From Prosthecobacter sp. (GTDB lineage Bacteria > Verrucomicrobiota > Verrucomicrobiia > Verrucomicrobiales > Verrucomicrobiaceae): a stretch of DNA of 64,000 nt. The translations under genes were made by a program, and so were the position numbers. Location: contig NZ_JBJXFV010000065.1 of the NCBI RefSeq assembly GCF_046154365.1, forward strand, positions 2,006 through 66,005, written 5' to 3'. Each line of letters opens with the position of its first letter. Within the stretch, counting starts at the first letter, position 1. The notes beneath the pieces were generated by a model. That model saw only the letters and a list, made by a program, of their open reading frames with translations. It searched no databases and was not told the DNA's origin. Below are positions 1 through 64,000 of the stretch, in pieces.

Positions 1-3000
1 CATAATGGGAGCGTCATGGGCGCGCAACTCCTGTTTGACCGCCAATGTCTGTGGATCACGCAGGCGTACCATGCGGTCGGCGCCGCCTTCGGCGAGCAGG
101 GTGCCATCGGCCGAGGTGGCGATGGCGTTGATGACGCTGCCGTTGATGACGGAGTGTACCCTCACGCCCGAACCGGCATCATACAGCACCAGCCGGTCTT
201 CCGAGCCTGGCAGGCTGCGCGACGCCTTGGCGGCGAGGAGCGCGATGATGCGCGGTGAGGATCCGACCCACTCCGCCTCGCGGATGGAAAATGTCTTGTC
301 CCACGCGACGGTGGTGCTGTGGCCGGTCTGGGTATCGACCACATAAAAAGCGCTGGCAGCGCGGATGAGCAGGCGGTCCCCCGGGGGATTGAAGTGCATG
401 AAGGTAAGCCCGCCGGGTGCAGTCAGGAGTCGCACCTCCACGACGTGATCTAGGTCACGACGCAGCAGTTGAATGTTGGAGACAGATTTATTGACGGCTG
501 CCACGGCTGCCATGACGCCATTCGCGCTGGCGGTGACGATGCGCGCTGCTTTGTCGGATGCCTGCCAGACCGGCGGGCTCGCCGCGCTCTCAAGTTGTAG
601 ATCGATGAGATCGATGCCGGAGGTTGCGCCGTGGGTGAAGATCAGGTCGTCGCTGCTCCAGAAGCAGGTGTTGGCAAATTCACGTGCCGTCAGGTGGAAA
701 TCTTCACTTATGCCTTTGAGCCGCCAGGCTTTGGCAGTGAGGCCCGTGGCAAGAATTTCTCCGGAGAGCGGATGCACGCACAGATCCCTGCCGGTGCTGC
801 TGGCATTGAGCAGCGGCTGGAGAAAGACACCGGTGGGCGCATCCCAGACCTGGATGGACTGGCGGCCGCCTGAAAGATTGGAGAGAGTGACGAAACGCTT
901 CCCGTCCAGCGCATAGGCCAGGGAGGACACCGCGCGGTCATTGGCGCGGAACTCGTAGCGGAGGTTGCCGGTTTTGAGTTCCAGACAGCGCACAAAGCCG
1001 CGCTGATCGCCAGTCAAGGCGTAACGGCCGTCAGGACTGATCGTGAGCGCGGTGAGGCGCATGCGCGGAATGCTCAACTCGCGCAGCACATCGCCGCTGA
1101 AGGCGTTGATGATCTGGAGCCTCTGGCCGTTTGTCGCTTTGTTGCAGACTATTTGACGCCCGGTGCGGTCAAAGGCGGCGTGCATTAATGACTCCGTCCC
1201 TGCGGCAGTCCAGAGTATCTCCCCATTAAGCGCCAGGCGCATGTGGGCTGGCCCGTTGCGCGATATTTCCAAAAGACGCCGACCATCGGGGCTGTAAATC
1301 AGCGCGTCCGTGTCAGAGCTGGCCCAGCGGGTGATGACACTGCCGTCCTGCAGGTTATGAATGACGGTGCCACCGCCGCTGAGCTTCGCGACCGCGAGCC
1401 GTTCTCCATCTGGCGAAACAGACAGGCAAAAGTCAGGCGCAGAGCGATCTTCAAAATCGAGCTGGAAGTGCAGCAGAGTCGATTCAGTGCCGAGTTTGGT
1501 GATCGACACCCAATGGTCTGAGGAGACGGTAATAAACACGCCCGCCCGGGTGGGGTGCGGCAGCACCCGCTCTACCGCAGCACCACCGGGCACCTGGATG
1601 CTGGCCATCGAGGTGTCTGATTTTCCCATCAGATAGCGCCAGTTCGAGTCACGCAGCTCCATTGGGACCGCCTGAAGCGCGGCCTGCATCGCACTGCCGT
1701 CCTGATCGCGATACGCGGCGTCTGCCAGGGCGATTTGTGCCTTGGCCAGAGATCTTCTGGCGGCTTCCTTTTCCTCATGCGCGCTGAGCTCACTCAGTTC
1801 GGCCAAACTACGCAGCCGGTTGTGTTCGCGCTCGGCCTGCGTGATGCGCCAAGTCTGCATGCCACTGACACTAATGCCGATAAGAAGCGCTACGGCCACC
1901 AGGGTGCCCATGATGTAAACCAGCCGGTTGCGGTTCACCAGTTTTCGTAGTCGGTAACGATTGTTGTGCGGGCGGGCGACCAAGGGCTCGCACATCAGAT
2001 ACCGCTCCACGTCCATGGCTAGGCCATTCGCTGTTTCATAGCGCAGGTTGCGATCTTTCTGCATGGCCTTCATCACGATCCAGTCCAGGTCCTCACGCAA
2101 AGCAGCGGTCAGCAAGGCCAGTGTGCTCTGTTGACGTGCCGCCACCTTGGCGGCGGCGTCTTTTGGCACCAAAGCGAGCGCAGCCGAAGGCTTTGGGGGA
2201 ATCTCCTCGCAAATCACCCGGCGGATTTCTTGTTCGCCAGCAGCCAGCAGTTTTTTCTTATCAAAGGGGGTGCGCCCGGTGAGCAGTTCATACAGGAGAA
2301 CACCCAGGGCATACACATCGCAGCGGGTGTCGATGTCGATGTTCCCCGCCGCCTGCTCCGGGCTCATGTAAACCGGTGTGCCGATCATCTGCTCGCATGG
2401 CGGGTGGGTCTTCACGCCGTTCGGCATCGGGCGGGTGGCCCTAGCAATGCCAAAATCAATCACCTTAGGCAGCGGTTGTCCGTCGCTCCTGCTGACGAGA
2501 ATATTGCTGGGCTTGATGTCACGATGGCTGACGCCCTTTTGATGCGCATGCTGCAAGGCTTTGCAGACGTCAATGAAGAGGCGCAGGCGCTCTGTAGTAC
2601 GCAGTTGATGTTCATCGCAGAATCGCGTGATGGGAATCCCGCCCACCAGCTCCATCACAAAGTAGGGCAGCCCCTCGTCGGTCGCCCCCGCATCATAAAC
2701 CTTCGCGATGCAAGGGTGGTCCATCAATGCCAGCAGTTGCCGCTCGGCTTCGAACTGCGCGATGATTTCGCGTGTATCCATGCCCAGTTTGACGACTTTC
2801 AGCGCCACCCGGCGTGGAATCGGTCCTTTTTGCTCGGCGTGCCACACGCAGCCGAAACCTCCGGAGCCGATCACTTTCAGCAGCCGGTAACGGTCGATAT
2901 GGGCATGTTGTTGATGGTCTTCCTGCTGCGCCAGATGCAAGGTTTCCTCATCCTCATCTGCCTCGTTATGTCCTGGTTCGTGTGCCGCACTGCCATTCCG

Positions 3001-3141
3001 AGCCGCAAGTCGTTCCTCGATACGACGCCTCAAGGCATCGTCATCACCACATTCCCGCTTCAGGTAGGAATTACGCTGAGCCATCGGTCGCTTTAAAACG
3101 GCCTGAAAAAGAGCTTCCTCAGCAGGGTGTGAAGCACTCAT
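1..3141 (-). CDS. Ser/Thr protein kinase (Hanks-type) with one TM helix and C-terminal WD40-like beta-propeller repeats; 3' end lies beyond window start
   Basis: The gene is missing from the ORF track because no stop codon falls inside the window. My own reverse-strand translation from ATG 3141-3139 reads [19 protein letters not shown]... and stays open in frame to position 1 (1047 codons). Kinase motifs are [30 protein letters not shown] and [13 protein letters not shown] helix ([19 protein letters not shown]) is followed by repeated SPDG/DG-containing blade-like units. ORF 2131..3096(+) is its antisense shadow. Confidence 0.85.
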
Positions 3142-3256
3142 GGTTAGCGAACATTCTGACGAGTTCGCCCAATGAGGCAATCGCTCACTTCAAAAGTTAT
3201 TAGAAATGGAATGGCTGCGTTTATCAGCTTCCGACTGCTGAATCCCGGCGATAAAA

Positions 3257-4390
3257 TCAGTCCAACAGCTTCTCCCCACCAGTGTATTTCTTCACTGCAT
3301 CGGGGTCGAGTTCGAGGCCGAGGCCGGGCGTCGTCGGAATTGCCAGCATGCCATCCGCATCAAGCTTCCAGCCACCGACGGTGATTTCGTCGATGAAGGG
3401 CGAGCCGGTGAGATACTCGACGAGATCCGTACCGGGGAATGCCGATGCGAGATGCAGATCAGCCGCGAGACCGACCGCCGTGTTCCAGCCATGCGGGATG
3501 AACTGCACACCGTGCTCCTGCGCCATCCAGGCGATGCGGCGCTCCTCGCTGATGCCGCCGACTTTGGTCACATCGGGCTGGATGATGTCGAAGGCGCGCG
3601 CTTCCAGGAAGGGCTGGAATGCCTGACGACGTGTGAGCACCTCGCCGCCGGAGATCGGCACGGGCGAGTGCTCGCGAAGTTTGGGGAAGTCTTCGAGCGA
3701 GTCGGGCGTGAGCGCTTCTTCAAACCAATGCACATCGTAGTCGGCGAGCATCTTTGCGGTGTTCAGCGCCCACTTGTACCCGTTCGTCCAATGTGCGTCG
3801 CTGCCACCGGCATCGACCATGAGCTTGTTATCCGGTCCCACGGCTTCGCGTGCTGCTTTGACGATGGCTTCATCCGTCGCCGCATTGCGCCGACCAAACG
3901 GCCCCCAGCCGATCTTGAAGGCGCGGAAGCCCTGCGCTTTCACTTTGAGCAGGTGGTCGCGCAGTTTTTCAGGCTCATCCATCAGCAGCGAGGCATAAGG
4001 CTGCACACGTTCGCGATACCGACCGCCAAGCAAGCGTCCGACGGGCTGCCCAGTCGCCTTGCCAAGCAAATCCCACAGCGCGATGTCGATGCCGCTGATC
4101 GTATGCGTGATCGAGCCGCCGCGCCCGAGCCAGAACATGTTCTGCTGCAGCTTCTCACTCACGCGTTCGGGTTCGAGTGCGTTCTCGCCGCGATACAGTG
4201 GCTCCAACACGGCCAGCGAAGCGCGCACCAGCGCATCGTTGGTGAACACACTGCCGAGTCCAACAGCGCCTTCATCGGTGTGGACGGCGATGAGCGTGTG
4301 GACGCAGTCATCAGGCCGGAGTTCGTTGCTCCAGCCGCCTTCAGGTGTGGCTCCGCGCAAACCTGCGCAGCGGATTTCTCGGATTTTCAT
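3257..4390 (-). CDS. enolase-superfamily enzyme (mandelate racemase / muconate lactonizing enzyme family)
   Basis: Lies inside ORF 3257..4537(-). I moved the start to ATG 4390 (MKIREIRCAGL...), which overlaps the upstream stop as ATGA. Family-like segments are GIDIALWDLLGKATGQPV, FKIGWGPFG, LMVDAGGS, WFEEAL and IQPDVTKVGG. Confidence 0.85.
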   Translation of the reverse strand: MKIREIRCAGLRGATPEGGWSNELRPDDCVHTLIAVHTDEGAVGLGSVFTNDALVRASLAVLEPLYRGENALEPERVSEKLQQNMFWLGRGGSITHTISGIDIALWDLLGKATGQPVGRLLGGRYRERVQPYASLLMDEPEKLRDHLLKVKAQGFRAFKIGWGPFGRRNAATDEAIVKAAREAVGPDNKLMVDAGGSDAHWTNGYKWALNTAKMLADYDVHWFEEALTPDSLEDFPKLREHSPVPISGGEVLTRRQAFQPFLEARAFDIIQPDVTKVGGISEERRIAWMAQEHGVQFIPHGWNTAVGLAADLHLASAFPGTDLVEYLTGSPFIDEITVGGWKLDADGMLAIPTTPGLGLELDPDAVKKYTGGEKLLD

Positions 4391-5883
4391 GGGCGCAAAA
4401 AAAGTTTGGGATTGGGAGTGAAGGTGACATCCGCATCGAGCGGGAAAATCGGTCGTGAGCAACGGGTGTGTCCGAGATACGGCAAATTGGCGCTGGAGGA
4501 GCCGGGCGCATCCACATTCACCATCCGCACGCACCACGCTGCGTACATGTGGTGCTGACAGTGTGGCGACTTGATCACCACGGCGTCGAATCGCTCTGGG
4601 TTCTGACCGTGCGCGTAAAAGAACGAGCGGTCGTAGAGATTCACAGCGCGGCTGCTGACGACGAGCGTGAAGTTTTCAGTCTCCAGCACCGCCGTCGGAC
4701 CAGCGAGCCACTCTTCGCCGAAGGATTCGCTGCGGAATCGACCGTCGGCGAGCAAACGCACCTTGGCGGTGATTTGCAGCGGTTTGAAACGCTGCGGATC
4801 CAGTGTGCCGCCGATCGTCGTCGTGAGCGTAGCCCCGATGCCCGCCGCGAAGGCCATCTTCACGACCGGTTCATCGACGATGGGCAACAGCGTGCGCAAG
4901 GCGCAGCCGGATTCCATGAGCGCACGCAGGATGGCGTTGCTATCGCCCGAAGCTCCGGAGCTGGTCGCATCTGCGGCATCGACAAGCGCGAGCGTGCCGC
5001 TGGTGAGTGCATTGGCGATGCGCGCCATCTCCTCCAGGCTCACCAGCGGCACCTGCATCTTCTCGTGATGCTCCCAGAACAAGTTCGCGATGCGAAGCGC
5101 CTCGCGCTCGGCCAGCACCGGGTCGTTATCGGTCACCACAAAGGCACAGGAGGCGAGTTCCGGCACATCGGTAAACGGATTGCCCCACATCATCGCCGCA
5201 GACAATCCGCCAGCACTTTGCTCGATCTCCTTCGCCGCATTCACCGCATGGTGTATCGAGCCACTGGCCGTGATCAGCTCGTCACCGCGCACGAGCGCTG
5301 GCACAGTGACTTTGGCAGTCACCGGCTTCACCTCGCCTGCAACGATCCGCAGTAGCAACCGCGCTGCGCGCTGGCCCGTCTCAAAGAAATCAACATGCGG
5401 GTAGGTGTGATACGCCACGATGGCATCGCTGTGCTGTAGCATGCGATCCGTCAAAATACCGTGCAGATCGAGCGACACGACGATGGGAATGCGCTCGCCG
5501 AGAATCTTCCGCGTCTCCGCCAGCAGCCAGCCTTCGGGATCAAGCTCCACCTCGCTCGCCATCGCCCCGTGCATGCAGAAATACACGCCATCCACCGGCG
5601 GTGCCGTGCGGATGGAATCGAGAAACTCCGCCGCGATGCGCTCCCAGTCCGCCTTTGCCAATGTGCCGCCCGAGGTGATGAAGAACGCGCTGTAAGTCGG
5701 CACCAGTTCGGCGTCAGGAGTCGAATCGAAAACGCTGAGCGCTCCGCCGATCTCATTCCGCACGGAGCGGTGATAACTCAGCAACTCCCCACCACGCCGA
5801 ATACCGAAGTCCGTGTAGCCGCTAAGGTGCGGATTGAAGGTGGAGACCTCCTGTTTGCATTCGGCGATGAGGATGCGCGGCAT
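4387..5883 (-). CDS. M81-family metallopeptidase (MlrC / microcystinase C-like, DUF1485 N-terminus)
   Basis: ORF of 498 aa. The N-terminus MPRILIAECKQEVSTFNP and the segments VDGVYFCMHGAM and HTYPHVD are typical of MlrC-like proteins. Its stop overlaps the next gene's start (ATGA at 4387-4390). Confidence 0.85.
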   Translation of the reverse strand: MPRILIAECKQEVSTFNPHLSGYTDFGIRRGGELLSYHRSVRNEIGGALSVFDSTPDAELVPTYSAFFITSGGTLAKADWERIAAEFLDSIRTAPPVDGVYFCMHGAMASEVELDPEGWLLAETRKILGERIPIVVSLDLHGILTDRMLQHSDAIVAYHTYPHVDFFETGQRAARLLLRIVAGEVKPVTAKVTVPALVRGDELITASGSIHHAVNAAKEIEQSAGGLSAAMMWGNPFTDVPELASCAFVVTDNDPVLAEREALRIANLFWEHHEKMQVPLVSLEEMARIANALTSGTLALVDAADATSSGASGDSNAILRALMESGCALRTLLPIVDEPVVKMAFAAGIGATLTTTIGGTLDPQRFKPLQITAKVRLLADGRFRSESFGEEWLAGPTAVLETENFTLVVSSRAVNLYDRSFFYAHGQNPERFDAVVIKSPHCQHHMYAAWCVRMVNVDAPGSSSANLPYLGHTRCSRPIFPLDADVTFTPNPKLFLRP

Positions 5884-5999
5884 GATTGAGAAAGTAGTGC
5901 TGGCCTTTAGCTCGCATCAGTTACGCATGACGTTAATGACAGCTTCCAGGAGAACGATGTTTTCACGGGCTAAAGCCCATGACTACATAAATTGGTTCT

Positions 6000-6929
6000 T
6001 CATGGAAGCACGGGCGGGTCGTTCATTACCTGCGCCTCGATGTCCATGCCCACACGGTGACTCCACGCGCCGATCATCTTCTTGAACAACGGCCCCGGTT
6101 TGCCATCGCCGATGGGGATGTTGTTGTTCTTCGTGCAGGGAGCGAGGCAGTAGGGCGTGGTGGTCAGCCAGGCTTCGTCGGCGTTGATCACGTCGTAGGG
6201 CTGGAAGTCCTTTTCGATGAACTCCATGCCGATCTGTGGCGCGAGTTCCTTCACGGTTTGCAGGCTGATGCCCCAGAGGATGTTGCGCGTTGTCGGTGAG
6301 ATGATCGTGCGGCCTTTGATGATGACGAAATTCGAGCCGGAGCACTCAGTGACATTGCCATCAAGGTCGAGCAGCAGCGTGATCGCGCGCGGGTCCACGG
6401 CTTGCGCTTGTTTCTCCGCGAGGAACCAGTGCAGGCGGCTGCGGTTCTTCATCTTGGGCTCAATGCACTGCGGCGGAATGTGGCGAATGGACGGCGTGAC
6501 GACATGCGCGCCATCGACAAACAAATGCCGCCACATGCTGAAGCGCAGCGGGAACGAGTGGATGCAAATGGTCGGCGTCATCGGACCTGAATCTCCAGCG
6601 CTGCCAGCGTAGAGCGCGTTCTCGCCAGGTGTGACGAAATGCACGATGCCGATGTCTTCTTCGGGTCGCAACAGCTTGCAGTTGGCTTCGGCCAGTTCGC
6701 TGGTTCTCGCCAGCATCTCATCCTGCGACAATGGCACCGCGATGTCGGAATACTTCAGCGACCGATACAGCCGCGCCACGTGATCCGCTGCTCGATACGG
6801 CTGATGACGAAACGTGCGCGTCATCTCGGTGAGCGTTGCACCGAGCACGATGCCGAGGTCGTAGATGTTCAGCTTCGCCTGTGAGGCGGAAACGAAGCCG
6901 GTGTTCAGATAGACGATGGGTTCGCTCAT
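6000..6929 (-). CDS. fold-type IV (class IV) aminotransferase, branched-chain / D-amino-acid aminotransferase family
   Basis: Lies inside ORF 6000..7226(-). The start is set at ATG 6929 (MSEPIVYLNTGFV...). Supporting segments are NIYDLGIVLGATLTEMTRTF, ECSGSNFVIIKG and TPYCLAP. The longer ORF extension is Arg/His-rich and not protein-like. Confidence 0.8.
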   Translation of the reverse strand: MSEPIVYLNTGFVSASQAKLNIYDLGIVLGATLTEMTRTFRHQPYRAADHVARLYRSLKYSDIAVPLSQDEMLARTSELAEANCKLLRPEEDIGIVHFVTPGENALYAGSAGDSGPMTPTICIHSFPLRFSMWRHLFVDGAHVVTPSIRHIPPQCIEPKMKNRSRLHWFLAEKQAQAVDPRAITLLLDLDGNVTECSGSNFVIIKGRTIISPTTRNILWGISLQTVKELAPQIGMEFIEKDFQPYDVINADEAWLTTTPYCLAPCTKNNNIPIGDGKPGPLFKKMIGAWSHRVGMDIEAQVMNDPPVLP

Positions 6930-7324
6930 TGGGCGTGCGGGCTTTGTTTGATGCGGTCGAAGATGTTTGACGTGATGCGTTGCGCTCGCGCATCGACTCC
7001 TTTCGGTTCGGTATAAACCTTGGGTCGCACATAGCCTGGAGGCTCGGACAAAGCGTCGGCCCACCAACAGGTGGCGGCGTTGAAGACGAGGTTCTTCTTC
7101 GGGCCGGGATACATCGTCGCAGTGTAAACGCCTTCGCCCTTGGGCCCTTTGGTGCCGTTGCGGGTCTTGCCGGTGGACATGACTTCGAGTCCTGGAATGT
7201 CTGCAGGCATGCCCATCCACTCCCAACCGACCAAGCCGGGAATGTCATCGCCTTGTTTCATGCCGATGAGCGGCGGGGACAAAGCCAGCGCACTGGACTG
7301 GGCGATGAAGTTTCTGCGGTTCAT
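6926..7324 (-). CDS. small exported hypothetical protein with Tat-like signal (MNRRNFIAQSSALALSPP)
   Basis: Lies inside ORF 6926..7594(-), with the start set at ATG 7324. Its stop overlaps the aminotransferase start as ATGA (6926-6929), which supports real translation. I recognised no family. Confidence 0.45.
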   Translation of the reverse strand: MNRRNFIAQSSALALSPPLIGMKQGDDIPGLVGWEWMGMPADIPGLEVMSTGKTRNGTKGPKGEGVYTATMYPGPKKNLVFNAATCWWADALSEPPGYVRPKVYTEPKGVDARAQRITSNIFDRIKQSPHAQ

Positions 7325-7421
7325 GCGGCGATCAATTGGCAGAGGTGGTCTCATCCTGTGCTGGCTACTTCTACGCGGGCCGCGCCGTTGCATTGCAAGG
7401 CAGCGACCAGGTGCCGTGGTT

Positions 7422-8741
7422 TTATGTGAGCAGCCACTGCCACGCCGTTTGCACTTCGATCTTTGCGGGCGGGGATGTCTTTGGGAAACCCGTCTGGTGC
7501 AGTGTGAGCAGCGTTCGTTTGGCACGGGGAAAGCTCGTCGTCGCATCGGCCAGGGCTCGGAACTCACGCTCCGCCGTCGCAGGATCGCTTGCATCTGCGC
7601 ATACTTGGATCAGCTCCTGCCGTCCATCTGCGTGCCGCGCCAGGAAGTCGATCTCGTAACCGGCAGGCGTGCGCACCCACGTCACTGCCGCCCGGCGGCG
7701 CTCAAGCTCCAGGAGCACCAGCGTTTCCAGCATATGGCCGGTGTTCGCGCGGCCCGAACGATCATAGAGCGCCATGAGCGCAGGATCGATGGGATAGGCC
7801 TTGCGCGGGTTCACCATGCGCTGCCGCTCCGACGCGGATTCCATCCACACGGTACGCACGAGGAAGGCCTCCTCGAGATGGGCGAGCAGATCATGCAGCG
7901 TGTTCTTCGCCACCGGCATGCCCTGCGTCGTGAGGAAGTTGTGAATCTTCTGCACGCTGAACGGGCTGCCCGCATTAGCGAGCAGATGCCGCACGAGGAA
8001 CCGCAGCGCGCTCACGTTGGCCACTTGATGCCGCTCCACCACGTCGCGCAGCAGCGCCACATCGACATAGCTCTGCAGAAGCCGCGCGCGCGCATCCGGC
8101 GGCAGCCCGATGGTCTCTGGAAACCCGCCGCCGACAAGATAATCGGTCAGCGCCTTCTCCATGCGCGAGCGCTTGGCTGGCGTCAGCACGGCCACGTCAT
8201 CGGGCACCGGCAGTCCCTGGTGCGTGAGCACCTCGCGAAAGCTGAACGGATGAATGACAACCTCCAGCGCGCGGCCCCGCATCGAGGTCGCCACTTCCTG
8301 GCTCAGCATCCGTGCCGACGAACCGCTCACAAAAACCTCCACCTTCTCCGTGTCGAGAATGCGTCTGACGAACGACTCCCAGCCCTTCACCAACTGCACC
8401 TCGTCGAGACACCACAGCACCTTCTGCTTCGACCGGGTGGCGGGATGTGTGCGGTAGTATTCGTCGAGCACAAAGGTCAGCGCCTCCGCCTCCAGGGAGG
8501 GCAAGCGCTCGTCCTCGAAGTTCAGGTAGATCAACTGCTCGCGCCGCGCACCCTGCGCCAGCCGCTCCTGCATCTGTTGATAAAGAAAGCAGGTCTTGCC
8601 CGCGCGCCTCATGCCGATCACCGCCTGGGCCTTGCCGGGCAGCAAGGTCATCACCACCTGTCGTGGCGTCAGCACCGGCAGTTCCTGGCTCATGCCGAGG
8701 GCGAGCTTTTCCTGGAGAACCGCTTTCTGACTGGCTGTCAT
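7422..8741 (-). CDS. AAA+ ATP-binding protein of the AAA_14 + DUF4143 type
   Basis: ORF 7422..8774(-). It has a Walker A-like motif GMRRAGKT and a Walker B-like motif LWCLDEVQ, with a C-terminal DUF4143-like half. The start is preferred at ATG 8741 (MTASQKAV...) because it forms an ATGA overlap with the upstream ORF's stop. Confidence 0.8.
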   Translation of the reverse strand: MTASQKAVLQEKLALGMSQELPVLTPRQVVMTLLPGKAQAVIGMRRAGKTCFLYQQMQERLAQGARREQLIYLNFEDERLPSLEAEALTFVLDEYYRTHPATRSKQKVLWCLDEVQLVKGWESFVRRILDTEKVEVFVSGSSARMLSQEVATSMRGRALEVVIHPFSFREVLTHQGLPVPDDVAVLTPAKRSRMEKALTDYLVGGGFPETIGLPPDARARLLQSYVDVALLRDVVERHQVANVSALRFLVRHLLANAGSPFSVQKIHNFLTTQGMPVAKNTLHDLLAHLEEAFLVRTVWMESASERQRMVNPRKAYPIDPALMALYDRSGRANTGHMLETLVLLELERRRAAVTWVRTPAGYEIDFLARHADGRQELIQVCADASDPATAEREFRALADATTSFPRAKRTLLTLHQTGFPKTSPPAKIEVQTAWQWLLT

Positions 8742-9163
8742 TTGTCTTTTAAAATGGGATAACTTTGGCCGCATCTATCTCTCATAGAAAGATAAATGGC
8801 AAATGCTCCCTCGACATCACTACAGGAAGCGCGGCGACGATGCTTCGTCTTCGGGCCAATCGCCGGGTTCTTCAGCTTCCAGTCGCGCGTGCCAAGCCGC
8901 GCATTCCCCTTCTGGATCACCTCGGATGCTCCCGATGCATTCGCCTCCTTTCTAATCTGTGCAGCCTCGTCTGCTTGAAACAAAATACAGCGAAGCGCGA
9001 GGTTGGACTTCACCTTGTCCGCCGGCGGCGGGTAGCTGATGTGCCTGGTGAACTTTGCCACCTCGCCATCAAGTTGCCTCGGCAGCGGCGCGGTGTCATT
9101 GCGATTGAAGAAGCCATCGGCCCAGGAATAGCCACCGCGTCGCTCGACGCCGAAGAACACCAC
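8738..9163 (-). CDS. hypothetical protein (141 codons, GTG start only), translationally coupled to the DUF4143 ATPase
   Basis: ORF 8738..9163(-). The sequence is protein-like (FFGVERRGGYSWADGFFNRNDTAPLPRQLDGEVAKF...). The TGA stop overlaps ATG 8741 of the ATPase (tcat at 8738-8741). It has no ATG start and no recognisable family, and it lies in a visibly AT-richer patch. Confidence 0.3.
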   Translation of the reverse strand: MVFFGVERRGGYSWADGFFNRNDTAPLPRQLDGEVAKFTRHISYPPPADKVKSNLALRCILFQADEAAQIRKEANASGASEVIQKGNARLGTRDWKLKNPAIGPKTKHRRRASCSDVEGAFAIYLSMRDRCGQSYPILKDK

Positions 9164-9182
9164 GCTCCTGAGTTTGTTTTAA

Positions 9183-9220
9183 CCACAGATTATTTCTACT
9201 CTAAAAATCTGTGGGTTTTC
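9183..9220 (+). terminator. intrinsic-terminator-like hairpin (9-bp stem CCACAGATT/AATCTGTGG, 14-nt loop) followed by GTTTTCT
   Basis: Read directly from the sequence: stem arms at 9183-9191 and 9206-9214, and a T-rich tail at 9215-9221 on the plus strand only. No convincing plus-strand gene lies upstream. The hairpin sits about 85-120 nt ahead of the sulfatase start. Confidence 0.3.
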
Positions 9221-9332
9221 TGAATCTGCGGCAATCAGGTTCCTGAGAGCTGCAAGTTTTGGTGCGTAAGCCCTGCATTGTTTCGAGTGAATCTGAAACA
9301 TGGCTGCCGGGGACGCGTTGTCGCGCCTCATC

Positions 9333-10721
9333 ATGCGTTCCCTCACTCTCGTCCTGCTCTTGGCCCTTGGCTCTACGCTCTACTTGCCCTCCGTAGCCTT
9401 GGCGAAGGATGGTGCGGCCAAACCCAACGTGCTCGCCATCATCGCCGATGATCTTGGCTACAATGATGTCGGGTTTCAAGGCTCGAAGGAGATTCCAACG
9501 CCGCATCTCGACAAACTGGCCACGCAGAGCCTGCGCTGCACGAATGGCTATGTCTCCCATCCGTTTTGCAGCCCGACTCGGGCGGGCATCATGACCGGGC
9601 GCTATCAGCATCGCTTCGGGCATGAGAACAACCCGGCCTGGCTGCCGGAGAGCACCACAGCGGGGCTGTCGCTGAACGAGACGACGTTTCCATCGCTCAT
9701 GCAGCAGGCGGGTTACACGACCGGCGCAGTCGGCAAGTGGCATCTCGGCGCGCATCCGCAGTTTCATCCGCTGAAGCGTGGCTTTGATGAGTACTTCGGT
9801 GCGCTGGGCGGCGGGCATGTGTATTTCCCCGGTGTAGGCGGCGGCGCGGAGTACAACATCCCGCTGAACCGCAACGGGAAGGACGAACCGCAGACGAAAT
9901 ACCTCACCGATCAGTTTGGCGACGAGGCGGCAGCGTTTGTGGGCCGTCATGCAGACAAAGCGAAGCCGTGGATGCTCTATCTGGCCTTCAACGCGCCACA
10001 CACACCGCTGCAAGCGCCGAAGGAGTGGCTGGAACAGCTCAAGCACATCGAAAACGACAGCCGCCGCACTTACGCGGCGATGGTCTGCGCGCTGGATGCT
10101 GCCATCGGCGGTGTGCTGGTGAAGCTGGACGAAACGAAGCAGCGCGAGAACACCCTGATCTACTTCGTCAGCGACAACGGCGGCCCGAATCTGGCGGCGA
10201 AGAGCGGCACCAACTTCACCGACAATTCGCCGCTGCGTGGTGCGAAGGGCATGGTCTATGAAGGCGGCATGCGCGTGCCGTTTCTGGTGAGCTGGCCCGC
10301 GAAGATCAAGCCTGGAACGTATGATCAACCTGTCATCGCGTTGGATTTCCTGCCCACCGCGCTCGCGGCGGCTGGTGCTGCCGAATTGACGCCGAAGAAT
10401 CTCGATGGCGCGAATCTGCTGCCGTTTTTGACCGGCGAGAAGACGGGAGCGCCGCATGAGCTGCTGTTCTGGCGCTCCGGCGGACCGGGCGGGAACAATG
10501 CGGTGCGTAATGGCAATATGAAGCTCGTGCGCAACGGTTCAGCCGCACCTGAATTGTATGATCTGGCCGCTGATGTCGGCGAAACGAAGAACCTCGCAGC
10601 AGAAAAGCCCGAAGTGGTGAAGGAATTCGTCACAGCCATAGCCGAATGGGAAAAGGGCACCATCGCACCGACATTTCAGAGTCCGAAGGCCGGGAAGCCG
10701 ACAGTGAAGAAGCACAAGTAG
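9333..10721 (+). CDS. sulfatase (arylsulfatase A / formylglycine-dependent family)
   Basis: ORF 9300..10721(+). The signal peptide is MRSLTLVLLLALGSTLYLPSVALA from ATG 9333 (ATG 9300 is an alternative start). It has the formylglycine motif CSPTRAGIMTGR, and an N-terminal IIADDLGYNDVG. Confidence 0.9.
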   Translation: MRSLTLVLLLALGSTLYLPSVALAKDGAAKPNVLAIIADDLGYNDVGFQGSKEIPTPHLDKLATQSLRCTNGYVSHPFCSPTRAGIMTGRYQHRFGHENNPAWLPESTTAGLSLNETTFPSLMQQAGYTTGAVGKWHLGAHPQFHPLKRGFDEYFGALGGGHVYFPGVGGGAEYNIPLNRNGKDEPQTKYLTDQFGDEAAAFVGRHADKAKPWMLYLAFNAPHTPLQAPKEWLEQLKHIENDSRRTYAAMVCALDAAIGGVLVKLDETKQRENTLIYFVSDNGGPNLAAKSGTNFTDNSPLRGAKGMVYEGGMRVPFLVSWPAKIKPGTYDQPVIALDFLPTALAAAGAAELTPKNLDGANLLPFLTGEKTGAPHELLFWRSGGPGGNNAVRNGNMKLVRNGSAAPELYDLAADVGETKNLAAEKPEVVKEFVTAIAEWEKGTIAPTFQSPKAGKPTVKKHK

Positions 10722-10741
10722 CTCGGTATTCCGATACCGAG
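10722..10741 (+). terminator. perfect 8-bp stem / 4-nt loop hairpin (CTCGGTAT-TCCG-ATACCGAG) immediately after the sulfatase stop
   Basis: Seen directly in the sequence and followed by ATTTGG. A second 8-bp/tetraloop hairpin (CGCGGAAT-CGGA-ATTCCGCG) lies at 10771-10790. The weak T-tract makes terminator function uncertain. Confidence 0.4.
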
Positions 10742-10803
10742 ATTTGGAGCGCTGGGTGATGCGGTGATGTCGCGGAATCGGAATTCCGCGCTACGATCTG
10801 CCC

Positions 10804-13062
10804 ATGATTTTACCCCGCATCATTTTACCTTTGCTGTTCTGTGGCGTTGTTCACGCGGACGAATTCGACGCGCTGCGCGAAGTCGTACACAAGGCGGTGG
10901 CGAAGGGGAATCCGCCAGGGGCGGTGCTTCACTTTGAAAGCGGTGAGAAGAAGCTGACGCTGGTGGAGGGACAGCGGGCAGTTTCACCAGCAAAGGAGGC
11001 GATGACGGCGGATACCGTGTTCGATGCGGCATCACTGACGAAGGTGGTGGCGACGTTGCCGTGTGTTTTGATCCTGATGGAGCAGGGGAAGATCGAGCTG
11101 GAGGCGGAAGTGCGGCGGTATGTGCCGGAGTTTCGCGCTGGGATCACGGTGCGGCATCTGCTGACGCATACTTCGGGCCTGAGGCCGGGCATTCCGAAGG
11201 AGCCGGAGTGGACGGGCTATGAGGCGGGTATTCGACGTGCGGTCGAATTGGAGCCAGATGGGCCGCCAGATCGCTTTTTCCGCTATTCGGACATCAATTT
11301 CATCCTGCTGGGCGAAATCGTGCGCCGCGTGAGCGGTGTGGCTTTGAATGAGTTCGCGGCAAAACACGTGTTTGAGCCGCTGAAGATGGATTCGACGCGG
11401 TTTCTGCCTCCAGACGACTGGAAGCCGCGCATCGCGCCCACGGAGAAGGATGAGAATGGCGTGATGCTGCGCGGCGTGGTGCATGATCCGACCTCGCGCA
11501 AGATGGGCGGCGTCACGGGGCACGCGGGCTTGTTCACGACGGCTTCCGATTTGGCGAAGTATGCGCGGATGATTCTGACTGAGGGTGCGGGTGTGCTGAA
11601 GCCGACAACGGTGAAGATCATGACGACACCGCAGACGATTACGACGGTGTTTGAGCGGCGTGGACTCGGCTGGGACATTGATTCGCCTTTTAGCAGGCCG
11701 CGTGGGAAGGTGTTTCCGATTGGATCATTCGGCCACACGGGTTTCACCGGCACGAGTTTATGGATCGAGCCGCAGACGAAGACGTTCATCATTTTCATGA
11801 GTTCACGTCTGCATCCGAATGGCAGAGGCAGTGTGCGCGAGTTGTATGAACAGATCGGCACCGTGGCAGCACAAGGGATGAAGTTTGCGGCGAACGGGCC
11901 GCCGTGGCCGCGTGATGAGAAGGAAGTGCCGACGGTGCTCAACGGCATCGACGTGTTGGTGCGGCGCAAGTTTGCCGATTTGAAAGGCCTGCGGATCGGT
12001 TTGATCACGAATCAGACCGGCATCGACGCGCAACGACGCAGCACGATTGATCTGCTGGCGAACGCGACCGAGGTGAAGCTGAAAAAACTCTTCAGTCCCG
12101 AGCACGGCATTCGTGGAGAGCTGGATCAGGAGAAGATCAGCAACTCGAAGGACGCAAAGACCGGCCTACCCGTGCTGAGCTTGTATGGCGAGCAGCGTGC
12201 GCCGACGGCGGAGCAACTCGCAGACGTGGATGCGCTGGTGTTCGACATCCAGGACATCGGCTGCCGGTTCTACACCTACATCTCGACGTTGCGGGTGTGC
12301 ATGGAGGCGGCGGCGAAGGCGAAGAAGGCGTTCTATGTGCTCGACCGTGTGAACCCCATCGGCGGCAACGCCGTGGAAGGCCCGGCGGTGCCGGACAAGG
12401 AGACGTTCACCGCCACGCATGCGATGCCGCTGCGCCACGGCATGACCGCAGGCGAACTGGCGGCGATGATGAACGCGGAGCGCAATATCGGCTGCGATTT
12501 GAAGGTCATTCCGGTCGAAGGCTGGCGACGCGGCATGCTGTTTGATCAAACCGGACTGCCGTGGATCAACCCGTCGCCGAACATGCGTTCGCTGAATGCC
12601 GCGCAGCTTTATCCGGGCATTGGCTTGCTCGAATTCAGCGTCAGCGTCGGCCGTGGCACCGATTCGCCGTTTGAAGTGCTCGGGGCGCCGTATGTGAATG
12701 ATCTGCGGCTGGCGCATGAGCTGAACAAACTGGGCCTGCCAGGCGTGCAGTTCACGCCGGTGCGCTTCACGCCGACGACGAGCGTGTTCAAGAACGAGGC
12801 CTGCGGCGGCGTGCGGATTCAAATCACAGATCGCAACATGCTGCGGCCCGTGCAGACCGGCATCGCCATCGCAACGGTGTTGCAGCGCCTGCACCCGAAT
12901 TCGTTCGCGCTGGCGAAGGTGAACACGCTGCTGAATCGCGACGAGAGCGTGAAGGCGATCCGCGCGGGAGAACCGTGGAAGAAGGTGATGGAAGCTTGGA
13001 GCGAAGAGACAAGTGGGTTTGAGGCGAGGCGGAAGGAGTTTTTGAGGTATGCCAAGGAATGA
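10804..13062 (+). CDS. fusion protein: beta-lactamase-fold serine hydrolase (N) + DUF1343 / NamZ-like exo-beta-N-acetylmuramidase domain (C)
   Basis: ORF of 752 aa with a signal peptide. The N half has the SxxK motif ASLTK and HLLTHTSGL. The C half has LRIGLITNQTGID, LFSPEHGIRG, LVFDIQDIGCRFYTYISTL and VLDRVNPIGG, which are typical of DUF1343. Confidence 0.85.
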   Translation: MILPRIILPLLFCGVVHADEFDALREVVHKAVAKGNPPGAVLHFESGEKKLTLVEGQRAVSPAKEAMTADTVFDAASLTKVVATLPCVLILMEQGKIELEAEVRRYVPEFRAGITVRHLLTHTSGLRPGIPKEPEWTGYEAGIRRAVELEPDGPPDRFFRYSDINFILLGEIVRRVSGVALNEFAAKHVFEPLKMDSTRFLPPDDWKPRIAPTEKDENGVMLRGVVHDPTSRKMGGVTGHAGLFTTASDLAKYARMILTEGAGVLKPTTVKIMTTPQTITTVFERRGLGWDIDSPFSRPRGKVFPIGSFGHTGFTGTSLWIEPQTKTFIIFMSSRLHPNGRGSVRELYEQIGTVAAQGMKFAANGPPWPRDEKEVPTVLNGIDVLVRRKFADLKGLRIGLITNQTGIDAQRRSTIDLLANATEVKLKKLFSPEHGIRGELDQEKISNSKDAKTGLPVLSLYGEQRAPTAEQLADVDALVFDIQDIGCRFYTYISTLRVCMEAAAKAKKAFYVLDRVNPIGGNAVEGPAVPDKETFTATHAMPLRHGMTAGELAAMMNAERNIGCDLKVIPVEGWRRGMLFDQTGLPWINPSPNMRSLNAAQLYPGIGLLEFSVSVGRGTDSPFEVLGAPYVNDLRLAHELNKLGLPGVQFTPVRFTPTTSVFKNEACGGVRIQITDRNMLRPVQTGIAIATVLQRLHPNSFALAKVNTLLNRDESVKAIRAGEPWKKVMEAWSEETSGFEARRKEFLRYAKE

Positions 13063-13235
13063 TCTGGCAAGGGGCCAGGCTTTCGGTGATCCACCGGCAT
13101 GAAATCGAATGCCCCATCACTGCATGGCGAGGCTGAGGTCTTCCAGGACTTGCAGGCGGATGCGCTGGCGATCCACTCCGCCTGGTTGCGGAGCCGAGTC
13201 TCAAATGGATCAAAGGATATTTTCCATTACGCGCT

Positions 13236-14219
13236 TCAAACCATGCCATTTACCACGTTTTCGAGTGGCTGGCCGGTCACGGCGGCAAGTGCGATCCGCG
13301 CCGAGGTGCTGCGCATTTCGATCTTCGACTCCACGCTGCAAAAGGCTGCGTGACAGGTGGCGATGAGGTTAGGCGTGGCGGCCTCTTCGGTGGTGCGCAG
13401 CGGTTCGTCTTCGATGACATCGAGGCCCGCGCCTGCGAGGCGGTTTTCACGCAGCGCGGCGAGAATCGCGGTTTTTTCGATGATGGCTCCGCGAGCTGTG
13501 TTCACGATGAAGGAAGTCGGTTTGAGCAGCGAAAGCTCGCGCTCGGCGATGAGGTGACGTGTTTCAGCATTCAGCGGGCAGTGCAGTGACAAAACATCGG
13601 TTTGAGTGAGCAATTCATCGAGCGAGCGCACGCGTGTGATGCCCACCGCTTTGTCCGCGCCGTTGGGAAGATACGGATCGTGGAAAATGACACGGAAGCC
13701 GAGGGCTTTGGCTCGCAGCGCTGTCGCGGTGCCGATGCGGCCGAGTCCGACGATGCCGAAGGTGAGCGTACTGAGGCGGCGGAGCTTGGGGCCGACTTTG
13801 ATGTTCCAGCCGAGTGCTTTGGCTTCTTGATCGAGTGGCAGGATTTGGCGGCACAGGACCATGGCGAGCGCGATGGCATGATCCGCGACCTCTTCGGTGC
13901 CGTAGTCCGGCACGTTGCACACGGCAATGCCACGTTCACGGGCTGCGGCGACGTCCACGCTGTCGAAGCCGACGCCATTGCGGATGATGGCGCGGCAGTT
14001 TTTGAGTTTCGCGATGCCCTGCGCCGTCAGCGGCATGTTGTGCCAGATGATGATGGCGTTGGCGCTGGCGATCTCGTCATCCAAATCGGCATCGGTGTCG
14101 CAGAGATGTCGTGTGACTTTCGCGGCGCTGCCGATGATGGCTTTTTCGATGGCGGACTCCGCATCGCCTTGCGGTGCGGTGCGCCAGTCGATGATGGCAA
14201 TGTGTGAGTTGGGTGGCAT
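13236..14219 (-). CDS. D-isomer-specific 2-hydroxyacid dehydrogenase (CtBP-like)
   Basis: ORF of 327 aa. It has the NAD-binding GIVGLGRIGTATALRAKALGFRV, plus NTARGAIID-like NTARGAII and LDVIEDEP. Confidence 0.85.
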   Translation of the reverse strand: MPPNSHIAIIDWRTAPQGDAESAIEKAIIGSAAKVTRHLCDTDADLDDEIASANAIIIWHNMPLTAQGIAKLKNCRAIIRNGVGFDSVDVAAARERGIAVCNVPDYGTEEVADHAIALAMVLCRQILPLDQEAKALGWNIKVGPKLRRLSTLTFGIVGLGRIGTATALRAKALGFRVIFHDPYLPNGADKAVGITRVRSLDELLTQTDVLSLHCPLNAETRHLIAERELSLLKPTSFIVNTARGAIIEKTAILAALRENRLAGAGLDVIEDEPLRTTEEAATPNLIATCHAAFCSVESKIEMRSTSARIALAAVTGQPLENVVNGMV

Positions 14220-14266
14220 GCAGATGGGACAAATAGGACTGATGGGAGGAATGCGACGAATGCTTT

Positions 14267-15670
14267 TTACGCGAGCAGTTCTTTGATCACGCCGTGGCCT
14301 TCGAGGCCGGTGAGGCGTTGTTGGAGGCCGTTGTGGTAGAAGGTCAGCTTTTCGTGGTCGATGCCGAGCAGGTGAAGGGCGGTGGCGTGCAGTTCGTAGC
14401 TGTGGGTGATTTTTTCGACGGCTTTGAAGCCGAGTTCATCCGTGCTGCCGTAGCCGGTGCCGCCCTTGATGCCGCCGCCTGCCATCCAGGCAGTGAAGGC
14501 TCCGGCGTTGTGGTCGCGGCCTTTGCCTGCGCCTTGCGCGGAGGGTTGGCGGCCAAACTCAGTGGTGCAGATGACGAGCGTCTCATCCAGCAGGCCGCGT
14601 GATTTGAGATCAGCGAGCAACGCACTCGCACCAGTGTCGAGAACGCCCCCCCAGTAGCCATGATCGCGCACCAGATCTTCATGGCTGTCCCAGTTCGGGC
14701 GGATTTTTTTCGCCGTGGTGTTTTCAGCGCCGCAGTAGATTTGAATGAAGCGCACACCGCGCTCCGCGAGTCGGCGTGCCATCAGGCACTGTCGGCCAAA
14801 GGGGCCGCGCTCGGGATCGTCGAGCGCGTAGAGTTTGTTGGTGAGTTCGGTTTCTCCAGAGAGGTTGGTGACTTCGGGCGCGCTGAGTTGGAGTCGTGCG
14901 GCCATCTCATACGCAGCGATGCGCGCATCGAGTTCGGTGTTGGCGGCGCGTGTTGCGCGGTGCTGCACATTGAGTTTTTGCAGGAAGGCCAGCGTCTGCT
15001 GATCTTGCTGCCGAGTGGTAAAATCCTTCGGCGGGAAGAGATCTGCGATGGGTTGCTCGGCGTTCGTGGCATCGAGCGTGGTGGCCTGATGCACGGCGGG
15101 AAGAAAGCCCGCGCCCCAGTTGATCGGACCGCCGGGCGGGAGTCCACGTGGATCAGGCAGCACGACGAATGACGGCAGATTGTCGCTCTCACTGCCGAGT
15201 CCGTAGGTGACCCATGCGCCCATGCTGGGGAAGCCGGGCAGCGTCTGACCCGTGTTCATCATGAAGCAGCCGGGGCCGTGCAGCGCGGTCTTGCTCTGCA
15301 TGGAGTAGATGAACGCCATGTTATCGACCTGCGTGGCGAGTTTTGGGAAGAGATTGCTCACCCAGCGCCCGCTCTCGCCGTGTTGTTTGAAGGGATAATA
15401 GCTCGGCTGGCAGTTGCCTGGCTTCGACGCAAAGAACTGCATCTTCCCATCGGGATCGAAGGGTTTGCCCGCGCGTTTGATCAGCTCTGGCTTGAAATCA
15501 AAGGTGTCCACGTGGCTCATGCCACCTGGGCAGAAGATCTGGATGACGCGCTTCGCTCTCGCCGTGTGATGCGGCTGCGCGCCGCGAGCGAGCATGGAGG
15601 TCAACGCGAGTCCGCCAAGGCCACCAGCGGCGGTTTGGAGGAAGGATCGGCGTGAGTGAATGGCATTCAT
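14267..15670 (-). CDS. DUF1501 domain protein (sulfatase/alkaline-phosphatase fold, Tat signal)
   Basis: ORF 14267..15703(-), with the start at ATG 15670 (MNAIHSRRSFLQTAAGG). Supporting segments are FCPGGMSHVDTFDFKPEL, GLGSESDNLPSFVVLP and TEFGRQP...GRDHN. Confidence 0.9.
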   Translation of the reverse strand: MNAIHSRRSFLQTAAGGLGGLALTSMLARGAQPHHTARAKRVIQIFCPGGMSHVDTFDFKPELIKRAGKPFDPDGKMQFFASKPGNCQPSYYPFKQHGESGRWVSNLFPKLATQVDNMAFIYSMQSKTALHGPGCFMMNTGQTLPGFPSMGAWVTYGLGSESDNLPSFVVLPDPRGLPPGGPINWGAGFLPAVHQATTLDATNAEQPIADLFPPKDFTTRQQDQQTLAFLQKLNVQHRATRAANTELDARIAAYEMAARLQLSAPEVTNLSGETELTNKLYALDDPERGPFGRQCLMARRLAERGVRFIQIYCGAENTTAKKIRPNWDSHEDLVRDHGYWGGVLDTGASALLADLKSRGLLDETLVICTTEFGRQPSAQGAGKGRDHNAGAFTAWMAGGGIKGGTGYGSTDELGFKAVEKITHSYELHATALHLLGIDHEKLTFYHNGLQQRLTGLEGHGVIKELLA

Positions 15671-15723
15671 GGAAATGAAATGGAGAGTTGATGCCGCACA
15701 CAATTCTGTGCTAGCCTGCCAGC

Positions 15724-16029
15724 ATGAAAATGCTTCTCGAAAAAGACATCGTCAGCCTCACCGACTTCGCCCGGCAGACGCGCAAGCACACCGCTGAGCT
15801 GAAGAAGCACAACCGGCCGCGTGTTTTGACTCACAACGGGAAAGCGACTGCGGTGGTGCTTTCGGTCAGTGCCTTCGACAAGCTGATGCACGCGGCGGAG
15901 GAATATCGGCTGGATATGGAGCTGAAGGCGGCGCTGGAGGCCTATGATCGTGGGGATCGTGGCACACCTGGTGAAATAGCGTTTGAGCGCATTCGCAGCA
16001 AAGCCAACCTCCGTCAGGCGAAACAATGA
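15724..16029 (+). CDS. type II antitoxin, Phd/YefM family
   Basis: ORF of 101 aa. SLTDFARQTRKHTAELKKHNRPRVLTHNGKATAVVLSVSAFDKL matches the Phd/YefM pattern. It forms an ATGA overlap with the downstream toxin (16026-16029). Confidence 0.8.
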   Translation: MKMLLEKDIVSLTDFARQTRKHTAELKKHNRPRVLTHNGKATAVVLSVSAFDKLMHAAEEYRLDMELKAALEAYDRGDRGTPGEIAFERIRSKANLRQAKQ

Positions 16030-16382
16030 GCTTTCTCTGGAGCCTCGCAGACACTGGTGAGGACGATATTGACCGTCAGATGATCTGGTATGAGTCGGAT
16101 GAGTCTCACGGCGGAGCTGTGCTGGCGAACCGGTGGAGTGATCTATTGAGATTGGCACTCGATAAGCTGGCGCTTTCACCACATCGTCATGGGTTCGCCC
16201 CTGAGAGCGGTAAATGGATGCCACAATACGAAATCCGCCAGATGCTCTTTCGCCCCTGGAAGACAGGCGTTGGTTGGCGCGTGCTCTATACCATCGACGA
16301 AGCCAGGAAACTCGTGACGATCCTCCAAATCCGTCACGAGCACCGGCGGTGGCTGTTCGAGGCTGAGGATGACGAAAGCTAG
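16026..16382 (+). CDS. type II toxin, ParE/RelE superfamily
   Basis: ORF of 118 aa. The C-terminal WRVLYTIDEARKLVTILQIRHEHR is typical of ParE/RelE. It is coupled to the Phd-like gene. Confidence 0.75.
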   Translation: MSFLWSLADTGEDDIDRQMIWYESDESHGGAVLANRWSDLLRLALDKLALSPHRHGFAPESGKWMPQYEIRQMLFRPWKTGVGWRVLYTIDEARKLVTILQIRHEHRRWLFEAEDDES

Positions 16383-19243
16383 TCCACATACACAAACTCG
16401 TTGGCGTTAAACAGTGATCGGCAGAAGGCAAAGAGTTCGTTGGCCTTGATGAACTCGGTGGCGAGCTGCTGTTCCTCGGCGGTGGGTTCGCGGGAAAAGG
16501 CGAGGGCGTAGGCTTGGTGGATTTGTTTCGCGAGATCGGTGCCGGCTTCGTGTTGCAGGCGCTCGGCGAAGTAACGGGACTGGCGGAGGATGAAGTCGTT
16601 GTTGAAGAGGGCGAGGGATTGCAGCGCGGTCGTCGTGGTCATGCGCGCGGGCGTGAGATTCGCGGGGTCGGGACAGTCGAGCGTGGTGAGGAATTTCTGC
16701 GGCGTGCTGCGCACGACGAAGCGGTAGATGCTGCGCCGCCATAGCTCGGGTGTGTCGGCGGTGATGTGCTGATACACGGGCGCGTAGCCTTCGGTGTAGG
16801 TGAAGTCGGTGAAGCCGGGGCCGCCGGTTTGCTGGAGGTTGAGCTTACCGGAAATGGCGAGGACGAAATCACGCGTGGCTTCGGCTTCGATGCGGCGCGG
16901 GTTTTGTCGCCAGAGGAATCTGTTTGATCCGTCTGATCCGACAGCTCGGTCGGATCTTTGTCGATAGGCTTGGCTCGTCACGATCAGCTTGTGCATGTGC
17001 TTGAGCGACCAGCCGCTTTTTAGCAGTTCATCAGCGAGATAATCGAGCAGCTCGGGATGCGAAGGCTGACCGCCGCCGAGGCCGAAGTCGCTGGGGGTGT
17101 TCACGATGCCTTGGCCAAAATGCCAGTGCCAGAGGCGGTTGACGATGACGCGCCTCGTCAATGGATTGCGCGGATCGGTGATCCACGCTGCGAGGGCTTT
17201 ACGGCGGTCGCCTTCGGGCGCGTCGAGGGTGCCGAGAGCGGGCTTGAGGTCGCGCAGAAGGCTCAGCGTGCCGGGCGGGATGGATTCGTCGGCGGGAGAC
17301 TCGGGATCGCCGCGTTTGAGAATCTGAACGGCGGGCGGTTTGTCGGCGATGACGGCGTAAACCTTGTCGGTGGTGACTTTGGCGTTCAGTTTGGCACTGA
17401 GTTGCTTCTCTTCGGCTCGCAGCGCGTTGACGCGGGCTTTGTCAGCGGCGGAGAGCGGCTGGGATTCGATGTCGAGCGTGAGTTTGGCATCGCCGAGGAA
17501 GAGGAGATCGTTGCTGATGCCGTCGCCGCCATCGGTGGCTATCAATGTGATCGTCGGCGCGTCAGTGGGGATGCTGAGATCGAGGTGCGCGGACTCATCT
17601 TTACGCATTTTGAGCCGCTGGAACTTTTGTTCGCTGCCGATGAACACCGTGAAGTCCGCGAGGCTCCTGGCGGCTTGTTGGTTGGCTCCAAAGCCAAGCA
17701 TCGCGGTGAAGCGCATCTTCGCGTAGCCACTGACTTTGCGAATCTCTTTGAGGTCGAAGGTGACGGCGCTGTTCGCGTGCAGGCCGAGGATGCTGTGGCC
17801 GTCTTTCGCATAGTCCGTGCCGTCGATGGTGGTGGAGACTTGAGCGTTGAGTGGTCCGTTGCGGATGGCGTCCCAGGTGTGCCCGGAGGTGGCGGGGATG
17901 CCGGAGGGCAGGTCGTTGGGGACTGAGACAAATAGGACTGATGGGACGGATGGGACCAATGTCTGGCGATTGCTTTTGATGTCGCGGTGGTAGCCGAGTT
18001 TGGCAATCGTGAGGCTGCCGTTGCGTAGGTCGATGCCGGTGCCTTTTTTGCCGATCATATCGGCGAGATCAAGGCCTTCACCGGTGAGTTTGGCGAGTTC
18101 GGTGGTGACCTGGCGGAGGCGCGTTTGTGTTTTGGCACGCTCGGCAGTGAGGCGGGCGGACTCGGCGGTGTCGAGATCGCGATCACCGCGCTTCAAGCCG
18201 GCGAACACGGACCACAGCGAGTAATACTCGCGCTGCGAGATGGGATCGAGCTTGTGATCGTGGCAGCGCGCGCAATTCACCGTGACGCCGCATGCAGCAG
18301 TCATGACCTGCGTGACCATGTCGTCGAGATCGAGGGTGCGAGCACTGCGGCGCAGCACATCGCTCTTTGTTTCGACCTGCCCGACGAAGTCATAGGGTCC
18401 GGCTGCGAGGAAACCGGTCGCCACGATGGATGGCTGATTCAACACATCGCCAGCGATCTGCTCGCGCAGGAACTGGTCGTAGGGTTTGTCGGCGTTCAGC
18501 GCATGGATGACGTAATCGCGGTAACGCCAGGCATTGTCGCGGCGCTGATCGCGCTCAAAGCCGTGCGTGTCGGCGTAATGCGCGATGTCGAGCCAGTGGC
18601 GGGCGTAACGCTCGCCGTAGCGCGGTGAGGCAAGCAAGCGGTCGATGAGCTTTTCATACGCCTTCGGGTCTTTGTCTTGGCGGAAAGCTTCCACCTCAGC
18701 CGGTGTCGGCGGAAGACCATGGAGATTAAAAGTGAGGCGACGAATGAGCGAGCGGCGATCCGCTTCGGGCGAGGGCTGTAGTTTGTTCTCGGCAAGTTTT
18801 GCTTGGATGATCGAGTCGATGCTCTGAGGCATGCCGAACTTCGTCAACGGCTGCCAAGCCCAGTGCGAGAGACGTTTGTCAGCCAGTGCGGCTTTGTCGG
18901 CGGCGTTCTCCGGCCACACCGCACCGGATTCGATCCACGTTTTAATCGCGGCGATCTGTGACGGCGACAACGCGTCGCCTTTCGGCGGCATGCGCTCCTT
19001 GTCATCCGTATTGGTGATGCGCTGGTAGAGCGGCGACTTGTCGGGCTTGCCAGCGACGATAGCGGGGCCGTCGTGACCACCTTTGAAAGCGAATGGCTTC
19101 GCATCGAGGCGCAGCTCGCCTTTGTGCTTCTTTTCGCCATGACATTCGATGCAGCTCTCCTGAAGCAATGGACGAATCTCACGGTCGAAATCGACGGCGA
19201 GAGCTGGAACAGCCGCCAAGAGAATGAAGATCGTGGTTCTCAT
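16379..19243 (-). CDS. PSCyt1 (CxxCH) - DUF1549 - DUF1553 (PSD1) giant secreted protein
   Basis: ORF of 954 aa with a signal peptide. Motifs are CIECHG, LIRRLTFNLHGLPPTPAEVEAF, YGERYARHWLDIAHYADTHG, CARCHDHKLDPISQREYY and the C-terminal NANEFVYVD. Confidence 0.9.
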   Translation of the reverse strand: MRTTIFILLAAVPALAVDFDREIRPLLQESCIECHGEKKHKGELRLDAKPFAFKGGHDGPAIVAGKPDKSPLYQRITNTDDKERMPPKGDALSPSQIAAIKTWIESGAVWPENAADKAALADKRLSHWAWQPLTKFGMPQSIDSIIQAKLAENKLQPSPEADRRSLIRRLTFNLHGLPPTPAEVEAFRQDKDPKAYEKLIDRLLASPRYGERYARHWLDIAHYADTHGFERDQRRDNAWRYRDYVIHALNADKPYDQFLREQIAGDVLNQPSIVATGFLAAGPYDFVGQVETKSDVLRRSARTLDLDDMVTQVMTAACGVTVNCARCHDHKLDPISQREYYSLWSVFAGLKRGDRDLDTAESARLTAERAKTQTRLRQVTTELAKLTGEGLDLADMIGKKGTGIDLRNGSLTIAKLGYHRDIKSNRQTLVPSVPSVLFVSVPNDLPSGIPATSGHTWDAIRNGPLNAQVSTTIDGTDYAKDGHSILGLHANSAVTFDLKEIRKVSGYAKMRFTAMLGFGANQQAARSLADFTVFIGSEQKFQRLKMRKDESAHLDLSIPTDAPTITLIATDGGDGISNDLLFLGDAKLTLDIESQPLSAADKARVNALRAEEKQLSAKLNAKVTTDKVYAVIADKPPAVQILKRGDPESPADESIPPGTLSLLRDLKPALGTLDAPEGDRRKALAAWITDPRNPLTRRVIVNRLWHWHFGQGIVNTPSDFGLGGGQPSHPELLDYLADELLKSGWSLKHMHKLIVTSQAYRQRSDRAVGSDGSNRFLWRQNPRRIEAEATRDFVLAISGKLNLQQTGGPGFTDFTYTEGYAPVYQHITADTPELWRRSIYRFVVRSTPQKFLTTLDCPDPANLTPARMTTTTALQSLALFNNDFILRQSRYFAERLQHEAGTDLAKQIHQAYALAFSREPTAEEQQLATEFIKANELFAFCRSLFNANEFVYVD

Positions 19244-19962
19244 CGTTTTGCCTTCGTTTTGGCGGCGAGATCGCGAGCTGCTTCGTCCATGTGATGTTTC
19301 ATTGCTTTGGCGGCAGCGGGGGCATCGTGCGCGGCCACGGCACTCAAAATAGCGGTGTGGTGATCAATCGCCCGCTGCCTGCCGACGTTGCTGATGGTGA
19401 TGCGACGACTTTCACGACCGAGATCGGCGAGGGATTCAAGCATGAGCTTCAAAATCTCGTTGCTGGCGATGCGGGCGAGCGTGCGGTGGAAGTCGATGTC
19501 GGCCTCGACGGCTTCATCATGCGTCTCAGCGGCCACCAAGCGCTCATGAATGCTGCGGAGTTGCTTCACATCGGCCGTTTTGGCTTTCAACGCGGCTTGT
19601 TTCGCGATTTCAGGCTCGATGGCAGCGCGAGCTTCGTTCAACTGTCGCAGACGTTCGGACAATTCGGGTAGAAGCAGTGACAAAGAGCCGCTCAGGGGCT
19701 TGTGGAGTCGATTCACGGCTCGAATGCCGCTGCCGTGCCGAATTTCGAGCAGGCCTTGCAGTTCGAGGCGTTTGGTGGCCTCGCGAAGAACAGTGCGGCT
19801 CACCCCAAGGCGCTCGGCCATGAGACGTTCTGGCGGCAGCCTGCCATTGCCAGACTCAACTTCGTCGCGCAATTGGCGCGCGAGGCGCGAACAGACCTGA
19901 TCGACAAGCGACGGGGCGGATTTGAGCGGGGAGAGAGTCATCAATAATTGGTAGGAGGTCAT
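19240..19962 (-). CDS. GntR-family transcriptional regulator, FadR subfamily (FCD C-terminal domain)
   Basis: Lies inside ORF 19240..20382(-). The wHTH region is LPPERLMAERLGVSRTVLREATKRLELQGLLEIRHGSGIRAV. The start is ambiguous between ATG 19962 (MTSYQ), ATG 19941 (MTLSP) and ATG 19995. Its stop overlaps the DUF1553 start as ATGA (19240-19243). Confidence 0.85.
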   Translation of the reverse strand: MTSYQLLMTLSPLKSAPSLVDQVCSRLARQLRDEVESGNGRLPPERLMAERLGVSRTVLREATKRLELQGLLEIRHGSGIRAVNRLHKPLSGSLSLLLPELSERLRQLNEARAAIEPEIAKQAALKAKTADVKQLRSIHERLVAAETHDEAVEADIDFHRTLARIASNEILKLMLESLADLGRESRRITISNVGRQRAIDHHTAILSAVAAHDAPAAAKAMKHHMDEAARDLAAKTKAKR

Positions 19963-19968
19963 ACCAAT
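19947..19968. promoter_or_regulatory. candidate GntR/FadR-type operator: ATTGGTA-N8-TACCAAT
   Basis: A perfect 7-bp inverted repeat read directly from the sequence. It has the GT...AC core typical of GntR-family operators and straddles the candidate start codons of the GntR gene itself. Confidence 0.35.
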
Positions 19969-20104
19969 CGTGATTTGAGCGGTGAATTCTTTCATCCTGT
20001 CGAAAAAATGATCATGCATTGCCACCCATGACCTTTGTGTCACTTGCGGCTTGAGCCTGCCCGCGATCACGGGACAGTGCGCGCCAACTTCTGCCGCCTC
20101 CGAA

Positions 20105-20797
20105 ATGCCCCTTCGTGACACCTTGCTCAATCTCGCCATCACCTGCGTGCTGGTGCTGATCATCGTGCTGGCGGCGATTCTGCTGAAGGAGAGCCGGCCG
20201 GTGCCGCTGGCGGCGCTGCCGATTCCGGTGGCGCAGGTGGTGCCGGGGCAGGCCACGAACGACACCGGGCGCACGTCGCTGCCAGAGTTTAAAATTTTCC
20301 CGAAAGCACGCCTCATTGAGAGCCGCACGAACGAGGCGGACACGCTGCGCATCAAGGTGAGCGACACGGAGGACGAGCACATCTTTGTGCTCTACTTCGT
20401 GGATGCGCTGGATGCCTCGTGGACACATCCGCAGCGGGTGCAGGAGCAAGGACGCTATTTTGGCGTGAGCAGCCAGCGCATCGTGGATGAAGGCGTGAAG
20501 GCGGGGCAATACGTGACGCAACTGCTCAAAGAACATGCGTTTTCGGTGATGACACGCTGGGAGGAGGTGCCGGACCGCAGCCGCTTTTATGCGCTGATCC
20601 TGGTGGAGATCAGTCCCGGCAAGCCGGTGTATCTGGCCGATCTGCTGGTGCAGCAGGGCTATGCACGGCTGGCGGGTGTCACGACGACGCTGCCGGCGGA
20701 TGCACGGACGGCGGACGAGTATGCGCTGGAGCTGCAAGCGCTGCGGCGGCAGGCGCAGCAGAAGAAAGCGGGCATTTGGGCGGCATCGAAGCTGTGA
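20105..20797 (+). CDS. membrane-anchored thermonuclease (SNase)-like protein
   Basis: ORF 20051..20797(+) begins at TTG, and I prefer ATG 20105 (MPLRDT). It has a TM helix (LLNLAITCVLVLIIVLAAILL). YALILVE, YLADLLVQQGYARL and QQKKAGIW resemble the C-terminal motifs of staphylococcal-nuclease-fold proteins. Confidence 0.55.
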   Translation: MPLRDTLLNLAITCVLVLIIVLAAILLKESRPVPLAALPIPVAQVVPGQATNDTGRTSLPEFKIFPKARLIESRTNEADTLRIKVSDTEDEHIFVLYFVDALDASWTHPQRVQEQGRYFGVSSQRIVDEGVKAGQYVTQLLKEHAFSVMTRWEEVPDRSRFYALILVEISPGKPVYLADLLVQQGYARLAGVTTTLPADARTADEYALELQALRRQAQQKKAGIWAASKL

Positions 20798-20800
20798 GAT

Positions 20801-20865
20801 GGTTGATGGTGAATGGTTGATAGTTTCAGAATCCGGCCATCAACTATCAACTCACGACCATCAAC
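20801..20865. repeat. long imperfect inverted repeat (10 bp + 5-nt bulge + 9 bp arms, 16-nt loop) between the nuclease gene and the ArsR-family gene
   Basis: The left arm GGTTGATGGT-GAATG-GTTGATAGTT (20801-20825) pairs with AACTATCAAC-TCACG-ACCATCAAC (20842-20865). No T-tract follows, so it is not a canonical terminator. Confidence 0.6.
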
Positions 20866-20921
20866 GGCTCGGCAAACTCCGGTATTGATGAACCATGATG
20901 CGTTGATACGATGGGTTTGCC

Positions 20922-21899
20922 TTGGCATCCATTCTCAAATCTCTAAGCCTTATCGCTGACCCGACGCGGGTGCGGCTGCTGCTGCTGCTGAAGCAGGAGG
21001 AGCTAAGCGTGGCGGAGCTGCAGGAGGTGCTGTCGCTGCCGCAGTCGAACATTTCGGCCCAGCTCGCGAAACTGAAGGCTGCCGGTTTGGTGAACGACCG
21101 CCGCAGTGGCAAAAACCGGCTGTATCAGCTCGATGAACCCGGCACAAAGGACCAGCCGACCCATGAACACTTTCTGGCGCTCATCGAGGCGGCCGGAGCA
21201 GAACTGCGCGAAGTCACCAAGGATGCCGAGGCGCTGCAAGTCGTGCTGCGGAAGCGGGCGCAGACAGCGCAGGCCTACTTCGATGCGCTGGCGGGTAAGT
21301 TTGGCCGACATTACATCCCCGGACGTTCGTGGAAGGGCTTGGGAGAGACTTTGCTCAAACTGCTGCCGCCGCTGATCATTGCTGATCTTGGTGCGGGCGA
21401 GGGAACGCTGTCGCAGTTGCTCGCACAGCGGGCGAAGAAGGTTATCGCTGTCGATAACAGCGAGAAGATGGTCGCCTACGGTTCGGAGTTGGCGCTGAAG
21501 CATGGCTTCACGAACCTCGAATACCGTCTGGGTGACCTCGAAGCACCGCCGATCCCGCCGTTGAGTGTGGACCTCGTGTTTCTGAGTCAGGCGCTGCATC
21601 ATGCGCAGAATCCAGAGAAGGCGCTCAAGGCGGCGTATGCCATTCTCAAACCCGGCGGGCGCATCGTGCTGCTGGACCTGCTCAAGCACCAGTTTGAGAA
21701 GGCACGCGACCTCTATGCGGATGTGTGGCTGGGTTTCTCCGAAAGCGAGCTGCATGAGATGCTGGGCAAGGCTGGCTTCAAAAGCATCGAGACCAGCGTG
21801 GTGTATCGCGAGGGCAAAAGCCCGCATTTCCAGACGATCCTGGCGCTGGCCGAGAAGGAGAACCGCTTCACTTCGACAGGTCACTGGTCTGGCTCGTAA
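20922..21899 (+). CDS. ArsR/SmtB-family wHTH regulator fused to a class I SAM-dependent methyltransferase
   Basis: ORF of 325 aa with a TTG start. The N-terminus LIADPTRVRLLLLLKQEELSVAELQEVLSLPQSNISAQLAKLKAAGLV is the ArsR HTH. The methyltransferase motif I is IADLGAGEGTLS, and GGRIVLLD follows later. Confidence 0.8.
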   Translation: MASILKSLSLIADPTRVRLLLLLKQEELSVAELQEVLSLPQSNISAQLAKLKAAGLVNDRRSGKNRLYQLDEPGTKDQPTHEHFLALIEAAGAELREVTKDAEALQVVLRKRAQTAQAYFDALAGKFGRHYIPGRSWKGLGETLLKLLPPLIIADLGAGEGTLSQLLAQRAKKVIAVDNSEKMVAYGSELALKHGFTNLEYRLGDLEAPPIPPLSVDLVFLSQALHHAQNPEKALKAAYAILKPGGRIVLLDLLKHQFEKARDLYADVWLGFSESELHEMLGKAGFKSIETSVVYREGKSPHFQTILALAEKENRFTSTGHWSGS

Positions 21900-23502
21900 C
21901 GCGTGCGGCAGGCAGGGCGAGTCCGTTTTGCAGCAACGTGAGGCCGTTGATCTGTTGTTTATCGTCACGCGTGAAGACGAGCGTGGCCTTGACGACATCA
22001 TATTCAAAACGGTCTGGGGTGGTTTCAAACACGGGAACCGAAGGCTGGCCTTCAAGCTGGGCGAAGAGCGTGTTCGCCTGCACGGTGACTTTGAGTTTTT
22101 TCAAGCCCATGAGGGCATACTCACCCGCGTAGGGCTGGAGTTCTTTCGAGGTGCGCAGTTGGTACTCAGGCGGCGCGGCGCTGCTGCGCTTGGCGGTGAG
22201 TTCACGCCCGTTTTGAAACAGGGTGAGTGATTGAATCACGCCCTTGTCGCGATTGAAGGCGATTTCCGCTGTCACCGCCTTGTAGAAGAAACGATCCGGC
22301 ACTTTGGCAAAGGCGTGTAGGAAGGCCTGGCCAGTGAGGTTCACCCACAACTTCCCGTCACGCAGCAGCACGGTGAAGCGGGCGTCGCGGTCGAGTTCAT
22401 AGACGCCGGGATACTGCGTCAGCATCTCCACCGGGAGTGAAATCTCCTTCTGCTTTTGTGGCGTGGCCGATTTGGCATCTGACATCGCGGCGATGACCGC
22501 CGAGCCGCTGAGGCTGTTGTTGTTGATCAAGGCGATAAGCACGGTCTCTTTCGACGGGATGACTTGCAGCGACGCGCTGTAGCCGCCTGTGCCGCCATCG
22601 TGGCTGAAGATCATTTCACCCTCGTGCTTGCCCAAAAACAAACCGAGGCCGATCTGGCCGCCCATGGCCGGCGCTTCCGCCTGCGCTTGCAGAGCAAAGG
22701 CAAAGGCGTCTTTGAGCGGTGTTTTTTCAGGATGCAGCATCGCCTCGCCAAACTTCATCAGATCCGCCGCCGTGCTGCGTAGCGCCCCGGCTCCGGCCAC
22801 GGCGTCGAAATTCCATGGCTTCACCCCTTTTTCACCGGCATGCGGTGTCGCCAGCGGCAGCTTCGGCTCAGGATGAACCGCCGTGTCCTTCAATCCGAGC
22901 GGCAGGCAGATTTTTGCCACCACCGCCTTCTCCCAGCCCGTCTCCCAAAGTTTTCCAAGCAGATGACCCAACAGACCGACACCCAGATTCGAGTAGCTGC
23001 ATGAGTATGGCCCCTCGCCTTCCAGTTTGGCGCTGATGAGAAAGGCCAGCAGCAGCTTCTCATCGTAGTTCGCGTACGGATCATCCTCGATCGAGCCGAC
23101 AGCAAGATTCGCCGGCAGCCGTGGCAGGCCGCTCGTGTGCGTGGAGAGCTGCTTCAGCGTGATCGCGGCGATGCGTGGATCGGCAAACTTGAGCTTCGGA
23201 TCGAGCAAGCTGCCAATGGTCGTCTCCAGCGTCACTTTTTTCTCCACCACCGCCTGCGCCAGCAACAGACCGGTGAAGACCTTCGTGATCGAGCCGATTT
23301 CGAACACGATCTGCTCTGGCGGTGCGTTCTTCGCCTCTGGAGCCTTGCCAGAGATGGTAAAACGCACGTCATCGCCGATGCGTTCGCCGGTCACGATACA
23401 GCCGGCTTTCAGCTCCTTGGCCTGTTGAGCGGCCGCCGCCGCCAGAGTGCGGGCGTGCAACGATTGGACCGTGATCAAAAGGCTCAGGAGAACGAATTTC
23501 AT
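21868..23502 (-). CDS. beta-lactamase-fold serine hydrolase with two C-terminal DUF3471-like repeats
   Basis: ORF 21868..23508(-), with the start at ATG 23502 (MKFVLLSLL signal peptide). It has the SxxK motif GSITK and LSTHTSGLP. Two similar ~75-aa C-terminal modules are (Y.G.Y.L....VT/L.....L......G.....F.....DRF.Y). Its 3' end overlaps the convergent ArsR-methyltransferase gene by 32 bp. Confidence 0.85.
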   Translation of the reverse strand: MKFVLLSLLITVQSLHARTLAAAAAQQAKELKAGCIVTGERIGDDVRFTISGKAPEAKNAPPEQIVFEIGSITKVFTGLLLAQAVVEKKVTLETTIGSLLDPKLKFADPRIAAITLKQLSTHTSGLPRLPANLAVGSIEDDPYANYDEKLLLAFLISAKLEGEGPYSCSYSNLGVGLLGHLLGKLWETGWEKAVVAKICLPLGLKDTAVHPEPKLPLATPHAGEKGVKPWNFDAVAGAGALRSTAADLMKFGEAMLHPEKTPLKDAFAFALQAQAEAPAMGGQIGLGLFLGKHEGEMIFSHDGGTGGYSASLQVIPSKETVLIALINNNSLSGSAVIAAMSDAKSATPQKQKEISLPVEMLTQYPGVYELDRDARFTVLLRDGKLWVNLTGQAFLHAFAKVPDRFFYKAVTAEIAFNRDKGVIQSLTLFQNGRELTAKRSSAAPPEYQLRTSKELQPYAGEYALMGLKKLKVTVQANTLFAQLEGQPSVPVFETTPDRFEYDVVKATLVFTRDDKQQINGLTLLQNGLALPAARVTSQTSDLSK

Positions 23503-23583
23503 GCACACAGGCTACGAAACCCGACCGCAAACATCAAGGCGTCTCATTGACGCGGCACGCTTCCCCGCCTCCAATGCCGCGCC

Positions 23584-24807
23584 GTGAGAGAGAGCCTGGA
23601 AGACTTGGAGAATTTCATCATCGACGTCGTCATCAACAACCGTCGCGGGATTCGCGCGGCCATGCTGCGGGGCGTCTTCCGCGGGCTTTCAGGCATCTAT
23701 TCGGCGGTGGTGCGGACCCGGCTCTACTTGTACCGCCATCGCTACATTCACGACCATCACCTCGGCGTGCCGGTCATCAGCGTCGGGAATCTCACTGTCG
23801 GTGGGACGGGCAAGACGCCGGTCGTGGAGATGCTGGCGAAGGCCTTGCAGGAGCATGGCCGGCGCGTGTGCATCCTGAGCCGCGGGTACAAGAGCAAGCG
23901 ACAGAGAAAGGTACCGTTCTCGAAAAAAATGGCCGCGCGCTTCGGCTTTATTCCGAAACCGCCGCAACCGCTGCCGCGCATCGTCTCTGATGGCGAAAAC
24001 GTCCTGCTCGACTCACACAACGCGGGCGATGAGCCCTTCATGCTGGCGAAGAACTGCCCCGGCATCCCGGTCGTGGTGGACAAAAATCGCGTGAAAGCCG
24101 GGGCGCATGCCATTCAGCGCTTCGGTGCCGACGTGCTCGTGCTCGACGACGGCTTGCAATACCTCAAGCTCAAGCACCGCCACGACATTGTGCTCATCGA
24201 CAAGACCGCCCCGTTCGGCAACAACGGCTTCATGCTGCCACGCGGCACGCTGCGCGAGCCACCACGCAGCCTGCTGCGCGCCAGCTACATCTTCATCACC
24301 AAATCTGATGGCGACAGCGAGGAGATCATCGCCCAGATCCGCCGCTACAACCGTGCCGCCGAGATCATTGAGTGCCGCCATCGGGCGATGCATTTTGAAG
24401 ACATCCACACTGGCGAACGTCTGCCGATGGACGGGTTGAAAGGCCAGTTTGTCGGCGCTTTGTCGGGAATTGCCGTGCCGGAGAGTTTTGAGAATGGTTT
24501 GCGCAAACTTGGAGCGAAGGTGGAGGTCATCGCCCGCTTCGCCGACCACCACCGCTTCCACGGCCCGGAACTGAAGCAGTTCGTCGAGCGCTGTGTGCGG
24601 CGTGACGTGCATTGCATGGTCACGACCGAGAAGGATTACGTGCGCTTCCCCAAACTGCCCGTCGCCGACATTCCGTTCTACTTCATGCGCGTCGAGATCG
24701 AGATCATTCGCGGCCGCGATGTCTTCGACAAGATGGTGCGCTTGATCGCGGAGCCACGCCGCGTGCCTGCGGGCGTGCTGCCGGCGGATTTCATGGAGGC
24801 TTCGTGA
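23584..24807 (+). CDS. lpxK: tetraacyldisaccharide 4'-kinase
   Basis: ORF of 407 aa with a GTG start. The P-loop context is VISVGNLTVGGTGKTP, followed by ILSRGYK and VLDDGLQ. Confidence 0.85.
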   Translation: MRESLEDLENFIIDVVINNRRGIRAAMLRGVFRGLSGIYSAVVRTRLYLYRHRYIHDHHLGVPVISVGNLTVGGTGKTPVVEMLAKALQEHGRRVCILSRGYKSKRQRKVPFSKKMAARFGFIPKPPQPLPRIVSDGENVLLDSHNAGDEPFMLAKNCPGIPVVVDKNRVKAGAHAIQRFGADVLVLDDGLQYLKLKHRHDIVLIDKTAPFGNNGFMLPRGTLREPPRSLLRASYIFITKSDGDSEEIIAQIRRYNRAAEIIECRHRAMHFEDIHTGERLPMDGLKGQFVGALSGIAVPESFENGLRKLGAKVEVIARFADHHRFHGPELKQFVERCVRRDVHCMVTTEKDYVRFPKLPVADIPFYFMRVEIEIIRGRDVFDKMVRLIAEPRRVPAGVLPADFMEAS

Positions 24808-25622
24808 TGAGCGCGGATAATCCAGCCATCGCCGAGGTCCGCATGGTCAAGGTGAACGTCACCGGCGTGCAAAGCGAAGTCAGCGATGTCACCGCACGCG
24901 AAGAGCCGCTGGAAATCCGCGTCGAAGGCCGCTCCGTGGCTGTGGTGATGCGCACGCCGGGTCACGATGAAGAACTCGCCGCCGGCTTCCTCGTCAGCGA
25001 AGGCGTAGTGCAGCGTCCGCGTGACATTTTGGAGATCTCGCAATGCCCCAGCACCGGCAACAACAAGGGCAACATCGTCGATGTGCTGCTCGGTGGTGCG
25101 GTGGTGAACTGGGACTCGCTCACGCGCCACGTCTTCAGCGCTTCAAGCTGCGGCCTGTGCGGCAAGACCAGCATCGAAAGCGTGTTTCAACAATTCCCTC
25201 CCGTGAAAGGCGACTGGCAGGTCACACCGGCCTTGATCGCGAGTTTGCCGGACAAACTGCGTGCCGCGCAGGAAACCTTTTCCAAAACCGGCGGCCTGCA
25301 TGCGAGCGGCATTTTTGACCTCGAAGGTAATCTTGTCGTGTTGCGCGAGGATGTGGGCCGTCACAACGCGCTCGACAAGATTCTCGGCTACGCCTTGCAG
25401 CGTGATCTGCTGCCGCTGGATCGCCACATCCTGCTCGTCAGCGGTCGTGTGTCGTTTGAGATCATTCAGAAGGCTCTCGCCGCAGGCATTCCACTGCTCG
25501 CCGCGATCTCGGCACCGAGCAGTCTCGCGGTCGAATTCGCCCAAGCAGCCAATCAAACGCTCATCGGCTTCCTGCGGGGCGAAACGATGAATGTTTACAC
25601 GCATCCGAGACGGGTCCGGTAG
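24807..25622 (+). CDS. fdhD: formate dehydrogenase accessory sulfurtransferase FdhD
   Basis: Lies inside ORF 24612..25622(+). The start is at ATG 24807, which overlaps the lpxK stop (TGATG). Supporting segments are EEPLEIRV, MRTPGHDEELAAGFL, SSCGLCGK, DVGRHNALDK and SGRVSFEIIQKA. Confidence 0.9.
   Translation: MSADNPAIAEVRMVKVNVTGVQSEVSDVTAREEPLEIRVEGRSVAVVMRTPGHDEELAAGFLVSEGVVQRPRDILEISQCPSTGNNKGNIVDVLLGGAVVNWDSLTRHVFSASSCGLCGKTSIESVFQQFPPVKGDWQVTPALIASLPDKLRAAQETFSKTGGLHASGIFDLEGNLVVLREDVGRHNALDKILGYALQRDLLPLDRHILLVSGRVSFEIIQKALAAGIPLLAAISAPSSLAVEFAQAANQTLIGFLRGETMNVYTHPRRVR
25530..25607 (+). repeat. direct repeat copy 1 (in-frame end of fdhD), 78 bp, partner at 26375-26452
   Basis: My hand alignment gives 74/78 identical bases (gtcgaattcgcccaagcagccaatcaaac...gaaacgatgaatgtttacacgca.ccg). 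Confidence 0.9.
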
Positions 25623-25651
25623 CTGAGCTGTCGCACTCCACGGCGTCGTAC

Positions 25652-26077
25652 TCAGTCCAGCCAGTTCTCCACCCGCAGGCCTGGCAGGCAAGTGAAGTCC
25701 TCGTCATTGCGCGTGAGCAGCGTGGCATCATGTGCCAGGCAGATGGCGGCGATTTTCAGATCCATGGTGCCGCCCCTGCGAAAGGCACGGCGCAAGCCGG
25801 AATAAATCTGCGCGGCATCGTCATCAAAAGGCAGCATCCCGAGCTTCACAACGATTTCCAAGGACTCCTGCATCCGCGCATACGTCTCCACCTGCGCGGG
25901 TCCGGCGGTGTGGCGTTGGAGCAGCGCCAGCCAACCTCGCACATCCTCCTCCACGGTCACGATGCAGGCAAAGACGGCGGCTTTCTCCGCAGGAATGCGC
26001 TCTCGGAGCCTGCGTCCCGCAGCGGAAGTGCGGCTCACGAGTTTCCGCAGGTGGTTCGTGTCTAAGATGGCGAACAT
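25652..26077 (-). CDS. vapC: PIN-domain toxin (VapC-like)
   Basis: ORF of 141 aa. It has the N-terminal MFAILDTNHL (PIN acidic residue) and the C-terminal TLLTRNDEDF. Confidence 0.85.
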   Translation of the reverse strand: MFAILDTNHLRKLVSRTSAAGRRLRERIPAEKAAVFACIVTVEEDVRGWLALLQRHTAGPAQVETYARMQESLEIVVKLGMLPFDDDAAQIYSGLRRAFRRGGTMDLKIAAICLAHDATLLTRNDEDFTCLPGLRVENWLD

Positions 26078-26274
26078 CAGCGGCGGGCATTCTCGGCTTT
26101 GCGCCAGGCCTCGCCCAGCCGTGCGGCTTCGCGGAACAGGGCATCATCCTTCACCGTCCCCGCCACCGCTGTCCAGTTTGACTTGGGCAAGGGCTTCCCC
26201 TGCGCCGCACGTCGCGCCCGCACGGACGTCACCAGAGTTTCCAATGCCTCCACGGGTTCATTTTTTGTCTTCAT
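26077..26274 (-). CDS. small antitoxin partner of the PIN toxin
   Basis: ORF 26077..26280(-) begins at GTG, and I prefer ATG 26274 (MKTKNEPVE). Its stop overlaps the vapC ATG (TGATG at 26075-26079). The call rests on size and position, as I recognised no family. Confidence 0.6.
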   Translation of the reverse strand: MKTKNEPVEALETLVTSVRARRAAQGKPLPKSNWTAVAGTVKDDALFREAARLGEAWRKAENARR

Positions 26275-26374
26275 GCCCACGATCTTAACTCGTCAGCCAA
26301 CCCTGACCACCAAAAATCTCTCCCTCTCATCTCTGACTTCTGTCCCTGCACTCATCCATCCACGAACCATCAAT

Positions 26375-26470
26375 GTCGAATTCGCCCAAGCAGCCAATCA
26401 AACACTCATCGGTTTCCTGCGGGGTGAAACGATGAATGTTTACACGCACCCGCAACGACTTACGCTTTAA
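26375..26470 (+). pseudogene. displaced relic of the fdhD 3' end (direct repeat copy 2 plus its own stop)
   Basis: It translates as VEFAQAANQTLIGFLRGETMNVYTHPQRLTL-stop, against the FdhD end VEFAQAANQTLIGFLRGETMNVYTHPRRVR-stop. The TAA at 26468-26470 lies 2 nt before the next gene's ATG. The sequence upstream of 26375 is unrelated to fdhD. Confidence 0.8.
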
Positions 26471-26472
26471 CC

Positions 26473-26895
26473 ATGAAACCGATCCAACCTGTTGTCCTCA
26501 TCATCTGGGCGGCGCTGTGCTTCGCTCTCATCGCTTATGCGGTGATGCTGAGCGCCATCACATTCGTGCCGGCCAAGGCGGTGCAACCGTTGCTGACGAA
26601 CATTTTTGCGCTGGTGGCCGGATGCTCCGCCGCGCTGAGTTTTTTCCTGCGCAAGCTGCTGCTGGGCGGATTCATTGACGGAACGCAGAGTGTGGATGAT
26701 CCGGCCAGCCGGGGGCGTTTTCTTGCCGGGCACATCGTGATTTTTGCGCTCAGCGAAGGCGTGGGGGTGCTGGGATTGGTGAACGGCTTGAACTCGAAGG
26801 GCGTGGGCGATGCCTGGGTGCCGTTTATCGGCGGGGCGCTGATCCTGATGCTGCTGCACATCCCGCTGCGGTCGCGTTTCAAGTCTCTCGCATGA
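26473..26895 (+). CDS. hypothetical integral membrane protein (about 4 TM helices)
   Basis: ORF of 140 aa with hydrophobic stretches throughout. It forms an ATGA overlap with the downstream cysteine desulfurase gene (26892-26895). Confidence 0.6.
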   Translation: MKPIQPVVLIIWAALCFALIAYAVMLSAITFVPAKAVQPLLTNIFALVAGCSAALSFFLRKLLLGGFIDGTQSVDDPASRGRFLAGHIVIFALSEGVGVLGLVNGLNSKGVGDAWVPFIGGALILMLLHIPLRSRFKSLA

Positions 26896-27995
26896 ACGGC
26901 TACTTCGATCACAACGCCACTACGCCGCTGCATCCCGCCGCACGCGAAGCATGGCTGCGGGCGAGCGAGAAGCACTGGCACAATCCTTCGAGCTTGTATC
27001 GCGATGCAGGCATTGCCAGCCAGCAGCTTGAGTCTGCGCGGGAACGGCTCGGCACACTATTAGGGGCCGAAGCGGAGCGCATCGTGTTCACCTCGGGTGC
27101 GACGGAGTCGAACAACGCTTTGATGGCGTCCTTTGAACGTGTGGCAATCTCCGCCATCGAGCATCCGAGTGTGCGCATGGCACGCAAGGCGCTGGAGCTG
27201 CCGGTCAATGCCAACGGTGTCGTGGAACCGGAGGCAGTGAAGCAGATGATCGAAGCGAAACGACCCGCACTCGTGTCCGTAATGGCGGCGAACAACGAAA
27301 GCGGCGCGTTGCAGCCCTGGCGTGAGATTGCGGCGATCTGCCGTGAGCATGACGTGTTGTTTCACACGGATGCAGCGCAGTGGCTCGGCAAACTCGACGC
27401 CGCCAACCTCGGGGAATGCGATTTCATCACCGGCAGCGCTCACAAATTAGGCGGCACCAAAGGCTGCGGTTTTCTGGTTCTGCCTGCTGAGGATTCGCGG
27501 CTGAATTTCATGCGTGGAGGGCCACAGGAAGGCGGCAGACGTGCGGGAACGGAGAATTATCCGGCGGTGGAGGCGATGGTGACGGCTTTGGAGGCGATCA
27601 CGCCTCGGCTTGATGAGGTTGAACGCGTGCAGACACAGTTGCGTGATGATTTCATCACAGCGATACGCGCACGCTTTGAAAACTTGCGTGTGATCAGCGA
27701 GTCCGCATCCCGACTTTGGAACACGGTGCTGATGGTGATGCCTGCCCAGCAAAATTTGAAATGGCTGACGGCCCTTTCGCGGCGTGGCTTCAGCATCTCG
27801 ACGGGTTCGGCGTGCAGTTCGGGCAAAGAGGGATCATCGGTCGTGGTCTCGGCGCTCGGAGCGAGCGCGGAGGAGCTGCGACGCGTCGTACGCATCAGCG
27901 GCGGCTGGGAGACGATGGCGGAGGACTGGCTGGCGCTGGCTGCGGCCTTCGGTGATGCGTTCGAGGAGCTGAGCCGGGGCGGTAGGCCGCAATAG
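26892..27995 (+). CDS. cysteine desulfurase (class V aminotransferase, NifS/IscS-like)
   Basis: ORF of 367 aa. Supporting segments are YFDHNATTP, FTSGATESNN and the PLP-lysine context GSAHKLGGTKGCGFLV. Confidence 0.85.
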   Translation: MNGYFDHNATTPLHPAAREAWLRASEKHWHNPSSLYRDAGIASQQLESARERLGTLLGAEAERIVFTSGATESNNALMASFERVAISAIEHPSVRMARKALELPVNANGVVEPEAVKQMIEAKRPALVSVMAANNESGALQPWREIAAICREHDVLFHTDAAQWLGKLDAANLGECDFITGSAHKLGGTKGCGFLVLPAEDSRLNFMRGGPQEGGRRAGTENYPAVEAMVTALEAITPRLDEVERVQTQLRDDFITAIRARFENLRVISESASRLWNTVLMVMPAQQNLKWLTALSRRGFSISTGSACSSGKEGSSVVVSALGASAEELRRVVRISGGWETMAEDWLALAAAFGDAFEELSRGGRPQ

Positions 27996-28034
27996 GCAGT
28001 TGCTCAGCGTGGGATCTCACCTACTCTCGCCGCC

Positions 28035-29507
28035 ATGAACTGGCGGAATTTTTTGCTCGTCGTTGTCATGTCGGGCGCATCTGCTCCGGCGCGTGAATGG
28101 CGCAGCGCGGACGGTGCGCGCACGGTGGAGGCGCAGTTTGCGGGATTGCAGGAAGGAAAACTGCTGCTGAAGTCCAAGGACGGCAAGGTGGCGTCCTATC
28201 CGGTAAGTGCGTTCTCCAAAGAGGACCAGCAGTTCGCACAGCAGGCACAGGTGACGCTGGCGGCGGCGGTGAAGGCCAGGCCGTTGAATTTTGAGGTGAA
28301 CCAGATGCTGCCAGAGGGCCTCCTCTGCCGCGTGGTGAGTGAGCTGCCCACACAGAAGGGCCTGTGGATGGCTTCGGGGGCCTCGTTTCTAGTGCTGCCC
28401 GGCGGCGAACTCACGGTGGAGCGCGGCTCGAAGGTGCTGGCGCAGACGCTGTACCATGCGGGCACCCGCACCTACCAGGCGCTGGATGGCACGACCTCGC
28501 TGATCAGCGCCTACAGTCTGACGCTCGATGAGGCGGTGAACACGGCGCTGCTAATCCAGACCGCGAGCGGTGGTGATCCGGCGAAGCAGGCACCGCTGAT
28601 CGTGGAGCCGCTGATGGAAAAGGTCGTGGTGCGCGGTCTGGGCCTGCCGATTGGGAAAGGGTTTTTCATCACCGATGCCGCCTTCGCCGAAGGCAAGCAT
28701 CCCGTGGCGCTTCATTATGAGGGGAAGGACGTGCCGGCGAACGTCGTCAAACTGGACAGCAAACGCGGCCTGGCCGTGCTGCAATGCACCGCCGTCGTGG
28801 TGCCGGCGGGCGCGTTCATCGCGCGTGAGGAGGCGGTGTTCGGGCAGGGCATCTTAGTGGCATCGCTCACGCTGAACTCGACGCGCAAGGCCTTCGAGCC
28901 GGTGACGCTGACGACCGGGATCGTGGGCCGTCTCATTGACACCACGCGGTTTCAACACGATGCGCCGCTGGTGCCGGATGCGGTGGGCGGCTTTGTGCTG
29001 AGCGACCGGATGGAGGTGCTGGGGGTGTTTTTTGCACCTGAAACCCGCAGCGTGGGGAAGGGCTCGTCATCTTCCAAAGCGTCCAGCAGCCCGCCTGAAC
29101 CGCGTGGCATCACCGAATGCCATCGCAGTGAAATTTTGGAGCAATTGCTCGGCGACAGCAGCAAGGGCAAGCGGCTGCCCGGCGTGCCGGAGTTGAAACG
29201 CGGCAGCCTCGGCAGCGACAAACAGAGCGCCGCCGACCTGCTGCGCAAATCCTGTGTCCTGGTGGTTTCCACTCGTGAGATCGCGAAGACTCCGCCTGCC
29301 ACTGCCGCCACCAGCCAACCGCCGGGTGGTGGCGGCCCAGGCCCAGGCCCAGGCCCAGGCCCAGGCGCGGGCGCGGGCGCCGGACCTGGAGCTGGCAAGA
29401 GCCTGAGCGCCTCCGGTATCCGCCACAATGCCGGCTGCCGATATTACAATGCCGCCAAGCCCTGCCAGGCCGGGGAAGGGACGCCGTGCAAGATCTGCGG
29501 CGGGTGA
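28035..29507 (+). CDS. secreted SHD1-domain protein with a degenerate trypsin-like (HtrA-type) domain, a Gly-Pro/Gly-Ala low-complexity tract and a C-terminal 4-Cys motif
   Basis: ORF of 490 aa with a signal peptide. The SHD1-like region is EWRSADGARTVEAQFAGLQEGKLLLKSKDGKVASYPVSAFSKEDQQF. A protease-like core is GKGFFITD...RGLAVLQ...TGIVGR...DAPLVPDAVGGFV. The tail is HNAGCRYYNAAKPCQAGEGTPCKICGG. Confidence 0.7.
   Translation: MNWRNFLLVVVMSGASAPAREWRSADGARTVEAQFAGLQEGKLLLKSKDGKVASYPVSAFSKEDQQFAQQAQVTLAAAVKARPLNFEVNQMLPEGLLCRVVSELPTQKGLWMASGASFLVLPGGELTVERGSKVLAQTLYHAGTRTYQALDGTTSLISAYSLTLDEAVNTALLIQTASGGDPAKQAPLIVEPLMEKVVVRGLGLPIGKGFFITDAAFAEGKHPVALHYEGKDVPANVVKLDSKRGLAVLQCTAVVVPAGAFIAREEAVFGQGILVASLTLNSTRKAFEPVTLTTGIVGRLIDTTRFQHDAPLVPDAVGGFVLSDRMEVLGVFFAPETRSVGKGSSSSKASSSPPEPRGITECHRSEILEQLLGDSSKGKRLPGVPELKRGSLGSDKQSAADLLRKSCVLVVSTREIAKTPPATAATSQPPGGGGPGPGPGPGPGAGAGAGPGAGKSLSASGIRHNAGCRYYNAAKPCQAGEGTPCKICGG
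29334..29381 (+). repeat. hexanucleotide microsatellite (GGCCCA)x5 followed by (GGCGCG)x2-GGCGCC, in frame (GPGPGPGPGPGAGAGA)
   Basis: Counted base by base in the sequence. Confidence 0.95.
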
Positions 29508-29566
29508 GGTGCCTTTCGCAGCCTCCAGGGTGCGAGGGGCTCAGACTGTTTTTTGGCGCCACTACT

Positions 29567-29628
29567 GAAGTGCTCAGTGCTCAGTCGGAGTGACTTTACG
29601 CGGTGATAAACTGAGCACTGGGCACTTC
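29567..29628. terminator. 19-bp stem hairpin (1 mismatch, 24-nt loop) between convergent genes; possible bidirectional terminator
   Basis: GAAGTGCTCAGTGCTCAGT (29567-29585) pairs with ACTGAGCACTGGGCACTTC (29610-29628). It lies between the SHD1 gene stop (29507) and the MFS gene stop (29635). Confidence 0.5.
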
Positions 29629-29634
29629 ATCTGA

Positions 29635-30924
29635 TCAGGTGTGAGATTCCGCCTTGGGCCGGATCATGAGCACGATCAGCAGCGAAACCACGCAGATGAG
29701 GGCGAAGACGCCGAAGATCAGGTTCAGCGGCACATGGCGGTCGGTCATCACGCCGAAGCCCCAGTCGGCGACACCGCCGCACATCATGCTGACGAAGTTC
29801 ATGATGCCGTAGCCGGTGGCGCGCAGCTCGGGGCGCACGAGCTGGCTGAGGATCGGCATGTTGTTGCAGTCAAAGAAACCCCAGCCGATGCCAAACAAGA
29901 TCAACGACGCGATGGCGAGCGCGAACGAGTTCAATGCGGGGGCGTTGCCCACGCCGAACATCGCCGGGACGATGAGCATCATGCCGAGCGCACTGACGTA
30001 AATGCGGCCGCGTGCGCTGCGCCGCATCCAGCGGTCGGCCAGCCAGCCACCGAGAATCGCGGAGAGCAGCGCCGCGCCCTGCCAGTAGAGCGCGGCAGAC
30101 ACGCCAGCCTTGCCCTGGCTGATGTTGAAGGCTTTTTGCAAGATCGCAGGCATCCAATCGCGCACCACCCATGCGGCGAGGGCGGGGAGCGTGAAATACA
30201 GCACCAGCAGGATGAAGTTGCGGTTCGTCAGCAGCTCGGTGATTGCGGTGCCGACGGATGGCTTCGCGGAAACGGCGCCGGAGCTGTCCGGGCTGGTTTG
30301 ACGCGGCGCGTCACGTAGCAGGAGCAGCAGCGGAATGGCGTAGAGGATTCCCGCCAGCCCGGTGAAGTCGAACATGGAGCGCCAGCCGAGCGTCGGCGCA
30401 TCGGCAACGAAGCCGGCGAAGCCACCGACCATCACGCCGCAGTAAATACCCATCTGATGCACCCCCACCGCCCGCGACCGCGTGCCGCCGGTGTGGTAGT
30501 CCGCGATCAGGGCCAGCGCCGCCGGAATGTAGAATGCCTCGCTGATGCCCATCGCCGTGCGTGCCCAGTACAGCTCGTTGAAGCTGCCGACATGTCCGGT
30601 CAGCCAAGTGATGAGCGACCAGACGAACAGACTGCCGCAGATCGTGAGTTTGCGGCTGAAACGGTCGGCGATGTAGCCGCCGATGGGACTGAAGATAGCA
30701 TACACCCACTTGAAGGACGCCAGCATGTGCCCCCAGTTTTCCTCGCTGCCAATGTCCTTGATGTCGCCCATCACGGAGACCTTCATCGAGGCGATCATCT
30801 GCCGGTCCAGGTAGTTCAACAGCGCCACGGGAAAGAGCAGCGCCACGATCAGCCAGGCGCGTCGCATGAAGGTTGGCGAGTCAGAAGCTGCGGACGGCGA
30901 GGAAGACATCCCGCCATTAATCAC
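29635..30924 (-). CDS. MFS transporter (anion:cation symporter-like)
   Basis: ORF of 429 aa with about 12 hydrophobic segments. It has the MFS loop motif GGYIADRFSRK and LNYLDRQ near the N-terminus. Confidence 0.85.
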   Translation of the reverse strand: MINGGMSSSPSAASDSPTFMRRAWLIVALLFPVALLNYLDRQMIASMKVSVMGDIKDIGSEENWGHMLASFKWVYAIFSPIGGYIADRFSRKLTICGSLFVWSLITWLTGHVGSFNELYWARTAMGISEAFYIPAALALIADYHTGGTRSRAVGVHQMGIYCGVMVGGFAGFVADAPTLGWRSMFDFTGLAGILYAIPLLLLLRDAPRQTSPDSSGAVSAKPSVGTAITELLTNRNFILLVLYFTLPALAAWVVRDWMPAILQKAFNISQGKAGVSAALYWQGAALLSAILGGWLADRWMRRSARGRIYVSALGMMLIVPAMFGVGNAPALNSFALAIASLILFGIGWGFFDCNNMPILSQLVRPELRATGYGIMNFVSMMCGGVADWGFGVMTDRHVPLNLIFGVFALICVVSLLIVLMIRPKAESHT

Positions 30925-30951
30925 AGCCAGCCGTGAACGAAAAGCCTGAAT

Positions 30952-30978
30952 TCATGCCCAGGCTTGATGCGGGCATGA
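30952..30978. promoter_or_regulatory. perfect 8-bp inverted repeat TCATGCCC-N11-GGGCATGA in a divergent intergenic region
   Basis: Read directly from the sequence. It lies between the MFS start (30924) and the membrane-protein start (31054/31066). Confidence 0.2.
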
Positions 30979-31065
30979 TGGAACCGGGTTTCAGGGCATG
31001 CGGAGTTGTATCATGACCTGATCCTCGCACTTGTGGAAGTTCTTGTTCTGGGCATGGATGCCGCC

Positions 31066-31407
31066 ATGACCCTTCAAACCTACCACATTCTTCATCTCGT
31101 CGGCCTGATCCTCGTGTTCATCGGCTTTGGCAGCCTGCTTTCCGTCGAAGGCGCGAAGTCGGCCATGAAATGGCACGGCACCGGCCTGCTCATCAGCCTC
31201 ATCTCCGGTTTCGGCATGCTGGCGAAAATGGGCATCATGGGGGCGATGCCGAAATGGGTTTGGATCAAGCTCGGCCTCTGGCTCGTGCTCGGGGTGCTGC
31301 CGGTGCTGGCCAAGCGGCGCGTCATCGCCGCTCCGCTCGTGGTGCTGATGGCCGTGATCGTCGGCGCAGGCATGGCCACCCTCGGCTACCTCAAGCCGGT
31401 GTTTTAA
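31066..31407 (+). CDS. hypothetical integral membrane protein (4 TM helices)
   Basis: Lies inside ORF 31006..31407(+). I prefer the start at ATG 31066 (MTLQTYHILHLVGLILVF), with ATG 31054 as an alternative. The protein is strongly hydrophobic. Confidence 0.55.
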   Translation: MTLQTYHILHLVGLILVFIGFGSLLSVEGAKSAMKWHGTGLLISLISGFGMLAKMGIMGAMPKWVWIKLGLWLVLGVLPVLAKRRVIAAPLVVLMAVIVGAGMATLGYLKPVF

Positions 31408-31413
31408 GCTGCA

Positions 31414-31686
31414 TCAGCGATAGATCGCGTGAGTGCCGATGTCCACACTCACGACATCGGCACCATCCAAATAGAACACAGCTCGCAGATTCCCTTCGAT
31501 CCAAACGGAATGAATGGTGCGGCCAAAACGCGCGGAAAGACTGGCGATCCGGTGTGTTTTAAGCCTTGGATCAAAAGGATCCTCCTTGAAGATGAACCAC
31601 GCGCGGCGTGCCGACGACTGCTGACTTTCCGTGAGCCTGGCATAGGACCGCCAGAACTGTGGCGTGGCACGGTAACGACGGTCCAT
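31414..31686 (-). CDS. type II toxin, RelE/ParE superfamily
   Basis: ORF 31414..31689(-) begins at GTG, and ATG 31686 overlaps the antitoxin stop (TGATG). DPFDPRLKTHRIASLSARFGRTIHSVWIEGNLRAVFYLDGADVVSVDIGTHAIY fits the RelE/YafQ-like pattern. Confidence 0.75.
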   Translation of the reverse strand: MDRRYRATPQFWRSYARLTESQQSSARRAWFIFKEDPFDPRLKTHRIASLSARFGRTIHSVWIEGNLRAVFYLDGADVVSVDIGTHAIYR

Positions 31687-31874
31687 CACACCGGGGGAAA
31701 TTGGAAATGTTGGTCTTCCATGTCCAGCAATTCACCACGCCGCGCCTCCGCCATGCCTTGCAGGAACGATTCGGGAATCAGCGTCTCTTCCAGCTCATGA
31801 ACATGCATGAACACCTGCTCCTTTTCTTCCTGAGGGAGTCGGTCGATTTCAGCAATAAGCTGCGTGGCGGTCAT
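31686..31874 (-). CDS. small antitoxin (addiction-module-component-like)
   Basis: Lies inside ORF 31686..31910(-), with the start at ATG 31874 (MTATQLIAEIDRLPQEEKEQV). This N-terminal pattern resembles small 'putative addiction module component' antitoxins. Confidence 0.6.
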   Translation of the reverse strand: MTATQLIAEIDRLPQEEKEQVFMHVHELEETLIPESFLQGMAEARRGELLDMEDQHFQFPPV

Positions 31875-31940
31875 GACAGGAAGAATAATGTTACAATGTA
31901 AATTGGGCAACTGCGATGTCGGGATGTGCGGCCTGACAGC

Positions 31941-32744
31941 TCAAGCGCCCAGCGCCTTGCTCTTTTCCGACGCTGCACGCACGGCTTGGATCAGGGCATT
32001 TCGCAAACCGTGCTGCTCCAGCCTTTCGAGGCCAGCAATCGTCGTTCCGCCGGGGCTGGTGACTTCATCGCGTAATGAAGCGGGATGCTTGCCAGTCTCG
32101 AGCACCATTTCGGCGGCTCCGGCCACGGTTTGCGCGGCGAGACGCAGTGCAATAGCACGCGGCAGGCCCATGAGCACGCCGCCATCGGCCAGCGCCTCGA
32201 TCACGGTGTAAATGTAGGCCGGACCGCTGCCGGAGAGACCCGTGACGGCATCGAGCAGCTTTTCAGCGACTTCATCCGCCGTACCAACGGCACCGAGGAT
32301 CTTCGTGGCGAGTGCGGCGTCTTTCGTGGTGGCTTTGCTGCCGCGTGTGAAGGCGGCGGCACCCTGGCCCACGAGCGCGGGCGTGTTCGGCATGCTGCGG
32401 ATGACACGCTGTCTGCTACCGAGCCATGCTTCGAGATTTGTCAGCGAGATGCCGGCGGCGATGCTGAGATAAAGCCGCGAGCCTTTGACCTCGGCGAGTG
32501 TTTCACACAGCGCCCGTATGTCGCCGGGTTTCACCGCGAGGATGATCACATCCGCCGCCGCCGCCACTTCGGCGGGCGTGCCGGTGATGGATTTGCATGA
32601 GAGGCATTTCCGCAGCGAGTTCACCGCCTCTGGCACCACATCGCTGAGCGCCACCTGCAGGCCACCTTTGCCAAGCGCCTGCTCCACGCCGCGCAGCAGC
32701 GCGCCGCCCATTTTTCCACAGCCGATGAGTCCGAGTTTCAACAT
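31941..32744 (-). CDS. proC: pyrroline-5-carboxylate reductase
   Basis: This is the C-terminal 267 codons of ORF 31941..33491(-), with the start at ATG 32744 (MLKLGLIGCGKMGGAL). Supporting segments are RSMPNTPALVGQGA, SGSGPAYIY and SPGGTTIAGL. The upstream extension of the ORF is the antisense shadow of the kinase gene. Confidence 0.9.
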   Translation of the reverse strand: MLKLGLIGCGKMGGALLRGVEQALGKGGLQVALSDVVPEAVNSLRKCLSCKSITGTPAEVAAAADVIILAVKPGDIRALCETLAEVKGSRLYLSIAAGISLTNLEAWLGSRQRVIRSMPNTPALVGQGAAAFTRGSKATTKDAALATKILGAVGTADEVAEKLLDAVTGLSGSGPAYIYTVIEALADGGVLMGLPRAIALRLAAQTVAGAAEMVLETGKHPASLRDEVTSPGGTTIAGLERLEQHGLRNALIQAVRAASEKSKALGA

Positions 32745-32846
32745 GCCCGCGACTGTGCGGCGGAAGTGCCATCGTGCAAGTGCGCCAATCTTTCCTTGCG
32801 CACAGGGGAGGGTCTTTGCCATGCTGCGGTTAATTGCTCGCAAAAA

Positions 32847-34397
32847 ATGTACACCGACGACTTCCAGCCTGAAAAACTCCTCGCCATAGGACCGGCGGCG
32901 AAGGTGTATCGCGGTATCGAAACGGCGACCGGACGCAAGGTGCTGCTTAAAGTGCTGCTGAACGATTACGAGGCCCCGCACCCGCTGGATCGCGAAAAAT
33001 TGCAGCTCCTCGCGCCCTTGCTCATGCAGGTGCGTCATCCGCAGATCGCCGGACTCATCACCCTGCTGCCTACGGAGGACGAGTTCGCACTGGTCTATGA
33101 ATTCATGCCGGGAGTGAACGCCCGGGACTTCGCCGCCGAGCGCCAGCCCGGGCCTGCGGATGTGCGTGCGCTCGCGGTGCAGTTGATGCAGGCGCTGCTC
33201 GTCGGCGAGCATCTGCGCCAGCCACATGGCGACCCCAAACCGAGCAACCTCATCATCGCTGATCATCCCGGCGGCGGCTTGTTCCTCCAAGTGCAGGACT
33301 GGGGTCTGTCGCTGGCACGCACGACGCTGCCACCGGAAACACTGTGGTTCCGTGCGCCGGAACTGCACGCCGGCGGCCGGCCGACATCGCAAAGCGATCT
33401 GTTCACCGCCGCCGCGAGTTTGTTCTGCATCGCCACTAACACCGCTCCGGCTCAAGGCGAAACCGTGGAGCAAGTCATGGCCGACTGGCATGCCTTCACC
33501 ACCAATCAGGTTCTAAAGCAGGTGCGGCTGGATTTGGATCAGCCGCTGCGTGACTGGCTGGCTTGGCTGCTCAACATGATGCCGCAGCAGCGGCCGCAGT
33601 CGGTGGCACAGGCGCTCGATGTGCTGATGGCGGGGATGCACCCCGGCTTCACTTACATGCCGCAGGAGGCACCAGCCATGGCGCCCGGCACGCAGACTGC
33701 ACAACTCGCCGCCGCCTCACATCCCAACGCGCCGAAGCCAAGGCCGATCATAGCGAAAGCCGCGCCCACAACATCGCACGGGATGAAACAATCCAACACG
33801 CCTGCTGCGACAGCGGCACCTGTGGTGAAGCAGCGTTCTGTCGGTCGCATTTTGGCCATGGTGCTGTTGAACGTCGCTGCCTTGGGCATCGCCGGCTTTT
33901 TCCTGTGGCCCATGCTCCGCAGCACCGAGGAGCAGACATCATCCAGTGTGAAAAGTACTGGCAAAACAGCGCCGAGCGCCGGTCTGCGGGGGCGTTATGT
34001 GCGCGTCGAGATATGGCGCAAAGACGTCCTCAACCTCGCGGAAGTCCAGGTCTTCAGCGGTATGGTGAACCTTGCCCGCCAAGGCACCGCCACCCAGAGC
34101 AGTGTGGAATGGGGAGGCGTGCCGGAGTTTGCCATCGACGGCAACACCGACGGCGTGATGGATCACCATAGCGTCTCACACACTCACAGAGATACGACAA
34201 ACCCGTGGTGGCAGCTTGACCTGAAAAGCGAAGTGAGCCTGAACACCATCATCATCTGGAACCGCACGGACGCGAAGTATGCAGGTCATCTGGAAAACTT
34301 TACCGTCAAGGTCTTGAACGAGCAGCAGAAAGTGGTCTGGGAGACGAAAGTGGTGCAACCGCCCACGCCCAGTGTCACGCTGCCGGTGGGCGGATAA
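32847..34397 (+). CDS. receptor-like atypical Ser/Thr kinase: cytoplasmic kinase-like domain, one TM helix, extracytoplasmic F5/8-type-C (discoidin) / F-type-lectin-like domain (paralog A)
   Basis: Lies inside ORF 32766..34397(+), with the start at ATG 32847 (MYTDDFQPEKL). Kinase landmarks are a degenerate Gly loop IGPAAKVYRG, VLLKVL, HGDPKPSNLII, QDWG and RAPELH. The TM helix is ILAMVLLNVAALGIAGFFLW. The lectin-like region is YVRVEI..LNLAEVQVF..GTATQSS..AIDGNTDG..HT..NPWWQLDL..IIIWNRTD. Confidence 0.75.
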   Translation: MYTDDFQPEKLLAIGPAAKVYRGIETATGRKVLLKVLLNDYEAPHPLDREKLQLLAPLLMQVRHPQIAGLITLLPTEDEFALVYEFMPGVNARDFAAERQPGPADVRALAVQLMQALLVGEHLRQPHGDPKPSNLIIADHPGGGLFLQVQDWGLSLARTTLPPETLWFRAPELHAGGRPTSQSDLFTAAASLFCIATNTAPAQGETVEQVMADWHAFTTNQVLKQVRLDLDQPLRDWLAWLLNMMPQQRPQSVAQALDVLMAGMHPGFTYMPQEAPAMAPGTQTAQLAAASHPNAPKPRPIIAKAAPTTSHGMKQSNTPAATAAPVVKQRSVGRILAMVLLNVAALGIAGFFLWPMLRSTEEQTSSSVKSTGKTAPSAGLRGRYVRVEIWRKDVLNLAEVQVFSGMVNLARQGTATQSSVEWGGVPEFAIDGNTDGVMDHHSVSHTHRDTTNPWWQLDLKSEVSLNTIIIWNRTDAKYAGHLENFTVKVLNEQQKVVWETKVVQPPTPSVTLPVGG

Positions 34398-34505
34398 GGC
34401 AAGGCGCATGCTTTCCCATGTGGCTGGCGGCGGCTTTCGTGCCGCCAATCTTCGCTTGCACAACGCGCATGGTTCTTGCGATGCTGCTGCAAATCGCCGC
34501 CCAAA

Positions 34506-36155
34506 ATGCCCGCCGACCACTTTCAGCCCGAAAAACTCATCGCCGCCGGACCTTCGGCGAAGGTGTATCGCGGCATGGAACCAGCCACTGGGCGCAAGGT
34601 GCTGATCAAAGCGCTGCTGCACGATCATGAGACCGCGCAGCCGCTGGATCGCGAGCAGTTGCAACTGCTCGCCCCATCGCTCATGCAGCTGCGCCATCCG
34701 CAGATCGCGGGACTCATCACCCTGCTGCCCACGGAGGATGAGTTTGCGCTCATCTATGAATTCATGCCGGGATTGAACGCGCGCGCCTTTGCAGCGGAGC
34801 GCAAACCGACGCCGACCGATCTCCGTGCGCTCGCGGTGCAGCTCATGCATGCGCTGCTGGTGGGCGAGCATCTGCGCCAGCCGCATGGCGATCTGAAACC
34901 GAGCAACCTCATCATCGCCGACCACCCTGGCGGCGGCTTGTTCCTCCAGGTGCAGGACTGGGGCCAGTCGCTGGCACGCAGGGAGCATCCGCCGGAGACG
35001 CTATGGTTTCGCGCACCCGAACTCCACGCGGGCGGCACACCGACGACGCAAAGCGATCTGTTCACCGCCGCCGCGAGCCTGTTCTGCATCGCCACCAACA
35101 CCGCACCTGCCCAAGGTGACACCGTGGAGCAGGTCATGACAGACTGGCGGGCATTCAACGCCGGACAGGTGCTCAGCCACATGCGTCCTGATTTGGACCA
35201 GCCGTTGCGCGACTGGCTGGGCTGGCTGCTCAATCTCGCCCCACAACAGCGTCCACACTCAGTGGCGCAGGCACTGGATGCCTTGATGCTCAGCATGCAG
35301 ACCGGCTTCACCTACATGCAGCAGCAGGCACCGGCCATGGCGCCCGGTACGATGACCGGACCATTGGTCTCGGCTGTGCATCCCAATACGCCCAAGCCGA
35401 AACCGATTGTGCCCAAGTCATCGCCCGCAGCAGCCGCACAGCCAGAAGCGGCGGCGAAACAAGGTTCCGGCAGCCGTTTCTTGATCGCCGTGGTGCTCAA
35501 TCTCGCCGCCTTCGTGCTGAGCGGCATTTTCCTCTGGCCGTTCATTCGTGAAGCGATCTCTGATTGGAAATTCACCACCACTGCAAGCAGCACGGTCAAA
35601 GCCGCCGCCATGGCTCCGCCATCCGCACCGGACCACGCTGGCAAACCAACGCCCACGGTTACGCAAGCCAAGTCTGCTGTGACCACCAGCGTCGCGAAAC
35701 CGCCGGTGGCTCCCGCTGCGAGCGGTCCCGGCTTGAACGGGCGTTTTGTGCGCATCGAGATCCCCGTCAGCCGCGGTATTCTCAACCTCGCTGAAGTGCA
35801 GGTCTTCAGCGGTGGCGAGAATCTCTCTCTCAAAGGCACCGCCACGCAGAGCAGCGTCAGTGGCGAAGGAAGGCCCGAACTAGCCATCGACGGCAACACG
35901 GATGGCGACAAGACCAAGAACAAAAGCGTCATGCACACCAATGGCAACGCACGCGGCGCGCCGTGGTGGGAGGTCGATCTCGGTCGCGATGCGCCGGTGC
36001 AGACCATCGTCATCTGGAATCGCACTGACGCGGAATACGGTGACCGCACCGTGAACCTCACAGTGCAGGTGCTCGACGCGGAAAAGCAGGTTGTTTGGCA
36101 GAAAAAGGGCCTCCCAAAGCCCGACCCGTCGCTCGAACTCGCTGTCGGCCAATGA
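34506..36155 (+). CDS. receptor-like atypical Ser/Thr kinase with an F5/8-type-C / F-type-lectin-like ectodomain (paralog B)
   Basis: Lies inside ORF 34476..36155(+), with the start at ATG 34506 (MPADHFQPEKL). Kinase landmarks are AGPSAKVYRG, VLIKAL, HGDLKPSNLII, QDWG and RAPELH. The TM helix is FLIAVVLNLAAFVLSGIFLW. The lectin-like region is FVRIEI..LNLAEVQVF..GTATQSS..AIDGNTDG..HT..APWWEVDL..IVIWNRTDAEYGDR. Confidence 0.75.
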   Translation: MPADHFQPEKLIAAGPSAKVYRGMEPATGRKVLIKALLHDHETAQPLDREQLQLLAPSLMQLRHPQIAGLITLLPTEDEFALIYEFMPGLNARAFAAERKPTPTDLRALAVQLMHALLVGEHLRQPHGDLKPSNLIIADHPGGGLFLQVQDWGQSLARREHPPETLWFRAPELHAGGTPTTQSDLFTAAASLFCIATNTAPAQGDTVEQVMTDWRAFNAGQVLSHMRPDLDQPLRDWLGWLLNLAPQQRPHSVAQALDALMLSMQTGFTYMQQQAPAMAPGTMTGPLVSAVHPNTPKPKPIVPKSSPAAAAQPEAAAKQGSGSRFLIAVVLNLAAFVLSGIFLWPFIREAISDWKFTTTASSTVKAAAMAPPSAPDHAGKPTPTVTQAKSAVTTSVAKPPVAPAASGPGLNGRFVRIEIPVSRGILNLAEVQVFSGGENLSLKGTATQSSVSGEGRPELAIDGNTDGDKTKNKSVMHTNGNARGAPWWEVDLGRDAPVQTIVIWNRTDAEYGDRTVNLTVQVLDAEKQVVWQKKGLPKPDPSLELAVGQ

Positions 36156-36176
36156 AGCGGCCCAACAGCATTTTCC

Positions 36177-39155
36177 ATGCGGCGGGCACTGATTTCGCAT
36201 GTGAGTCCGGCGTATGAATCTCCAATCGTGAAAAGCTCCCCAGCCCTTCTTTTGTTCCTGCTCGCGTCGCCCGCCGCCGCTATCGACTTCGTTCGGGACA
36301 TCCAACCGATCTTCAGTGAGCACTGCTACCAGTGCCACGGCCCGCACAAGCAGGAAGCCGCGTTCCGTCTCGATCACAAGCCCAGCACTCTTAAAGGCGG
36401 CGACTTCGGCATCGCCATCGTTCCCGGCAAGGCCGAGGAGAGCCGCCTCATGCACGCCGTGCTTGGCACGAATCCAAAAATTCGCATGCCACGCAAAGGC
36501 GGTCCGCTCACCGCCGATCAAATCGCGAAGCTCAAAATCTGGATCGATACCGGAGCCATTTGGCCGGACAGCGCGAGCGTGAAGCTCGAGCAAAAAACTG
36601 ATCATTGGGCTTTCAAGCCGCCCGTGAAGCCGAAAGTGCCCGCGAATGCCAAGCATCCCATTGATGCGTTCATCCGTGAGCGCCTCGAAAAAGAAGGCCT
36701 CCAACCTTCACCAAGAGCCGCGCCGGAAACCCTGCGTCGTCGCTTGCACCTTGATCTCGTGGGCCTGCCGCCGGATCCGTCCGACCTGTCAGACCCGTCA
36801 GACTTGTCCGACAAACTTCTGCAGTCCCCCCACTTCGGCGAACGCTGGGCACGTCACTGGCTCGACGCCGCACATTATGCCGACAGCAACGGCTATGAGA
36901 AAGACCCCATGCGCTTCATCTGGTTCTATCGTGACTGGGTCATCAGCGCCTTCAACCGCGACCTGCCCTACGACCAGTTCATCATCCAGCAGCTTGCCGG
37001 CGATCAGCTTCCCAAGCCCACGCAGGATCAAATCGTCGCCACCGGCTTTCTGCGCAACACCATGGTCAACGAAGAAGGCGGCGTCGATCCCGAGCAGTTC
37101 CGCATGGAGGCCATGTTCGACCGCATGGACACCATCGGCAAAAGCATCCTCGGCCTCACCATCGGCTGCACGCAGTGCCACAACCACAAGTACGATCCCA
37201 TCACGCAGGAGGAGTACTACCGCATGTTCGCCTTCCTCAACAACGACAACGAGCCATGGCGCGTCGTGTACACCGCCAGCGAGCAGATGCAGCGCTCCAC
37301 ATTGCTTGCTCGCATCGCCGAACTCGAAGCCAAGCTCAAACACGATCATCCCGACTGGCAGCAGCGCATGAACGCCTGGTCCACCGGCATCAAGACCGCG
37401 CAGCCGAAATGGCGCACGCTCAGTTTTGAAGACGATCCCTCCGGCGGCGAAAAAGCACTGCGTCAGGCGGATGGCAGCATCCTTGCACAAGGCTACGCGC
37501 CGACGAAATCCGAGGTGAAGTTCGTGGTGAAGCTCGAAACGCCCGTCACTATCAGCGCTTTCCGGCTCGAACTCATGAACGACCCCAATCTGCCCGCCTA
37601 CGGCCCCGGACGTTCGCAGAAAGGCACCGCCGCCCTCACCGAGTTCAACGTGGAGATGAAGATCGACGGCAAGATGACGAAGCTGAAGTTTGTCAAAGCC
37701 AGCGCCGACTTTGGCGAGCCGGAGAACACGCCGCTCGCGCCGTTTGCCCGCGATCAAGACGCCGCGAAAGACAAACGTGTCACCGGACCAGTGAGCTACG
37801 CCATCGACGGCAACGACAAAACCGCCTGGGGCATCAATGCCGGTCCCGGCCGCCGCAACGTGCCGCGCAACGCCGTCTTCGTGCTCGAAAAACCCGTCGA
37901 GGTGAAACCTGACGTCGAACTCACCGTCGGCCTCAGCATGAAACACGGCGGCTGGAACAGTGATGACCTGCAAACCATGAATCTCGGCCGCTATCGCATC
38001 AGCAGCACCGAAGCGCCCAATGCGGAGGCCGATCCACTGTATGGCAAGAAGTCCGAGTTCACCGCCTTCCGCACCACCGTCCCCGAGTGGAAATCCATCA
38101 ATGACGAAATCGAAGCCGCATGGCAGCAGCACCCTGAAGGCACCACCACGCTCGTGCTCGATGCACGCGACCAGCCGCGCATGACCGCGCTGCTAAAACG
38201 CGGTGACTTTACCAAACCCGGCGGTTCAGTCACCGCTGGCGTGCCCGCCATCCTCAATCCACTCCCGCAGAACGCGGATGGCAGCCGTTTGACCTTCGCG
38301 AAGTGGCTGGTGAGCAAACAATCGCCCACCACGGCCCGTGCTTTCGTCAATCGAGTGTGGCAGACCGTTTTCGGCACCGGTTTGGTCGAAACCGCCGAAG
38401 ACTTCGGCACGCAGGGCAGCCCCCCGAGTCATCCTGAACTGCTCGACTGGCTCGCCGCCGACTTCATGGAGCACAACTGGAGCACCAAGCATCTGCTGAA
38501 GCTGATCATCACCAGCGAAACCTATCAGCAGTCCAGCAACGTCACGCCGCAACTCCTCGAACGCGATCCCTACAACCGCCTCCTCGCTCGCGGACCGCGA
38601 TTCCGCGTCGAGGGTGAAGTCGTGCGCGACATCCAACTCGCCGCCAGCGGCCTGCTCAATTCCGAAGTCGGCGGACGTCCTGTCATGCCGCCAGCACCCG
38701 CGCATCTCTTCGAAAAACCCGCCAGCTACGCGCCCTTCCCGTGGAAAGTCGAGGACGGTGCTGAGAAGTATCGCCGCAGCGTTTATGTCTTCCGCCGCCG
38801 CAGCACGCCGTATCCGTTTTTGAGCACCTTCGACGTGCCCAACGGCGAATCCTCCTGCATTCGTCGCTCCAAGAGCAACACACCATTGCAGGCGCTCATG
38901 ACGCTCAATGAAACCATGAGCATGGAGACCGCCAAGGCCCTCGGTGAACGCATGTGGCTGGAAGGTGGCGCTAATGATGCCTCTCGCATCGCCCACGGCT
39001 TCAAACTCTGCACCGGTCGTGCTCCGAGCACCAAAGAAGCCGCCGTCCTCCTTGCGATGCTGAAACGCCACCAGTCCCAGCCCGGCGAGATTGACCCACA
39101 CACCCTCGTCGCCCGCGTCCTGCTTAATCTCGACGAGACGATCACGAAGGAGTGA
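36177..39155 (+). CDS. PSCyt1 (CxxCH) - DUF1549 - DUF1553 giant secreted protein
   Basis: ORF of 992 aa. In-frame GTG 36228 would give a cleaner signal peptide (VKSSPALLLFLLASPAAA). Motifs are CYQCHG, RRRLHLDLVGLPPDPSD, FGERWARHWLDAAHYADSNG and CTQCHNHKYDPITQEEYY, plus an internal discoidin-like region with AIDGNDKTAWG. Confidence 0.9.
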   Translation: MRRALISHVSPAYESPIVKSSPALLLFLLASPAAAIDFVRDIQPIFSEHCYQCHGPHKQEAAFRLDHKPSTLKGGDFGIAIVPGKAEESRLMHAVLGTNPKIRMPRKGGPLTADQIAKLKIWIDTGAIWPDSASVKLEQKTDHWAFKPPVKPKVPANAKHPIDAFIRERLEKEGLQPSPRAAPETLRRRLHLDLVGLPPDPSDLSDPSDLSDKLLQSPHFGERWARHWLDAAHYADSNGYEKDPMRFIWFYRDWVISAFNRDLPYDQFIIQQLAGDQLPKPTQDQIVATGFLRNTMVNEEGGVDPEQFRMEAMFDRMDTIGKSILGLTIGCTQCHNHKYDPITQEEYYRMFAFLNNDNEPWRVVYTASEQMQRSTLLARIAELEAKLKHDHPDWQQRMNAWSTGIKTAQPKWRTLSFEDDPSGGEKALRQADGSILAQGYAPTKSEVKFVVKLETPVTISAFRLELMNDPNLPAYGPGRSQKGTAALTEFNVEMKIDGKMTKLKFVKASADFGEPENTPLAPFARDQDAAKDKRVTGPVSYAIDGNDKTAWGINAGPGRRNVPRNAVFVLEKPVEVKPDVELTVGLSMKHGGWNSDDLQTMNLGRYRISSTEAPNAEADPLYGKKSEFTAFRTTVPEWKSINDEIEAAWQQHPEGTTTLVLDARDQPRMTALLKRGDFTKPGGSVTAGVPAILNPLPQNADGSRLTFAKWLVSKQSPTTARAFVNRVWQTVFGTGLVETAEDFGTQGSPPSHPELLDWLAADFMEHNWSTKHLLKLIITSETYQQSSNVTPQLLERDPYNRLLARGPRFRVEGEVVRDIQLAASGLLNSEVGGRPVMPPAPAHLFEKPASYAPFPWKVEDGAEKYRRSVYVFRRRSTPYPFLSTFDVPNGESSCIRRSKSNTPLQALMTLNETMSMETAKALGERMWLEGGANDASRIAHGFKLCTGRAPSTKEAAVLLAMLKRHQSQPGEIDPHTLVARVLLNLDETITKE

Positions 39156-39318
39156 CCCAGTGGGATGGGTGTGGCGACAGCCCGCCCGTCCATCTGGCGC
39201 ACACGCAAGGTCCACCACCCCAAACAGTCGGGCGGTGCTGCGATGTTGATTCTGATCGCATGCGGGAGACGATTGCGGAGTTGCTTCGGGCAAAGTGACT
39301 TGGTAACGATGGCACCTT

Positions 39319-39777
39319 ATGATTCTCGACACCCTCGACCACGCCGCCCGCTATGAATCGCTGAATTCGCGCTTTGCGAAGGCTTTCGCTTTCCTCCGCA
39401 CGGTGGATGGCACGCAAGCGCTCGGACGGCATGATCTTGATGGCGACCACTGCTTCGCGTTGGTGCAGACGTATGAGACGAAGCCGATAGAGAAGGCCAA
39501 ATTTGAGGCGCATCGCAAATACATCGACGTGCAGTTCATTTACAGCGGGCGTGAGACGATCCTGTGGGCACCGCTGACGGCGATGCGGGAGGAGACGATG
39601 GCCTACACCGAAGAAAAAGAGGCGGCGCTGTGGAAGTTGGTGGCTGATATGACGCCGTTGCACATGAGCGCCGGTCAATTCGCAATTCTGGCTCCCCAAG
39701 ACGCCCACGCGCCGTGCGTGGAATGGGATAAGCCGGAACAGGTGTTCAAGGTGGTGGTGAAGGTGGCGGTGGAGTAA
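39319..39777 (+). CDS. YhcH/YjgK/YiaL (DUF386, EbgC-like) family protein
   Basis: ORF of 152 aa. MILDTLDHAARY, GRHDLDGDHCFALVQTYETK and FEAHRKYIDVQFIYSGRE match the family pattern. Confidence 0.8.
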   Translation: MILDTLDHAARYESLNSRFAKAFAFLRTVDGTQALGRHDLDGDHCFALVQTYETKPIEKAKFEAHRKYIDVQFIYSGRETILWAPLTAMREETMAYTEEKEAALWKLVADMTPLHMSAGQFAILAPQDAHAPCVEWDKPEQVFKVVVKVAVE

Positions 39778-39780
39778 GTT

Positions 39781-41052
39781 TCAGCCCCACAGGCTCTGCA
39801 ACACTTCGGCTTCCTTCAAGCCGAGCGGGAATTTCTTGCTGAACGGATGATCGACGATGCCCGCGAACTGACGCAGCGCGTGATAGATGTGTTCGGGGCG
39901 GACGCGGACGCCTTTGGCTTTGTCGGTGGCGAGTGTGTGCGGATTGAGCGGCACATGGAGCTGACCGTCGTCGGTGGCACCAAGGACGCGGTTGCCTTTG
40001 ATGCCGGGGCCAATGAACATGATGGAGCCGACGGACCAGTGGTCTTTGCCATTGCCTTTGTTGTAGTCCGGCGTGCGGCCCATTTCGCTTTGAATGATGA
40101 CGACGAGCTTGTCGCGGATCTTGAGTTCCTCCGCGCGGCGGATGAAATAGGCGATGCCAGCGAGGAACTCGGGGATGAGCTTCATTTGATCGACATCGTT
40201 GTTCGCGTGGCTGTCGAACTGGCCAATGCTGAGATTTGCGGAGACACAGACGCCCGCCTTGAAGGAAGCGAGTGCGATCTCGGCCTGTTGTGAGAGACGT
40301 TCCTTCGGGATGCTCTTCGGAATGAACGGCGTGACACGTTGCAGGGCCTTGGAGTTCACCTGCGCGGCATAGAGCATGCTTTGCGCACGTTCCTGACGCG
40401 GGAGACGGATTTGAGAAGTACGGGCGGCATTTTGCTCCTCCAGCGCCCGCTCGATGCGGTCGAGAGCGAAGTCGTCGTGGTAGGGTGAACGCGGATTGCC
40501 TTCAACGAAGTCAGCGTTGGCGATGCGCTGGAGCGATTGCGGATACGGCACACGCGACATGGCGACGACGTTGCCAGTGTTAGAGTAATTGCCGAAGGTG
40601 AGGAACGAGATCGGGCACGTCGGGCCTTTGCACGCGGCGACGAGGGCGGCGAAGGTCGGGTAGGCGAGGCTGTCGAGCTTGCCGGTGGCCATGTAGCGTG
40701 CGCCGGGCGAGTGATTATTCACCGAGTAGTCGAGGCCATTGAGCGTGAGCAGCTCGCTGCCGAACTCCTTATAGAAGTCCTCGTTGCTCATGCCGGCCTG
40801 GATGTGTTTCGCGTTGGGCGCGAACTTGTGCGTGCCGTGCGTGAGGATGTCGCCCTCTTTGTAGAGGCGGTTGATTTCGTTGATACCCTTCGGGTCCATC
40901 AGGTAGGTGGTGTCCCAGCCGCCGGAGGCATTGAACACGACGTAATATGGCCCCTCGTAAGCCGGGTTTTCCTTTGACGCAGCGCATAGGGCACGCGGAA
41001 TCGAAAGACCGAGTCCGGCGAGCGTGCAGCATTTGATGAAGTCGCGTCTCAT
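39781..41052 (-). CDS. divergent DUF1501-like protein (Tat signal, sulfatase fold)
   Basis: ORF of 423 aa. It has MRRDFIKCCTLAGLGL. NASGGWDTTYLMDPKG replaces the canonical GG.SH.DTFD.KP. The C-terminal SEMGRTPDYNKGNGKDHW matches the DUF1501 motif sEFGRtP...GrDHw. Confidence 0.75.
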   Translation of the reverse strand: MRRDFIKCCTLAGLGLSIPRALCAASKENPAYEGPYYVVFNASGGWDTTYLMDPKGINEINRLYKEGDILTHGTHKFAPNAKHIQAGMSNEDFYKEFGSELLTLNGLDYSVNNHSPGARYMATGKLDSLAYPTFAALVAACKGPTCPISFLTFGNYSNTGNVVAMSRVPYPQSLQRIANADFVEGNPRSPYHDDFALDRIERALEEQNAARTSQIRLPRQERAQSMLYAAQVNSKALQRVTPFIPKSIPKERLSQQAEIALASFKAGVCVSANLSIGQFDSHANNDVDQMKLIPEFLAGIAYFIRRAEELKIRDKLVVIIQSEMGRTPDYNKGNGKDHWSVGSIMFIGPGIKGNRVLGATDDGQLHVPLNPHTLATDKAKGVRVRPEHIYHALRQFAGIVDHPFSKKFPLGLKEAEVLQSLWG

Positions 41053-41058
41053 GATGGT

Positions 41059-43326
41059 TTACTCGTAGAGGAAGTCGTGCTGGCGGAGGAGGTAGGTCAC
41101 CACGCCACGCCAGGCACGCACGGTGTAATGCGGATCGGGGGAGGGTTTTTGATCAGGTGCCGGACGGCAGTAATAGCTCTCTTGTTTCTCCACGCCCTTG
41201 CGTTCATGCGCATCAGCGAGGATGTCCGAGAAGAGCTGGAAGGTGCGTTCGACCTCCGCTGCCTCGACGCGTCCAAGAATGCGCTGATGCAGATGCTCGA
41301 TGGCTTTGCGGAGTTGCGCGTTCTTCTCGGTGGTTCCGGGCTGCACATCAGGCTCGATATGTGGAAACAGCACGCGTTCTGCGGCTGGTCGGCTGAAATC
41401 GAGCGCGGTTGCCTTGCAGGCGACATCGTTGGACAAAAGACGCTGGATCGCACCCATCGCACCGCTGGGATCGAGAGCGCGTTCGGTGACTTCCTTGGAA
41501 TCGATGCCGCCGTAAAGCATTCCGAGCCCGCCATCGTTGCTATGCAGGCGGCCCCAGCCTTTGCCGAAGATCGCCGCAAGTTTTCGCTCAACTTGCTCGG
41601 GTGCGAGCATTCGCACGATGCCGAGGTCGTCGAGTTCGGCCTCTCGCTCTGGATTGATCGCGACAGTGGTGAGTCCGTCGGCGCGATAGAAGTCGGAGGT
41701 GACCCAGTCTTTGAACACATGCTTCAAATTGAAGCCGCTTTTGGCAAATTTTGCCGCGACGGTCTCGATGAGTGCGCGCTGCTCCTGCTGCGCGCGGTGC
41801 CGGGCCGTGAAAAGCGGATCATCGAGATCTTTTGGCGACAGCAGCACTTTGCGGCCGGTGAGGATGTAATAAACATGCTCGACCATCGCGACGGCGAAGC
41901 GCGGATCTTTCGCCGTTCGCTCACCGAGCCATTGCAGCGAGCGCCAGCGCTCGGCGGGGGCCAAGTCTTCACCTTCATAGCCAGGACCGAACATGTCAGT
42001 AAACCAGCCTTCCTTGCGCTTGCCATACACGCCTTGCTCCGCGAAGCGCCAGTAGTCCTGAAACAGTCCAGCAACAGGATCGAGCGTTTTGTGGCACACG
42101 ACGCACTCGGCGGCCTCCATGGTCGGCACTTTGTATTTCGCGGTCGCTGCTGCCGCATCCGACACACGCGCGGCGAGTTCCAGCACATCCACACCGAGAA
42201 AGTGTTGGTAATACATGCGCGCCCGCAGCCGGTTGCGGTTCGTCTCCGTCGTCGGATAGCGGCACAGGTACTGGAAGGTGCTGAGCAAGCCTGCGTGCGG
42301 ATAGAAACCCGTCGCCGACTCCTGATCCTGCTGTTTGCTGCGGCCCTTCAAGGCCTTGAGCTTCACCGGCACATACTCAAAGGGATCGTCCACGTTTTTG
42401 AACTGCGCTTTGATCTCCACAAAGACACCGTAGCCGCGTGCGGAATAGGGCGTGACCATGATGTAGTCCGCCGTGACGATCTCGGTGAAGGGCTTGTCGT
42501 TGCGCACGATGTGCTCAATGAGCCGCATGGGTTCGCCGTGGATGGCTTCGCGATACTGGTTGGCGAGCTTGTAACCGGCCAGCCTGCGTTCCTTCTCGTC
42601 TTTGATGTGGCTGAGGTCGTGCTTCTGATACCACAGCCGCGTGTTCTGGAAGTGATCATACGACAAGAACGTCTCCGCATTGCCATCAGCGCCGACGGTG
42701 AGGAAGATGTCGTTAAACCCCTCACGCAGTCGGTCGTAGAAGGCGTCTTCCTTCATCAACGCATCGAGCACTTTCGACAAAGCATTCGGCTTGCCGAGAG
42801 ATTTCAGTTCCGCATCACTCGGCAGGCGACCTGCGAGCGACAAGGCCACGCGCCGCAGCAGGCGCTGATCATCGAGCATCGAAACGCCATCGAAGAACGG
42901 TGGTGCGTTCTTGGCGGCAGCCGCAGGTGGTGACTGCGGGCTGTCGAGCCGGCGCACGAAGTCGGACAGGATGCGATAGCCGGTGGAATCAGGTTTAAGC
43001 ACCTCCTCGCCCTCATGATCGAGCTTGCCCGTGGCTTTGAGCAGCAGACGCGATTGATCGTCCTTCAGCGATTTCGCCATGCGCGTGAAGGCTGCGTGAT
43101 TGTGAATCTGTGACACATGACGGCCTGGAGTTTGATCACGCGCCGGGTCCTGGAGCACAAAATTGCTGTCCTCCGCATCACCGCCGTTCTTGTGGCACTT
43201 CAAACACGAGTGCGCGCCGACTTTGGGCCAGACTTCCTCGGTGAAATACGAGTCAGCGCCTGCTGCATGGATCGTGACCGTGATCAGCAGGGTCAGTGCT
43301 GGCAGGAGGCTGGTGGGTCGTTTCAT
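41059..43326 (-). CDS. secreted di-CxxCH protein with a hybrid architecture (PSCyt-like N-terminus, DUF1549-like segment, DUF1588/DUF1585-like CxxCH..DP motif)
   Basis: Lies inside ORF 41059..43461(-), with the start at ATG 43326 (MKRPTSLLPALTLLITVTIHA). Landmarks are CLKCH, LLRRVALSLAGRLPSDAELKSL and CVVCHKTLDPVAGLFQDYW (compare CAGCHKKLDPPGFVLENYD in 55387..58077). It lies 6 bp upstream of the DUF1501-like gene. Confidence 0.65.
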   Translation of the reverse strand: MKRPTSLLPALTLLITVTIHAAGADSYFTEEVWPKVGAHSCLKCHKNGGDAEDSNFVLQDPARDQTPGRHVSQIHNHAAFTRMAKSLKDDQSRLLLKATGKLDHEGEEVLKPDSTGYRILSDFVRRLDSPQSPPAAAAKNAPPFFDGVSMLDDQRLLRRVALSLAGRLPSDAELKSLGKPNALSKVLDALMKEDAFYDRLREGFNDIFLTVGADGNAETFLSYDHFQNTRLWYQKHDLSHIKDEKERRLAGYKLANQYREAIHGEPMRLIEHIVRNDKPFTEIVTADYIMVTPYSARGYGVFVEIKAQFKNVDDPFEYVPVKLKALKGRSKQQDQESATGFYPHAGLLSTFQYLCRYPTTETNRNRLRARMYYQHFLGVDVLELAARVSDAAAATAKYKVPTMEAAECVVCHKTLDPVAGLFQDYWRFAEQGVYGKRKEGWFTDMFGPGYEGEDLAPAERWRSLQWLGERTAKDPRFAVAMVEHVYYILTGRKVLLSPKDLDDPLFTARHRAQQEQRALIETVAAKFAKSGFNLKHVFKDWVTSDFYRADGLTTVAINPEREAELDDLGIVRMLAPEQVERKLAAIFGKGWGRLHSNDGGLGMLYGGIDSKEVTERALDPSGAMGAIQRLLSNDVACKATALDFSRPAAERVLFPHIEPDVQPGTTEKNAQLRKAIEHLHQRILGRVEAAEVERTFQLFSDILADAHERKGVEKQESYYCRPAPDQKPSPDPHYTVRAWRGVVTYLLRQHDFLYE

Positions 43327-43410
43327 CGGGCAGTGATTCAAACGTGAACGACTGGAGTTACTTTCCTCGGCAACAGGCCGCCGCTTCATCCCGTAGGTTT
43401 GTGCCCCCTG

Positions 43411-46029
43411 ATGAAGCTGACGCCTGCTGTTTTCCTTTGCTCCCTCGCCGTGACTGCTCACGGCGCAGACGCCGTGCTCACATTTGAAAAGGACGTGCGG
43501 CCGATCTTAAAGACGCACTGCACGCATTGCCATGGCGAGGAGGAGAAGCCCAAGGGCGGACTCGATCTGCGGTTGCGGCGGTTCATGGACAAGGTGCTCG
43601 ATGAGGGCAAGCATGTCCTTGTACCGGGACAGCCGGAGAAAAGTGAGATGGTGCAGCTCATTCGCAGCGGCGAGATGCCGCAGAAGGGCGCGAAGATGTC
43701 GGCGGCGGAACTGGCGGTGATTGAGAAATGGATCGCGCAAGGTGCGAAGACGGCGAAGACGGAGCCGCTAGTGCTTGCGCCGGGACCGCTGATTTCCGAT
43801 GAGGATCGTGAGTATTGGGCCTTCCAGCCGGTGAAACGGCCTGCAGTTCCTCAAATCGTAAATCATAAATCAAGAATCATAAATCCGATTGATGCGTTCC
43901 TGCTGCACACGATGCGCGAGAAGGGGCTCGACTTTGCGCCTGAAGCAGATCGGCGAACGTTGATCCGGCGTGTGACGCTCGATTTGACCGGTCTGCTGCC
44001 GACGCCGGAGGAAGTGGAGGCATTTGTCGCGGATCAGTCGCCGGCGGCCTATGAGCAGCTCGTGGAGCGCCTGCTGGCGTCAAAAACTTATGGCGAGCGT
44101 TGGGCGCGGCATTGGCTGGATGTGGTCGGCTATGCGGACTCGAATGGTTACTCGGAGGCGGATTCGGTGCGCCCGCAGGCATGGCGTTATCGTGACTATG
44201 TGATTCGCTCGATGAACGAGGACAAGCCGTGGAGCGAGTTCATTCAAGAGCAGCTCGCGGGTGATGAACTCGCCGGTGCCACGCATGGCGATTATCAGCA
44301 GGCGGTGCTCGATCCGAAGCGTCGGGATGACCTCACGGCCACTGCTTTCCTGCGCATGGCCCCCGATGGCACAGGCGATGGCGCGGATGATCCAAAGCTC
44401 GCGAAGAATCAAGTCATTGCCGAGCAGATGAAAATCGTGACCTCGTCGCTCATGGGCATGACGGTGGCGTGCGCGCAATGTCACGATCATCGCTACGATC
44501 CGATCACGCAGGCCGACTATTACCGGCTGCGTGCGATCTTTGATCCTGGCTACAACTGGGAGGCGTGGCGTGCACCGGCGCAGCGGCTTTACTCGCTTTA
44601 CACGCCGGAGGAACGAGCGAGGGCGAATGAGATCGAAAAGCGCGTGGGCGACATCAATCGTGAAGCGCAGGCAATGAGCAAAAAGTTTCTCGACGAAATC
44701 TTCGAGGTCGAAATTCTCAAGCTCCCGGAAGCCGAACGCGCATCGTTCCGCGTCGCACGCGCCACGCCGAAGGACAAGCAAACACCGGAGCAGAAGGCGC
44801 TCATCAAGAAGTATCCGTCAGCACTCGCGACCTATTCGCTTGATCTCTACGACAAGAAGAAACAGGATTTGGTGCTCGCCAAGATGGCGGAGGGCGAAAA
44901 GCTGCGCGAGACGAGGCCAGCCGAGGGCTTCGTGATGGCGCTCACGGAAATGAAAGGTCAGACCCCGGCTAGCAAACTCTTCAATCGCGGGGATCACGAT
45001 CAGCCGAAGCAAGTCGTGACTCCTGGCGAGTTGAGCGTCATCGCGAAACCGGAGATCGAGCCGTTCAAACCGGCCACGGTGAGCACGGGATCCTCCGGTC
45101 GTCGTCTCGCGTATGCGCAGTGGCTCACGTGCGGCAAGCATCCGCTCGTCGCCCGCGTGCTGGTGAACCGCTTTTGGTTGAATCACATGGGTCGCGGCAT
45201 CGTGAACACACCCGGCGATTTCGGCAGGCAGGGTGAATTGCCCACGCATCCCGAACTGCTCGACTGGCTCGCCGATGAGTTTATGAAGGGCGGCTGGGAA
45301 TTGAAACCGCTGCACCGGCTCATCCTGCTGAGCACCGCGTATCGGCAGTCGTCATCGTCCGATGCCTCGCTGCGTGCCGATCCGGAGAACAGGCTTTACG
45401 CCCGCTTCAAAATGCACCGCCTTGATGCCGAGACGCTGCGCGACTCGATGCTCGCGGCGACGGGTTCTTTGATTCAGGCGAGCTACGGACCGCCGAGCGG
45501 CATCGGACGCGATCCGTCGGGACGCGTCGTTGTCGGCATCGACAAAGGCACCATCACCGCCAACAAAGTGGAGAGCGCTGGCGCGGATGACTTCCGCCGC
45601 TCCATCTATGTGCAGGTGCGCCGCAGCCGGCCGGTCACCGTGCTCGACACCTTCGATGCGCCCACCATGGTGCCGAACTGCGAGATGCGCGCCCAGACCA
45701 CCGTCGCTCCGCAGTCGTTGCTGCTGATGAACGACACCTTCATCCTCGATAACGCACGCCGTCTCGCCGACCACTTGCAGGCGCAGGCGCCGGATGATCG
45801 CCGCACGCAGCTTCAGCGCGCCTGGAATCTGCTCTACAGCAAGCCGCCGACCGAAGCCGACCTCGTGCGCAGTCTGTCGTATCTCGATGAGCAGACGAAA
45901 GCGCTCACGCAATACCATCACGACATCCAACACGCGAAGGGCGTGCCCAAGCCCAATCCACCGCAGGAGGCGATGGCCAGCCTGTGTCAGATCTTGTGCA
46001 GCTCGAACCGGTTTTTGTATGTGGAGTGA
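43411..46029 (+). CDS. PSCyt (CxxCH) - DUF1549 - DUF1553 giant secreted protein
   Basis: ORF 43399..46029(+) begins at TTG, and I prefer ATG 43411 (MKLTPAVFLCSLAVTAHG). Motifs are CTHCHG, LIRRVTLDLTGLLPTPEEVEAF, YGERWARHWLDVVGYADSNG, CAQCHDHRYDPITQADYY and the C-terminal SSNRFLYVE. Confidence 0.9.
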   Translation: MKLTPAVFLCSLAVTAHGADAVLTFEKDVRPILKTHCTHCHGEEEKPKGGLDLRLRRFMDKVLDEGKHVLVPGQPEKSEMVQLIRSGEMPQKGAKMSAAELAVIEKWIAQGAKTAKTEPLVLAPGPLISDEDREYWAFQPVKRPAVPQIVNHKSRIINPIDAFLLHTMREKGLDFAPEADRRTLIRRVTLDLTGLLPTPEEVEAFVADQSPAAYEQLVERLLASKTYGERWARHWLDVVGYADSNGYSEADSVRPQAWRYRDYVIRSMNEDKPWSEFIQEQLAGDELAGATHGDYQQAVLDPKRRDDLTATAFLRMAPDGTGDGADDPKLAKNQVIAEQMKIVTSSLMGMTVACAQCHDHRYDPITQADYYRLRAIFDPGYNWEAWRAPAQRLYSLYTPEERARANEIEKRVGDINREAQAMSKKFLDEIFEVEILKLPEAERASFRVARATPKDKQTPEQKALIKKYPSALATYSLDLYDKKKQDLVLAKMAEGEKLRETRPAEGFVMALTEMKGQTPASKLFNRGDHDQPKQVVTPGELSVIAKPEIEPFKPATVSTGSSGRRLAYAQWLTCGKHPLVARVLVNRFWLNHMGRGIVNTPGDFGRQGELPTHPELLDWLADEFMKGGWELKPLHRLILLSTAYRQSSSSDASLRADPENRLYARFKMHRLDAETLRDSMLAATGSLIQASYGPPSGIGRDPSGRVVVGIDKGTITANKVESAGADDFRRSIYVQVRRSRPVTVLDTFDAPTMVPNCEMRAQTTVAPQSLLLMNDTFILDNARRLADHLQAQAPDDRRTQLQRAWNLLYSKPPTEADLVRSLSYLDEQTKALTQYHHDIQHAKGVPKPNPPQEAMASLCQILCSSNRFLYVE

Positions 46030-46340
46030 TCGCTTTGGCTATTCGCCAAGAAGAAACTTGGCTGCTGTCACAAGTTCTTCGCGCACACGGCGTTGATCGC
46101 TCGCGGTGCCGCGCAGGAACTCGGCGGCACGGACAGGTGCATCCGAGTCGATGTGGCAGAAGTCTCGCCTCAGTTCCTCAACGGCCGCGTTGTAAGCTGT
46201 GTTGTTGTGTCTGGCCTCGGCATGAAATGCCGTCAGCGCCGCCTGCGGGCCGTCGATTTGTCCGTAACGCGATTGGTGTGGCGCGCCACAGCGGTTGACA
46301 GCGAAAGCCCGCCCGCCTACTCTCCGCCGCTTTCGAGCGT

Positions 46341-46415
46341 GGCGAGGTAGCAAAGTGGTAATGCACTGGTCTGCAAAACCGGTATGCGCGGGTTCAATTC
46401 CCGCCCTCGCCTCCA
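46341..46415 (+). tRNA. tRNA-Cys (anticodon GCA), CCA encoded
   Basis: Folded by hand. The acceptor stem is GGCGAGG/CCTCGCC (7 bp perfect). The D arm is GCA-AAGTGGTAA-TGC. The anticodon arm is CTGGT-CTGCAAA-ACCGG. The variable loop is TATGC, the T arm is GCGGG-TTCAATT-CCCGC, and the discriminator T is followed by CCA. Confidence 0.9.
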
Positions 46416-46654
46416 CTTTGAAATTCAATGGTTTACGTAGTGAAGTTCGGAAAGTAAGAACACGTTCGGCCACCTCCCATGATGTTTGAGGAGAGTCAGA
46501 GGCTTTGATCAAGTTTGGCCAACATTTTGAGTTTCCGGGCGTGCCCTAGAGTGAAACTTCGCAACAGTGGATTTCATCGGCTTGCTTCGAGGAAGGCGCT
46601 CTGTTAGCCGTGCCATGCCAGATGCCACCATTTCGCGCGTATAAATTTCATCGA

Positions 46655-48103
46655 ATGAACCGCCCGCATCTCTGCTCACGCCGTCACTTTCTTCATGCTA
46701 ATGGCTTCGGCCTTGGCACGCTCGGGCTTGCTTCGTTGCTGGAACGCGACGGGCTTCTCGCCGCACCGGTGAAGCCGGAGTTGTTTGGTGCGGCGCGTTA
46801 CGATCTGACGCCGAAGAAGCCGCACTTTGAGCCGCGGGCGAAGGCGATGATCTCGATGTTCATGATGGGCGGTCCGTCGCAGATGGATCTGTTCGATCCG
46901 AAGCCGATGCTGACGAAGTATGACGGCCAGAAGTTCCCCGGTGAGATCAAATACGACAACCTAGCGCAGGCGTCGTCGAAGTGCTTCGGCTCGCCGTGGA
47001 AGTTCGCGAAGCAGGGGCAGTGTGGCATGGAGTTGAGCGAGTTGCTGCCGAATCTGAGCAAGGTGGTGGATGACATCACGCTGATTCGTTCGATGACCTC
47101 CGGCGTGAGCAATCACGCGCAGGGCCTCTACGCGATGAATGCGGGACGCAGCGTGGCGGGGCGTCCGGCGCTGGGCTCGTGGCTCACCTATGGCCTCGGC
47201 AGCGAGACGGACAATCTGCCTGCCTACATGGTGCTCTCGCATCCCGGCGGTCTGCCCACTTTCCAGGGCGAGCATTTCACCAACGGCTGGCTGCCCTCGC
47301 TGTTCCAGGGTACGCTAATCCGGCCTACCGAGCCGCGCATTTTGAATCTCGATCCGCCGCCATCGCTCGCTGGTGCTCCGCAGGATCGCCAGCTCGCGTT
47401 GTTGAAGGCCTTCAACGAAGAACATCTCGCGCAGCATCCTGGCGAACTCGACTTGCAGGCACGCATTTCCAGCTACGAACTCGCGGCGAACATGCAGACC
47501 GCTGCGAAGGAGGCGCTCGACATCTCGAAGGAGCCGGAGCACATCAAGAAACTCTACGGCGTGGACAATCCGGCGACGAAAGATTACGCCACGCGCTGCA
47601 TCATCGCGCGTCGTCTTGTCGAGCGCGGCGTACGCTATGTGCAGGTGCTCAATGCAGGCCAGTCGTGGGATCAACACGGCGGTCTCATCACGGCGCTGCC
47701 AAAGAATTGCGAAGCCACCGACCAGCCGAGCGCCGCACTGCTCATTGATTTGAAACAACGCGGCCTGCTCGACACCACTGTCGTGCATTGGGGCGGCGAA
47801 ATGGGTCGTCTGCCCGTGCTGCAAAACGACGCGGGCCGCGAGAAATGGGGCCGCGATCACAACACCTACGGCTTCAGCATGTGGGTCGCCGGTGGCGGCT
47901 TTAAAAAAGGCCATATCCACGGCGAAACCGACGAGTTCGGCCACAAGGCCATCATCGACGAGGTAAAGCACTTCGATTATCACGCCACGCTGCTCAAACT
48001 CTTCGGCCTCGACCACAGCAAGCTCACCTACAAGCGCAACGGCCTCGCTGCGAGCCTCACGGACAATCAGGGCGCGAAGGTGGTGGAGCAACTCATCGCA
48101 TAA
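46655..48103 (+). CDS. DUF1501 domain protein (Tat signal)
   Basis: Lies inside ORF 46610..48103(+), with the start at ATG 46655 (MNRPHLCSRRHFLHANGFGLG). Supporting segments are MMGGPSQMDLFDPKP, GLGSETDNLPAYMVL and GGEMGRLP...GRDHN. Confidence 0.9.
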   Translation: MNRPHLCSRRHFLHANGFGLGTLGLASLLERDGLLAAPVKPELFGAARYDLTPKKPHFEPRAKAMISMFMMGGPSQMDLFDPKPMLTKYDGQKFPGEIKYDNLAQASSKCFGSPWKFAKQGQCGMELSELLPNLSKVVDDITLIRSMTSGVSNHAQGLYAMNAGRSVAGRPALGSWLTYGLGSETDNLPAYMVLSHPGGLPTFQGEHFTNGWLPSLFQGTLIRPTEPRILNLDPPPSLAGAPQDRQLALLKAFNEEHLAQHPGELDLQARISSYELAANMQTAAKEALDISKEPEHIKKLYGVDNPATKDYATRCIIARRLVERGVRYVQVLNAGQSWDQHGGLITALPKNCEATDQPSAALLIDLKQRGLLDTTVVHWGGEMGRLPVLQNDAGREKWGRDHNTYGFSMWVAGGGFKKGHIHGETDEFGHKAIIDEVKHFDYHATLLKLFGLDHSKLTYKRNGLAASLTDNQGAKVVEQLIA

Positions 48104-48375
48104 CTCGCAGTCATCTCACCGCGCGGCATCAGGGCAAGATCACCGGCATCGCAGGTGTCGTCGCGTGGGTGCTGCCCGCGCCGAAGGAATCGACTTTCTG
48201 GCGCGACTGAGTCAACACTTCCGGCAGCGCCAACGCACACTCGTTTCATTCCCGTGACAGCACGGACGACACGATGAGCGCAGAGATGATTTTGAAAATG
48301 ACCGCATCCCTTCCGACCTCTGCGGTCATTGTGGCTCGCTTCGCGGCTTCGCAACTGCGGCTCCATGCAGAACCA

Positions 48376-48840
48376 TCAATTCGTCAGCAAGCCTTCGAGT
48401 TTGGCCAGCGCGATGGCCTTCGCGTCAAAGCTCAGGAAGCGCGTGCAGCCAAGATGCAGCGCCGAGGCGACGTGCATGATGTCGTAAGTGCGGAAGCCAT
48501 GCTTCGCGGTGTGGCGGCCGACGAGGGAGTCGAACTGCGCATCAATGTTGATCGGCGTGAGGGACGTGCGTTTCAGAAAACAGCCCGCATCCAGGTCGGC
48601 CTCAAAACTAGATTTTGCGGCATAAGCATGCTCTTGCGTGACACGCCATTGGCCGCCCGTGCGGCTCTCGAAGACCATGCGCTGGAATCCATTCGTGACC
48701 TCTTGCCTGAGCAAATCTGTCACTGCTATCGGCATGACGGCCTTGATGTCAGGCCTCGTGACCCATTGATAGGCTTCACCGCTGCCATCAAAATCAAGAT
48801 AGAGGCGGATCAGCAAATTGGCATCGACATAAACGCTCAT
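48376..48840 (-). CDS. vapC: PIN-domain toxin (VapC-like)
   Basis: ORF of 154 aa with the N-terminal MSVYVDANLLIRL and the C-terminal RFLSFDAKA. It forms an ATGA overlap with the upstream small gene. Confidence 0.8.
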   Translation of the reverse strand: MSVYVDANLLIRLYLDFDGSGEAYQWVTRPDIKAVMPIAVTDLLRQEVTNGFQRMVFESRTGGQWRVTQEHAYAAKSSFEADLDAGCFLKRTSLTPINIDAQFDSLVGRHTAKHGFRTYDIMHVASALHLGCTRFLSFDAKAIALAKLEGLLTN

Positions 48841-49121
48841 ATCTCGCCGGCGATGATGCGGTTGATGCCATCATTCTCCGCAGCCGGTGGAGGGATTAAT
48901 CCCATCTCCCGCAGACGTTTCCAGCGCGCAGGGAAATCTGGCACGATGTCATCCGCAACCTCATCAACGACTGGTTTGGCCGCCGGCTTCTTGGTGACCT
49001 CAAACGTCTCGCCTCCGCTGGTGCGCACGCTCGCGCTGCCGAAGCGGCGGGCCGCGTCGAAAACCTTCGCCACATCGGGCGCGAAGTCCTGGATCGTGAA
49101 GGTGGCTGCCTGGGTGCTCAT
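48837..49121 (-). CDS. small antitoxin partner of the PIN toxin
   Basis: Lies inside ORF 48837..49247(-), with the start at ATG 49121 (MSTQAATFTIQDF). Its stop overlaps the vapC ATG (ATGA 48837-48840). The call rests on position and size. Confidence 0.55.
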   Translation of the reverse strand: MSTQAATFTIQDFAPDVAKVFDAARRFGSASVRTSGGETFEVTKKPAAKPVVDEVADDIVPDFPARWKRLREMGLIPPPAAENDGINRIIAGEI

Positions 49122-49216
49122 GCGCCAAGGGTGCTCTCCCGGCCCCGATCTGTCAACGCTCCAAACCACGGAGAAACCATAGAGAGACCCGTCACCGACA
49201 GCGTTTGTTTCACCGC

Positions 49217-52171
49217 ATGTTGATTTGCCGCGTTCTCCAAGCCTCACTCGTCTGCGTCATCGCCTCGGTGACGAGTGCGGGCGCGCAGGACGTGGCTTTT
49301 TTTGAAGCAAAGGTGCTGCCAGTGTTGAAGGCGCGCTGCTATGAGTGCCATTCGCATGAGAAGAAGATGAAAGGCGGGTTGACGCTCGATTCAAAACCCG
49401 GCTGGGAGGAAGGCGGCGAGAATGGGCCGGCAATCATGGTGGGGAAGCCGGAGGAGAGTCTCATCATCAAAATGGTGCGCTGGACGGGCAAGGACCATCA
49501 GATGCCACCGAAGGAAAAACTGCCGGCTGCGGAGATTGCGGTGTTGGAGGAATGGGTGAAGCGCGGCGCACCTGATCCGCGCGTGCTGGTGACGCGGCCG
49601 ACTTCGACAGACTGGTGGTCGCTAAAACCGCTGCCAAGGAAGGGCGCTTTGCAAGCGCCCAAGGCGGTTGAAAACCGCCTCTCCTTGAATCCGATTGATG
49701 CCTTCATCGGTGCGCGGCTTGCGGAAAGAAAGATCACGTTATCGGCAGAGGCGGATCGCCGCACTTTGATACGGCGTGTGATGTTCGATCTGCACGGACT
49801 GCCGCCGACGCTGGCGGAAGTGGAGGCGTTTGCGCGTGAAGGTGATTATGAGGCGTTGGTGGATCGTTTGCTCGCGTCGCCGCGCTATGGCGAGCGATGG
49901 GCGCGGCACTGGCTGGACACGATTCACTTCGCGGAGACGCACGGCTGCGGTCACGATCTGCCGCGTGATCATGCGTGGCGGTATCGCGACTACGTCATCG
50001 AGTCGCTGAACAACGACAAGCCGTGGCCGCGCTTTGTGCGTGAGCAATTGGCGGCGGATCGCTTGTTCCCGGAAGAGCCGCAACTCATCACGGCGCTCGG
50101 TTTTCTCGGTGCGGGCGTATTTGATCACAGCGCATATCAGACGGCGCCGACGAACTTCGATTACCTCGACCGCGATGACCTGGTCACACAAACGATGGCC
50201 GCTTTCACCAGCACCACGGCGAACTGCGCCCGCTGCCACGCGCATAAGTTCGATCCGATCACGCAGGAGGACTACTACGCGTTGCAATCGGTCTTCGCGG
50301 GTATCATCGAGGGCGATGTGGCCTTTGATGAAAGCGTGAGTGTTTCGCAACAGCGTAAGCGCTGGCAGTCGCTCATCACCGCAGCAGATGCGCAGGACAA
50401 AGCAGTGCTGCTGACACCGGAGAATGCGGCGCTCGTCGCCGCATGGGAGAAACTACAGGGGCCGCCGGTGAAGTGGACGACACTGAGCTATGAGAGCTTC
50501 ATCAGCACCGAAGGCTCGGCGCTTTCACGCAGTGGAGATGTCATCATCTCCGGCGGAGGGAAGCCAGACAAAGACACCTATGTCATCACCACCGCCGTGC
50601 CACTCGGCAAGGTGACGGCTTTGCAGATCGACACGCTCGCTGACAAATCATTGCCCATGAACGGGCCGGGCAGACAGGACAATGGCAATCTGACGCTCAG
50701 TGAAATCGAGGCGCAGCTTTTTGAGCCGGGCACGGCGCAACCGGTGAAGCTGAAGTTCTCGCGTGCCACCGCTGACTTCGATCAACAAGGCTGGACGTCG
50801 TCGATGGCGATGGATGGCAATCCCGCCACAGGCTGGGGCATTCATCCGGCGGTCGGGCAATCACATCATGCGGTGTTTGAACTGGCGCAGCCGCTCACAT
50901 TGAAGCTCGGCGCAAAGCTCACGATCTCGCTGAGGCAGTTGTCGGGGAAATCTCATCTCATCGGCCGCTTCAAGCTCTCCGCGACCGGCGAATCGGCTGC
51001 ACATGCCGCAGCCATGCCAGTTCTTGCCTCCGAATCGCTCGCCATCCCGGTGGAGAAGCGCAGTGTGCCGCAGCGCCTCGCTCTCGCTGCTCATGCGTTA
51101 CGCATTCACGCCAATGAAGAAGCGGACAAACTGCCTGCGCCATCGCTCGTGTATGCCGCAGGCAAGAAGGCGGGGGTGTTGCTCGCCGTGAGCAAAGGTA
51201 CGCCCACCACGATCGCGAAGCCGAAGGTCGTGCAGTTGCTGAAGCGTGGCGAGTTCGGCAAGCCGATGGCCGAGGTGCCCAGCGGTTCGCTCAGCGCCGT
51301 GGCTGCATTGCCTGCTCGATTCACTGCCGCACACGGGGGCGATGAATCGGAGCGCCGTGCCGCGCTCGCGGATTGGATTGCCGATGACAAAAACCCGCTC
51401 ACCTGGCGCAGCATCGCGAACCGTGTGTGGCACTATCATTTCGGTCGCGGCATCTGCGATACGCCGAGCGATTTCGGGCGCATGGGCGGCGTGCCTTCGC
51501 ATCCCGAACTGCTCGACTGGCTCGCGTGTGAACTGCGCGACAGCGGCGGCTCTTTGAAGCATCTGCATCGCCTCATCGTCACCAGCGCCGCGTATCGCCA
51601 GAGCAGCGAGCACCGCGACGATGCCGCGAAGCTCGACGGCGACAATCGCCTGCTCTGGCGCATGAACCGCCTGCGACTCGATGCGGACAGCTACCGCGAC
51701 TTCGTCCTCGCCGCCGCGGACAAACTCGACCTCACCGTCGGCGGTCCCAGCGAGCGGCAATTCATCACCGGCCCGCCCGTGCAACTCACGCCCACGCTCG
51801 ACTACGCCGCCTACGACTGGTCCGCGTTGCCGAAACATCGCCGCAGCATCTACCGCTTCGTCTGGCGCGGTGTGCCCGACCCTTTCATGGACACGCTCGA
51901 TTTCCCCGACCTCGGATTGCTCGCCCCGAGCCGCAGTTTCTCCGCGTCCTCGCTGCAATCCCTCGCGCTCTACAACAACAGCTTCGTCCTGCACTTCAGC
52001 AGCGAACTGGCCAAACAAATCACCACGCCCGCCGATGCCATCCGCCGCATCCTGTTGCGCGAACCGACGGCGGATGAACTCCGCGACTTCACCACCTACG
52101 CACAGAAGAACGGCCTCGCCGCCCTCTGCCGCGTGCTCATCAACAGCAACGAGTTTCTCTTTGTGAACTGA
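49217..52171 (+). CDS. PSCyt1 (CxxCH) - DUF1549 - DUF1553 giant secreted protein
   Basis: ORF 49205..52171(+) begins at TTG, and I prefer ATG 49217 (MLICRVLQASLVCVIASV). Motifs are CYECHS, LIRRVMFDLHGLPPTLAEVEAF, YGERWARHWLDTIHFAETHG and CARCHAHKFDPITQEDYY. An internal discoidin-like region has AMDGNPATGWG, and the C-terminus is NSNEFLFVN. Confidence 0.9.
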   Translation: MLICRVLQASLVCVIASVTSAGAQDVAFFEAKVLPVLKARCYECHSHEKKMKGGLTLDSKPGWEEGGENGPAIMVGKPEESLIIKMVRWTGKDHQMPPKEKLPAAEIAVLEEWVKRGAPDPRVLVTRPTSTDWWSLKPLPRKGALQAPKAVENRLSLNPIDAFIGARLAERKITLSAEADRRTLIRRVMFDLHGLPPTLAEVEAFAREGDYEALVDRLLASPRYGERWARHWLDTIHFAETHGCGHDLPRDHAWRYRDYVIESLNNDKPWPRFVREQLAADRLFPEEPQLITALGFLGAGVFDHSAYQTAPTNFDYLDRDDLVTQTMAAFTSTTANCARCHAHKFDPITQEDYYALQSVFAGIIEGDVAFDESVSVSQQRKRWQSLITAADAQDKAVLLTPENAALVAAWEKLQGPPVKWTTLSYESFISTEGSALSRSGDVIISGGGKPDKDTYVITTAVPLGKVTALQIDTLADKSLPMNGPGRQDNGNLTLSEIEAQLFEPGTAQPVKLKFSRATADFDQQGWTSSMAMDGNPATGWGIHPAVGQSHHAVFELAQPLTLKLGAKLTISLRQLSGKSHLIGRFKLSATGESAAHAAAMPVLASESLAIPVEKRSVPQRLALAAHALRIHANEEADKLPAPSLVYAAGKKAGVLLAVSKGTPTTIAKPKVVQLLKRGEFGKPMAEVPSGSLSAVAALPARFTAAHGGDESERRAALADWIADDKNPLTWRSIANRVWHYHFGRGICDTPSDFGRMGGVPSHPELLDWLACELRDSGGSLKHLHRLIVTSAAYRQSSEHRDDAAKLDGDNRLLWRMNRLRLDADSYRDFVLAAADKLDLTVGGPSERQFITGPPVQLTPTLDYAAYDWSALPKHRRSIYRFVWRGVPDPFMDTLDFPDLGLLAPSRSFSASSLQSLALYNNSFVLHFSSELAKQITTPADAIRRILLREPTADELRDFTTYAQKNGLAALCRVLINSNEFLFVN

Positions 52172-52182
52172 GTCCATGAATC

Positions 52183-53493
52183 ATGAAATACATCCTTAAC
52201 TTCCATCCCGTCTTTCGTTTGGCGATAACAGCCTGCGCCGCGTCATTGATGAGCACCTCCGCCGTTGCCGATGATTCGCCACTGTGGGATTTGTCGCGAA
52301 ATGATATTCTCCCCGCGCTGCGGTCGGGAGCCGTCGAGAAGGTGGAGGGCGCGGTCAAGTTGCGCGACGGCGCGGCGTTCGCTGTGCCACCGGAGGCATT
52401 TCCCGACCAGGCGAACTTCACCGTGCAGGTCACCCTTTCACTCGATGCGCTGGTGCAGGATGCGGTCTTTACCGCGATGCGAAAACAGAGCGAGCAGGAC
52501 GACGGATTTTCCTTCTACTTCAACTACCGCGACAACCCGTATTACGCACGACAGGTCAACTCCGTGGTGAACAACATCCTCATGACTGGCGGCTCGCTGA
52601 ACGGTCGTCTGGAGCCAAAGCTCGACACGCCCTATACCCTCACCATCGCAGTCCGCAAAGGCCTCGCGACGTTCTACCTCGACGACATTCCGTGCAAGAC
52701 GTGCTTCATGGAACTCATCCCCAATCGCGAACCGATGTGGATTGGCCGCAACGCGAACCCGAAGGCGAAGACCATGCCCGTGACGATTCGCGGCGTGAAA
52801 GTGTTCGGTCCTTCCTTCAGCTATGTCTCGAAGCGCGAGTCCAAGCCCGAGTTCCCACGCGGCGCAGTCGCGGGCAAAGGCTGGGCGCTCGACGTTCCCA
52901 AGCTCGACCACCCCGATTGGCCGAAGGTGCTCATCTACGGGGACTCCATCTCCATGGGCTACAGCGGTTCCTTCATCCCGGAGATGTTGAAGCAGAAAGT
53001 CTATGTGTTTCACTGCGTGCATTTCGTTGGCGGTGACGTGCCCGAAGCCGCACTCACCGAGATGGCCGCGCGCTACAAGTTCGACGTGGTCGTCTTCAAC
53101 AACGGTCTCCATTCCCTGAGTTGGACTCCCGACAAAGTCTCCGACACCGTCGTTCTGGAGCGCATGCAAAAGCTGACGCGTTGCTTCAAAAAAGGCGCAC
53201 CACAGGCGAAGATTTACTATCTTCTCACCACGCCTCACACCGCCGCCAAATCGGCTCCAGACAAACCGGTCACTAGCCTCGGTGACAAGAACGATGTGGT
53301 CATCCGGCTGAACACGCTGTCGAGCCAAGTGATGAAAGAGGAAGGCATCGAGGTCATCGACGCCTATGCCCTCCTGGCCTCACACCTCGAACTCGCCGCA
53401 GGCGACAACTTCCACTGGCAAGGCCCCGCCTACCAGTTGCTCACCCAGGAAATCAGCAAGCGAGTCATGTCCACGCTGGAGAAATGCAAGTGA
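52183..53493 (+). CDS. secreted LamG/concanavalin-like domain + SGNH (GDSL) hydrolase
   Basis: ORF of 436 aa with a signal peptide. The SGNH blocks are LIYGDSISMGY (block I), FNNGLHS (block III) and GDNFHW (block V). The N-terminal half is beta-rich and lectin-like (weaker call). Confidence 0.7.
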   Translation: MKYILNFHPVFRLAITACAASLMSTSAVADDSPLWDLSRNDILPALRSGAVEKVEGAVKLRDGAAFAVPPEAFPDQANFTVQVTLSLDALVQDAVFTAMRKQSEQDDGFSFYFNYRDNPYYARQVNSVVNNILMTGGSLNGRLEPKLDTPYTLTIAVRKGLATFYLDDIPCKTCFMELIPNREPMWIGRNANPKAKTMPVTIRGVKVFGPSFSYVSKRESKPEFPRGAVAGKGWALDVPKLDHPDWPKVLIYGDSISMGYSGSFIPEMLKQKVYVFHCVHFVGGDVPEAALTEMAARYKFDVVVFNNGLHSLSWTPDKVSDTVVLERMQKLTRCFKKGAPQAKIYYLLTTPHTAAKSAPDKPVTSLGDKNDVVIRLNTLSSQVMKEEGIEVIDAYALLASHLELAAGDNFHWQGPAYQLLTQEISKRVMSTLEKCK

Positions 53494-53591
53494 TGAACAC
53501 CATCAAGCTCACTCTCCTTTCCGCCCTGCTGCTCGCGCCGCAGGCCGCGCTCCACGCGGCCGATGCGCCTGCCACGGAATGGAAGAAATGA
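53493..53591 (+). pseudogene. 32-codon ORF encoding only a signal peptide (MNTIKLTLLSALLLAPQAALHAADAPATEWKK); probable 5' remnant of a secreted-protein gene
   Basis: It is below the ORF-track size cutoff and I translated it by hand. Its ATG overlaps the SGNH gene stop (TGATG at 53491-53495). Bases 53521-53571 resemble the signal-peptide coding region of the gene at 58105 (44/51 identical by hand alignment). Confidence 0.25.
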
Positions 53592-54112
53592 ATCCCAACA
53601 CAAAGCGCACCCTCACCGTTCCCAGCTACTTTTGGAAATCAGCTTGGCAGGTTGTTTGCCGAGTCGCTTGCAGGAACTCCGGGAAGCGATGGGTTTGAGC
53701 TACGTCTGCCCAGGCTCGTGAGCGTGGCATTAGCCGGGAATCCATCGGTAGGAGCAACGGTGGCTGCGTCAGACTGACCGCAGAGGAACCAGCGATTCGG
53801 GAATTGTGGACGAGGGGCTGAGGCCGCTCGCGAGGCATCTGCAGGACATCACGGTCGTGCAGGGCTGCTCGAATAAGTTTGCCAACGAAGGGCACTGGTG
53901 CTGCACATTCTGACTCACGGGCGCGAATCGGTATGCGGAGCCGGAGCAGAGCTTCCACAATGGCATCGGTGCCGATCAGGTGGCGGCGGCGCATTTGCGT
54001 AAGGAGACGCGCTTTGCCTCGATCCAGCTCAACACTCCAGACGTGGCGGAACTTCGAGCAAGTCTATTTCCTTTGTTAAAAAGCGCACTGAAACACACGT
54101 ATTCGATGACTC

Positions 54113-55390
54113 ATGAAAACCCGCCGCCAATTTCTTCGCAATGCCAGCACGCTCATCGCTCTGCCGATGCTGGAGTCTTTTTCGCCGCGTGGTGTCGCTG
54201 CGGACGCGACGGGCCAAGTCTCTGCCAACGCGCGAGCGAAGCGGCTTGTGTGCGTGGGTGCGTATCTCGGGCTTCATGCGCCGGCCATTTATCCGAAGGG
54301 CACCGGCTCAGACTACGAACTGACTCCGCTGCTGCAGCCGCTAGCGCATCTGCGGGGCGATTTCACGCTGTTCTCCGGGCTGGATCATCGCGCGCCGGGC
54401 GGGCACGGAAACTGGCCGAACTTTCTTTGCGGCAAGAAGATCAGAGCGGTGACGCTCGACCAGCAGGTCGCCGCGAAGATCGGGGGCGCGACGCGCTTTG
54501 CCTCGCTGGTGCTCGCGGCCGGGAGTTCTGAGGGCGGCGTGGCGATGAGTTACGGCGAGGGGGGCGTGGCGCTGCCGAGCATCAATCGCCCGAGCGTGCT
54601 CTACAAAAAGATGTTTGCCTCCGATGCGGACCGGCAGCGCACGGAGTATCTGCTGAAGAGCGGCCACAGCGCGCTGGACCGCGTGCTCGATGAAGCGCGC
54701 GCGATGCAGAAGCGCGTGAGCAGCAGCGACCGCGTGAAGCTCGACGAGTATTTCACCTCCATCCGCGAAGTGGAGACGCGCATGGGCCGGCAGCTCGAGC
54801 ATTTGCACGACGTGGTGCCGGTGCCGGATTACACGATGCCGGAGGCCGACCCGGTGGCGATGAATCAGATGCTCGAATGCGAAGCGGTGATGCTCGACCT
54901 GATGGCCATCGCGTTGCAGACGGACTCGTGCCGCGTGCTCGGGCTGCGTCTGCCGGGTGAAAGCCAGGTCTTCACCATCGACGGGCAGATGCTGAAGTTC
55001 AGCTATCACTCCATGTCGCATCATGGAAACGACCCCGTCAAAGTCGGCGAGTTGATCAAGGTGGACACGCAGCACATGCGGCTCTTTGCGCGCTTCATCG
55101 AGCAGCTCAAAACGAAGACCGACGCCGAGGGCCGCGCCCTGCTCGACAGCACTATCGTGATGTGGGGCAGCGGCATGGGCGACGCGAGCCTCCACGGGAA
55201 CACCAACATCCCCACGCTCGTGGCCGGTGGCGGGCTGAAACACGGACGCCATCTCGCCCTTGCCAGAAGGAAGCCGTCGGACAAGGAAATCCTGCTCGGT
55301 GATTTGTTCATCACGCTGCAGCGGCAGCTCGGCATCGAGTGCAACCGCTTCTGCGAGGCGCGGAACGGCATGGATGAGTTGCTGGCATGA
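54113..55390 (+). CDS. DUF1552 domain protein (Tat signal)
   Basis: ORF of 425 aa. Supporting segments are MKTRRQFLRNASTLIALPMLESF, KLDEYFTSIREVE, FSYHSMSHHG and WGSGMGDASLHGNTNIPTLVAGGG. It forms an ATGA overlap with the next gene (55387-55390). Confidence 0.85.
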   Translation: MKTRRQFLRNASTLIALPMLESFSPRGVAADATGQVSANARAKRLVCVGAYLGLHAPAIYPKGTGSDYELTPLLQPLAHLRGDFTLFSGLDHRAPGGHGNWPNFLCGKKIRAVTLDQQVAAKIGGATRFASLVLAAGSSEGGVAMSYGEGGVALPSINRPSVLYKKMFASDADRQRTEYLLKSGHSALDRVLDEARAMQKRVSSSDRVKLDEYFTSIREVETRMGRQLEHLHDVVPVPDYTMPEADPVAMNQMLECEAVMLDLMAIALQTDSCRVLGLRLPGESQVFTIDGQMLKFSYHSMSHHGNDPVKVGELIKVDTQHMRLFARFIEQLKTKTDAEGRALLDSTIVMWGSGMGDASLHGNTNIPTLVAGGGLKHGRHLALARRKPSDKEILLGDLFITLQRQLGIECNRFCEARNGMDELLA

Positions 55391-58077
55391 ACTTGCTCCG
55401 CATCAGTTTGATGAGCGGGCTGGTGCTCGCGTCGCCGGGCTTTTGCCCAGCGGAACCGCTGCCAGCGCCGTTGGCGTCGTTTCTCTCCGCGCACTGTCTC
55501 GACTGCCACGATGCGGCGATGACGAAGGGCGAGGTGAATCTCGACTTCCGTGAAGTGAACTGGAACGACGCGGCGAGCGTGCTGCTGCTGGAGCGCGCGC
55601 ACCGCGCCGTGACGCGCGGTGAGATGCCGCCGAAAAAGAAGGCGCGCCCTGCGACGGAGGAAACCGCGGCCTTTCTCGCGTGGCTGGATGACGGACTCAT
55701 GCACAAGGTCCCGCAGCACGGCACCACGTTCCGACGCCTGAGCCGCGTGGAATACGCGCGCACCGTCGAGCAGGTGTTCGGCACTCGTTTCGAGCTGCCG
55801 ACGAGTTTTCCCGAGGACACTCGCGCGCATGGTTTCGATAGCGTCGCCGAGGCTCTTACGCTCTCGCCCGCGCTGCTGGAATCGTATGCCGAATGCGCGT
55901 CGATGATTGCCGATGATTTCTTCGCGCCGCCGAAGCCAACGCTGCCGCCGGCAAAGAAATTCACCGCGCGCATGAGAGACATGTCGTCGTCGAACAACAG
56001 CTACGGCCCCACCACGCTGCTAGTCGGGGATGTGATGCGGCTCGCGCTGCGCAAGGAATCCTCCTTTCCGACGAAGTTCGAGGCGAAGGTTTCCGCGATG
56101 TATCGCGTCCGCGTGAAGGCCCGCGCGGTGAAGCCGGAGCCCGGTCGCGCCATCACGCTCGCCGTCACCGGCAACGGCCGGGAAATCAAAAAAATCAGCG
56201 TGCCGGAAACCGGCGAGATTGATGAGACCATCGAGGTCGCCATTTTCGCGGGGCGCAGCGCCGAGTTCACCTACGCCGATGCGCCGAACGCGAACATCAA
56301 CTCCAACTTCCCGCATCCGCAGACCGAGGAGGACATCCTGCATCGCTTCCAGCAGCAGCCGCGACTGCTCGCCGCGTGGCTCTCCATCCATGAGGAAGTG
56401 ACGGACAAGGATGGCAAGCTGCGCACGAGAGCCAAAGGCACGCTCTTCGAGAACTTGGAAACCTCCAAGGTCGCGATTCTCAAAAACATCGACGAGGCGG
56501 TGAAGCGCACGGACCTCGACCTCAACACGGCCACGCCGGATGCCGCGCGGCATTTGTATAAGGTGATGGTCGGCACCGACCAGGGCGCGCCGAATATCAA
56601 CAAAGGGTTCTTCCAGCGCTACACCGAGGCGATCAATCGGCAGGCTTTCACCGAGTGCGCCGCCATCGACCTGCTCGCCGTGGAAATTGAAGGCCCTCTC
56701 CAAGCGGTGGAGGATGACACCGATGCGCAGCGCACGCGGATGCGCGCACAGTTGCTCAACAACGAGATTCCCGCTGACGCGAAGGACGTCGCAGCCATGA
56801 AAAAGGCTGCGGCCATCATGTTGACGAAACTTTTCCGCCGTCCGGCCAAGGACGAAGAAGCCGCCGCCTACGCTGCCATCGGCGTCGAGCACGCCAGCGC
56901 AGGACGCAGCCTGAATGAAGCGCTGCATCTCATGCTGCGCACCGCGTTGATCTCGCCGCAGTTCATCTACCGCGAGCAGCCGCATGAGAGACTCGATGCA
57001 CACGATCTCGCCACGAGGCTCGCCTACATGCTCACCGTGCGACCGCCGGACAAAAACCTGCTCGCCGCAGCCGCGAACGACAGCCTCACCAAGCCAGAAA
57101 CGCTTCGCGCCGAAGCAGAGCGTTTGCTCAAGACGAAGGAGGCGAAGTTTGCCCTCATGCACTTCGCCCATCAGTGGCTCGGCACGCGCATGCTGCCGAA
57201 AATCTCGCCCGATCCGCTGCTCGGGCCATTCACCGAGAAACACCTCGCGGGTCTGAGTGAGGAAATCGAGATGACGCTGGGTGAAGCGCTCGAAAAGAAC
57301 CTTCCGGTCGGCGAGCTCATCGATCCCGACTTCACTTTCACCAACACCCGCGTGGGCCGCGACATCTACGCGCTCGGCAAGGACTGGCTCACGCAAGTCG
57401 CGAGCAAAAGCGACAAATCATCCGACGGCAGCGGCCCCACCTTTCGGATCGAAGTCCCGCGAGGCGGTCGCATGGGCGGCCTGCTCGGCATGGCCGGCAT
57501 CATGATGGCCACCGCCAATGGCGTGGACACGCAGCCCGTGGTGCGTGGCAAATGGGTGCTCGAAAACATCTTCGGCGATCCGCCACCACCTCCACCGGCC
57601 TCCGTCCCCGCCATCACGCCCGACACGCGCAACGCCAAAACCATCCGCGACCTCATGGCAGCACACACGGCGGATGCAAAGTGCGCTGGCTGCCACAAGA
57701 AACTCGATCCCCCCGGCTTCGTCCTGGAAAACTATGACGCCATCGGCAAATGGCGCGATACGTATCCCGTGCATCTCACCGGCCCCGACGGCAAAATCAC
57801 CAGCAAGCCTGGCCCCGCCGTCAACTCTGCCTCCGTGATGCCCGATGGCACTGCGCTCAAAGACGTCACCGACCTCAAGCGATACGTCCGCCAACATCTC
57901 GACCAGTTCGCCGGTTGCCTCGCCGAGAAACTTTTCACCTACGGCACCGGCCGCACGCCCAGCTACGCCGAGCGCCAGGAACTCCACACCTCCGCCGACC
58001 GCATCCTCGCCGACCACGGCGGCTTCCGCGACCTGCTGCTCGCTGTGATCGCAAGCGAAGCATTCAGGCTGCGGTGA
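55387..58077 (+). CDS. PSCyt3 / DUF1587 / DUF1595 / DUF1592 / DUF1588 / DUF1585-type giant haem-motif protein
   Basis: ORF of 896 aa. Motifs are CLDCHD, FRRLSRVEYARTVEQVFG and LISPQFIYR. Further motifs are DPDFTFTNTRV, PVVRGKWVLENIFG and CAGCHKKLDPPGFVLENYDAIGKWRD. Confidence 0.85.
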   Translation: MNLLRISLMSGLVLASPGFCPAEPLPAPLASFLSAHCLDCHDAAMTKGEVNLDFREVNWNDAASVLLLERAHRAVTRGEMPPKKKARPATEETAAFLAWLDDGLMHKVPQHGTTFRRLSRVEYARTVEQVFGTRFELPTSFPEDTRAHGFDSVAEALTLSPALLESYAECASMIADDFFAPPKPTLPPAKKFTARMRDMSSSNNSYGPTTLLVGDVMRLALRKESSFPTKFEAKVSAMYRVRVKARAVKPEPGRAITLAVTGNGREIKKISVPETGEIDETIEVAIFAGRSAEFTYADAPNANINSNFPHPQTEEDILHRFQQQPRLLAAWLSIHEEVTDKDGKLRTRAKGTLFENLETSKVAILKNIDEAVKRTDLDLNTATPDAARHLYKVMVGTDQGAPNINKGFFQRYTEAINRQAFTECAAIDLLAVEIEGPLQAVEDDTDAQRTRMRAQLLNNEIPADAKDVAAMKKAAAIMLTKLFRRPAKDEEAAAYAAIGVEHASAGRSLNEALHLMLRTALISPQFIYREQPHERLDAHDLATRLAYMLTVRPPDKNLLAAAANDSLTKPETLRAEAERLLKTKEAKFALMHFAHQWLGTRMLPKISPDPLLGPFTEKHLAGLSEEIEMTLGEALEKNLPVGELIDPDFTFTNTRVGRDIYALGKDWLTQVASKSDKSSDGSGPTFRIEVPRGGRMGGLLGMAGIMMATANGVDTQPVVRGKWVLENIFGDPPPPPPASVPAITPDTRNAKTIRDLMAAHTADAKCAGCHKKLDPPGFVLENYDAIGKWRDTYPVHLTGPDGKITSKPGPAVNSASVMPDGTALKDVTDLKRYVRQHLDQFAGCLAEKLFTYGTGRTPSYAERQELHTSADRILADHGGFRDLLLAVIASEAFRLR

Positions 58078-58104
58078 ACGGAACGCTTTCCAAAAAGCAT
58101 TTCC

Positions 58105-58764
58105 ATGAAATACATCCTCCTCACCGCCCTGTTGCTCGCGCCGCTGGCCGCGCTGCACGCAGCCGACGCACCCGTTTCTCACCGCGTCCTGTGCACCGAC
58201 TACAAGGGCAACCGCGTGGTCATTCTCTCGGCCAAGGGCGAGATCGAATGGGAGTTTCCGGCGAAGACGCCGCAGGATTGCTGGTTGCTGCCAAATGGGA
58301 ACGTGCTCTTCAGCCAGATTACCGGAGCGGCGGAGGTGACGATGGATAAGAAGGTGGTGGAACTCGATGCCGACGGTGCGCAGTTGCGCGAGGTTGCCTT
58401 CGACGGCCAACCGGGTGCAGTCGTGAAGCTGCCGAATGGGCATCTCATCGTCAGTCTTTGGGACAAGACGAGCATCGTCGAACTCGACGAAAACTTGAAG
58501 ACCGTCTGGCAGATTGCGGAGAACGAAATCCCCGGCAATCCACTGCGCATCCCGATGGGCATCCATCGCCTGCCCAATGGCAACACCGTCATCGGCAACT
58601 ACATCGGTCACGGTTTCGAGGGCAAGCAGCCGATGGTCTTCGAGGTCACGCGCGACAAGAAAGTCGTGTGGGAATTCGCCGACCACGCACGTTTCAAAAC
58701 CGTGTGCCAGATGCAGGTGCTCGATGTGCCTGCCGACGCGACAAAAGGCGAAGTGCTTCGCTGA
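58105..58764 (+). CDS. secreted hypothetical protein, beta-propeller-like repeats
   Basis: ORF of 219 aa. The signal peptide is MKYILLTALLLAPLAALHA. Recurring LPNGN/LPNGH + V/I-rich strand units occur (LLPNGNVLFS, KLPNGHLIVS, RLPNGNTVIG). Confidence 0.6.
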   Translation: MKYILLTALLLAPLAALHAADAPVSHRVLCTDYKGNRVVILSAKGEIEWEFPAKTPQDCWLLPNGNVLFSQITGAAEVTMDKKVVELDADGAQLREVAFDGQPGAVVKLPNGHLIVSLWDKTSIVELDENLKTVWQIAENEIPGNPLRIPMGIHRLPNGNTVIGNYIGHGFEGKQPMVFEVTRDKKVVWEFADHARFKTVCQMQVLDVPADATKGEVLR

Positions 58765-60222
58765 ATGCCTCCACCATTGAACCCCATGAACACACTTCCA
58801 CTTCACACCCGACGCGATTTTCTCGCCGGCATCAGCAGCGGATTCGCGGGAGTCGCGCTTTCGCAAATGCTCGCTCGCGATGCCTTCGCCAGCGTCCCAG
58901 TGCCGAGGCCGGAGTTCAATGGCGGCATTCATCATCCGGCCAAAGTGAAGCGCGTCATTCAGCTCTTCATGAACGGCGGCGCGAGCCCGATGGACCTCTG
59001 GGATTACAAGCCGATGCTCACGAAACAGCACGGGCAGAAGCTCGGCTCGAAGGTGAAAATCGAAGGCGCGACCGGCATGCAGGGGCCGCTGATGAAGAGC
59101 CCGTTCGAGTTCAAGCAGCATGGTCAAAGCGGACGCTGGGCGAGCAGTCTATTTCCCGAGCAGGCGAAGCTCGTGGACGAGATGGCCTTTCTCATGGCGA
59201 TGCAGGGCCGGTCCAATGTGCATGGCCAGAGCGCCTACCTCATGAACAACGGCTTCCTTCTACCCGGCTTCCCGTGCATGGGCGCATGGATTTCCTACGC
59301 GCTCGGCAATCTCACCGACAACCTGCCCACCTTCATCGTGCTGCCCGATGCGCGCGGCCTGCCTTACAACGGACGCGGTTGCTTCACCTCCGGCTTCCTG
59401 CCCGCGGTGCATCAAGGCACCGTGATCAAAGCAGGCGCGTCGCAACCCATCCCCGACCTCTTTGCCAGTGACAAGTTCGCCTTCGCCACGCGCCAGGCCG
59501 ATGGCGACGGTCTCGCCTTGCTGAACCAAATGAATCATGCGCACGCCGCGCAGCATCCCGGTGATTCACGACTCGATGCCCGCGTTGCCGGCTATCAACT
59601 CGCCGCGAAACTTCAGCTCAGTGCGCCGGAAGCCTTCGACGTGATGCGCGAGCCCGAGTCCGCCCGCAAAGCCTATTGCCTCGACAGCGCCGACAAACCC
59701 ACCGCCGACTTCGGCAAACGCTGCCTGCTCGCCACGCGACTCATCGAGCGCGGCGTGCGTTTTGTCCAAGTCTGGAGTGGCCCCGAGGGCGCGGTGAACA
59801 ACTGGGACAACCACGGTGACATTCCCAAACAGCTCCCGCCCATGGCTGCGAGCATCGACAAGCCCATCGCCGCGCTGCTTCAAGACCTCCGCCAGCGCGG
59901 CCTCGCCGAAGACACGCTCGTGATCTGGACCACCGAGTTCGGCCGCACGCCGTTTTCACAAGGCTCACTCGGTCGCGACCACAACTGCGGCAGCTTCGTG
60001 AGCTGGCTCTGGGGCGCTGGTGTGAAGCCCGGCATTGCCCACGGAGAAAGCGATGACTGGTGCTATCAAGCCCGGCACGACATCACCACCGGCTACGACA
60101 TGCATGCCACCATCTTGCACCTGCTCGGCATCGATCACGAGAAACTCACTGTCCGCACGAATGGCGTCGATCGACGTCTCACGGATGTGCATGGGCGGGT
60201 GGTGGCCGAGTTGCTTGCATAG
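58765..60222 (+). CDS. DUF1501 domain protein (Tat signal)
   Basis: ORF of 485 aa. ATG 58765 starts immediately after the upstream TGA stop (58762-58764), and ATG 58786 is an alternative. Supporting segments are HTRRDFLAGISSGFAG, FMNGGASPMDLWDYKP, ALGNLTDNLPTFIVLP and TEFGRTP...GRDHN. Confidence 0.9.
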   Translation: MPPPLNPMNTLPLHTRRDFLAGISSGFAGVALSQMLARDAFASVPVPRPEFNGGIHHPAKVKRVIQLFMNGGASPMDLWDYKPMLTKQHGQKLGSKVKIEGATGMQGPLMKSPFEFKQHGQSGRWASSLFPEQAKLVDEMAFLMAMQGRSNVHGQSAYLMNNGFLLPGFPCMGAWISYALGNLTDNLPTFIVLPDARGLPYNGRGCFTSGFLPAVHQGTVIKAGASQPIPDLFASDKFAFATRQADGDGLALLNQMNHAHAAQHPGDSRLDARVAGYQLAAKLQLSAPEAFDVMREPESARKAYCLDSADKPTADFGKRCLLATRLIERGVRFVQVWSGPEGAVNNWDNHGDIPKQLPPMAASIDKPIAALLQDLRQRGLAEDTLVIWTTEFGRTPFSQGSLGRDHNCGSFVSWLWGAGVKPGIAHGESDDWCYQARHDITTGYDMHATILHLLGIDHEKLTVRTNGVDRRLTDVHGRVVAELLA

Positions 60223-60251
60223 TTTGGCGGCAGCGCGGCGTTTATGCGGCT

Positions 60252-61412
60252 ATGAAACGTGTTATCGCTCTCGCTTGTCTGCTCGCTGTTCGTTGTCTGG
60301 CGGATGATCCCGTCGCCGTGTGGTCCAAGGACGTGACCATCAAGCCGATGTCGTCGATTGAAGGACGGCATTCAATTCACAGCTACTACGTGGCCAATCC
60401 TGAGAGTCCAGATGGCAAGCATGTGCTGTTCTTCACCTCAACGCATGCTGCAGGTTATGTCGGCGAGGTGCGTATCATGGAACGAGCTACGGGCAAAGAA
60501 ATCGTGCTGGCGGAGAATGTGCATACCGAGGACGCGCACCGCGTGGCATGTCAGCAGTGGCTCTCAGGCGGCAAGCGCGTGGCGTTCCATGAGGTGATCG
60601 ACAAAAAATGGCGTGTGGTCGTGGTCGATGTGGCGACGCTGGAGAAGACAATCGTCGCGGAAGATCATCAAGTCGGCTTTGGCAGACCGGAAGGCGATTT
60701 GCTGCCGATGTATGGCTGCCATTGGAAGCCGGGGCCGTATCGCGATCTCGAGGTGTGGGATGCGGCGACCGGCAAAACAACCACACGGGCCAAAATCGCC
60801 GAGGTGGAGGCGAAATACGGCGAATGGCTCGCCAAGGAGTTTGCGGGCAAGCCATGCTCGATCTTTTTTCCAGTCCTCAGCCCGGATTTGAAGCGGGTGT
60901 TCTTCAAAATCGCGGCGGGCAATGGCGGCGACAATTTCATGGCGAAGAACGCGAGTCATCGGCAGGGCATCGTCTGTTACGACTTTGAAAAAGCCGCATG
61001 CATCTGGCAGCGCGGCCAGTGGGGTCATCCAGGCTGGACGCCGGACTCTCATCACATCTTCGAGGTCGGTAATATCACGATGGACACCGACAAGCCGGTC
61101 TTCACTTACACGAAACTGAAGGACATCCCGAATCTGCGCGGCTCGCATCCTTCCGTCAGCCCCGATGGCAAGCTGATGGTCACCGACGGCATGACGGAGC
61201 CCGTGGGCGGCAAGCCGAACGAGTGGGGCATCATGGTGGCCGACATGAACGGCGGGAAATGGGTGCTGCTGCACAGCTTCGAGCAAAATCGCGGCGCACG
61301 CTCCTGGCGGCGCAACGATCCGCATCCCGCCTTCAGCGCGGACGGCAAACGCATTTACTACAACACGAGCGACGGCCAGTTCACGCGGTTGATGGTGGCG
61401 GAGCGTCCGTAA
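60252..61412 (+). CDS. secreted TolB/PD40-like beta-propeller protein
   Basis: Lies inside ORF 60060..61412(+), with the start at ATG 60252 (MKRVIALACLLAVRCLA). Repeated SPDGK/SADGK units occur (ESPDGKHVLF, LSPDLKRVFF, VSPDGKLMV, FSADGKRIYY). Confidence 0.65.
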   Translation: MKRVIALACLLAVRCLADDPVAVWSKDVTIKPMSSIEGRHSIHSYYVANPESPDGKHVLFFTSTHAAGYVGEVRIMERATGKEIVLAENVHTEDAHRVACQQWLSGGKRVAFHEVIDKKWRVVVVDVATLEKTIVAEDHQVGFGRPEGDLLPMYGCHWKPGPYRDLEVWDAATGKTTTRAKIAEVEAKYGEWLAKEFAGKPCSIFFPVLSPDLKRVFFKIAAGNGGDNFMAKNASHRQGIVCYDFEKAACIWQRGQWGHPGWTPDSHHIFEVGNITMDTDKPVFTYTKLKDIPNLRGSHPSVSPDGKLMVTDGMTEPVGGKPNEWGIMVADMNGGKWVLLHSFEQNRGARSWRRNDPHPAFSADGKRIYYNTSDGQFTRLMVAERP

Positions 61413-61423
61413 CTTGCACGCAG

Positions 61424-62815
61424 ATGAAAAGCCTTGTTGCGTTGCTGTTGCTGTCCGCGAGCGCTTTCGCCGCGAAGCCGAATATTGTCTTCATCTTCGT
61501 CGATAACTTTGGGAATGGCGATCTCGGCTGCTTTGGCTCCAAACTGCACCGCACGCCGAATGTGGACCGGCTGGCGGCGGCGGGGACGAAGTTCACGAGC
61601 TTTTATGTGGCGAGTGGTGTCTGCACGCCGAGCCGAGCGGCGTTCATGACGGGCTGTTACCCGCGTCGGGTGAACTTACATGTGAGCGACACGGGTGGTG
61701 CCGTGTTACAGCCGGTGGCGCGCAAGGGGCTGAATCCTGCCGAGGTCACGATGGCGGAAGTTTTGAAGAGCGCGGGTTATGCGACGATGTGCATCGGCAA
61801 ATGGCATCTGGGTGATCAGCCGGGCTTTTTGCCGACGAAGCAGGGCTTCGATGAATTTTTCGGCATTCCCTACAGCGATGACATGATGAAGGAGAAAAAG
61901 CCGGACGTGTGGCCGGAACTGCCGCTGATTCGTGGTGAAAAGGTCATCGAAGCACCGGCGGATCGCGATCATCTGGTGCAACGCTGCACCGAGGCGGCGA
62001 TTCGATTCATCGAGAAGCACGCGGCGGCGCCGTTCTTCCTCTATCTGCCGCACACGATGCCGGGATCGACGCCGCGGCCGTTTTCGAGCGAGAATTTCCG
62101 TGGCAAGAGCACGAATGGCGATTACGGCGATGCGGTGGAGGAACTGGACTGGAGCACGGGTGAGATCATGGCGGCGTTGCAACGGCTGAAGCTCGAGGAC
62201 AGCACGCTGATCGTCTGGACCTCGGACAATGGTGCCGTGAAACGCCATCCGCCGCAGGGCAGCAATGCGCCGTATCGCGGCTCAGGCTACGACACGTCCG
62301 AGGGCGCGATGCGCATGCCCTGTGTGATGCGTTGGCCGGGGAAAATCGCCGCCGGCGCGGTGAATGATGCGTTGTGCTCGACGATGGACATGCTGCCGAC
62401 GTTTGCGGCGCTCGCGGACGCGAAGCTGCCGCTGCAGAAGATCGACGGGCATGACATTCGTTCGATCTTGTTCGATGCGAGCAGCACGAAGTCGCCGTGG
62501 GATGACGATGGCTACTTCTTCTACCGCATGGAACAGCTCCAGGCCGTGCGGGCGGGTGATTGGAAGCTCTATCTGCCGCTGGAAGGCAAATTTGCGAACC
62601 TGCAGCGCAAGCGTGAGCCAGCCAGGCTCGAACTCTACGACGTGCGCCACGACGTGAGCGAGCAGCAGGAAGTCTCCGCGCAGCATCCTGAGATCGTGCA
62701 GCGCCTCGCGGCTCTCGCCGAGAAAGCGCGTGCTGACATTGGTGACGTGGACCGGCCTGGGACCGGCCAGCGTGAGGCGGGAATGGTCGAGCAAGCAGTG
62801 CCGCTCTTGCCGTGA
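61424..62815 (+). CDS. sulfatase (formylglycine-dependent family)
   Basis: Lies inside ORF 61223..62815(+), with the start at ATG 61424 (MKSLVALLLLSASAFA). Supporting segments are NIVFIFVDNFGNGDLG, the formylglycine motif CTPSRAAFMTG and GKWHLGD. Confidence 0.9.
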   Translation: MKSLVALLLLSASAFAAKPNIVFIFVDNFGNGDLGCFGSKLHRTPNVDRLAAAGTKFTSFYVASGVCTPSRAAFMTGCYPRRVNLHVSDTGGAVLQPVARKGLNPAEVTMAEVLKSAGYATMCIGKWHLGDQPGFLPTKQGFDEFFGIPYSDDMMKEKKPDVWPELPLIRGEKVIEAPADRDHLVQRCTEAAIRFIEKHAAAPFFLYLPHTMPGSTPRPFSSENFRGKSTNGDYGDAVEELDWSTGEIMAALQRLKLEDSTLIVWTSDNGAVKRHPPQGSNAPYRGSGYDTSEGAMRMPCVMRWPGKIAAGAVNDALCSTMDMLPTFAALADAKLPLQKIDGHDIRSILFDASSTKSPWDDDGYFFYRMEQLQAVRAGDWKLYLPLEGKFANLQRKREPARLELYDVRHDVSEQQEVSAQHPEIVQRLAALAEKARADIGDVDRPGTGQREAGMVEQAVPLLP

Positions 62816-62841
62816 GACGGATTGCCTGCTGTGTTGGCAGC

Positions 62842-63480
62842 ATGCACCCAGGCAGCCGCTCGCTCATCCTCCTGATCCTCGTCATTTTTGCGGGCATCGT
62901 CGTGCCGTTTGTGATCTGGGGAGCGCAGTTTGATGCGGCGCTCAGTCTCGAAGGGGCGCGGCAGTGGATGGCAGGCTATGGCGCGTGGGCCTGGGCGGCG
63001 GGGATCGTGCTGTTGATCGCGGACATCGTGCTGCCGGTGCCTTCGACGGTGGTAATGTCAGCGCTGGGCTGGATGTATGGCTGGTGGCTCGGCGGTTTGA
63101 TCTGCGCTGCGGGATCGATGCTGTCGGGCATCATCGCGTATGCAGGCTGCCGCTGGCTGGGACGTGGTGCGGCGCTCTGGATTGCGGGTGAGGCAGGTTT
63201 GCGCAGAGGCGAAGAAATTTTCGAAAAGCGCGGTGGCTGGCTGGTGGCGTTGTCACGCTGGATGCCGGTGCTGCCGGAGGCGGTGGCGTGTCTTGCGGGC
63301 CTGTCGCGCATGCGGTGGCGCGTGTTTTTGCCTGCGCTGGTGTGTGGATCGGTGCCCACGGGTTTCGCCTTCGCGGCGATTGGTCATGTGGGTCAAAGCG
63401 AACCGGGCTGGGCGATGGCTTTGAGCTGTATCATGCCGGTGCTGCTCTGGCTGGGCGCGGCGCGGGTGCTGCGGCGTTAA
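62842..63480 (+). CDS. DedA / VTT-domain (TVP38/TMEM64-like) membrane protein
   Basis: Lies inside ORF 62812..63480(+), which begins at GTG. I prefer ATG 62842 (MHPGSRSLILLILVIFAGIV). It has multiple TM helices and the segments PVPSTVVMSALG and LSRWMPVLPEAVACLAGLS. Confidence 0.75.
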   Translation: MHPGSRSLILLILVIFAGIVVPFVIWGAQFDAALSLEGARQWMAGYGAWAWAAGIVLLIADIVLPVPSTVVMSALGWMYGWWLGGLICAAGSMLSGIIAYAGCRWLGRGAALWIAGEAGLRRGEEIFEKRGGWLVALSRWMPVLPEAVACLAGLSRMRWRVFLPALVCGSVPTGFAFAAIGHVGQSEPGWAMALSCIMPVLLWLGAARVLRR

Positions 63481-63998
63481 GGCATCGCGGTCAAACCGGC
63501 CGCCACGGCAGCGAGGCGTGCGAGTTTTTTCATTTCACGACCTGCGAGCCACAGCGCGAGCGGGGTCAGCACAACGACCGCGATGGCCCCAAACGCACCG
63601 ATCACGAGCAGATGCCTCGTCGTCATCAACAATCCGGCGATCACGAACCACAGCAGAAAATTCCAGCCAATACCGCGCCGCACGCGCAGAATGCATCTGA
63701 CCTGCGTCAGACAACGTCCCTCGCCGTGAAACTCAGTGACGCTGAGCCAGGCGCGTGAAACTTCCGCCCATGGCCAGGCTTCGAGGTCAAACCAGCGCCA
63801 GCCGTCGTCCTCGCGATAGATGATGTGTGCTGACTTGAGTGCTTTGCGCAGTTCATAGAGCCAAGCGTCGCGAGTGACGCCGGTTTCACTCCAGAAGCGC
63901 AGCGTGCCGAGATTGAGCGCAATTTTGTGTGGCCGCACTGGCGGCATGATCTCCGGCAGCATGGGATGCCGGCTTGGGCGTGCGCCGAGCCGCAGCAT
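63477..63998 (-). CDS. hypothetical protein with a C-terminal TM pair; the N-terminus may lie beyond the window end
   Basis: ORF of 173 aa that begins 2 nt from the window edge, so the true start is unknown. It has hydrophobic WNFLLWFVIAGLLM and VIGAFGAIAVVVLTPLALWL. Its stop overlaps the DedA stop (TTAA at 63477-63480). Confidence 0.4.
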   Translation of the reverse strand: MLRLGARPSRHPMLPEIMPPVRPHKIALNLGTLRFWSETGVTRDAWLYELRKALKSAHIIYREDDGWRWFDLEAWPWAEVSRAWLSVTEFHGEGRCLTQVRCILRVRRGIGWNFLLWFVIAGLLMTTRHLLVIGAFGAIAVVVLTPLALWLAGREMKKLARLAAVAAGLTAMP

Positions 63999-64000
63999 GC

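What the first reader, a model, noticed from the sequence alone, without database searches (positions are those of the whole stretch)
25530..26470. VapBC cassette bracketed by 78-bp direct repeats that duplicate the 3' end of fdhD
Bases 25530-25607 are the in-frame end of fdhD, encoding VEFAQAANQTLIGFLRGETMNVYTHP. They recur at 26375-26452 with 4 mismatches by my hand alignment. The roughly 770 bp between the copies contain only a minus-strand antitoxin + PIN toxin pair. The distal copy still ends in its own stop (…HPQRLTL-TAA), placed 2 nt before the ATG of the next gene (26473). It therefore looks like the original fdhD end with native coupling to the downstream membrane-protein and cysteine-desulfurase genes. 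The proximal copy supplies a replacement C-terminus (…HPRRVR). This is the classic attL/attR signature of an element that integrates into a gene's 3' end and carries a substitute end, yet no integrase or other cargo is present. One reading is that a larger island decayed and only its addiction module survived. The other is that a minimal TA cassette was mobilised in trans.
Basis: seen in the sequence. Interest (0 to 1): 0.65.

Follow-up and report, generated by a model that had tools for sequence, protein, structure and literature searches.

The report
Toxin-antitoxin islet inserted in fdhD's end
A small toxin-antitoxin gene pair sits inside the tail of a housekeeping gene (fdhD) of a Prosthecobacter-like bacterium. 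It is bracketed by a duplicated piece of that tail, carries no recombinase, and appears to be an old insertion passed between lineages by homologous recombination, which is a tidy example of a known kind rather than a new one.

Summary
Bases 25530-25607 recur at 26375-26452 with 74/78 identity and no chance expectation, and only a convergent vapC (PIN) / vapB pair lies between the copies. Fifteen relatives (L001-L003, L005-L012, L015, L023, L098, L100) have an empty site, with fdhD directly followed by the 140-aa gene; where gene calls exist they overlap by 4 nt.

The same cassette, with the same left junction (…RVR|TAG) and a decayed distal fdhD copy, occurs in a second lineage (L085). That lineage is about 81% identical in both core genes and cassette, and it also has an empty-site sister. 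A third lineage (L004) shares the junction but carries different cargo.

I found no integrase, transposase or terminal inverted repeats in the cassette, the window or L085's extra 4.7 kb.

In both filled genomes the gene just right of the insertion is far more diverged from the sister lineage (dS 1.4-1.8) than the left flank (0.4-0.8). Three empty/empty sister pairs show no such jump. This is a recombination mosaic.

My best reading is an old, non-autonomous vapBC islet with an att-like gene-end duplication. It is kept as a presence/absence polymorphism and exchanged by homologous recombination. How it first arose is unresolved.

The parts
23584..24807 (+). lpxK (407 aa). This is the conserved left-flank core gene; its stop overlaps the fdhD start (ATGA).
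   Evidence: Pfam LpxK 8.1e-79. It is syntenic in all close relatives.
24807..25622 (+). fdhD, 271 aa, ending …YTHPRRVR-TAG. This is the target gene, with a shortened and substituted C-terminus; empty-site relatives in this clade are mostly 274 aa (range 268-279).
   Evidence: Pfam FdhD-NarQ 2.6e-73 and NCBIfam NF001943 at 301 bits, above its cut-off. C-termini of 120 homologues were compared.
25530..25607 (+). Proximal 78-nt repeat copy (A), the in-frame fdhD 3' segment. Its sequence is that of the window's own lineage.
   Evidence: It is 91-92% identical to the sister lineage L001/L002, the same as the rest of the gene.
25608..25622 (+). Substitute tail AGA CGG GTC CGG TAG (RRVR*). The RVR|TAG junction is shared with L085 and L004.
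   Evidence: Alignments. It is unlike the displaced tail at 26453-26476.
25623..25651 (.). 29-nt spacer between the convergent stops of fdhD and vapC. It begins with the conserved TAGC-N3-RCTG left end of the insert.
   Evidence: No terminator-like site was found.
25652..26077 (-). vapC-like PIN-domain toxin, 141 aa. The acidic residues D6, E43, D105 and D123 are present by inspection.
   Evidence: Pfam PIN 1.2e-9, above the gathering score. Sub-threshold NCBIfam VapC hits. PDB VapC 5k8j, 3dbo and 3zvk. 86% aa identity to the L085 copy.
26077..26280 (-). Putative vapB antitoxin, 65-67 aa; the start is probably the ATG at 26274. Its stop overlaps the vapC start by 1 nt.
   Evidence: It is conserved upstream of the PIN gene in four contexts at 61-77% identity. 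Only a weak PF09957 hit, E=0.019.
26281..26374 (.). C-rich spacer upstream of vapB, presumably the vapBC promoter/operator region and the right end of the insert. About the first 40 nt are conserved in L085.
   Evidence: GC drops to 0.50 with GC skew -0.43. The blastn match to L085 ends at 26319. An inverted repeat spans the vapB start at 26260-26273/26304-26317. No sigma-70 consensus hit.
26375..26452 (+). Distal 78-nt repeat copy (A'), the displaced fdhD 3' segment. Its reading frame is intact and it differs from A by 4 synonymous changes. Its nearest relative is the window's own proximal copy.
   Evidence: 74/78 to A, 70/78 to L002, 69/78 to L001.
26453..26476 (+). Displaced original fdhD tail (QRLTL-TAA-P-TGA). 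It has a premature TAA at 26468-26470, and the ancestral TGA at 26474-26476 overlaps the next gene's ATG.
   Evidence: by comparison with L002 …CTTCCATCATGA.
26473..26895 (+). 140-aa membrane-protein gene with no family match, called mem140 in this report. Relatives overlap fdhD here. In the window it is a tract of anomalously deep divergence that marks a recombination breakpoint.
   Evidence: No Pfam, NCBIfam or PHROG hit. dS 1.83 against L001, versus 0.50-0.79 for fdhD and lpxK. Sliding identity of 60-64%. It branches outside the clade.
26892..27995 (+). Class-V aminotransferase / NifS-IscS-like cysteine desulfurase. This is right-flank core where sister-level identity returns.
   Evidence: Pfam Aminotran_5 2.6e-41 and NCBIfam NifS/IscS hits below their equivalog cut-offs. 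About 85% identity to L001 from roughly 26900 onward.

Best explanation
This is an old, non-autonomous toxin-antitoxin islet. It is a vapBC-type (PIN toxin plus small antitoxin) module of about 0.77 kb that was once inserted into the last codons of fdhD. The insertion duplicated the preceding 78-93 nt of the gene. The result is: fdhD…A | TAG-vapC-vapB | A'-original tail-ATGA-next gene. The insert gives fdhD an immediate stop codon, so the gene stays functional but 1-3 codons shorter.

The filled site has persisted as a presence/absence polymorphism in a Prosthecobacter clade. It is passed between lineages, or replaced by the empty allele, through homologous recombination. The left crossover falls in the conserved fdhD end. 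The right crossover falls 0.25-0.45 kb to the right, in or after the poorly conserved membrane-protein gene.

In the window the two 78-nt copies are kept alike by gene conversion. In L085 the distal copy has decayed.

Shown by the evidence: the architecture, the empty sites, the shared junction, the absence of recombinase genes, and the flank mosaic.

Inferred only: the single ancient origin, the gene conversion, and the idea that the TA pair's addictive property counter-selects A x A' deletions. How the first insertion was made (integrase, Campbell-type recombination or an illegitimate event) is not resolved.
For: 1. Empty sites. Thirteen close relatives have lpxK-fdhD-mem140-csd contiguous. 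Two QRVR-type lineages, L098 and L100, also have fdhD overlapping mem140. None of the 84 loci held at that point has a second fdhD C-terminal copy.

2. Same unit in a second lineage. L085/L086 carry fdhD (271 aa, …QRVR-TAG), then vapC (86% aa) and vapB (75% aa). They are colinear with window 25407-26319 at 80.7% nt, followed by a 47-nt distal fdhD copy at 83% identity that contains a TAC>TAA nonsense change and missense changes. Core genes lpxK+fdhD are 80.8-81.1% identical.

3. Patchy distribution. In the core tree the window is sister to the empty L001, and L085 is sister to the empty L012.

4. The junction RVR|TAGC-N3-RCTG is shared by the window, L085 and L004. L004 carries different cargo.

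5. No recombinase or mobile-element hallmarks were found. No close relative occurs on plasmids (41% identity at most) or in IMG/VR.

6. Recombination mosaic.
   - mem140 dS is 1.83 (window-L001) and 1.40 (L085-L012), against 0.40-0.79 for lpxK and fdhD in the same pairs.
   - Three empty/empty sister pairs give mem140 dS of 0.49-0.58, equal to their core genes.
   - dN/dS is unchanged.
   - The diverged tract starts at the insertion and ends after about 420 nt in the window and about 210 nt in L085.
   - The left flank shows no dip.
   - The window's mem140 branches outside the clade.

7. The distal copy is most similar to the window's own proximal copy (74/78), although the sequence on both sides of it is not sister-like. 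This fits gene conversion.

8. TA-only islets without mobile-element genes, spreading by homologous recombination at flanking core genes, have been proposed for Photorhabdus (PMC13617665).
Against: - The mosaic rests on only two filled/empty pairs against three controls. I cannot tell whether the filled genomes imported the cassette or the empty sisters imported an empty allele.
- The left crossover lies right at the junction in both lineages. That asymmetry would also fit a site-specific left-hand event.
- If the distal copy drifts neutrally between conversion events, four out of four synonymous third-position differences is unlikely (P about 0.003-0.012). This hints that the distal copy came from a functional fdhD of a close relative.
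- Equal divergence of cassette and core is also expected for any donor within the clade, so it does not prove co-descent.
- Toxicity and neutralisation of the pair are untested, and the antitoxin has no family assignment.
- Only 64 kb of this genome was available, so a recombinase acting in trans cannot be excluded.
Confidence: 0.6

Rival explanations
1. CIME-like remnant. On this reading the repeats are true attL/attR sites of an integrase-bearing island that targeted the fdhD 3' end and then lost its integration genes. The cassette would still be moved site-specifically, by a cognate integrase encoded elsewhere or by accretion with an incoming element.
For: - The architecture (direct repeats that include the target gene's 3' end, a substitute end, empty sites) is that of e14 in icd/icdC (PMC13626634) and of CIMEs (PMC5704250).
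- The left junction is at exactly the same nucleotide in three lineages.
- L085 looks like a tandem accretion: copy 1, vapBC, a middle copy, 4.7 kb of other genes, then the lineage's own tail.
- L004 has other cargo behind the same junction.
- No donor tract lies left of the junction.
Against: - No tyrosine or serine recombinase was found in the cassette, the window, or L085's 4.7 kb.
- L085's 4.7-kb block has no long right-hand att copy.
- Both repeat copies are lineage-specific in each lineage, rather than one of them being element-type.
- The right flank carries a variable-length diverged tract, which site-specific integration does not produce.
- No empty-site or circle joint appears in the four metagenome assemblies, although contigs give weak evidence here.
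Confidence: 0.2
2. Self-propagating 'homology-homing' cassette. On this reading, recombination between A and A' releases an 845-bp circle (one repeat plus vapBC). The circle re-enters an empty fdhD in the same or a transformed cell by a single Campbell-type crossover in the 78-nt arm. The TA pair would be a recombinase-free selfish element that uses a captured gene end as its integration arm.
For: - The unit bounded by the repeats is just vapBC in two lineages.
- Both repeat copies track the host lineage, as expected if crossovers fall anywhere in the arm.
- The four differences between copies are all synonymous, as if each copy had recently been part of a functional fdhD.
- There are no recombinase genes.
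Against: - A Campbell insertion leaves the right flank native, yet mem140 is not sister-like in either filled genome.
- 78 nt is a poor substrate for RecA.
- The element is rare: three lineages among more than 100 fdhD loci and homologues examined.
- No circle or empty joint was detected.
- Relatives of the cassette at 72-74% identity in other loci have no gene-end repeats.
Confidence: 0.12
3. One-off illegitimate or homology-facilitated insertion that happened to duplicate the target. On this reading the structure is purely vertically inherited, and all empty sites are secondary losses by A x A' deletion.
For: - Cassette divergence equals core divergence between the window and L085.
- Deletion between the direct repeats would restore a perfect empty site.
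- The distal copy in L085 has decayed as an old pseudogene would.
Against: - This needs at least five independent precise losses on the core tree.
- It does not explain the right-flank dS jump or the outlier position of the window's mem140.
- It does not explain the foreign RRVR tail in a QRLTL-type lineage, or the L100-type tail in L004.
Confidence: 0.06
4. Assembly artefact or chance repeat.
For: None beyond the fact that the window comes from a metagenome-type assembly.
Against: - Chance expectation for the repeat is zero.
- Both junctions are covered by independent contigs in four runs.
- The same architecture is present in two other samples.
Confidence: 0.01

Closest known systems
TA-only 'islets' in chromosomal spots, proposed to spread by homologous recombination at flanking core genes (Belot et al. 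2026, Photorhabdus; PMC13617665)
   Same: A type II TA pair sits alone between core genes, with no transposase or integrase. Its distribution among close relatives is patchy, and there is evidence that flanking homology mediates exchange.
   Different: Here the insertion lies inside a gene's 3' end and inside an apparent fdhD-membrane gene-desulfurase operon. It keeps a 78-nt duplicated gene end as a visible integration scar. The organism is a verrucomicrobium, and nothing has been tested experimentally.
e14 / phage 21 integration into the 3' end of icd in E. coli, leaving the icdC fragment (Hill et al. 1989; PMC13626634)
   Same: The element sits in the 3' end of a housekeeping gene. The gene is completed by sequence at the left junction, and the displaced 3' fragment remains as a direct repeat at the far end. 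The copies differ mainly by synonymous changes, and recombination between them restores the gene.
   Different: e14 is a 15-kb prophage remnant with its own integrase and SOS-induced excision. Here the unit is 0.77 kb, has no recombinase, and supplies only a stop codon plus, in the window, four foreign codons.
CIMEs (cis-mobilizable elements), e.g. ICESt1/ICESt3-derived elements in the fda 3' end of Streptococcus thermophilus (Pavlovic et al. 2004; reviewed in PMC5704250)
   Same: It is a non-autonomous element that retains att-like direct repeats at a gene's 3' end after loss of integration and transfer genes. The tandem-accretion-like array in L085 is also similar.
   Different: No cognate ICE or integrase is known or found. 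The repeats are 78 nt rather than about 27 bp. The third (right-hand) copy expected of an accretion is missing in L085. The flank mosaic points to homologous rather than site-specific exchange.
VapBC type II toxin-antitoxin systems (PIN-domain RNases, e.g. PDB 5k8j, 3dbo, 3zvk)
   Same: It has a PIN domain with the four acidic residues, a small upstream gene with overlapping stop and start, and sequence similarity to VapC structures.
   Different: It scores below NCBIfam's VapC equivalog cut-offs. The antitoxin fits no curated family above threshold. Activity and target are unknown.

Membership tests
Type II toxin-antitoxin, VapBC | Toxin is a PIN-domain protein with the conserved acidic quartet | tested here: met
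   Pfam PF01850 at 39.3 bits, above the 23.6 cut-off. D6, E43, D105 and D123 are seen in the translation. PDB VapC hits.
Type II toxin-antitoxin, VapBC | Small antitoxin gene immediately upstream, co-oriented and translationally coupled | tested here: met
   The stop of the gene at 26077-26280 overlaps the vapC start by 1 nt. The pair is conserved in L085, L087 and L091.
Type II toxin-antitoxin, VapBC | Antitoxin belongs to a recognised antitoxin family (DNA-binding N-terminus plus toxin-binding C-terminus) | tested here: inconclusive
   Only PF09957 at E=0.019, 15.3 bits against a 23.4 cut-off. No PDB relative with E<0.1.
Type II toxin-antitoxin, VapBC | Toxin arrests growth and the antitoxin neutralises it | not testable with these tools
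   This needs a kill/rescue assay.
Site-specific integrative element / CIME | Direct repeats (attL/attR) that include the 3' end of the target gene, with an empty attB in relatives | tested here: met
   Fifteen empty sites.
Site-specific integrative element / CIME | A cognate tyrosine or serine recombinase, in the element or in a related helper element | tested here: not met
   None found in the cassette, in the 38 large ORFs of the window (PHROGs: 8 families, none for integration; Pfam: 25 of 29 families listed, none a recombinase), or in the L085 island. The rest of the genome was not available.
Site-specific integrative element / CIME | Excision to a circular form with a fixed crossover point | not testable with these tools
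   Only Logan contigs exist for the four runs, and they show no skipping or circular joint. Contigs cannot show absence.
Transposon / IS / MITE | Terminal inverted repeats and a short target-site duplication, with a transposase for autonomous forms | tested here: not met
   No inverted repeat pairs the two ends of the insert. The duplication is 78 nt. No transposase.
Integron gene cassette | attC recombination site at the cassette end, with a nearby intI/attI | tested here: not met
   No attC-like imperfect palindrome at either end, no IntI-type recombinase, and flanking repeats are fdhD coding sequence.
TA islet exchanged by homologous recombination at flanking core genes | TA pair alone between conserved core genes, no mobile-element genes, presence/absence among close relatives | tested here: met
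TA islet exchanged by homologous recombination at flanking core genes | Flanking DNA shows recombination tracts that begin at the insertion | tested here: met
   The right-flank dS jump appears in both filled/empty pairs and in none of three control pairs. Tract ends are at about 420 nt and about 210 nt. The sample is small, and the direction (gain or loss) is unresolved.

The most novel reading that the evidence does not exclude
The cassette could be a recombinase-free selfish element that uses a captured 78-nt piece of fdhD as a homing arm. Recombination between the repeats would release an 845-bp circle, which re-inserts into empty fdhD alleles by a single homologous crossover. The toxin-antitoxin pair would kill cells that lose it. 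That would be a minimal mobile 'addiction cassette' needing only the host's RecA.
Probability: 0.1. Interest if true: 0.7.

Novelty: new member of a known kind. Interest (0 to 1): 0.4.

Why it matters
This case shows, at nucleotide resolution, how a toxin-antitoxin pair can live as a minimal insertion inside a housekeeping operon. The operon here is fdhD, a membrane protein and a cysteine desulfurase, which is a sulfur relay for formate dehydrogenase maturation. The insertion does not inactivate fdhD.

It also shows how such an islet can persist for a long time and move between lineages with no mobility genes of its own.

The locus offers a natural test of a standing idea: that TA addiction protects DNA from deletion. 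Here a 78-nt direct repeat should delete the pair precisely and restore the wild-type gene.

It is also a caution for annotation. Gene-end duplications look like attL/attR but need not mean an active integrase.

Tried and rejected
- **Junction pattern scan.** I scanned JGI metagenome contigs for the junction pattern (…YTH..RVR-TAG). It returned only L085's own contig and one unrelated high-GC fdhD ending HPWRVR. There were no further filled sites.
- **Mobile-element carriers.** An IMG/VR scan with VapC found nothing. The best plasmid hit is 41% identical. No carrier element was identified.
- **Exact-protein look-ups.** The 140-aa protein has no exact match. The window's VapC returned only a 1,050-nt Logan contig. 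No same-species empty allele and no extra context could be obtained.
- **Excision in the metagenomes.** I laid Logan contigs of four runs on the locus. No contig skips the cassette. Contigs break at the repeats and cannot show rare variants.
- **VapC relatives elsewhere.** Relatives at 72-74% identity lie in other loci (L087-L091: between cytochrome c3 and HAD genes, and beside FGE-sulfatase genes). They have no flanking gene-end duplication, so the repeat is not a general property of this vapBC family.
- **L004 cargo.** Homologues of its DUF4230 protein were traced. They lie in unrelated contexts without fdhD, so the far end of L004's insertion remains unseen.
- **QRVR-type fdhD lineages.** L098 and L100 were checked as possible native homes of vapBC. 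Both have empty sites.
- **Family searches.** Pfam, PHROGs, PADLOC and NCBIfam on L085's five extra genes and L004's two genes gave no informative family.
- **Promoter and terminator scan.** No hits.
- **Rfam.** Only tRNA-Cys at 46341.
- **Inverted repeat inside the repeat unit.** The one at 26400-26441 was considered as a recombinase core site. By eye (sequence) the arms are only about half complementary in L085's fdhD, so I treated it as chance.
- **Relaxed selection on the membrane gene.** I rejected this as the explanation for its divergence, because dS rises while dN/dS does not.
Full report
**1. The observation**

The repeat is real. Bases 25530-25612 match 26375-26457 over 83 nt at 93% identity. 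The first 78 nt have four mismatches. A 29-nt core occurs only at these two places in the window, with zero matches in 100 shuffles. No other direct repeat in the 64 kb is as well conserved; the rest are diverged paralogous genes.

Both copies encode VEFAQAANQTLIGFLRGETMNVYTHP, and all four differences are third-position transitions.

The genes in and around the finding are:

| Coordinates | Strand | Gene | Evidence |
|---|---|---|---|
| 23584-24807 | + | lpxK | Pfam |
| 24807-25622 | + | fdhD, 271 aa | Pfam and NCBIfam FdhD |
| 25652-26077 | - | PIN-domain gene (vapC-like) | Pfam PIN |
| 26077-26280 | - | 65-67-aa gene; its stop overlaps the PIN start by one base | |
| 26473-26895 | + | 140-aa membrane protein, no family match ('mem140' below) | |
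| 26892-27995 | + | NifS/IscS-like cysteine desulfurase | |

The PIN protein resembles solved VapC toxins. The small protein has only a sub-threshold VapB_antitoxin hit, but it accompanies the PIN gene in four different contexts.

Logan contigs from four biofilter-metagenome runs cover both junctions with no mismatch, so the arrangement is not an assembly artefact.

**2. The organism and the empty site**

FdhD homologues place the window in Prosthecobacter (Verrucomicrobiaceae). Nearly all close homologues are 274 aa and end …HPQR(V/I/L)xxxx. The window's protein is 271 aa and ends …HPRRVR.

In thirteen loci of the closest clade, lpxK, fdhD, mem140 and the desulfurase gene are contiguous. Two further lineages (L098, L100) also have fdhD overlapping mem140. 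In the five loci with gene calls (L001-L003, L098, L100) the fdhD stop overlaps the mem140 start by 4 nt.

None of the 84 loci held when one search was run has a second copy of the fdhD C-terminus.

In the window, the displaced tail after the distal copy still carries the ancestral in-frame TGA that overlaps the ATG (26474-26476). The TAA at 26468 is a premature stop two codons earlier.

**3. Other filled sites**

A VapC relative (P0147) led to L085/L086, which come from two samples. These carry fdhD of 271 aa ending …QRVR-TAG, then vapC (86% aa identity) and vapB (75%). The region is colinear with window 25407-26319 at 80.7% nt identity.

Directly after the vapB upstream region lies a 47-nt copy of the fdhD end. 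It is 83% identical to the proximal copy, carries a TAC>TAA nonsense change and missense changes, and has lost its left part. So the same repeat-bounded vapBC unit exists in a lineage whose core genes are only 81% identical to the window's.

Beyond that middle copy, L085 has five further genes (4.7 kb) with no family matches and no recombinase. Then come a short sequence that looks like the lineage's own fdhD tail and mem140.

A third lineage, L004, also has a 271-aa fdhD ending …QRVR-TAG. Behind the junction it has different genes, a 108-aa secreted or membrane protein and a DUF4230 protein. The contig ends after 0.8 kb.

The three share the junction RVR|TAGC-N3-RCTG. In L085 and L004 the RVR codons match native ends of QRVR-type lineages (L098 …CGGGTGAGGACATGCCCATGA; L100 …CAGCGAGTGAGAACG…). 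The insert proper therefore begins with the TAG stop. In the window, whose own tail is QRLTL-type, the RRVR codons are foreign.

**4. No mobility genes**

- No terminal inverted repeats link the two ends of the insert.
- The 38 larger ORFs of the window hit no integration or transposition family. PHROGs returned 8 families, none for integration. Pfam listed 25 of 29 matched families, none a recombinase.
- A motif heuristic found no tyrosine-recombinase-like ORF.
- The VapC has no relative in IMG/VR and none above 41% identity on plasmids.
- Related vapBC pairs at 72-74% identity sit in other loci without gene-end repeats.

**5. History**

On a tree built from lpxK plus fdhD, the window is sister to the empty L001 (87.7% nt), and L085 is sister to the empty L012 (90.8%). 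Filled sites are therefore scattered among empty ones.

The proximal 78 nt are lineage-native in both filled genomes (91-92% to the sister, like the rest of fdhD). The window's distal copy is closest to its own proximal copy (74/78), then to L002 and L001.

The gene just right of the insertion behaves differently:

| Sister pair | mem140 dS | lpxK / fdhD dS |
|---|---|---|
| Window vs L001 (filled/empty) | 1.83 | 0.79 / 0.50 |
| L085 vs L012 (filled/empty) | 1.40 | 0.40 / 0.40 |
| Three empty/empty pairs | 0.49-0.58 | same range as their core genes |

dN/dS is unchanged, so this is not relaxed selection.

- In the window the diverged tract (60-64% identity) runs from the end of the distal repeat to about 26900, where identity to L001 returns to about 85%.
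- In L085 it covers about the first 210 nt of mem140.
- The left flank shows no dip.
- The window's mem140 branches outside the whole clade.

These are recombination breakpoints tied to the insertion. The filled allele, or the empty one in the sisters, was exchanged by homologous recombination, with one crossover in the conserved fdhD end and the other at a variable distance to the right.

The distal 78 nt are an island of lineage-like sequence between foreign stretches. The simplest explanation is gene conversion from the proximal copy. The all-synonymous pattern of the four differences (P about 0.003-0.012 under neutrality) is not fully explained by that. I leave it as an open point.

**6. 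Mechanism**

The present-day element is best described as a non-autonomous TA islet. It carries an att-like scar, is old, is polymorphic in the clade, and is moved by homologous recombination. This is the route proposed for TA-only islets in Photorhabdus (PMC13617665).

Deletion between A and A' would restore a perfect fdhD-mem140 junction. The addictive property generally attributed to type II TA pairs would select against such deletions. That step is an inference.

The first insertion event may have been integrase-mediated, as with e14 in icd/icdC (PMC13626634) or with CIMEs left after ICE decay (PMC5704250). It may instead have been a Campbell-type or illegitimate event. The data do not decide.

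L085's array resembles tandem accretion but lacks the third repeat copy.

**7. Verdict**

It is a new, well-resolved member of known kinds (a TA islet or CIME-like scar). Interest is moderate.

The most novel reading still open is a recombinase-free homology-homing cassette. I rate it at about 10%, because it does not predict the right-flank mosaic.

Noticed in passing
L085:886-5553 (JGI Ga0169931_10002241); also L086: Five consecutive genes (429, 263, 175, 360 and 279 aa) lie between the decayed middle fdhD copy and the membrane-protein gene. None has a Pfam, PHROG, PADLOC or NCBIfam match, and none has a relative in the window. This is a 4.7-kb block of ORFans at the same hotspot.
   Followed up: partly
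L004:988-1797 (Logan ERR14949513): A third lineage has the same fdhD …RVR|TAG junction, but it is followed by a 108-aa signal/TM protein and a DUF4230 protein instead of vapBC. Its last 17 nt of fdhD are identical to L100's native tail, although the two genes are only about 76% identical overall. The contig is too short to show the far end.
   Followed up: partly
window 26473-26895: The 140-aa membrane-protein gene evolves fast everywhere (65-77% nt identity between lineages whose core genes are 80-85% identical). In the window it branches outside the whole clade. It has no family match.
   Followed up: yes
L098:6302-7258: In one empty-site lineage an extra 318-aa minus-strand gene with no Pfam hit sits between the membrane-protein gene and the desulfurase gene. 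This is another small insertion in the same operon.
   Followed up: no
window 26400-26414 / 26427-26441 (and the same positions of the proximal copy, 25555-25596): A 15-nt imperfect inverted repeat (87% complementary, 12-nt spacer) lies inside the repeat unit. By eye its arms are only about half complementary in L085's fdhD, so it is probably chance.
   Followed up: partly
window 26099-26470 (+): A 123-codon ORF, antisense to vapB, reads in frame into the distal fdhD copy. Its GC3 is 0.62, lower than that of neighbouring genes, so it is probably not coding. If translated, it could deliver ribosomes to the downstream gene.
   Followed up: no
window 14225-14262 and 17924-17961: A 38-nt sequence (TGrGACAAATAGGACTGATGGGAsGrATG…) occurs twice at 87% identity, once between genes and once inside a 954-codon ORF. 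It has no Rfam match.
   Followed up: no
window 32766-36155, 36177-39155, 43399-46029, 49205-52171 and neighbours: The window holds several paralogous sets typical of Planctomycetes-Verrucomicrobia: PSCyt/PSD (DUF1549/DUF1553) proteins paired with DUF1501 proteins, plus sulfatases. These account for the other long diverged repeats in the window.
   Followed up: no
window 25652 (run X3): A contig in the same biofilter metagenome matches from the vapC stop inward but has unrelated sequence outside it. A related vapC therefore sits in another context in that community.
   Followed up: no

Follow-up and report, generated by a model that had tools for sequence, protein, structure and literature searches.

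Tandem putative Hanks-type receptor kinases with predicted circularly permuted F-type lectin ectodomains in a freshwater member of Verrucomicrobiaceae

Results of our analysis of a 64-kb stretch of DNA from a freshwater Verrucomicrobiaceae genome (the window) indicate that the products of two neighbouring tandem genes, paralogs A and B, are, on the balance of the evidence, bitopic Hanks-type receptor Ser/Thr kinases with a periplasmic permuted lectin as a sensor. As judged from profile matches, alignments and structural models, their N-terminal domain is a Ser/Thr kinase fold of Hanks type and their ectodomain is a circularly permuted F-type lectin domain (FLD) of ~140 aa, which a single transmembrane helix and a flexible Ala/Pro/Thr stalk would, on that same balance, put in the periplasm.

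Tandem genes and their conserved locus

The initial annotation described two adjacent paralogs of shared architecture, and the window indeed contains them as + strand ORFs, whose products of 516 aa (A) and 549 aa (B) share 61% identity from end to end. The identity of the kinase domains, previously estimated at about four-fifths, is 80%, and that of the lectin ectodomains, described as more diverged, is 52%. The starts of both genes, ATG 32847 in A (MYTDDFQPEKL) and ATG 34506 in B (MPADHFQPEKL), fit the consensus start of the kinase family, MxxDxFQPEKLL. The locus comprises the following features:

31941-32750, - strand: proC (pyrroline-5-carboxylate reductase), divergent upstream gene and marker of the conserved locus (Pfam, synteny)
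32775-32846, + strand: conserved leader/promoter region 5' of A, with invariant CAATCTT-n-CTTG … ATG.T (comparison)
32847-34397, + strand: paralog A, predicted bitopic Hanks-type Ser/Thr kinase with C-terminal permuted F-type lectin domain (ORF, Pfam)
34430-34505, + strand: duplicated copy of the A leader, 5' of B (comparison)
34506-36155, + strand: paralog B, 549 aa, architecture as in A (ORF, Pfam)
36177-39155, + strand: PSCyt1 (CxxCH haem c)-PSCyt2/DUF1549-PSD1/DUF1553 protein, 992 aa, with a signal peptide (Pfam)

The closest relative of B (P0001, 92% identical) is encoded by the Verrucomicrobiaceae MAG GCA_947471905.1, and A has orthologs of its own (P0024 and P0028). Sequence comparisons suggest that the two genes probably arose by a lineage-specific tandem duplication, after which A would have changed the third residue of its putative fucose-binding triad from Arg to His.

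The receptor kinase family is confined to Verrucomicrobiaceae, and its gene is usually present in a single copy beside proC. The fused kinase-lectin architecture occurs in 89 of the 122 full-length homologs that make up the family alignment, in independent samples, and the lectin is missing in about a quarter of sequences. Since the lectin-less sequences form one nested cluster, the loss appears to be secondary; in this subclade the FLD is cleanly lost and the PSD1 partner is kept. The loss in such a fraction of sequences implies that the core function needs no lectin, and the position of the sensor seems to be modular, as distant kinase relatives bear other ectodomains or none. This accessory status of the lectin, as well as its circular permutation, was missed by the initial annotation. 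The view that the architecture is not a characterised one holds: it is frequent in one bacterial family, its database annotations are generic, and no published characterisation of it was found.

The gene of the PSD1 partner begins 21 nt after B. In 31 of the 69 loci in which synteny was counted, an ortholog of it (76-89% identity) immediately follows the kinase gene, in the order proC (-), kinase, PSD1, and the latter two are separated by ~20-130 nt or as much as ~0.7 kb. No terminator on the + strand was found at the kinase/PSD1 locus, and the kinase gene is probably co-transcribed with the gene of the highly conserved, periplasmic PSCyt1-PSCyt2-PSD1 haem protein. The PSD1 neighbour is absent at more than half of the lectin-bearing loci. 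The kinase-PSD1 adjacency alone is weak evidence in a genome this rich in PSCyt/PSD1 and DUF1501 genes (four PSD1 genes in the 64 kb). Families DUF1549, DUF1553 and DUF1501 are numerous in PVC genomes generally, and our literature search found no paper on their function. The sulfatase surroundings reported initially do not describe this locus: the sole true sulfatase gene of the window (61223-62815) is 25 kb away, and the immediate conserved neighbour encodes the PSCyt1/PSCyt2/PSD1 protein. The sulfatase context is weak, and the sensing of sulfated glycans that had been proposed is without specific support.

Kinase domain and membrane topology

The following features precede the lectin domains:

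32847-33641, + strand: A kinase domain, aa ~1-265, with GPAAKV loop, K35, HGDPKPSN, DWG and APE (Pkinase match 9-255, motifs)
33849-33917, + strand: A transmembrane helix, aa 335-357, ILAMVLLNVAALGIAGFFLWPML, the sole hydrophobic segment in A
34506-35300, + strand: B kinase domain, aa ~1-265, with GPSAKV, K35, HGDLKPSN, DWG and APE (Pkinase match 8-256, AF2, Foldseek)
35301-35477, + strand: B cytoplasmic juxtamembrane segment with conserved positions (family alignment)
35478-35546, + strand: B transmembrane helix, aa 325-347, the sole hydrophobic segment in B
35547-35729, + strand: B extracytoplasmic Ala/Pro/Thr/Ser-rich stalk of ~60 aa, ~40 aa shorter in A (sequence)

The kinase fold assigned earlier to the N-terminal domain agrees with both profile and structure searches. 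The Pfam Pkinase model matches A with 66.5 and B with 71.5 bits (cutoff 31.7) over profile positions 3-257 of 263. The AF2 model (pTM 0.78) gave at least 2000 kinase matches in Foldseek, with PknA, PknB, Stk1, CDK2 and Pho85 at the top, and its TM-scores against PknA, PknB and Stk1 on superposition reach 0.82. The requirement for ATP implies that this domain is cytoplasmic. In the juxtamembrane segment of B, residues P276, G281, T284, L287, P296, P298 and P300 are conserved at 90% or more.

The motifs read initially (GPAAKV/GPSAKV, HGDPKPSN/HGDLKPSN, DWG and APE, and AIDGNTDG and HT…PWW(Q/E)(L/V)DL of the ectodomain) are all present. In place of canonical GxGxxG, HRD and DFG, which are all absent, the kinases have A-x-G-P-x-A, HGD (non-RD) and DWG, and each of these variants is invariant across the family. 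None of the three canonical motifs is required for Hanks-type membership; the variants make the kinase atypical. Among the 122 homologs, K35, D129, K131, N134, D151, P171/E172 and D184 are invariant and A170 is present in 121; the whole set of H127-G-D129-x-K131-P-S-N134 (HGDLKPSN in B), D151-W-G, A170-P-E, D184 and R249 is invariant or nearly so, and the atypical loop G15-P16-x-A-K19 is likewise invariant. As all catalytic residues are invariant, the kinases are probably active, of non-RD, DWG type, in agreement with the earlier suggestion that they may be active but atypical. In the Gly-rich loop the central Gly alone is retained, with small Ala at the flanking Gly positions, and the N-lobe is modelled with moderate confidence (pLDDT 52-78), so that ATP binding is not assured.

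In logic and topology, A and B are the same as the PASTA kinases (M. tuberculosis PknB, S. aureus Stk1 and S. pneumoniae StkP): a cytoplasmic Hanks kinase, a juxtamembrane linker, one transmembrane helix and an extracytoplasmic glycan-binding module, the binding being predicted in the case of A and B. They differ in the F-type lectin sensor in place of PASTA repeats, in the non-RD (HGD), DWG and Gly loop variants, and in the host, which is a Gram-negative verrucomicrobium. No PASTA match was found in A or B with Pfam and NCBIfam, and the NCBIfam model PknB_PASTA_kin (NF033483) matched only the kinase part, with 51-57 bits against a cutoff of 450. The PDB sequence search places the kinase nearer to CDK2 than to the PASTA kinases, its best matches being CMGC kinases (CDK2, CDK1, Kin28 and Pho85; ~54 bits, 24-26% identity), although this similarity is one of the generic Hanks fold and the Foldseek list mixes PknA/PknB with CDKs. 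The P+1 segment (ETLWFRAPE vs. VTLWYRAPE of CMGC) and the FQxxEKIGxG-like N-terminal start are common to both, but A and B are membrane-anchored and, as compared to CDK2, are devoid of the cyclin-binding PSTAIRE helix motif and of the T-loop Thr at the T160 position.

Permuted F-type lectin domain and its predicted sugar site

The ectodomains consist of the following parts:

33981-34061, + strand: A transposed strand pair, aa 379-405, GLRGRYVRVEIWRKDVLNLAEVQVFSG, equivalent to canonical C-terminal F-lectin strands (alignment to Sm-hPAF)
34062-34394, + strand: A F-lectin core, aa 406-516, with AIDGN cation motif and HX27RXDX5H (PDB sequence search, motif)
35730-35816, + strand: B transposed strand pair, aa 409-437, GLNGRFVRIEIPVSRGILNLAEVQVFSGG (de-permutation test; model pLDDT 91-96)
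35817-36152, + strand: B F-lectin core, aa 438-549, with AIDGN and H477, R506, D508 and R514 (HX28RXDX5R; alignment, Foldseek)

A carbohydrate-binding fold, as initially assigned to this domain, is indicated by profile, PDB sequence and structure searches. Pfam models F5_F8_type_C_2 (A 45.6, B 44.0 bits; cutoff 27.8) and F5_F8_type_C (A 33.0, B 31.8 bits; cutoff 28.2) both match. The phmmer matches in PDB are exclusively F-lectins (E-values 1e-21 to 1e-6), the best being FBP32, lectinolysin/Sm-hPAF, the SP2159 SpX modules and eel agglutinin. The nine top-ranked Foldseek matches of the AF2 model (pLDDT 92) are all fucose-binding FLDs, several of them solved with fucose or Lewis antigens (target-normalised TM-score 0.69-0.73, rmsd 1.4-2.6 Å), and no non-FLD fold was found below E = 0.03.

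The canonical order of F-lectin strands (ATQSS… first, RYV…EVEV last) is not kept. The canonical last two strands, RYVRIE…LAEVQVF, are at the N-terminus of the domain, with 'SGG' linking the former termini. The transposed pair of A aligns to residues 122-146 of the Sm-hPAF chain and the remaining domain to residues 11-98. When the lectin sequence was de-permuted, its residues 1-139 aligned in one stretch, with a higher score, to chain residues 10-145, while in native order only 30-123 aligned, save for the tandem FBP32, in which case the alignment spans the repeat junction. The fold is the same as that of S. pneumoniae SP2159 SpX-1/SpX-3 (2j1r, 2j1t, 2j22) and of the lectin domain of S. mitis lectinolysin (3le0, 3lei, 4gwi), with rmsd of 1.4-2.6 Å and 31-36% identity over ~112 residues (Foldseek); the His/Arg/Arg triad matches theirs at each residue of the alignment, and the AIDGN-type cation motif is shared. 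Unlike these bacterial FLDs, the domain of A and B is permuted, is linked to a transmembrane kinase rather than to a cytolysin or glycoside hydrolase, and would face the periplasm of a diderm bacterium.

The fucose-binding motif of F-type lectins is HX24RXDX4(R/K) (PMC5712786). This eel-type spacing is not literally kept in B (HX28RXDX5R) or A (HX27RXDX5H), but the triad of B aligns exactly with that of lectinolysin (HX26RXDX5R), the structure of which was solved with fucose; the RXDX5R spacing is the same, and the distance from His to Arg is 26 vs. 27-28 in A and B. The strings reported initially, IWNRTDAKYAGH in A and IWNRTDAEYGDR in B, are present, and the difference between them is real: B retains the His/Arg/Arg triad, and in A the third residue is His, so that a third basic Arg/Lys is missing, which suggests an altered affinity or specificity. 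Among lectin-bearing family members, H477 is conserved in 81 of 89, R506 in all 89, D508 in 83 and R514 in 81. The cation-binding h2DGx motif has the form AIDGN in both paralogs (A 89, I 84, D 89, G 87 and N 70 of ~90 members), and the Glu of the Ca2+-site strand is conserved in 88/89. The triad and the Ca2+ motif are conserved in most of the family. We infer that the lectin would bind a sugar of L-fucose type (axial 4-OH), carried by a glycan of the periplasm or the envelope. The 64-kb window was found to hold no gene for a fucosidase, a fucose permease or fucose catabolism.

Proposed mechanism, alternatives and significance

In the mechanism that we favour, binding of such a sugar would cause clustering or dimerisation of ectodomains and thereby modulate the kinase, which is of non-RD, DWG type, would not need activation-loop phosphorylation and would phosphorylate cytoplasmic targets. 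The juxtamembrane segment, in which Thr284 is near-invariant, may serve for autophosphorylation or docking. The kinase-PSD1 pair would form the core module and the lectin an added input, as the PSD1 linkage persists in lectin-less lineages. The signalling concept is the same as in metazoan DDR1/DDR2 and plant lectin receptor kinases, which are single-pass proteins with a discoidin- or lectin-type β-sandwich ectodomain. Their ectodomain is, however, N-terminal, opposite to the domain order of A and B, the DDRs are tyrosine kinases with a discoidin domain that binds collagen rather than fucose, and the origins are independent, with no orthology.

The alternative that we take most seriously, at a clearly minor probability, differs from the favoured mechanism solely in the origin of the ligand: in a PASTA-like manner, the lectin would tether a housekeeping kinase to the cell's own fucose-containing envelope (LPS, capsule or glycoprotein), and the kinase-PSD1 pair would regulate envelope biogenesis or growth, with no sensing of nutrients. 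The kinase is very highly conserved (about 70-85% identical across genera, at the conserved single-copy locus by proC), as is its PSD1 partner (76-89%), which argues for a housekeeping envelope role over a nutrient sensor, and the dispensability of the lectin in one subclade and the lack of fucose-utilisation genes in the window point the same way. The presence of fucose in Verrucomicrobiaceae envelopes is, however, unsupported by the present analysis, and the swapped ectodomains of distant relatives suit environmental sensing equally well. It is unlikely that the fold was re-purposed for a non-sugar ligand, either a protein, such as the co-encoded PSD1, or a lipid, as in factor V/VIII C domains. 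The binding loops could differ in shape owing to the permutation and the longer H-to-R spacing, the third Arg is lost in A, and the discoidin fold was co-opted for phospholipid binding in FVa-C2 (PMC5712786), but FVa-C2 has no triad, whereas 81-89 of 89 sequences keep both the basic triad and the Asp of the RxD salt bridge; lectin-less orthologs retain the PSD1 partner, hence the lectin is not needed for this association.

Still somewhat less probable is a pseudokinase scaffold, in which ATP would no longer be bound productively because of the degenerate Gly-rich loop, and signalling would be conformational or scaffolding only. The reduced loop, the HRD to HGD and DFG to DWG changes and the low to moderate confidence of the N-lobe would fit it, yet pseudokinases typically lose at least one of the residues that are invariant here in 122 homologs (β3 Lys, catalytic-loop Asp/Lys/Asn, Mg-binding Asp, APE, αF Asp and αH-αI Arg), and the loop keeps its central Gly with small residues at the flanking positions. 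Moreover, HGD is a mark of non-RD kinases, and DWG is found in active CK2α. An artefact, i.e., a kinase gene with a separate gene of a secreted lectin, or a frameshifted pseudogene, has a negligible probability: one ENA assembly of the closest relative splits paralog A into two genes, of 351 and 132 aa (L001), but on the same contig in the NCBI assembly the gene is intact, with 539 aa (L002). This candidate is effectively refuted by the uninterrupted ORFs of the window and by the wide recurrence of the fusion (89/122, independent samples).

Extracellular ligands are known for few bacterial receptor kinases of Hanks type, the paradigm being the muropeptide-binding PASTA kinases. A bona fide lectin as the ectodomain of such a receptor would bring in sugar sensing as a further class of input, for which L-fucose is a tractable ligand hypothesis, and the results suggest that a sugar-binding sensor drives eukaryote-like kinase signalling in Verrucomicrobiaceae. 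The circular permutation provides a clean, naturally occurring case in a lectin fold that has been studied well. It is relevant to lectin engineering and, as the Pfam models match the domain of A and B only with their own first ~60-75 positions, to homology detection. More tentatively, and with less likelihood than the receptor function itself, A and B could be a bacterial 'lectin receptor kinase', the first of its kind: a core module throughout Verrucomicrobiaceae that reads periplasmic fucosylated glycans via the permuted F-lectin, relays through a constitutively primed CDK/CK2-like non-RD kinase and acts with the PSCyt1-PSCyt2-PSD1 haem protein, the permutation being a previously undescribed natural F-lectin topology derived from tandem FLD arrays. 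The conserved pairing of the kinase with PSCyt1/PSCyt2/PSD1 is a rare entry point to the function of DUF1549, DUF1553 and DUF1501, and a lectin receptor kinase module, if true, would open a first way to the function of the DUF1549/DUF1553 families of the PVC superphylum, which are very large and entirely uncharacterised.

The tandem genes and their locus

The two open reading frames proposed in the initial annotation, assigned here as paralogs A and B, are both present at the proposed position, and all the motif strings quoted for them were found in their sequences. They lie between proC and a gene encoding a PSCyt1-PSCyt2-PSD1 (DUF1549/DUF1553) protein, the PSD1 partner, in the following order:

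31941-32750, minus strand: proC
32775-32846: leader upstream of A, alignable with the leader of B
32847 (ATG) to 34397 (stop), plus strand: paralog A, 516 aa ORF
34430-34505: leader upstream of B, duplicated copy
34506 (ATG) to 36155 (stop), plus strand: paralog B, 549 aa ORF
36177-39155, plus strand: PSCyt1 (CxxCH)/PSCyt2/PSD1 protein, 992 aa, starting 21 nt after B

The start codons of both paralogs match the family consensus start MxxDxFQPEKLL, and their products are 61% identical over the full length, 80% in the kinase domains and 52% in the ectodomains. The predicted combination of kinase and discoidin-type domains is borne out by Pfam, with matches of A and B, respectively, to Pkinase (66.5 and 71.5 bits; cutoff 31.7), F5_F8_type_C_2 (45.6 and 44.0 bits) and F5_F8_type_C (33.0 and 31.8 bits); each of these scores exceeds its curated cutoff. 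Each protein contains one hydrophobic segment (335-357 in A, 325-347 in B), which gives it one TM segment. The kinase-lectin tandem pair is a real feature of this genome. An exact-sequence look-up of protein B gave no match, and the homologs P0001, P0003, P0045, and P0054 were taken in its place.

The duplicated unit comprises the paralog gene together with its leader of about 75 nt. At 15 loci from different genomes this leader carries an invariant CAATCTT-n2-3-CTTG and, about 25 nt further on, a conserved ATG.T box; the leader of A lies within the intergenic region of about 98 nt between the divergent proC and kinase genes. The leader is probably a promoter or operator. A scan for sigma-70 promoters and terminators gave counts at the level of shuffled sequence and was uninformative; it placed no plus-strand terminator-like site between the kinase genes and the PSD1 gene. 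A 91-aa ORF with no Pfam match (31414-31689, minus strand) is located between a membrane-protein ORF and proC.

The order proC, kinase, PSD1 recurs in relatives of 92%, 69%, and 57% identity and in one lectin-less ortholog. Conservation beside a DUF1553 gene holds for a part of the family: of the 69 loci whose kinase reaches 50% identity or more, 31 have an orthologous PSD1 gene (76-89% identical) directly downstream, and the others have heterogeneous neighbours. Since the linked loci include both lectin-positive (11) and lectin-negative (20) ones, one large subclade has the kinase-PSD1 pair as a conserved, lectin-independent core. For the central 347 aa of this PSD1 protein, neither Pfam (E ≤ 10) nor PDB sequence searches gave a match, and hence no sign of carbohydrate binding. 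Related genes are numerous in the window, with four encoding PSCyt1-PSCyt2-PSD1 proteins (the partner included) and four encoding DUF1501 proteins:

14267-15703, minus strand: DUF1501
16379-19243, minus strand: PSCyt1-PSCyt2-PSD1, with a central NPCBM/NEW2 carbohydrate-binding module
39781-41052, minus strand: DUF1501 (weak)
43399-46029, plus strand: PSCyt1-PSCyt2-PSD1
46610-48103: DUF1501
49205-52171, plus strand: PSCyt1-PSCyt2-PSD1
54113-55390: DUF1552 (HXXSHH), overlapping the next gene by 4 nt
55387-58077: PSCyt1/PSD3/PSD5/PSD4/PSCyt3/PSD2 multi-domain gene
58765-60222: DUF1501
61223-62815: the sole true sulfatase in the window

The DUF1552 and PSD2-5 multi-domain pair is also found downstream of the kinase-PSD1 module at another locus (L007). 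With a single true sulfatase present, the sensing of sulfated glycans, which had been proposed from a sulfatase context, is without specific support, and no fucose-metabolism genes were found in the 64-kb window. Elsewhere in the window, the gene at 10804-13062 (plus strand) encodes a β-lactamase-family domain fused to both the N- and the C-terminal domain of NamZ, an exo-β-N-acetylmuramidase; the product looks like a peptidoglycan-recycling protein of unusual architecture. The sole Rfam or ARAGORN match is tRNA-Cys(GCA) (46341-46415, plus strand).

A circularly permuted F-type lectin as ectodomain

Significant phmmer matches of the A ectodomain in the PDB were to F-type lectins only, namely, striped-bass FBP32 (1.6e-21), lectinolysin/Sm-hPAF of S. 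mitis (3e-20), modules of S. pneumoniae SP2159 (5e-17 and 5e-16), and eel agglutinin (9e-7). In the case of B, the AlphaFold2 model of the ectodomain (alignment of 73 sequences; pLDDT 92, pTM 0.88) has as its nine best Foldseek matches in the PDB bacterial fucose-binding F-lectin modules (rmsd 1.4-2.6 Å, 31-36% identity), for several of which structures with fucose or Lewis antigens exist; below E = 0.03, this model had no match to any other fold. The F-type-lectin assignment of the initial annotation thus agrees with sequence and structure searches.

The sequential Foldseek alignment of the B ectodomain covers only about 112 of 151 residues, because its N-terminal segment corresponds to the canonical C-terminal strands. 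In the phmmer alignments of A, the N-terminal segment 'GRYVRVEI…LNLAEVQVF' aligns with chain residues 122-146, and the remainder with residues 11-98. When the first 29 residues of the B ectodomain were transferred to its C-terminus and the sequence was realigned, residues 1-139 aligned in a single stretch with chain residues 10-145 of 153 in every single-domain bacterial F-lectin, whereas in native order only residues 30-123 did; the de-permuted sequence also scored higher than the native one (60.0 vs. 54.8, 59.3 vs. 51.7, and 56.1 vs. 51.7 bits). The sole target on which the native order outscored the de-permuted one (77.1 vs. 70.2 bits) was the tandem-domain FBP32, where the alignment crosses the junction of the two domains. 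The transposed strands are integral to the sandwich in the B model (pLDDT 91-96). The ectodomain is, therefore, a genuine F-type lectin that is circularly permuted, and the permutation explains why Pfam discoidin models match just their first 60-75 positions.

This alignment pattern is the classical sequence signature of a circular permutant born by duplication and truncation. Relatives of the ectodomain among small environmental proteins comprise 65 of permuted, 42 of canonical (often PEP-CTERM proteins), and 13 of ambiguous order. An exhaustive representative search gave 6,617 relatives, a number that is dominated by giant tandem-F-lectin-repeat proteins and cannot serve as a count of single permuted domains; in these giants, which head the list, the query aligns across repeat junctions. 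The permuted module may plausibly derive from such tandem F-lectin arrays.

The fucose motif of F-type lectins is HX24RXDX4(R/K) and their cation motif is h2DGx; the Ca2+ site of eel agglutinin also uses Cys146/Glu147 of the C-terminal strand (PMC5712786). The AIDGN motif of A and B fits h2DGx, and the Glu of LAEVQVF, here on the N-terminal strand, is kept in 88 of 89 sequences. The eel spacing is not literally matched by either paralog (HX28RXDX5R in B, HX27RXDX5H in A), and the three basic residues of B align position by position with HX26RXDX5R of lectinolysin. Of 89 lectin-bearing homologs, 81 retain the His, all 89 the first Arg, 83 the Asp, and 81 the last Arg. This conservation gives good support to sugar binding as a predicted property of the family, and fucose specificity may be inferred by homology. 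The difference noted previously between the paralogs holds, in that A ends the triad with His in place of the last Arg, as do 5/89 of these homologs, which points to an altered affinity or specificity of A.

The kinase domain and distribution of the family

The best PDB sequence matches of the kinase (B domain, 34506-35330) are eukaryotic CMGC kinases (CDK2, CDK1, Kin28, and Pho85; about 54 bits) and not bacterial PknB, and its ETLWFRAPE resembles the CDK segment VTLWYRAPE. The structural model (pTM 0.78; pLDDT 90-96 in the C-lobe, 52-78 in the N-lobe) is about equally close to PknA, PknB, Stk1, and CDKs, with TM-scores up to 0.82, so true CDK orthology was rejected; the kinase is of the Hanks type and falls into no clear subgroup. 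A role in defence was also rejected, as matches to NCBIfam MADS6, BREX PglW, and other kinases were far below cutoffs and confined to the kinase domain.

In 122 homologs, K35, H127-G-D129-x-K131-P-S-N134, D151-W-G153, A170-P-E172, D184, and R249 are invariant or nearly so, and the odd loop G15-P16-x-A-K19-V-Y-R-G23 is invariant; relative to CDK2 it reads A-x-G-x-x-A, retaining the central Gly with small residues on both sides. This fits the earlier description of the kinases as possibly active but atypical. The HGD sequence marks a non-RD kinase, DWG is also found in constitutively active CK2α, and no conserved phospho-acceptor is present at the T-loop position in the family. Cytoplasmic juxtamembrane residues P276, G281, T284, L287, P296, P298, and P300 are at least 90% conserved, which is unusual in a linker and makes this segment a candidate docking or autophosphorylation site.

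A protein search gave 260 clusters at E < 1e-5, all generically annotated, with named entries from Prosthecobacter or Verrucomicrobia; when one genome per species was scanned, 79 loci emerged. All close relatives belong to the Verrucomicrobiaceae (Prosthecobacter, Brevifollis, and freshwater-lake MAGs), with MAG RH-18aug17-267 matching best (92% identity), and kinase-only relatives of 29-40% identity occur in Verrucomicrobium and Chthoniobacterales/Spartobacteria. Among the loci examined, the tandem duplication occurs only here and in the 92% relative; close relatives of A itself are the homologs P0024 and P0028. In a freshwater MAG (L032, 7886-9544, plus strand), a 552-aa gene just 3' of the kinase-lectin gene has a C-terminal F-lectin match (40% identical), and its N-terminal part was not matched in the search with the kinase; the gene could represent a diverged paralog or another kind of lectin fusion.

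The lectin is absent from 33 of 122 sequences, which end with '…DAKGR' precisely at the domain boundary. In identity ranking and UPGMA clustering, all 33 fall into one kinase cluster nested beside B, and all other clusters are 100% lectin-positive, which indicates that the lectin is ancestral and was lost once. P. fluviatilis KACC 12649 (L056) carries the lectin-less form together with PSD1.

Proposed role of the receptor kinases

We propose that, in an N-in/C-out topology, the periplasmic lectin would bind a fucose-type glycan, and that ligand-driven clustering would modulate the non-RD kinase, whose substrates would be cytoplasmic. The kinase may be co-transcribed with, and functionally linked to, PSD1. 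The main rival explanation accepts this molecular picture and takes the ligand to be a glycan of the cell's own envelope and the role to be housekeeping, as in PASTA kinases; it is favoured by the very strong conservation of both kinase and PSD1 and by the dispensability of the lectin. The remaining alternatives are less likely. A pseudokinase is disfavoured by the strict conservation of the catalytic residues, which argues for an active enzyme; a lectin fold with a non-sugar ligand would have to be set against the conserved triad, and an annotation or assembly artefact against the recurrence of the architecture.

The proposed glycan-sensing kinases would work like PASTA-type receptor kinases but fail PknB-family membership, and their sensor belongs to the F-lectin fold family but has a permuted, non-canonical topology; DDR1/2 and the lectin receptor kinases of plants resemble them in concept only. 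The view that the architecture was uncharacterised is in line with the literature found by our search, which did not extend to the F-lectin domain survey of Bishnoi et al. 2015 and contained neither a bacterial kinase-F-lectin fusion nor a permuted F-lectin. Queries combining 'F-type lectin' and 'permutation' returned unrelated statistical uses only, the fold is absent from the CIRPIN paper, and for DUF1549/DUF1553/DUF1501 only transcriptomics work surfaced.

Distant kinase relatives have no ectodomain or an unrelated one of about 270 aa, so the sensor position is modular. Kinase orthologs from Spartobacteria/Chthoniobacteraceae MAGs (L083 and L086; ORFs from position 6001) are 35-37% identical and have the same TM topology; their extracytoplasmic domain of about 270 aa ('GGSGWDGRWHG…') is different and has no Pfam match. 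The comparison of these sequences suggests the swapping of sensor domains on a conserved kinase chassis.
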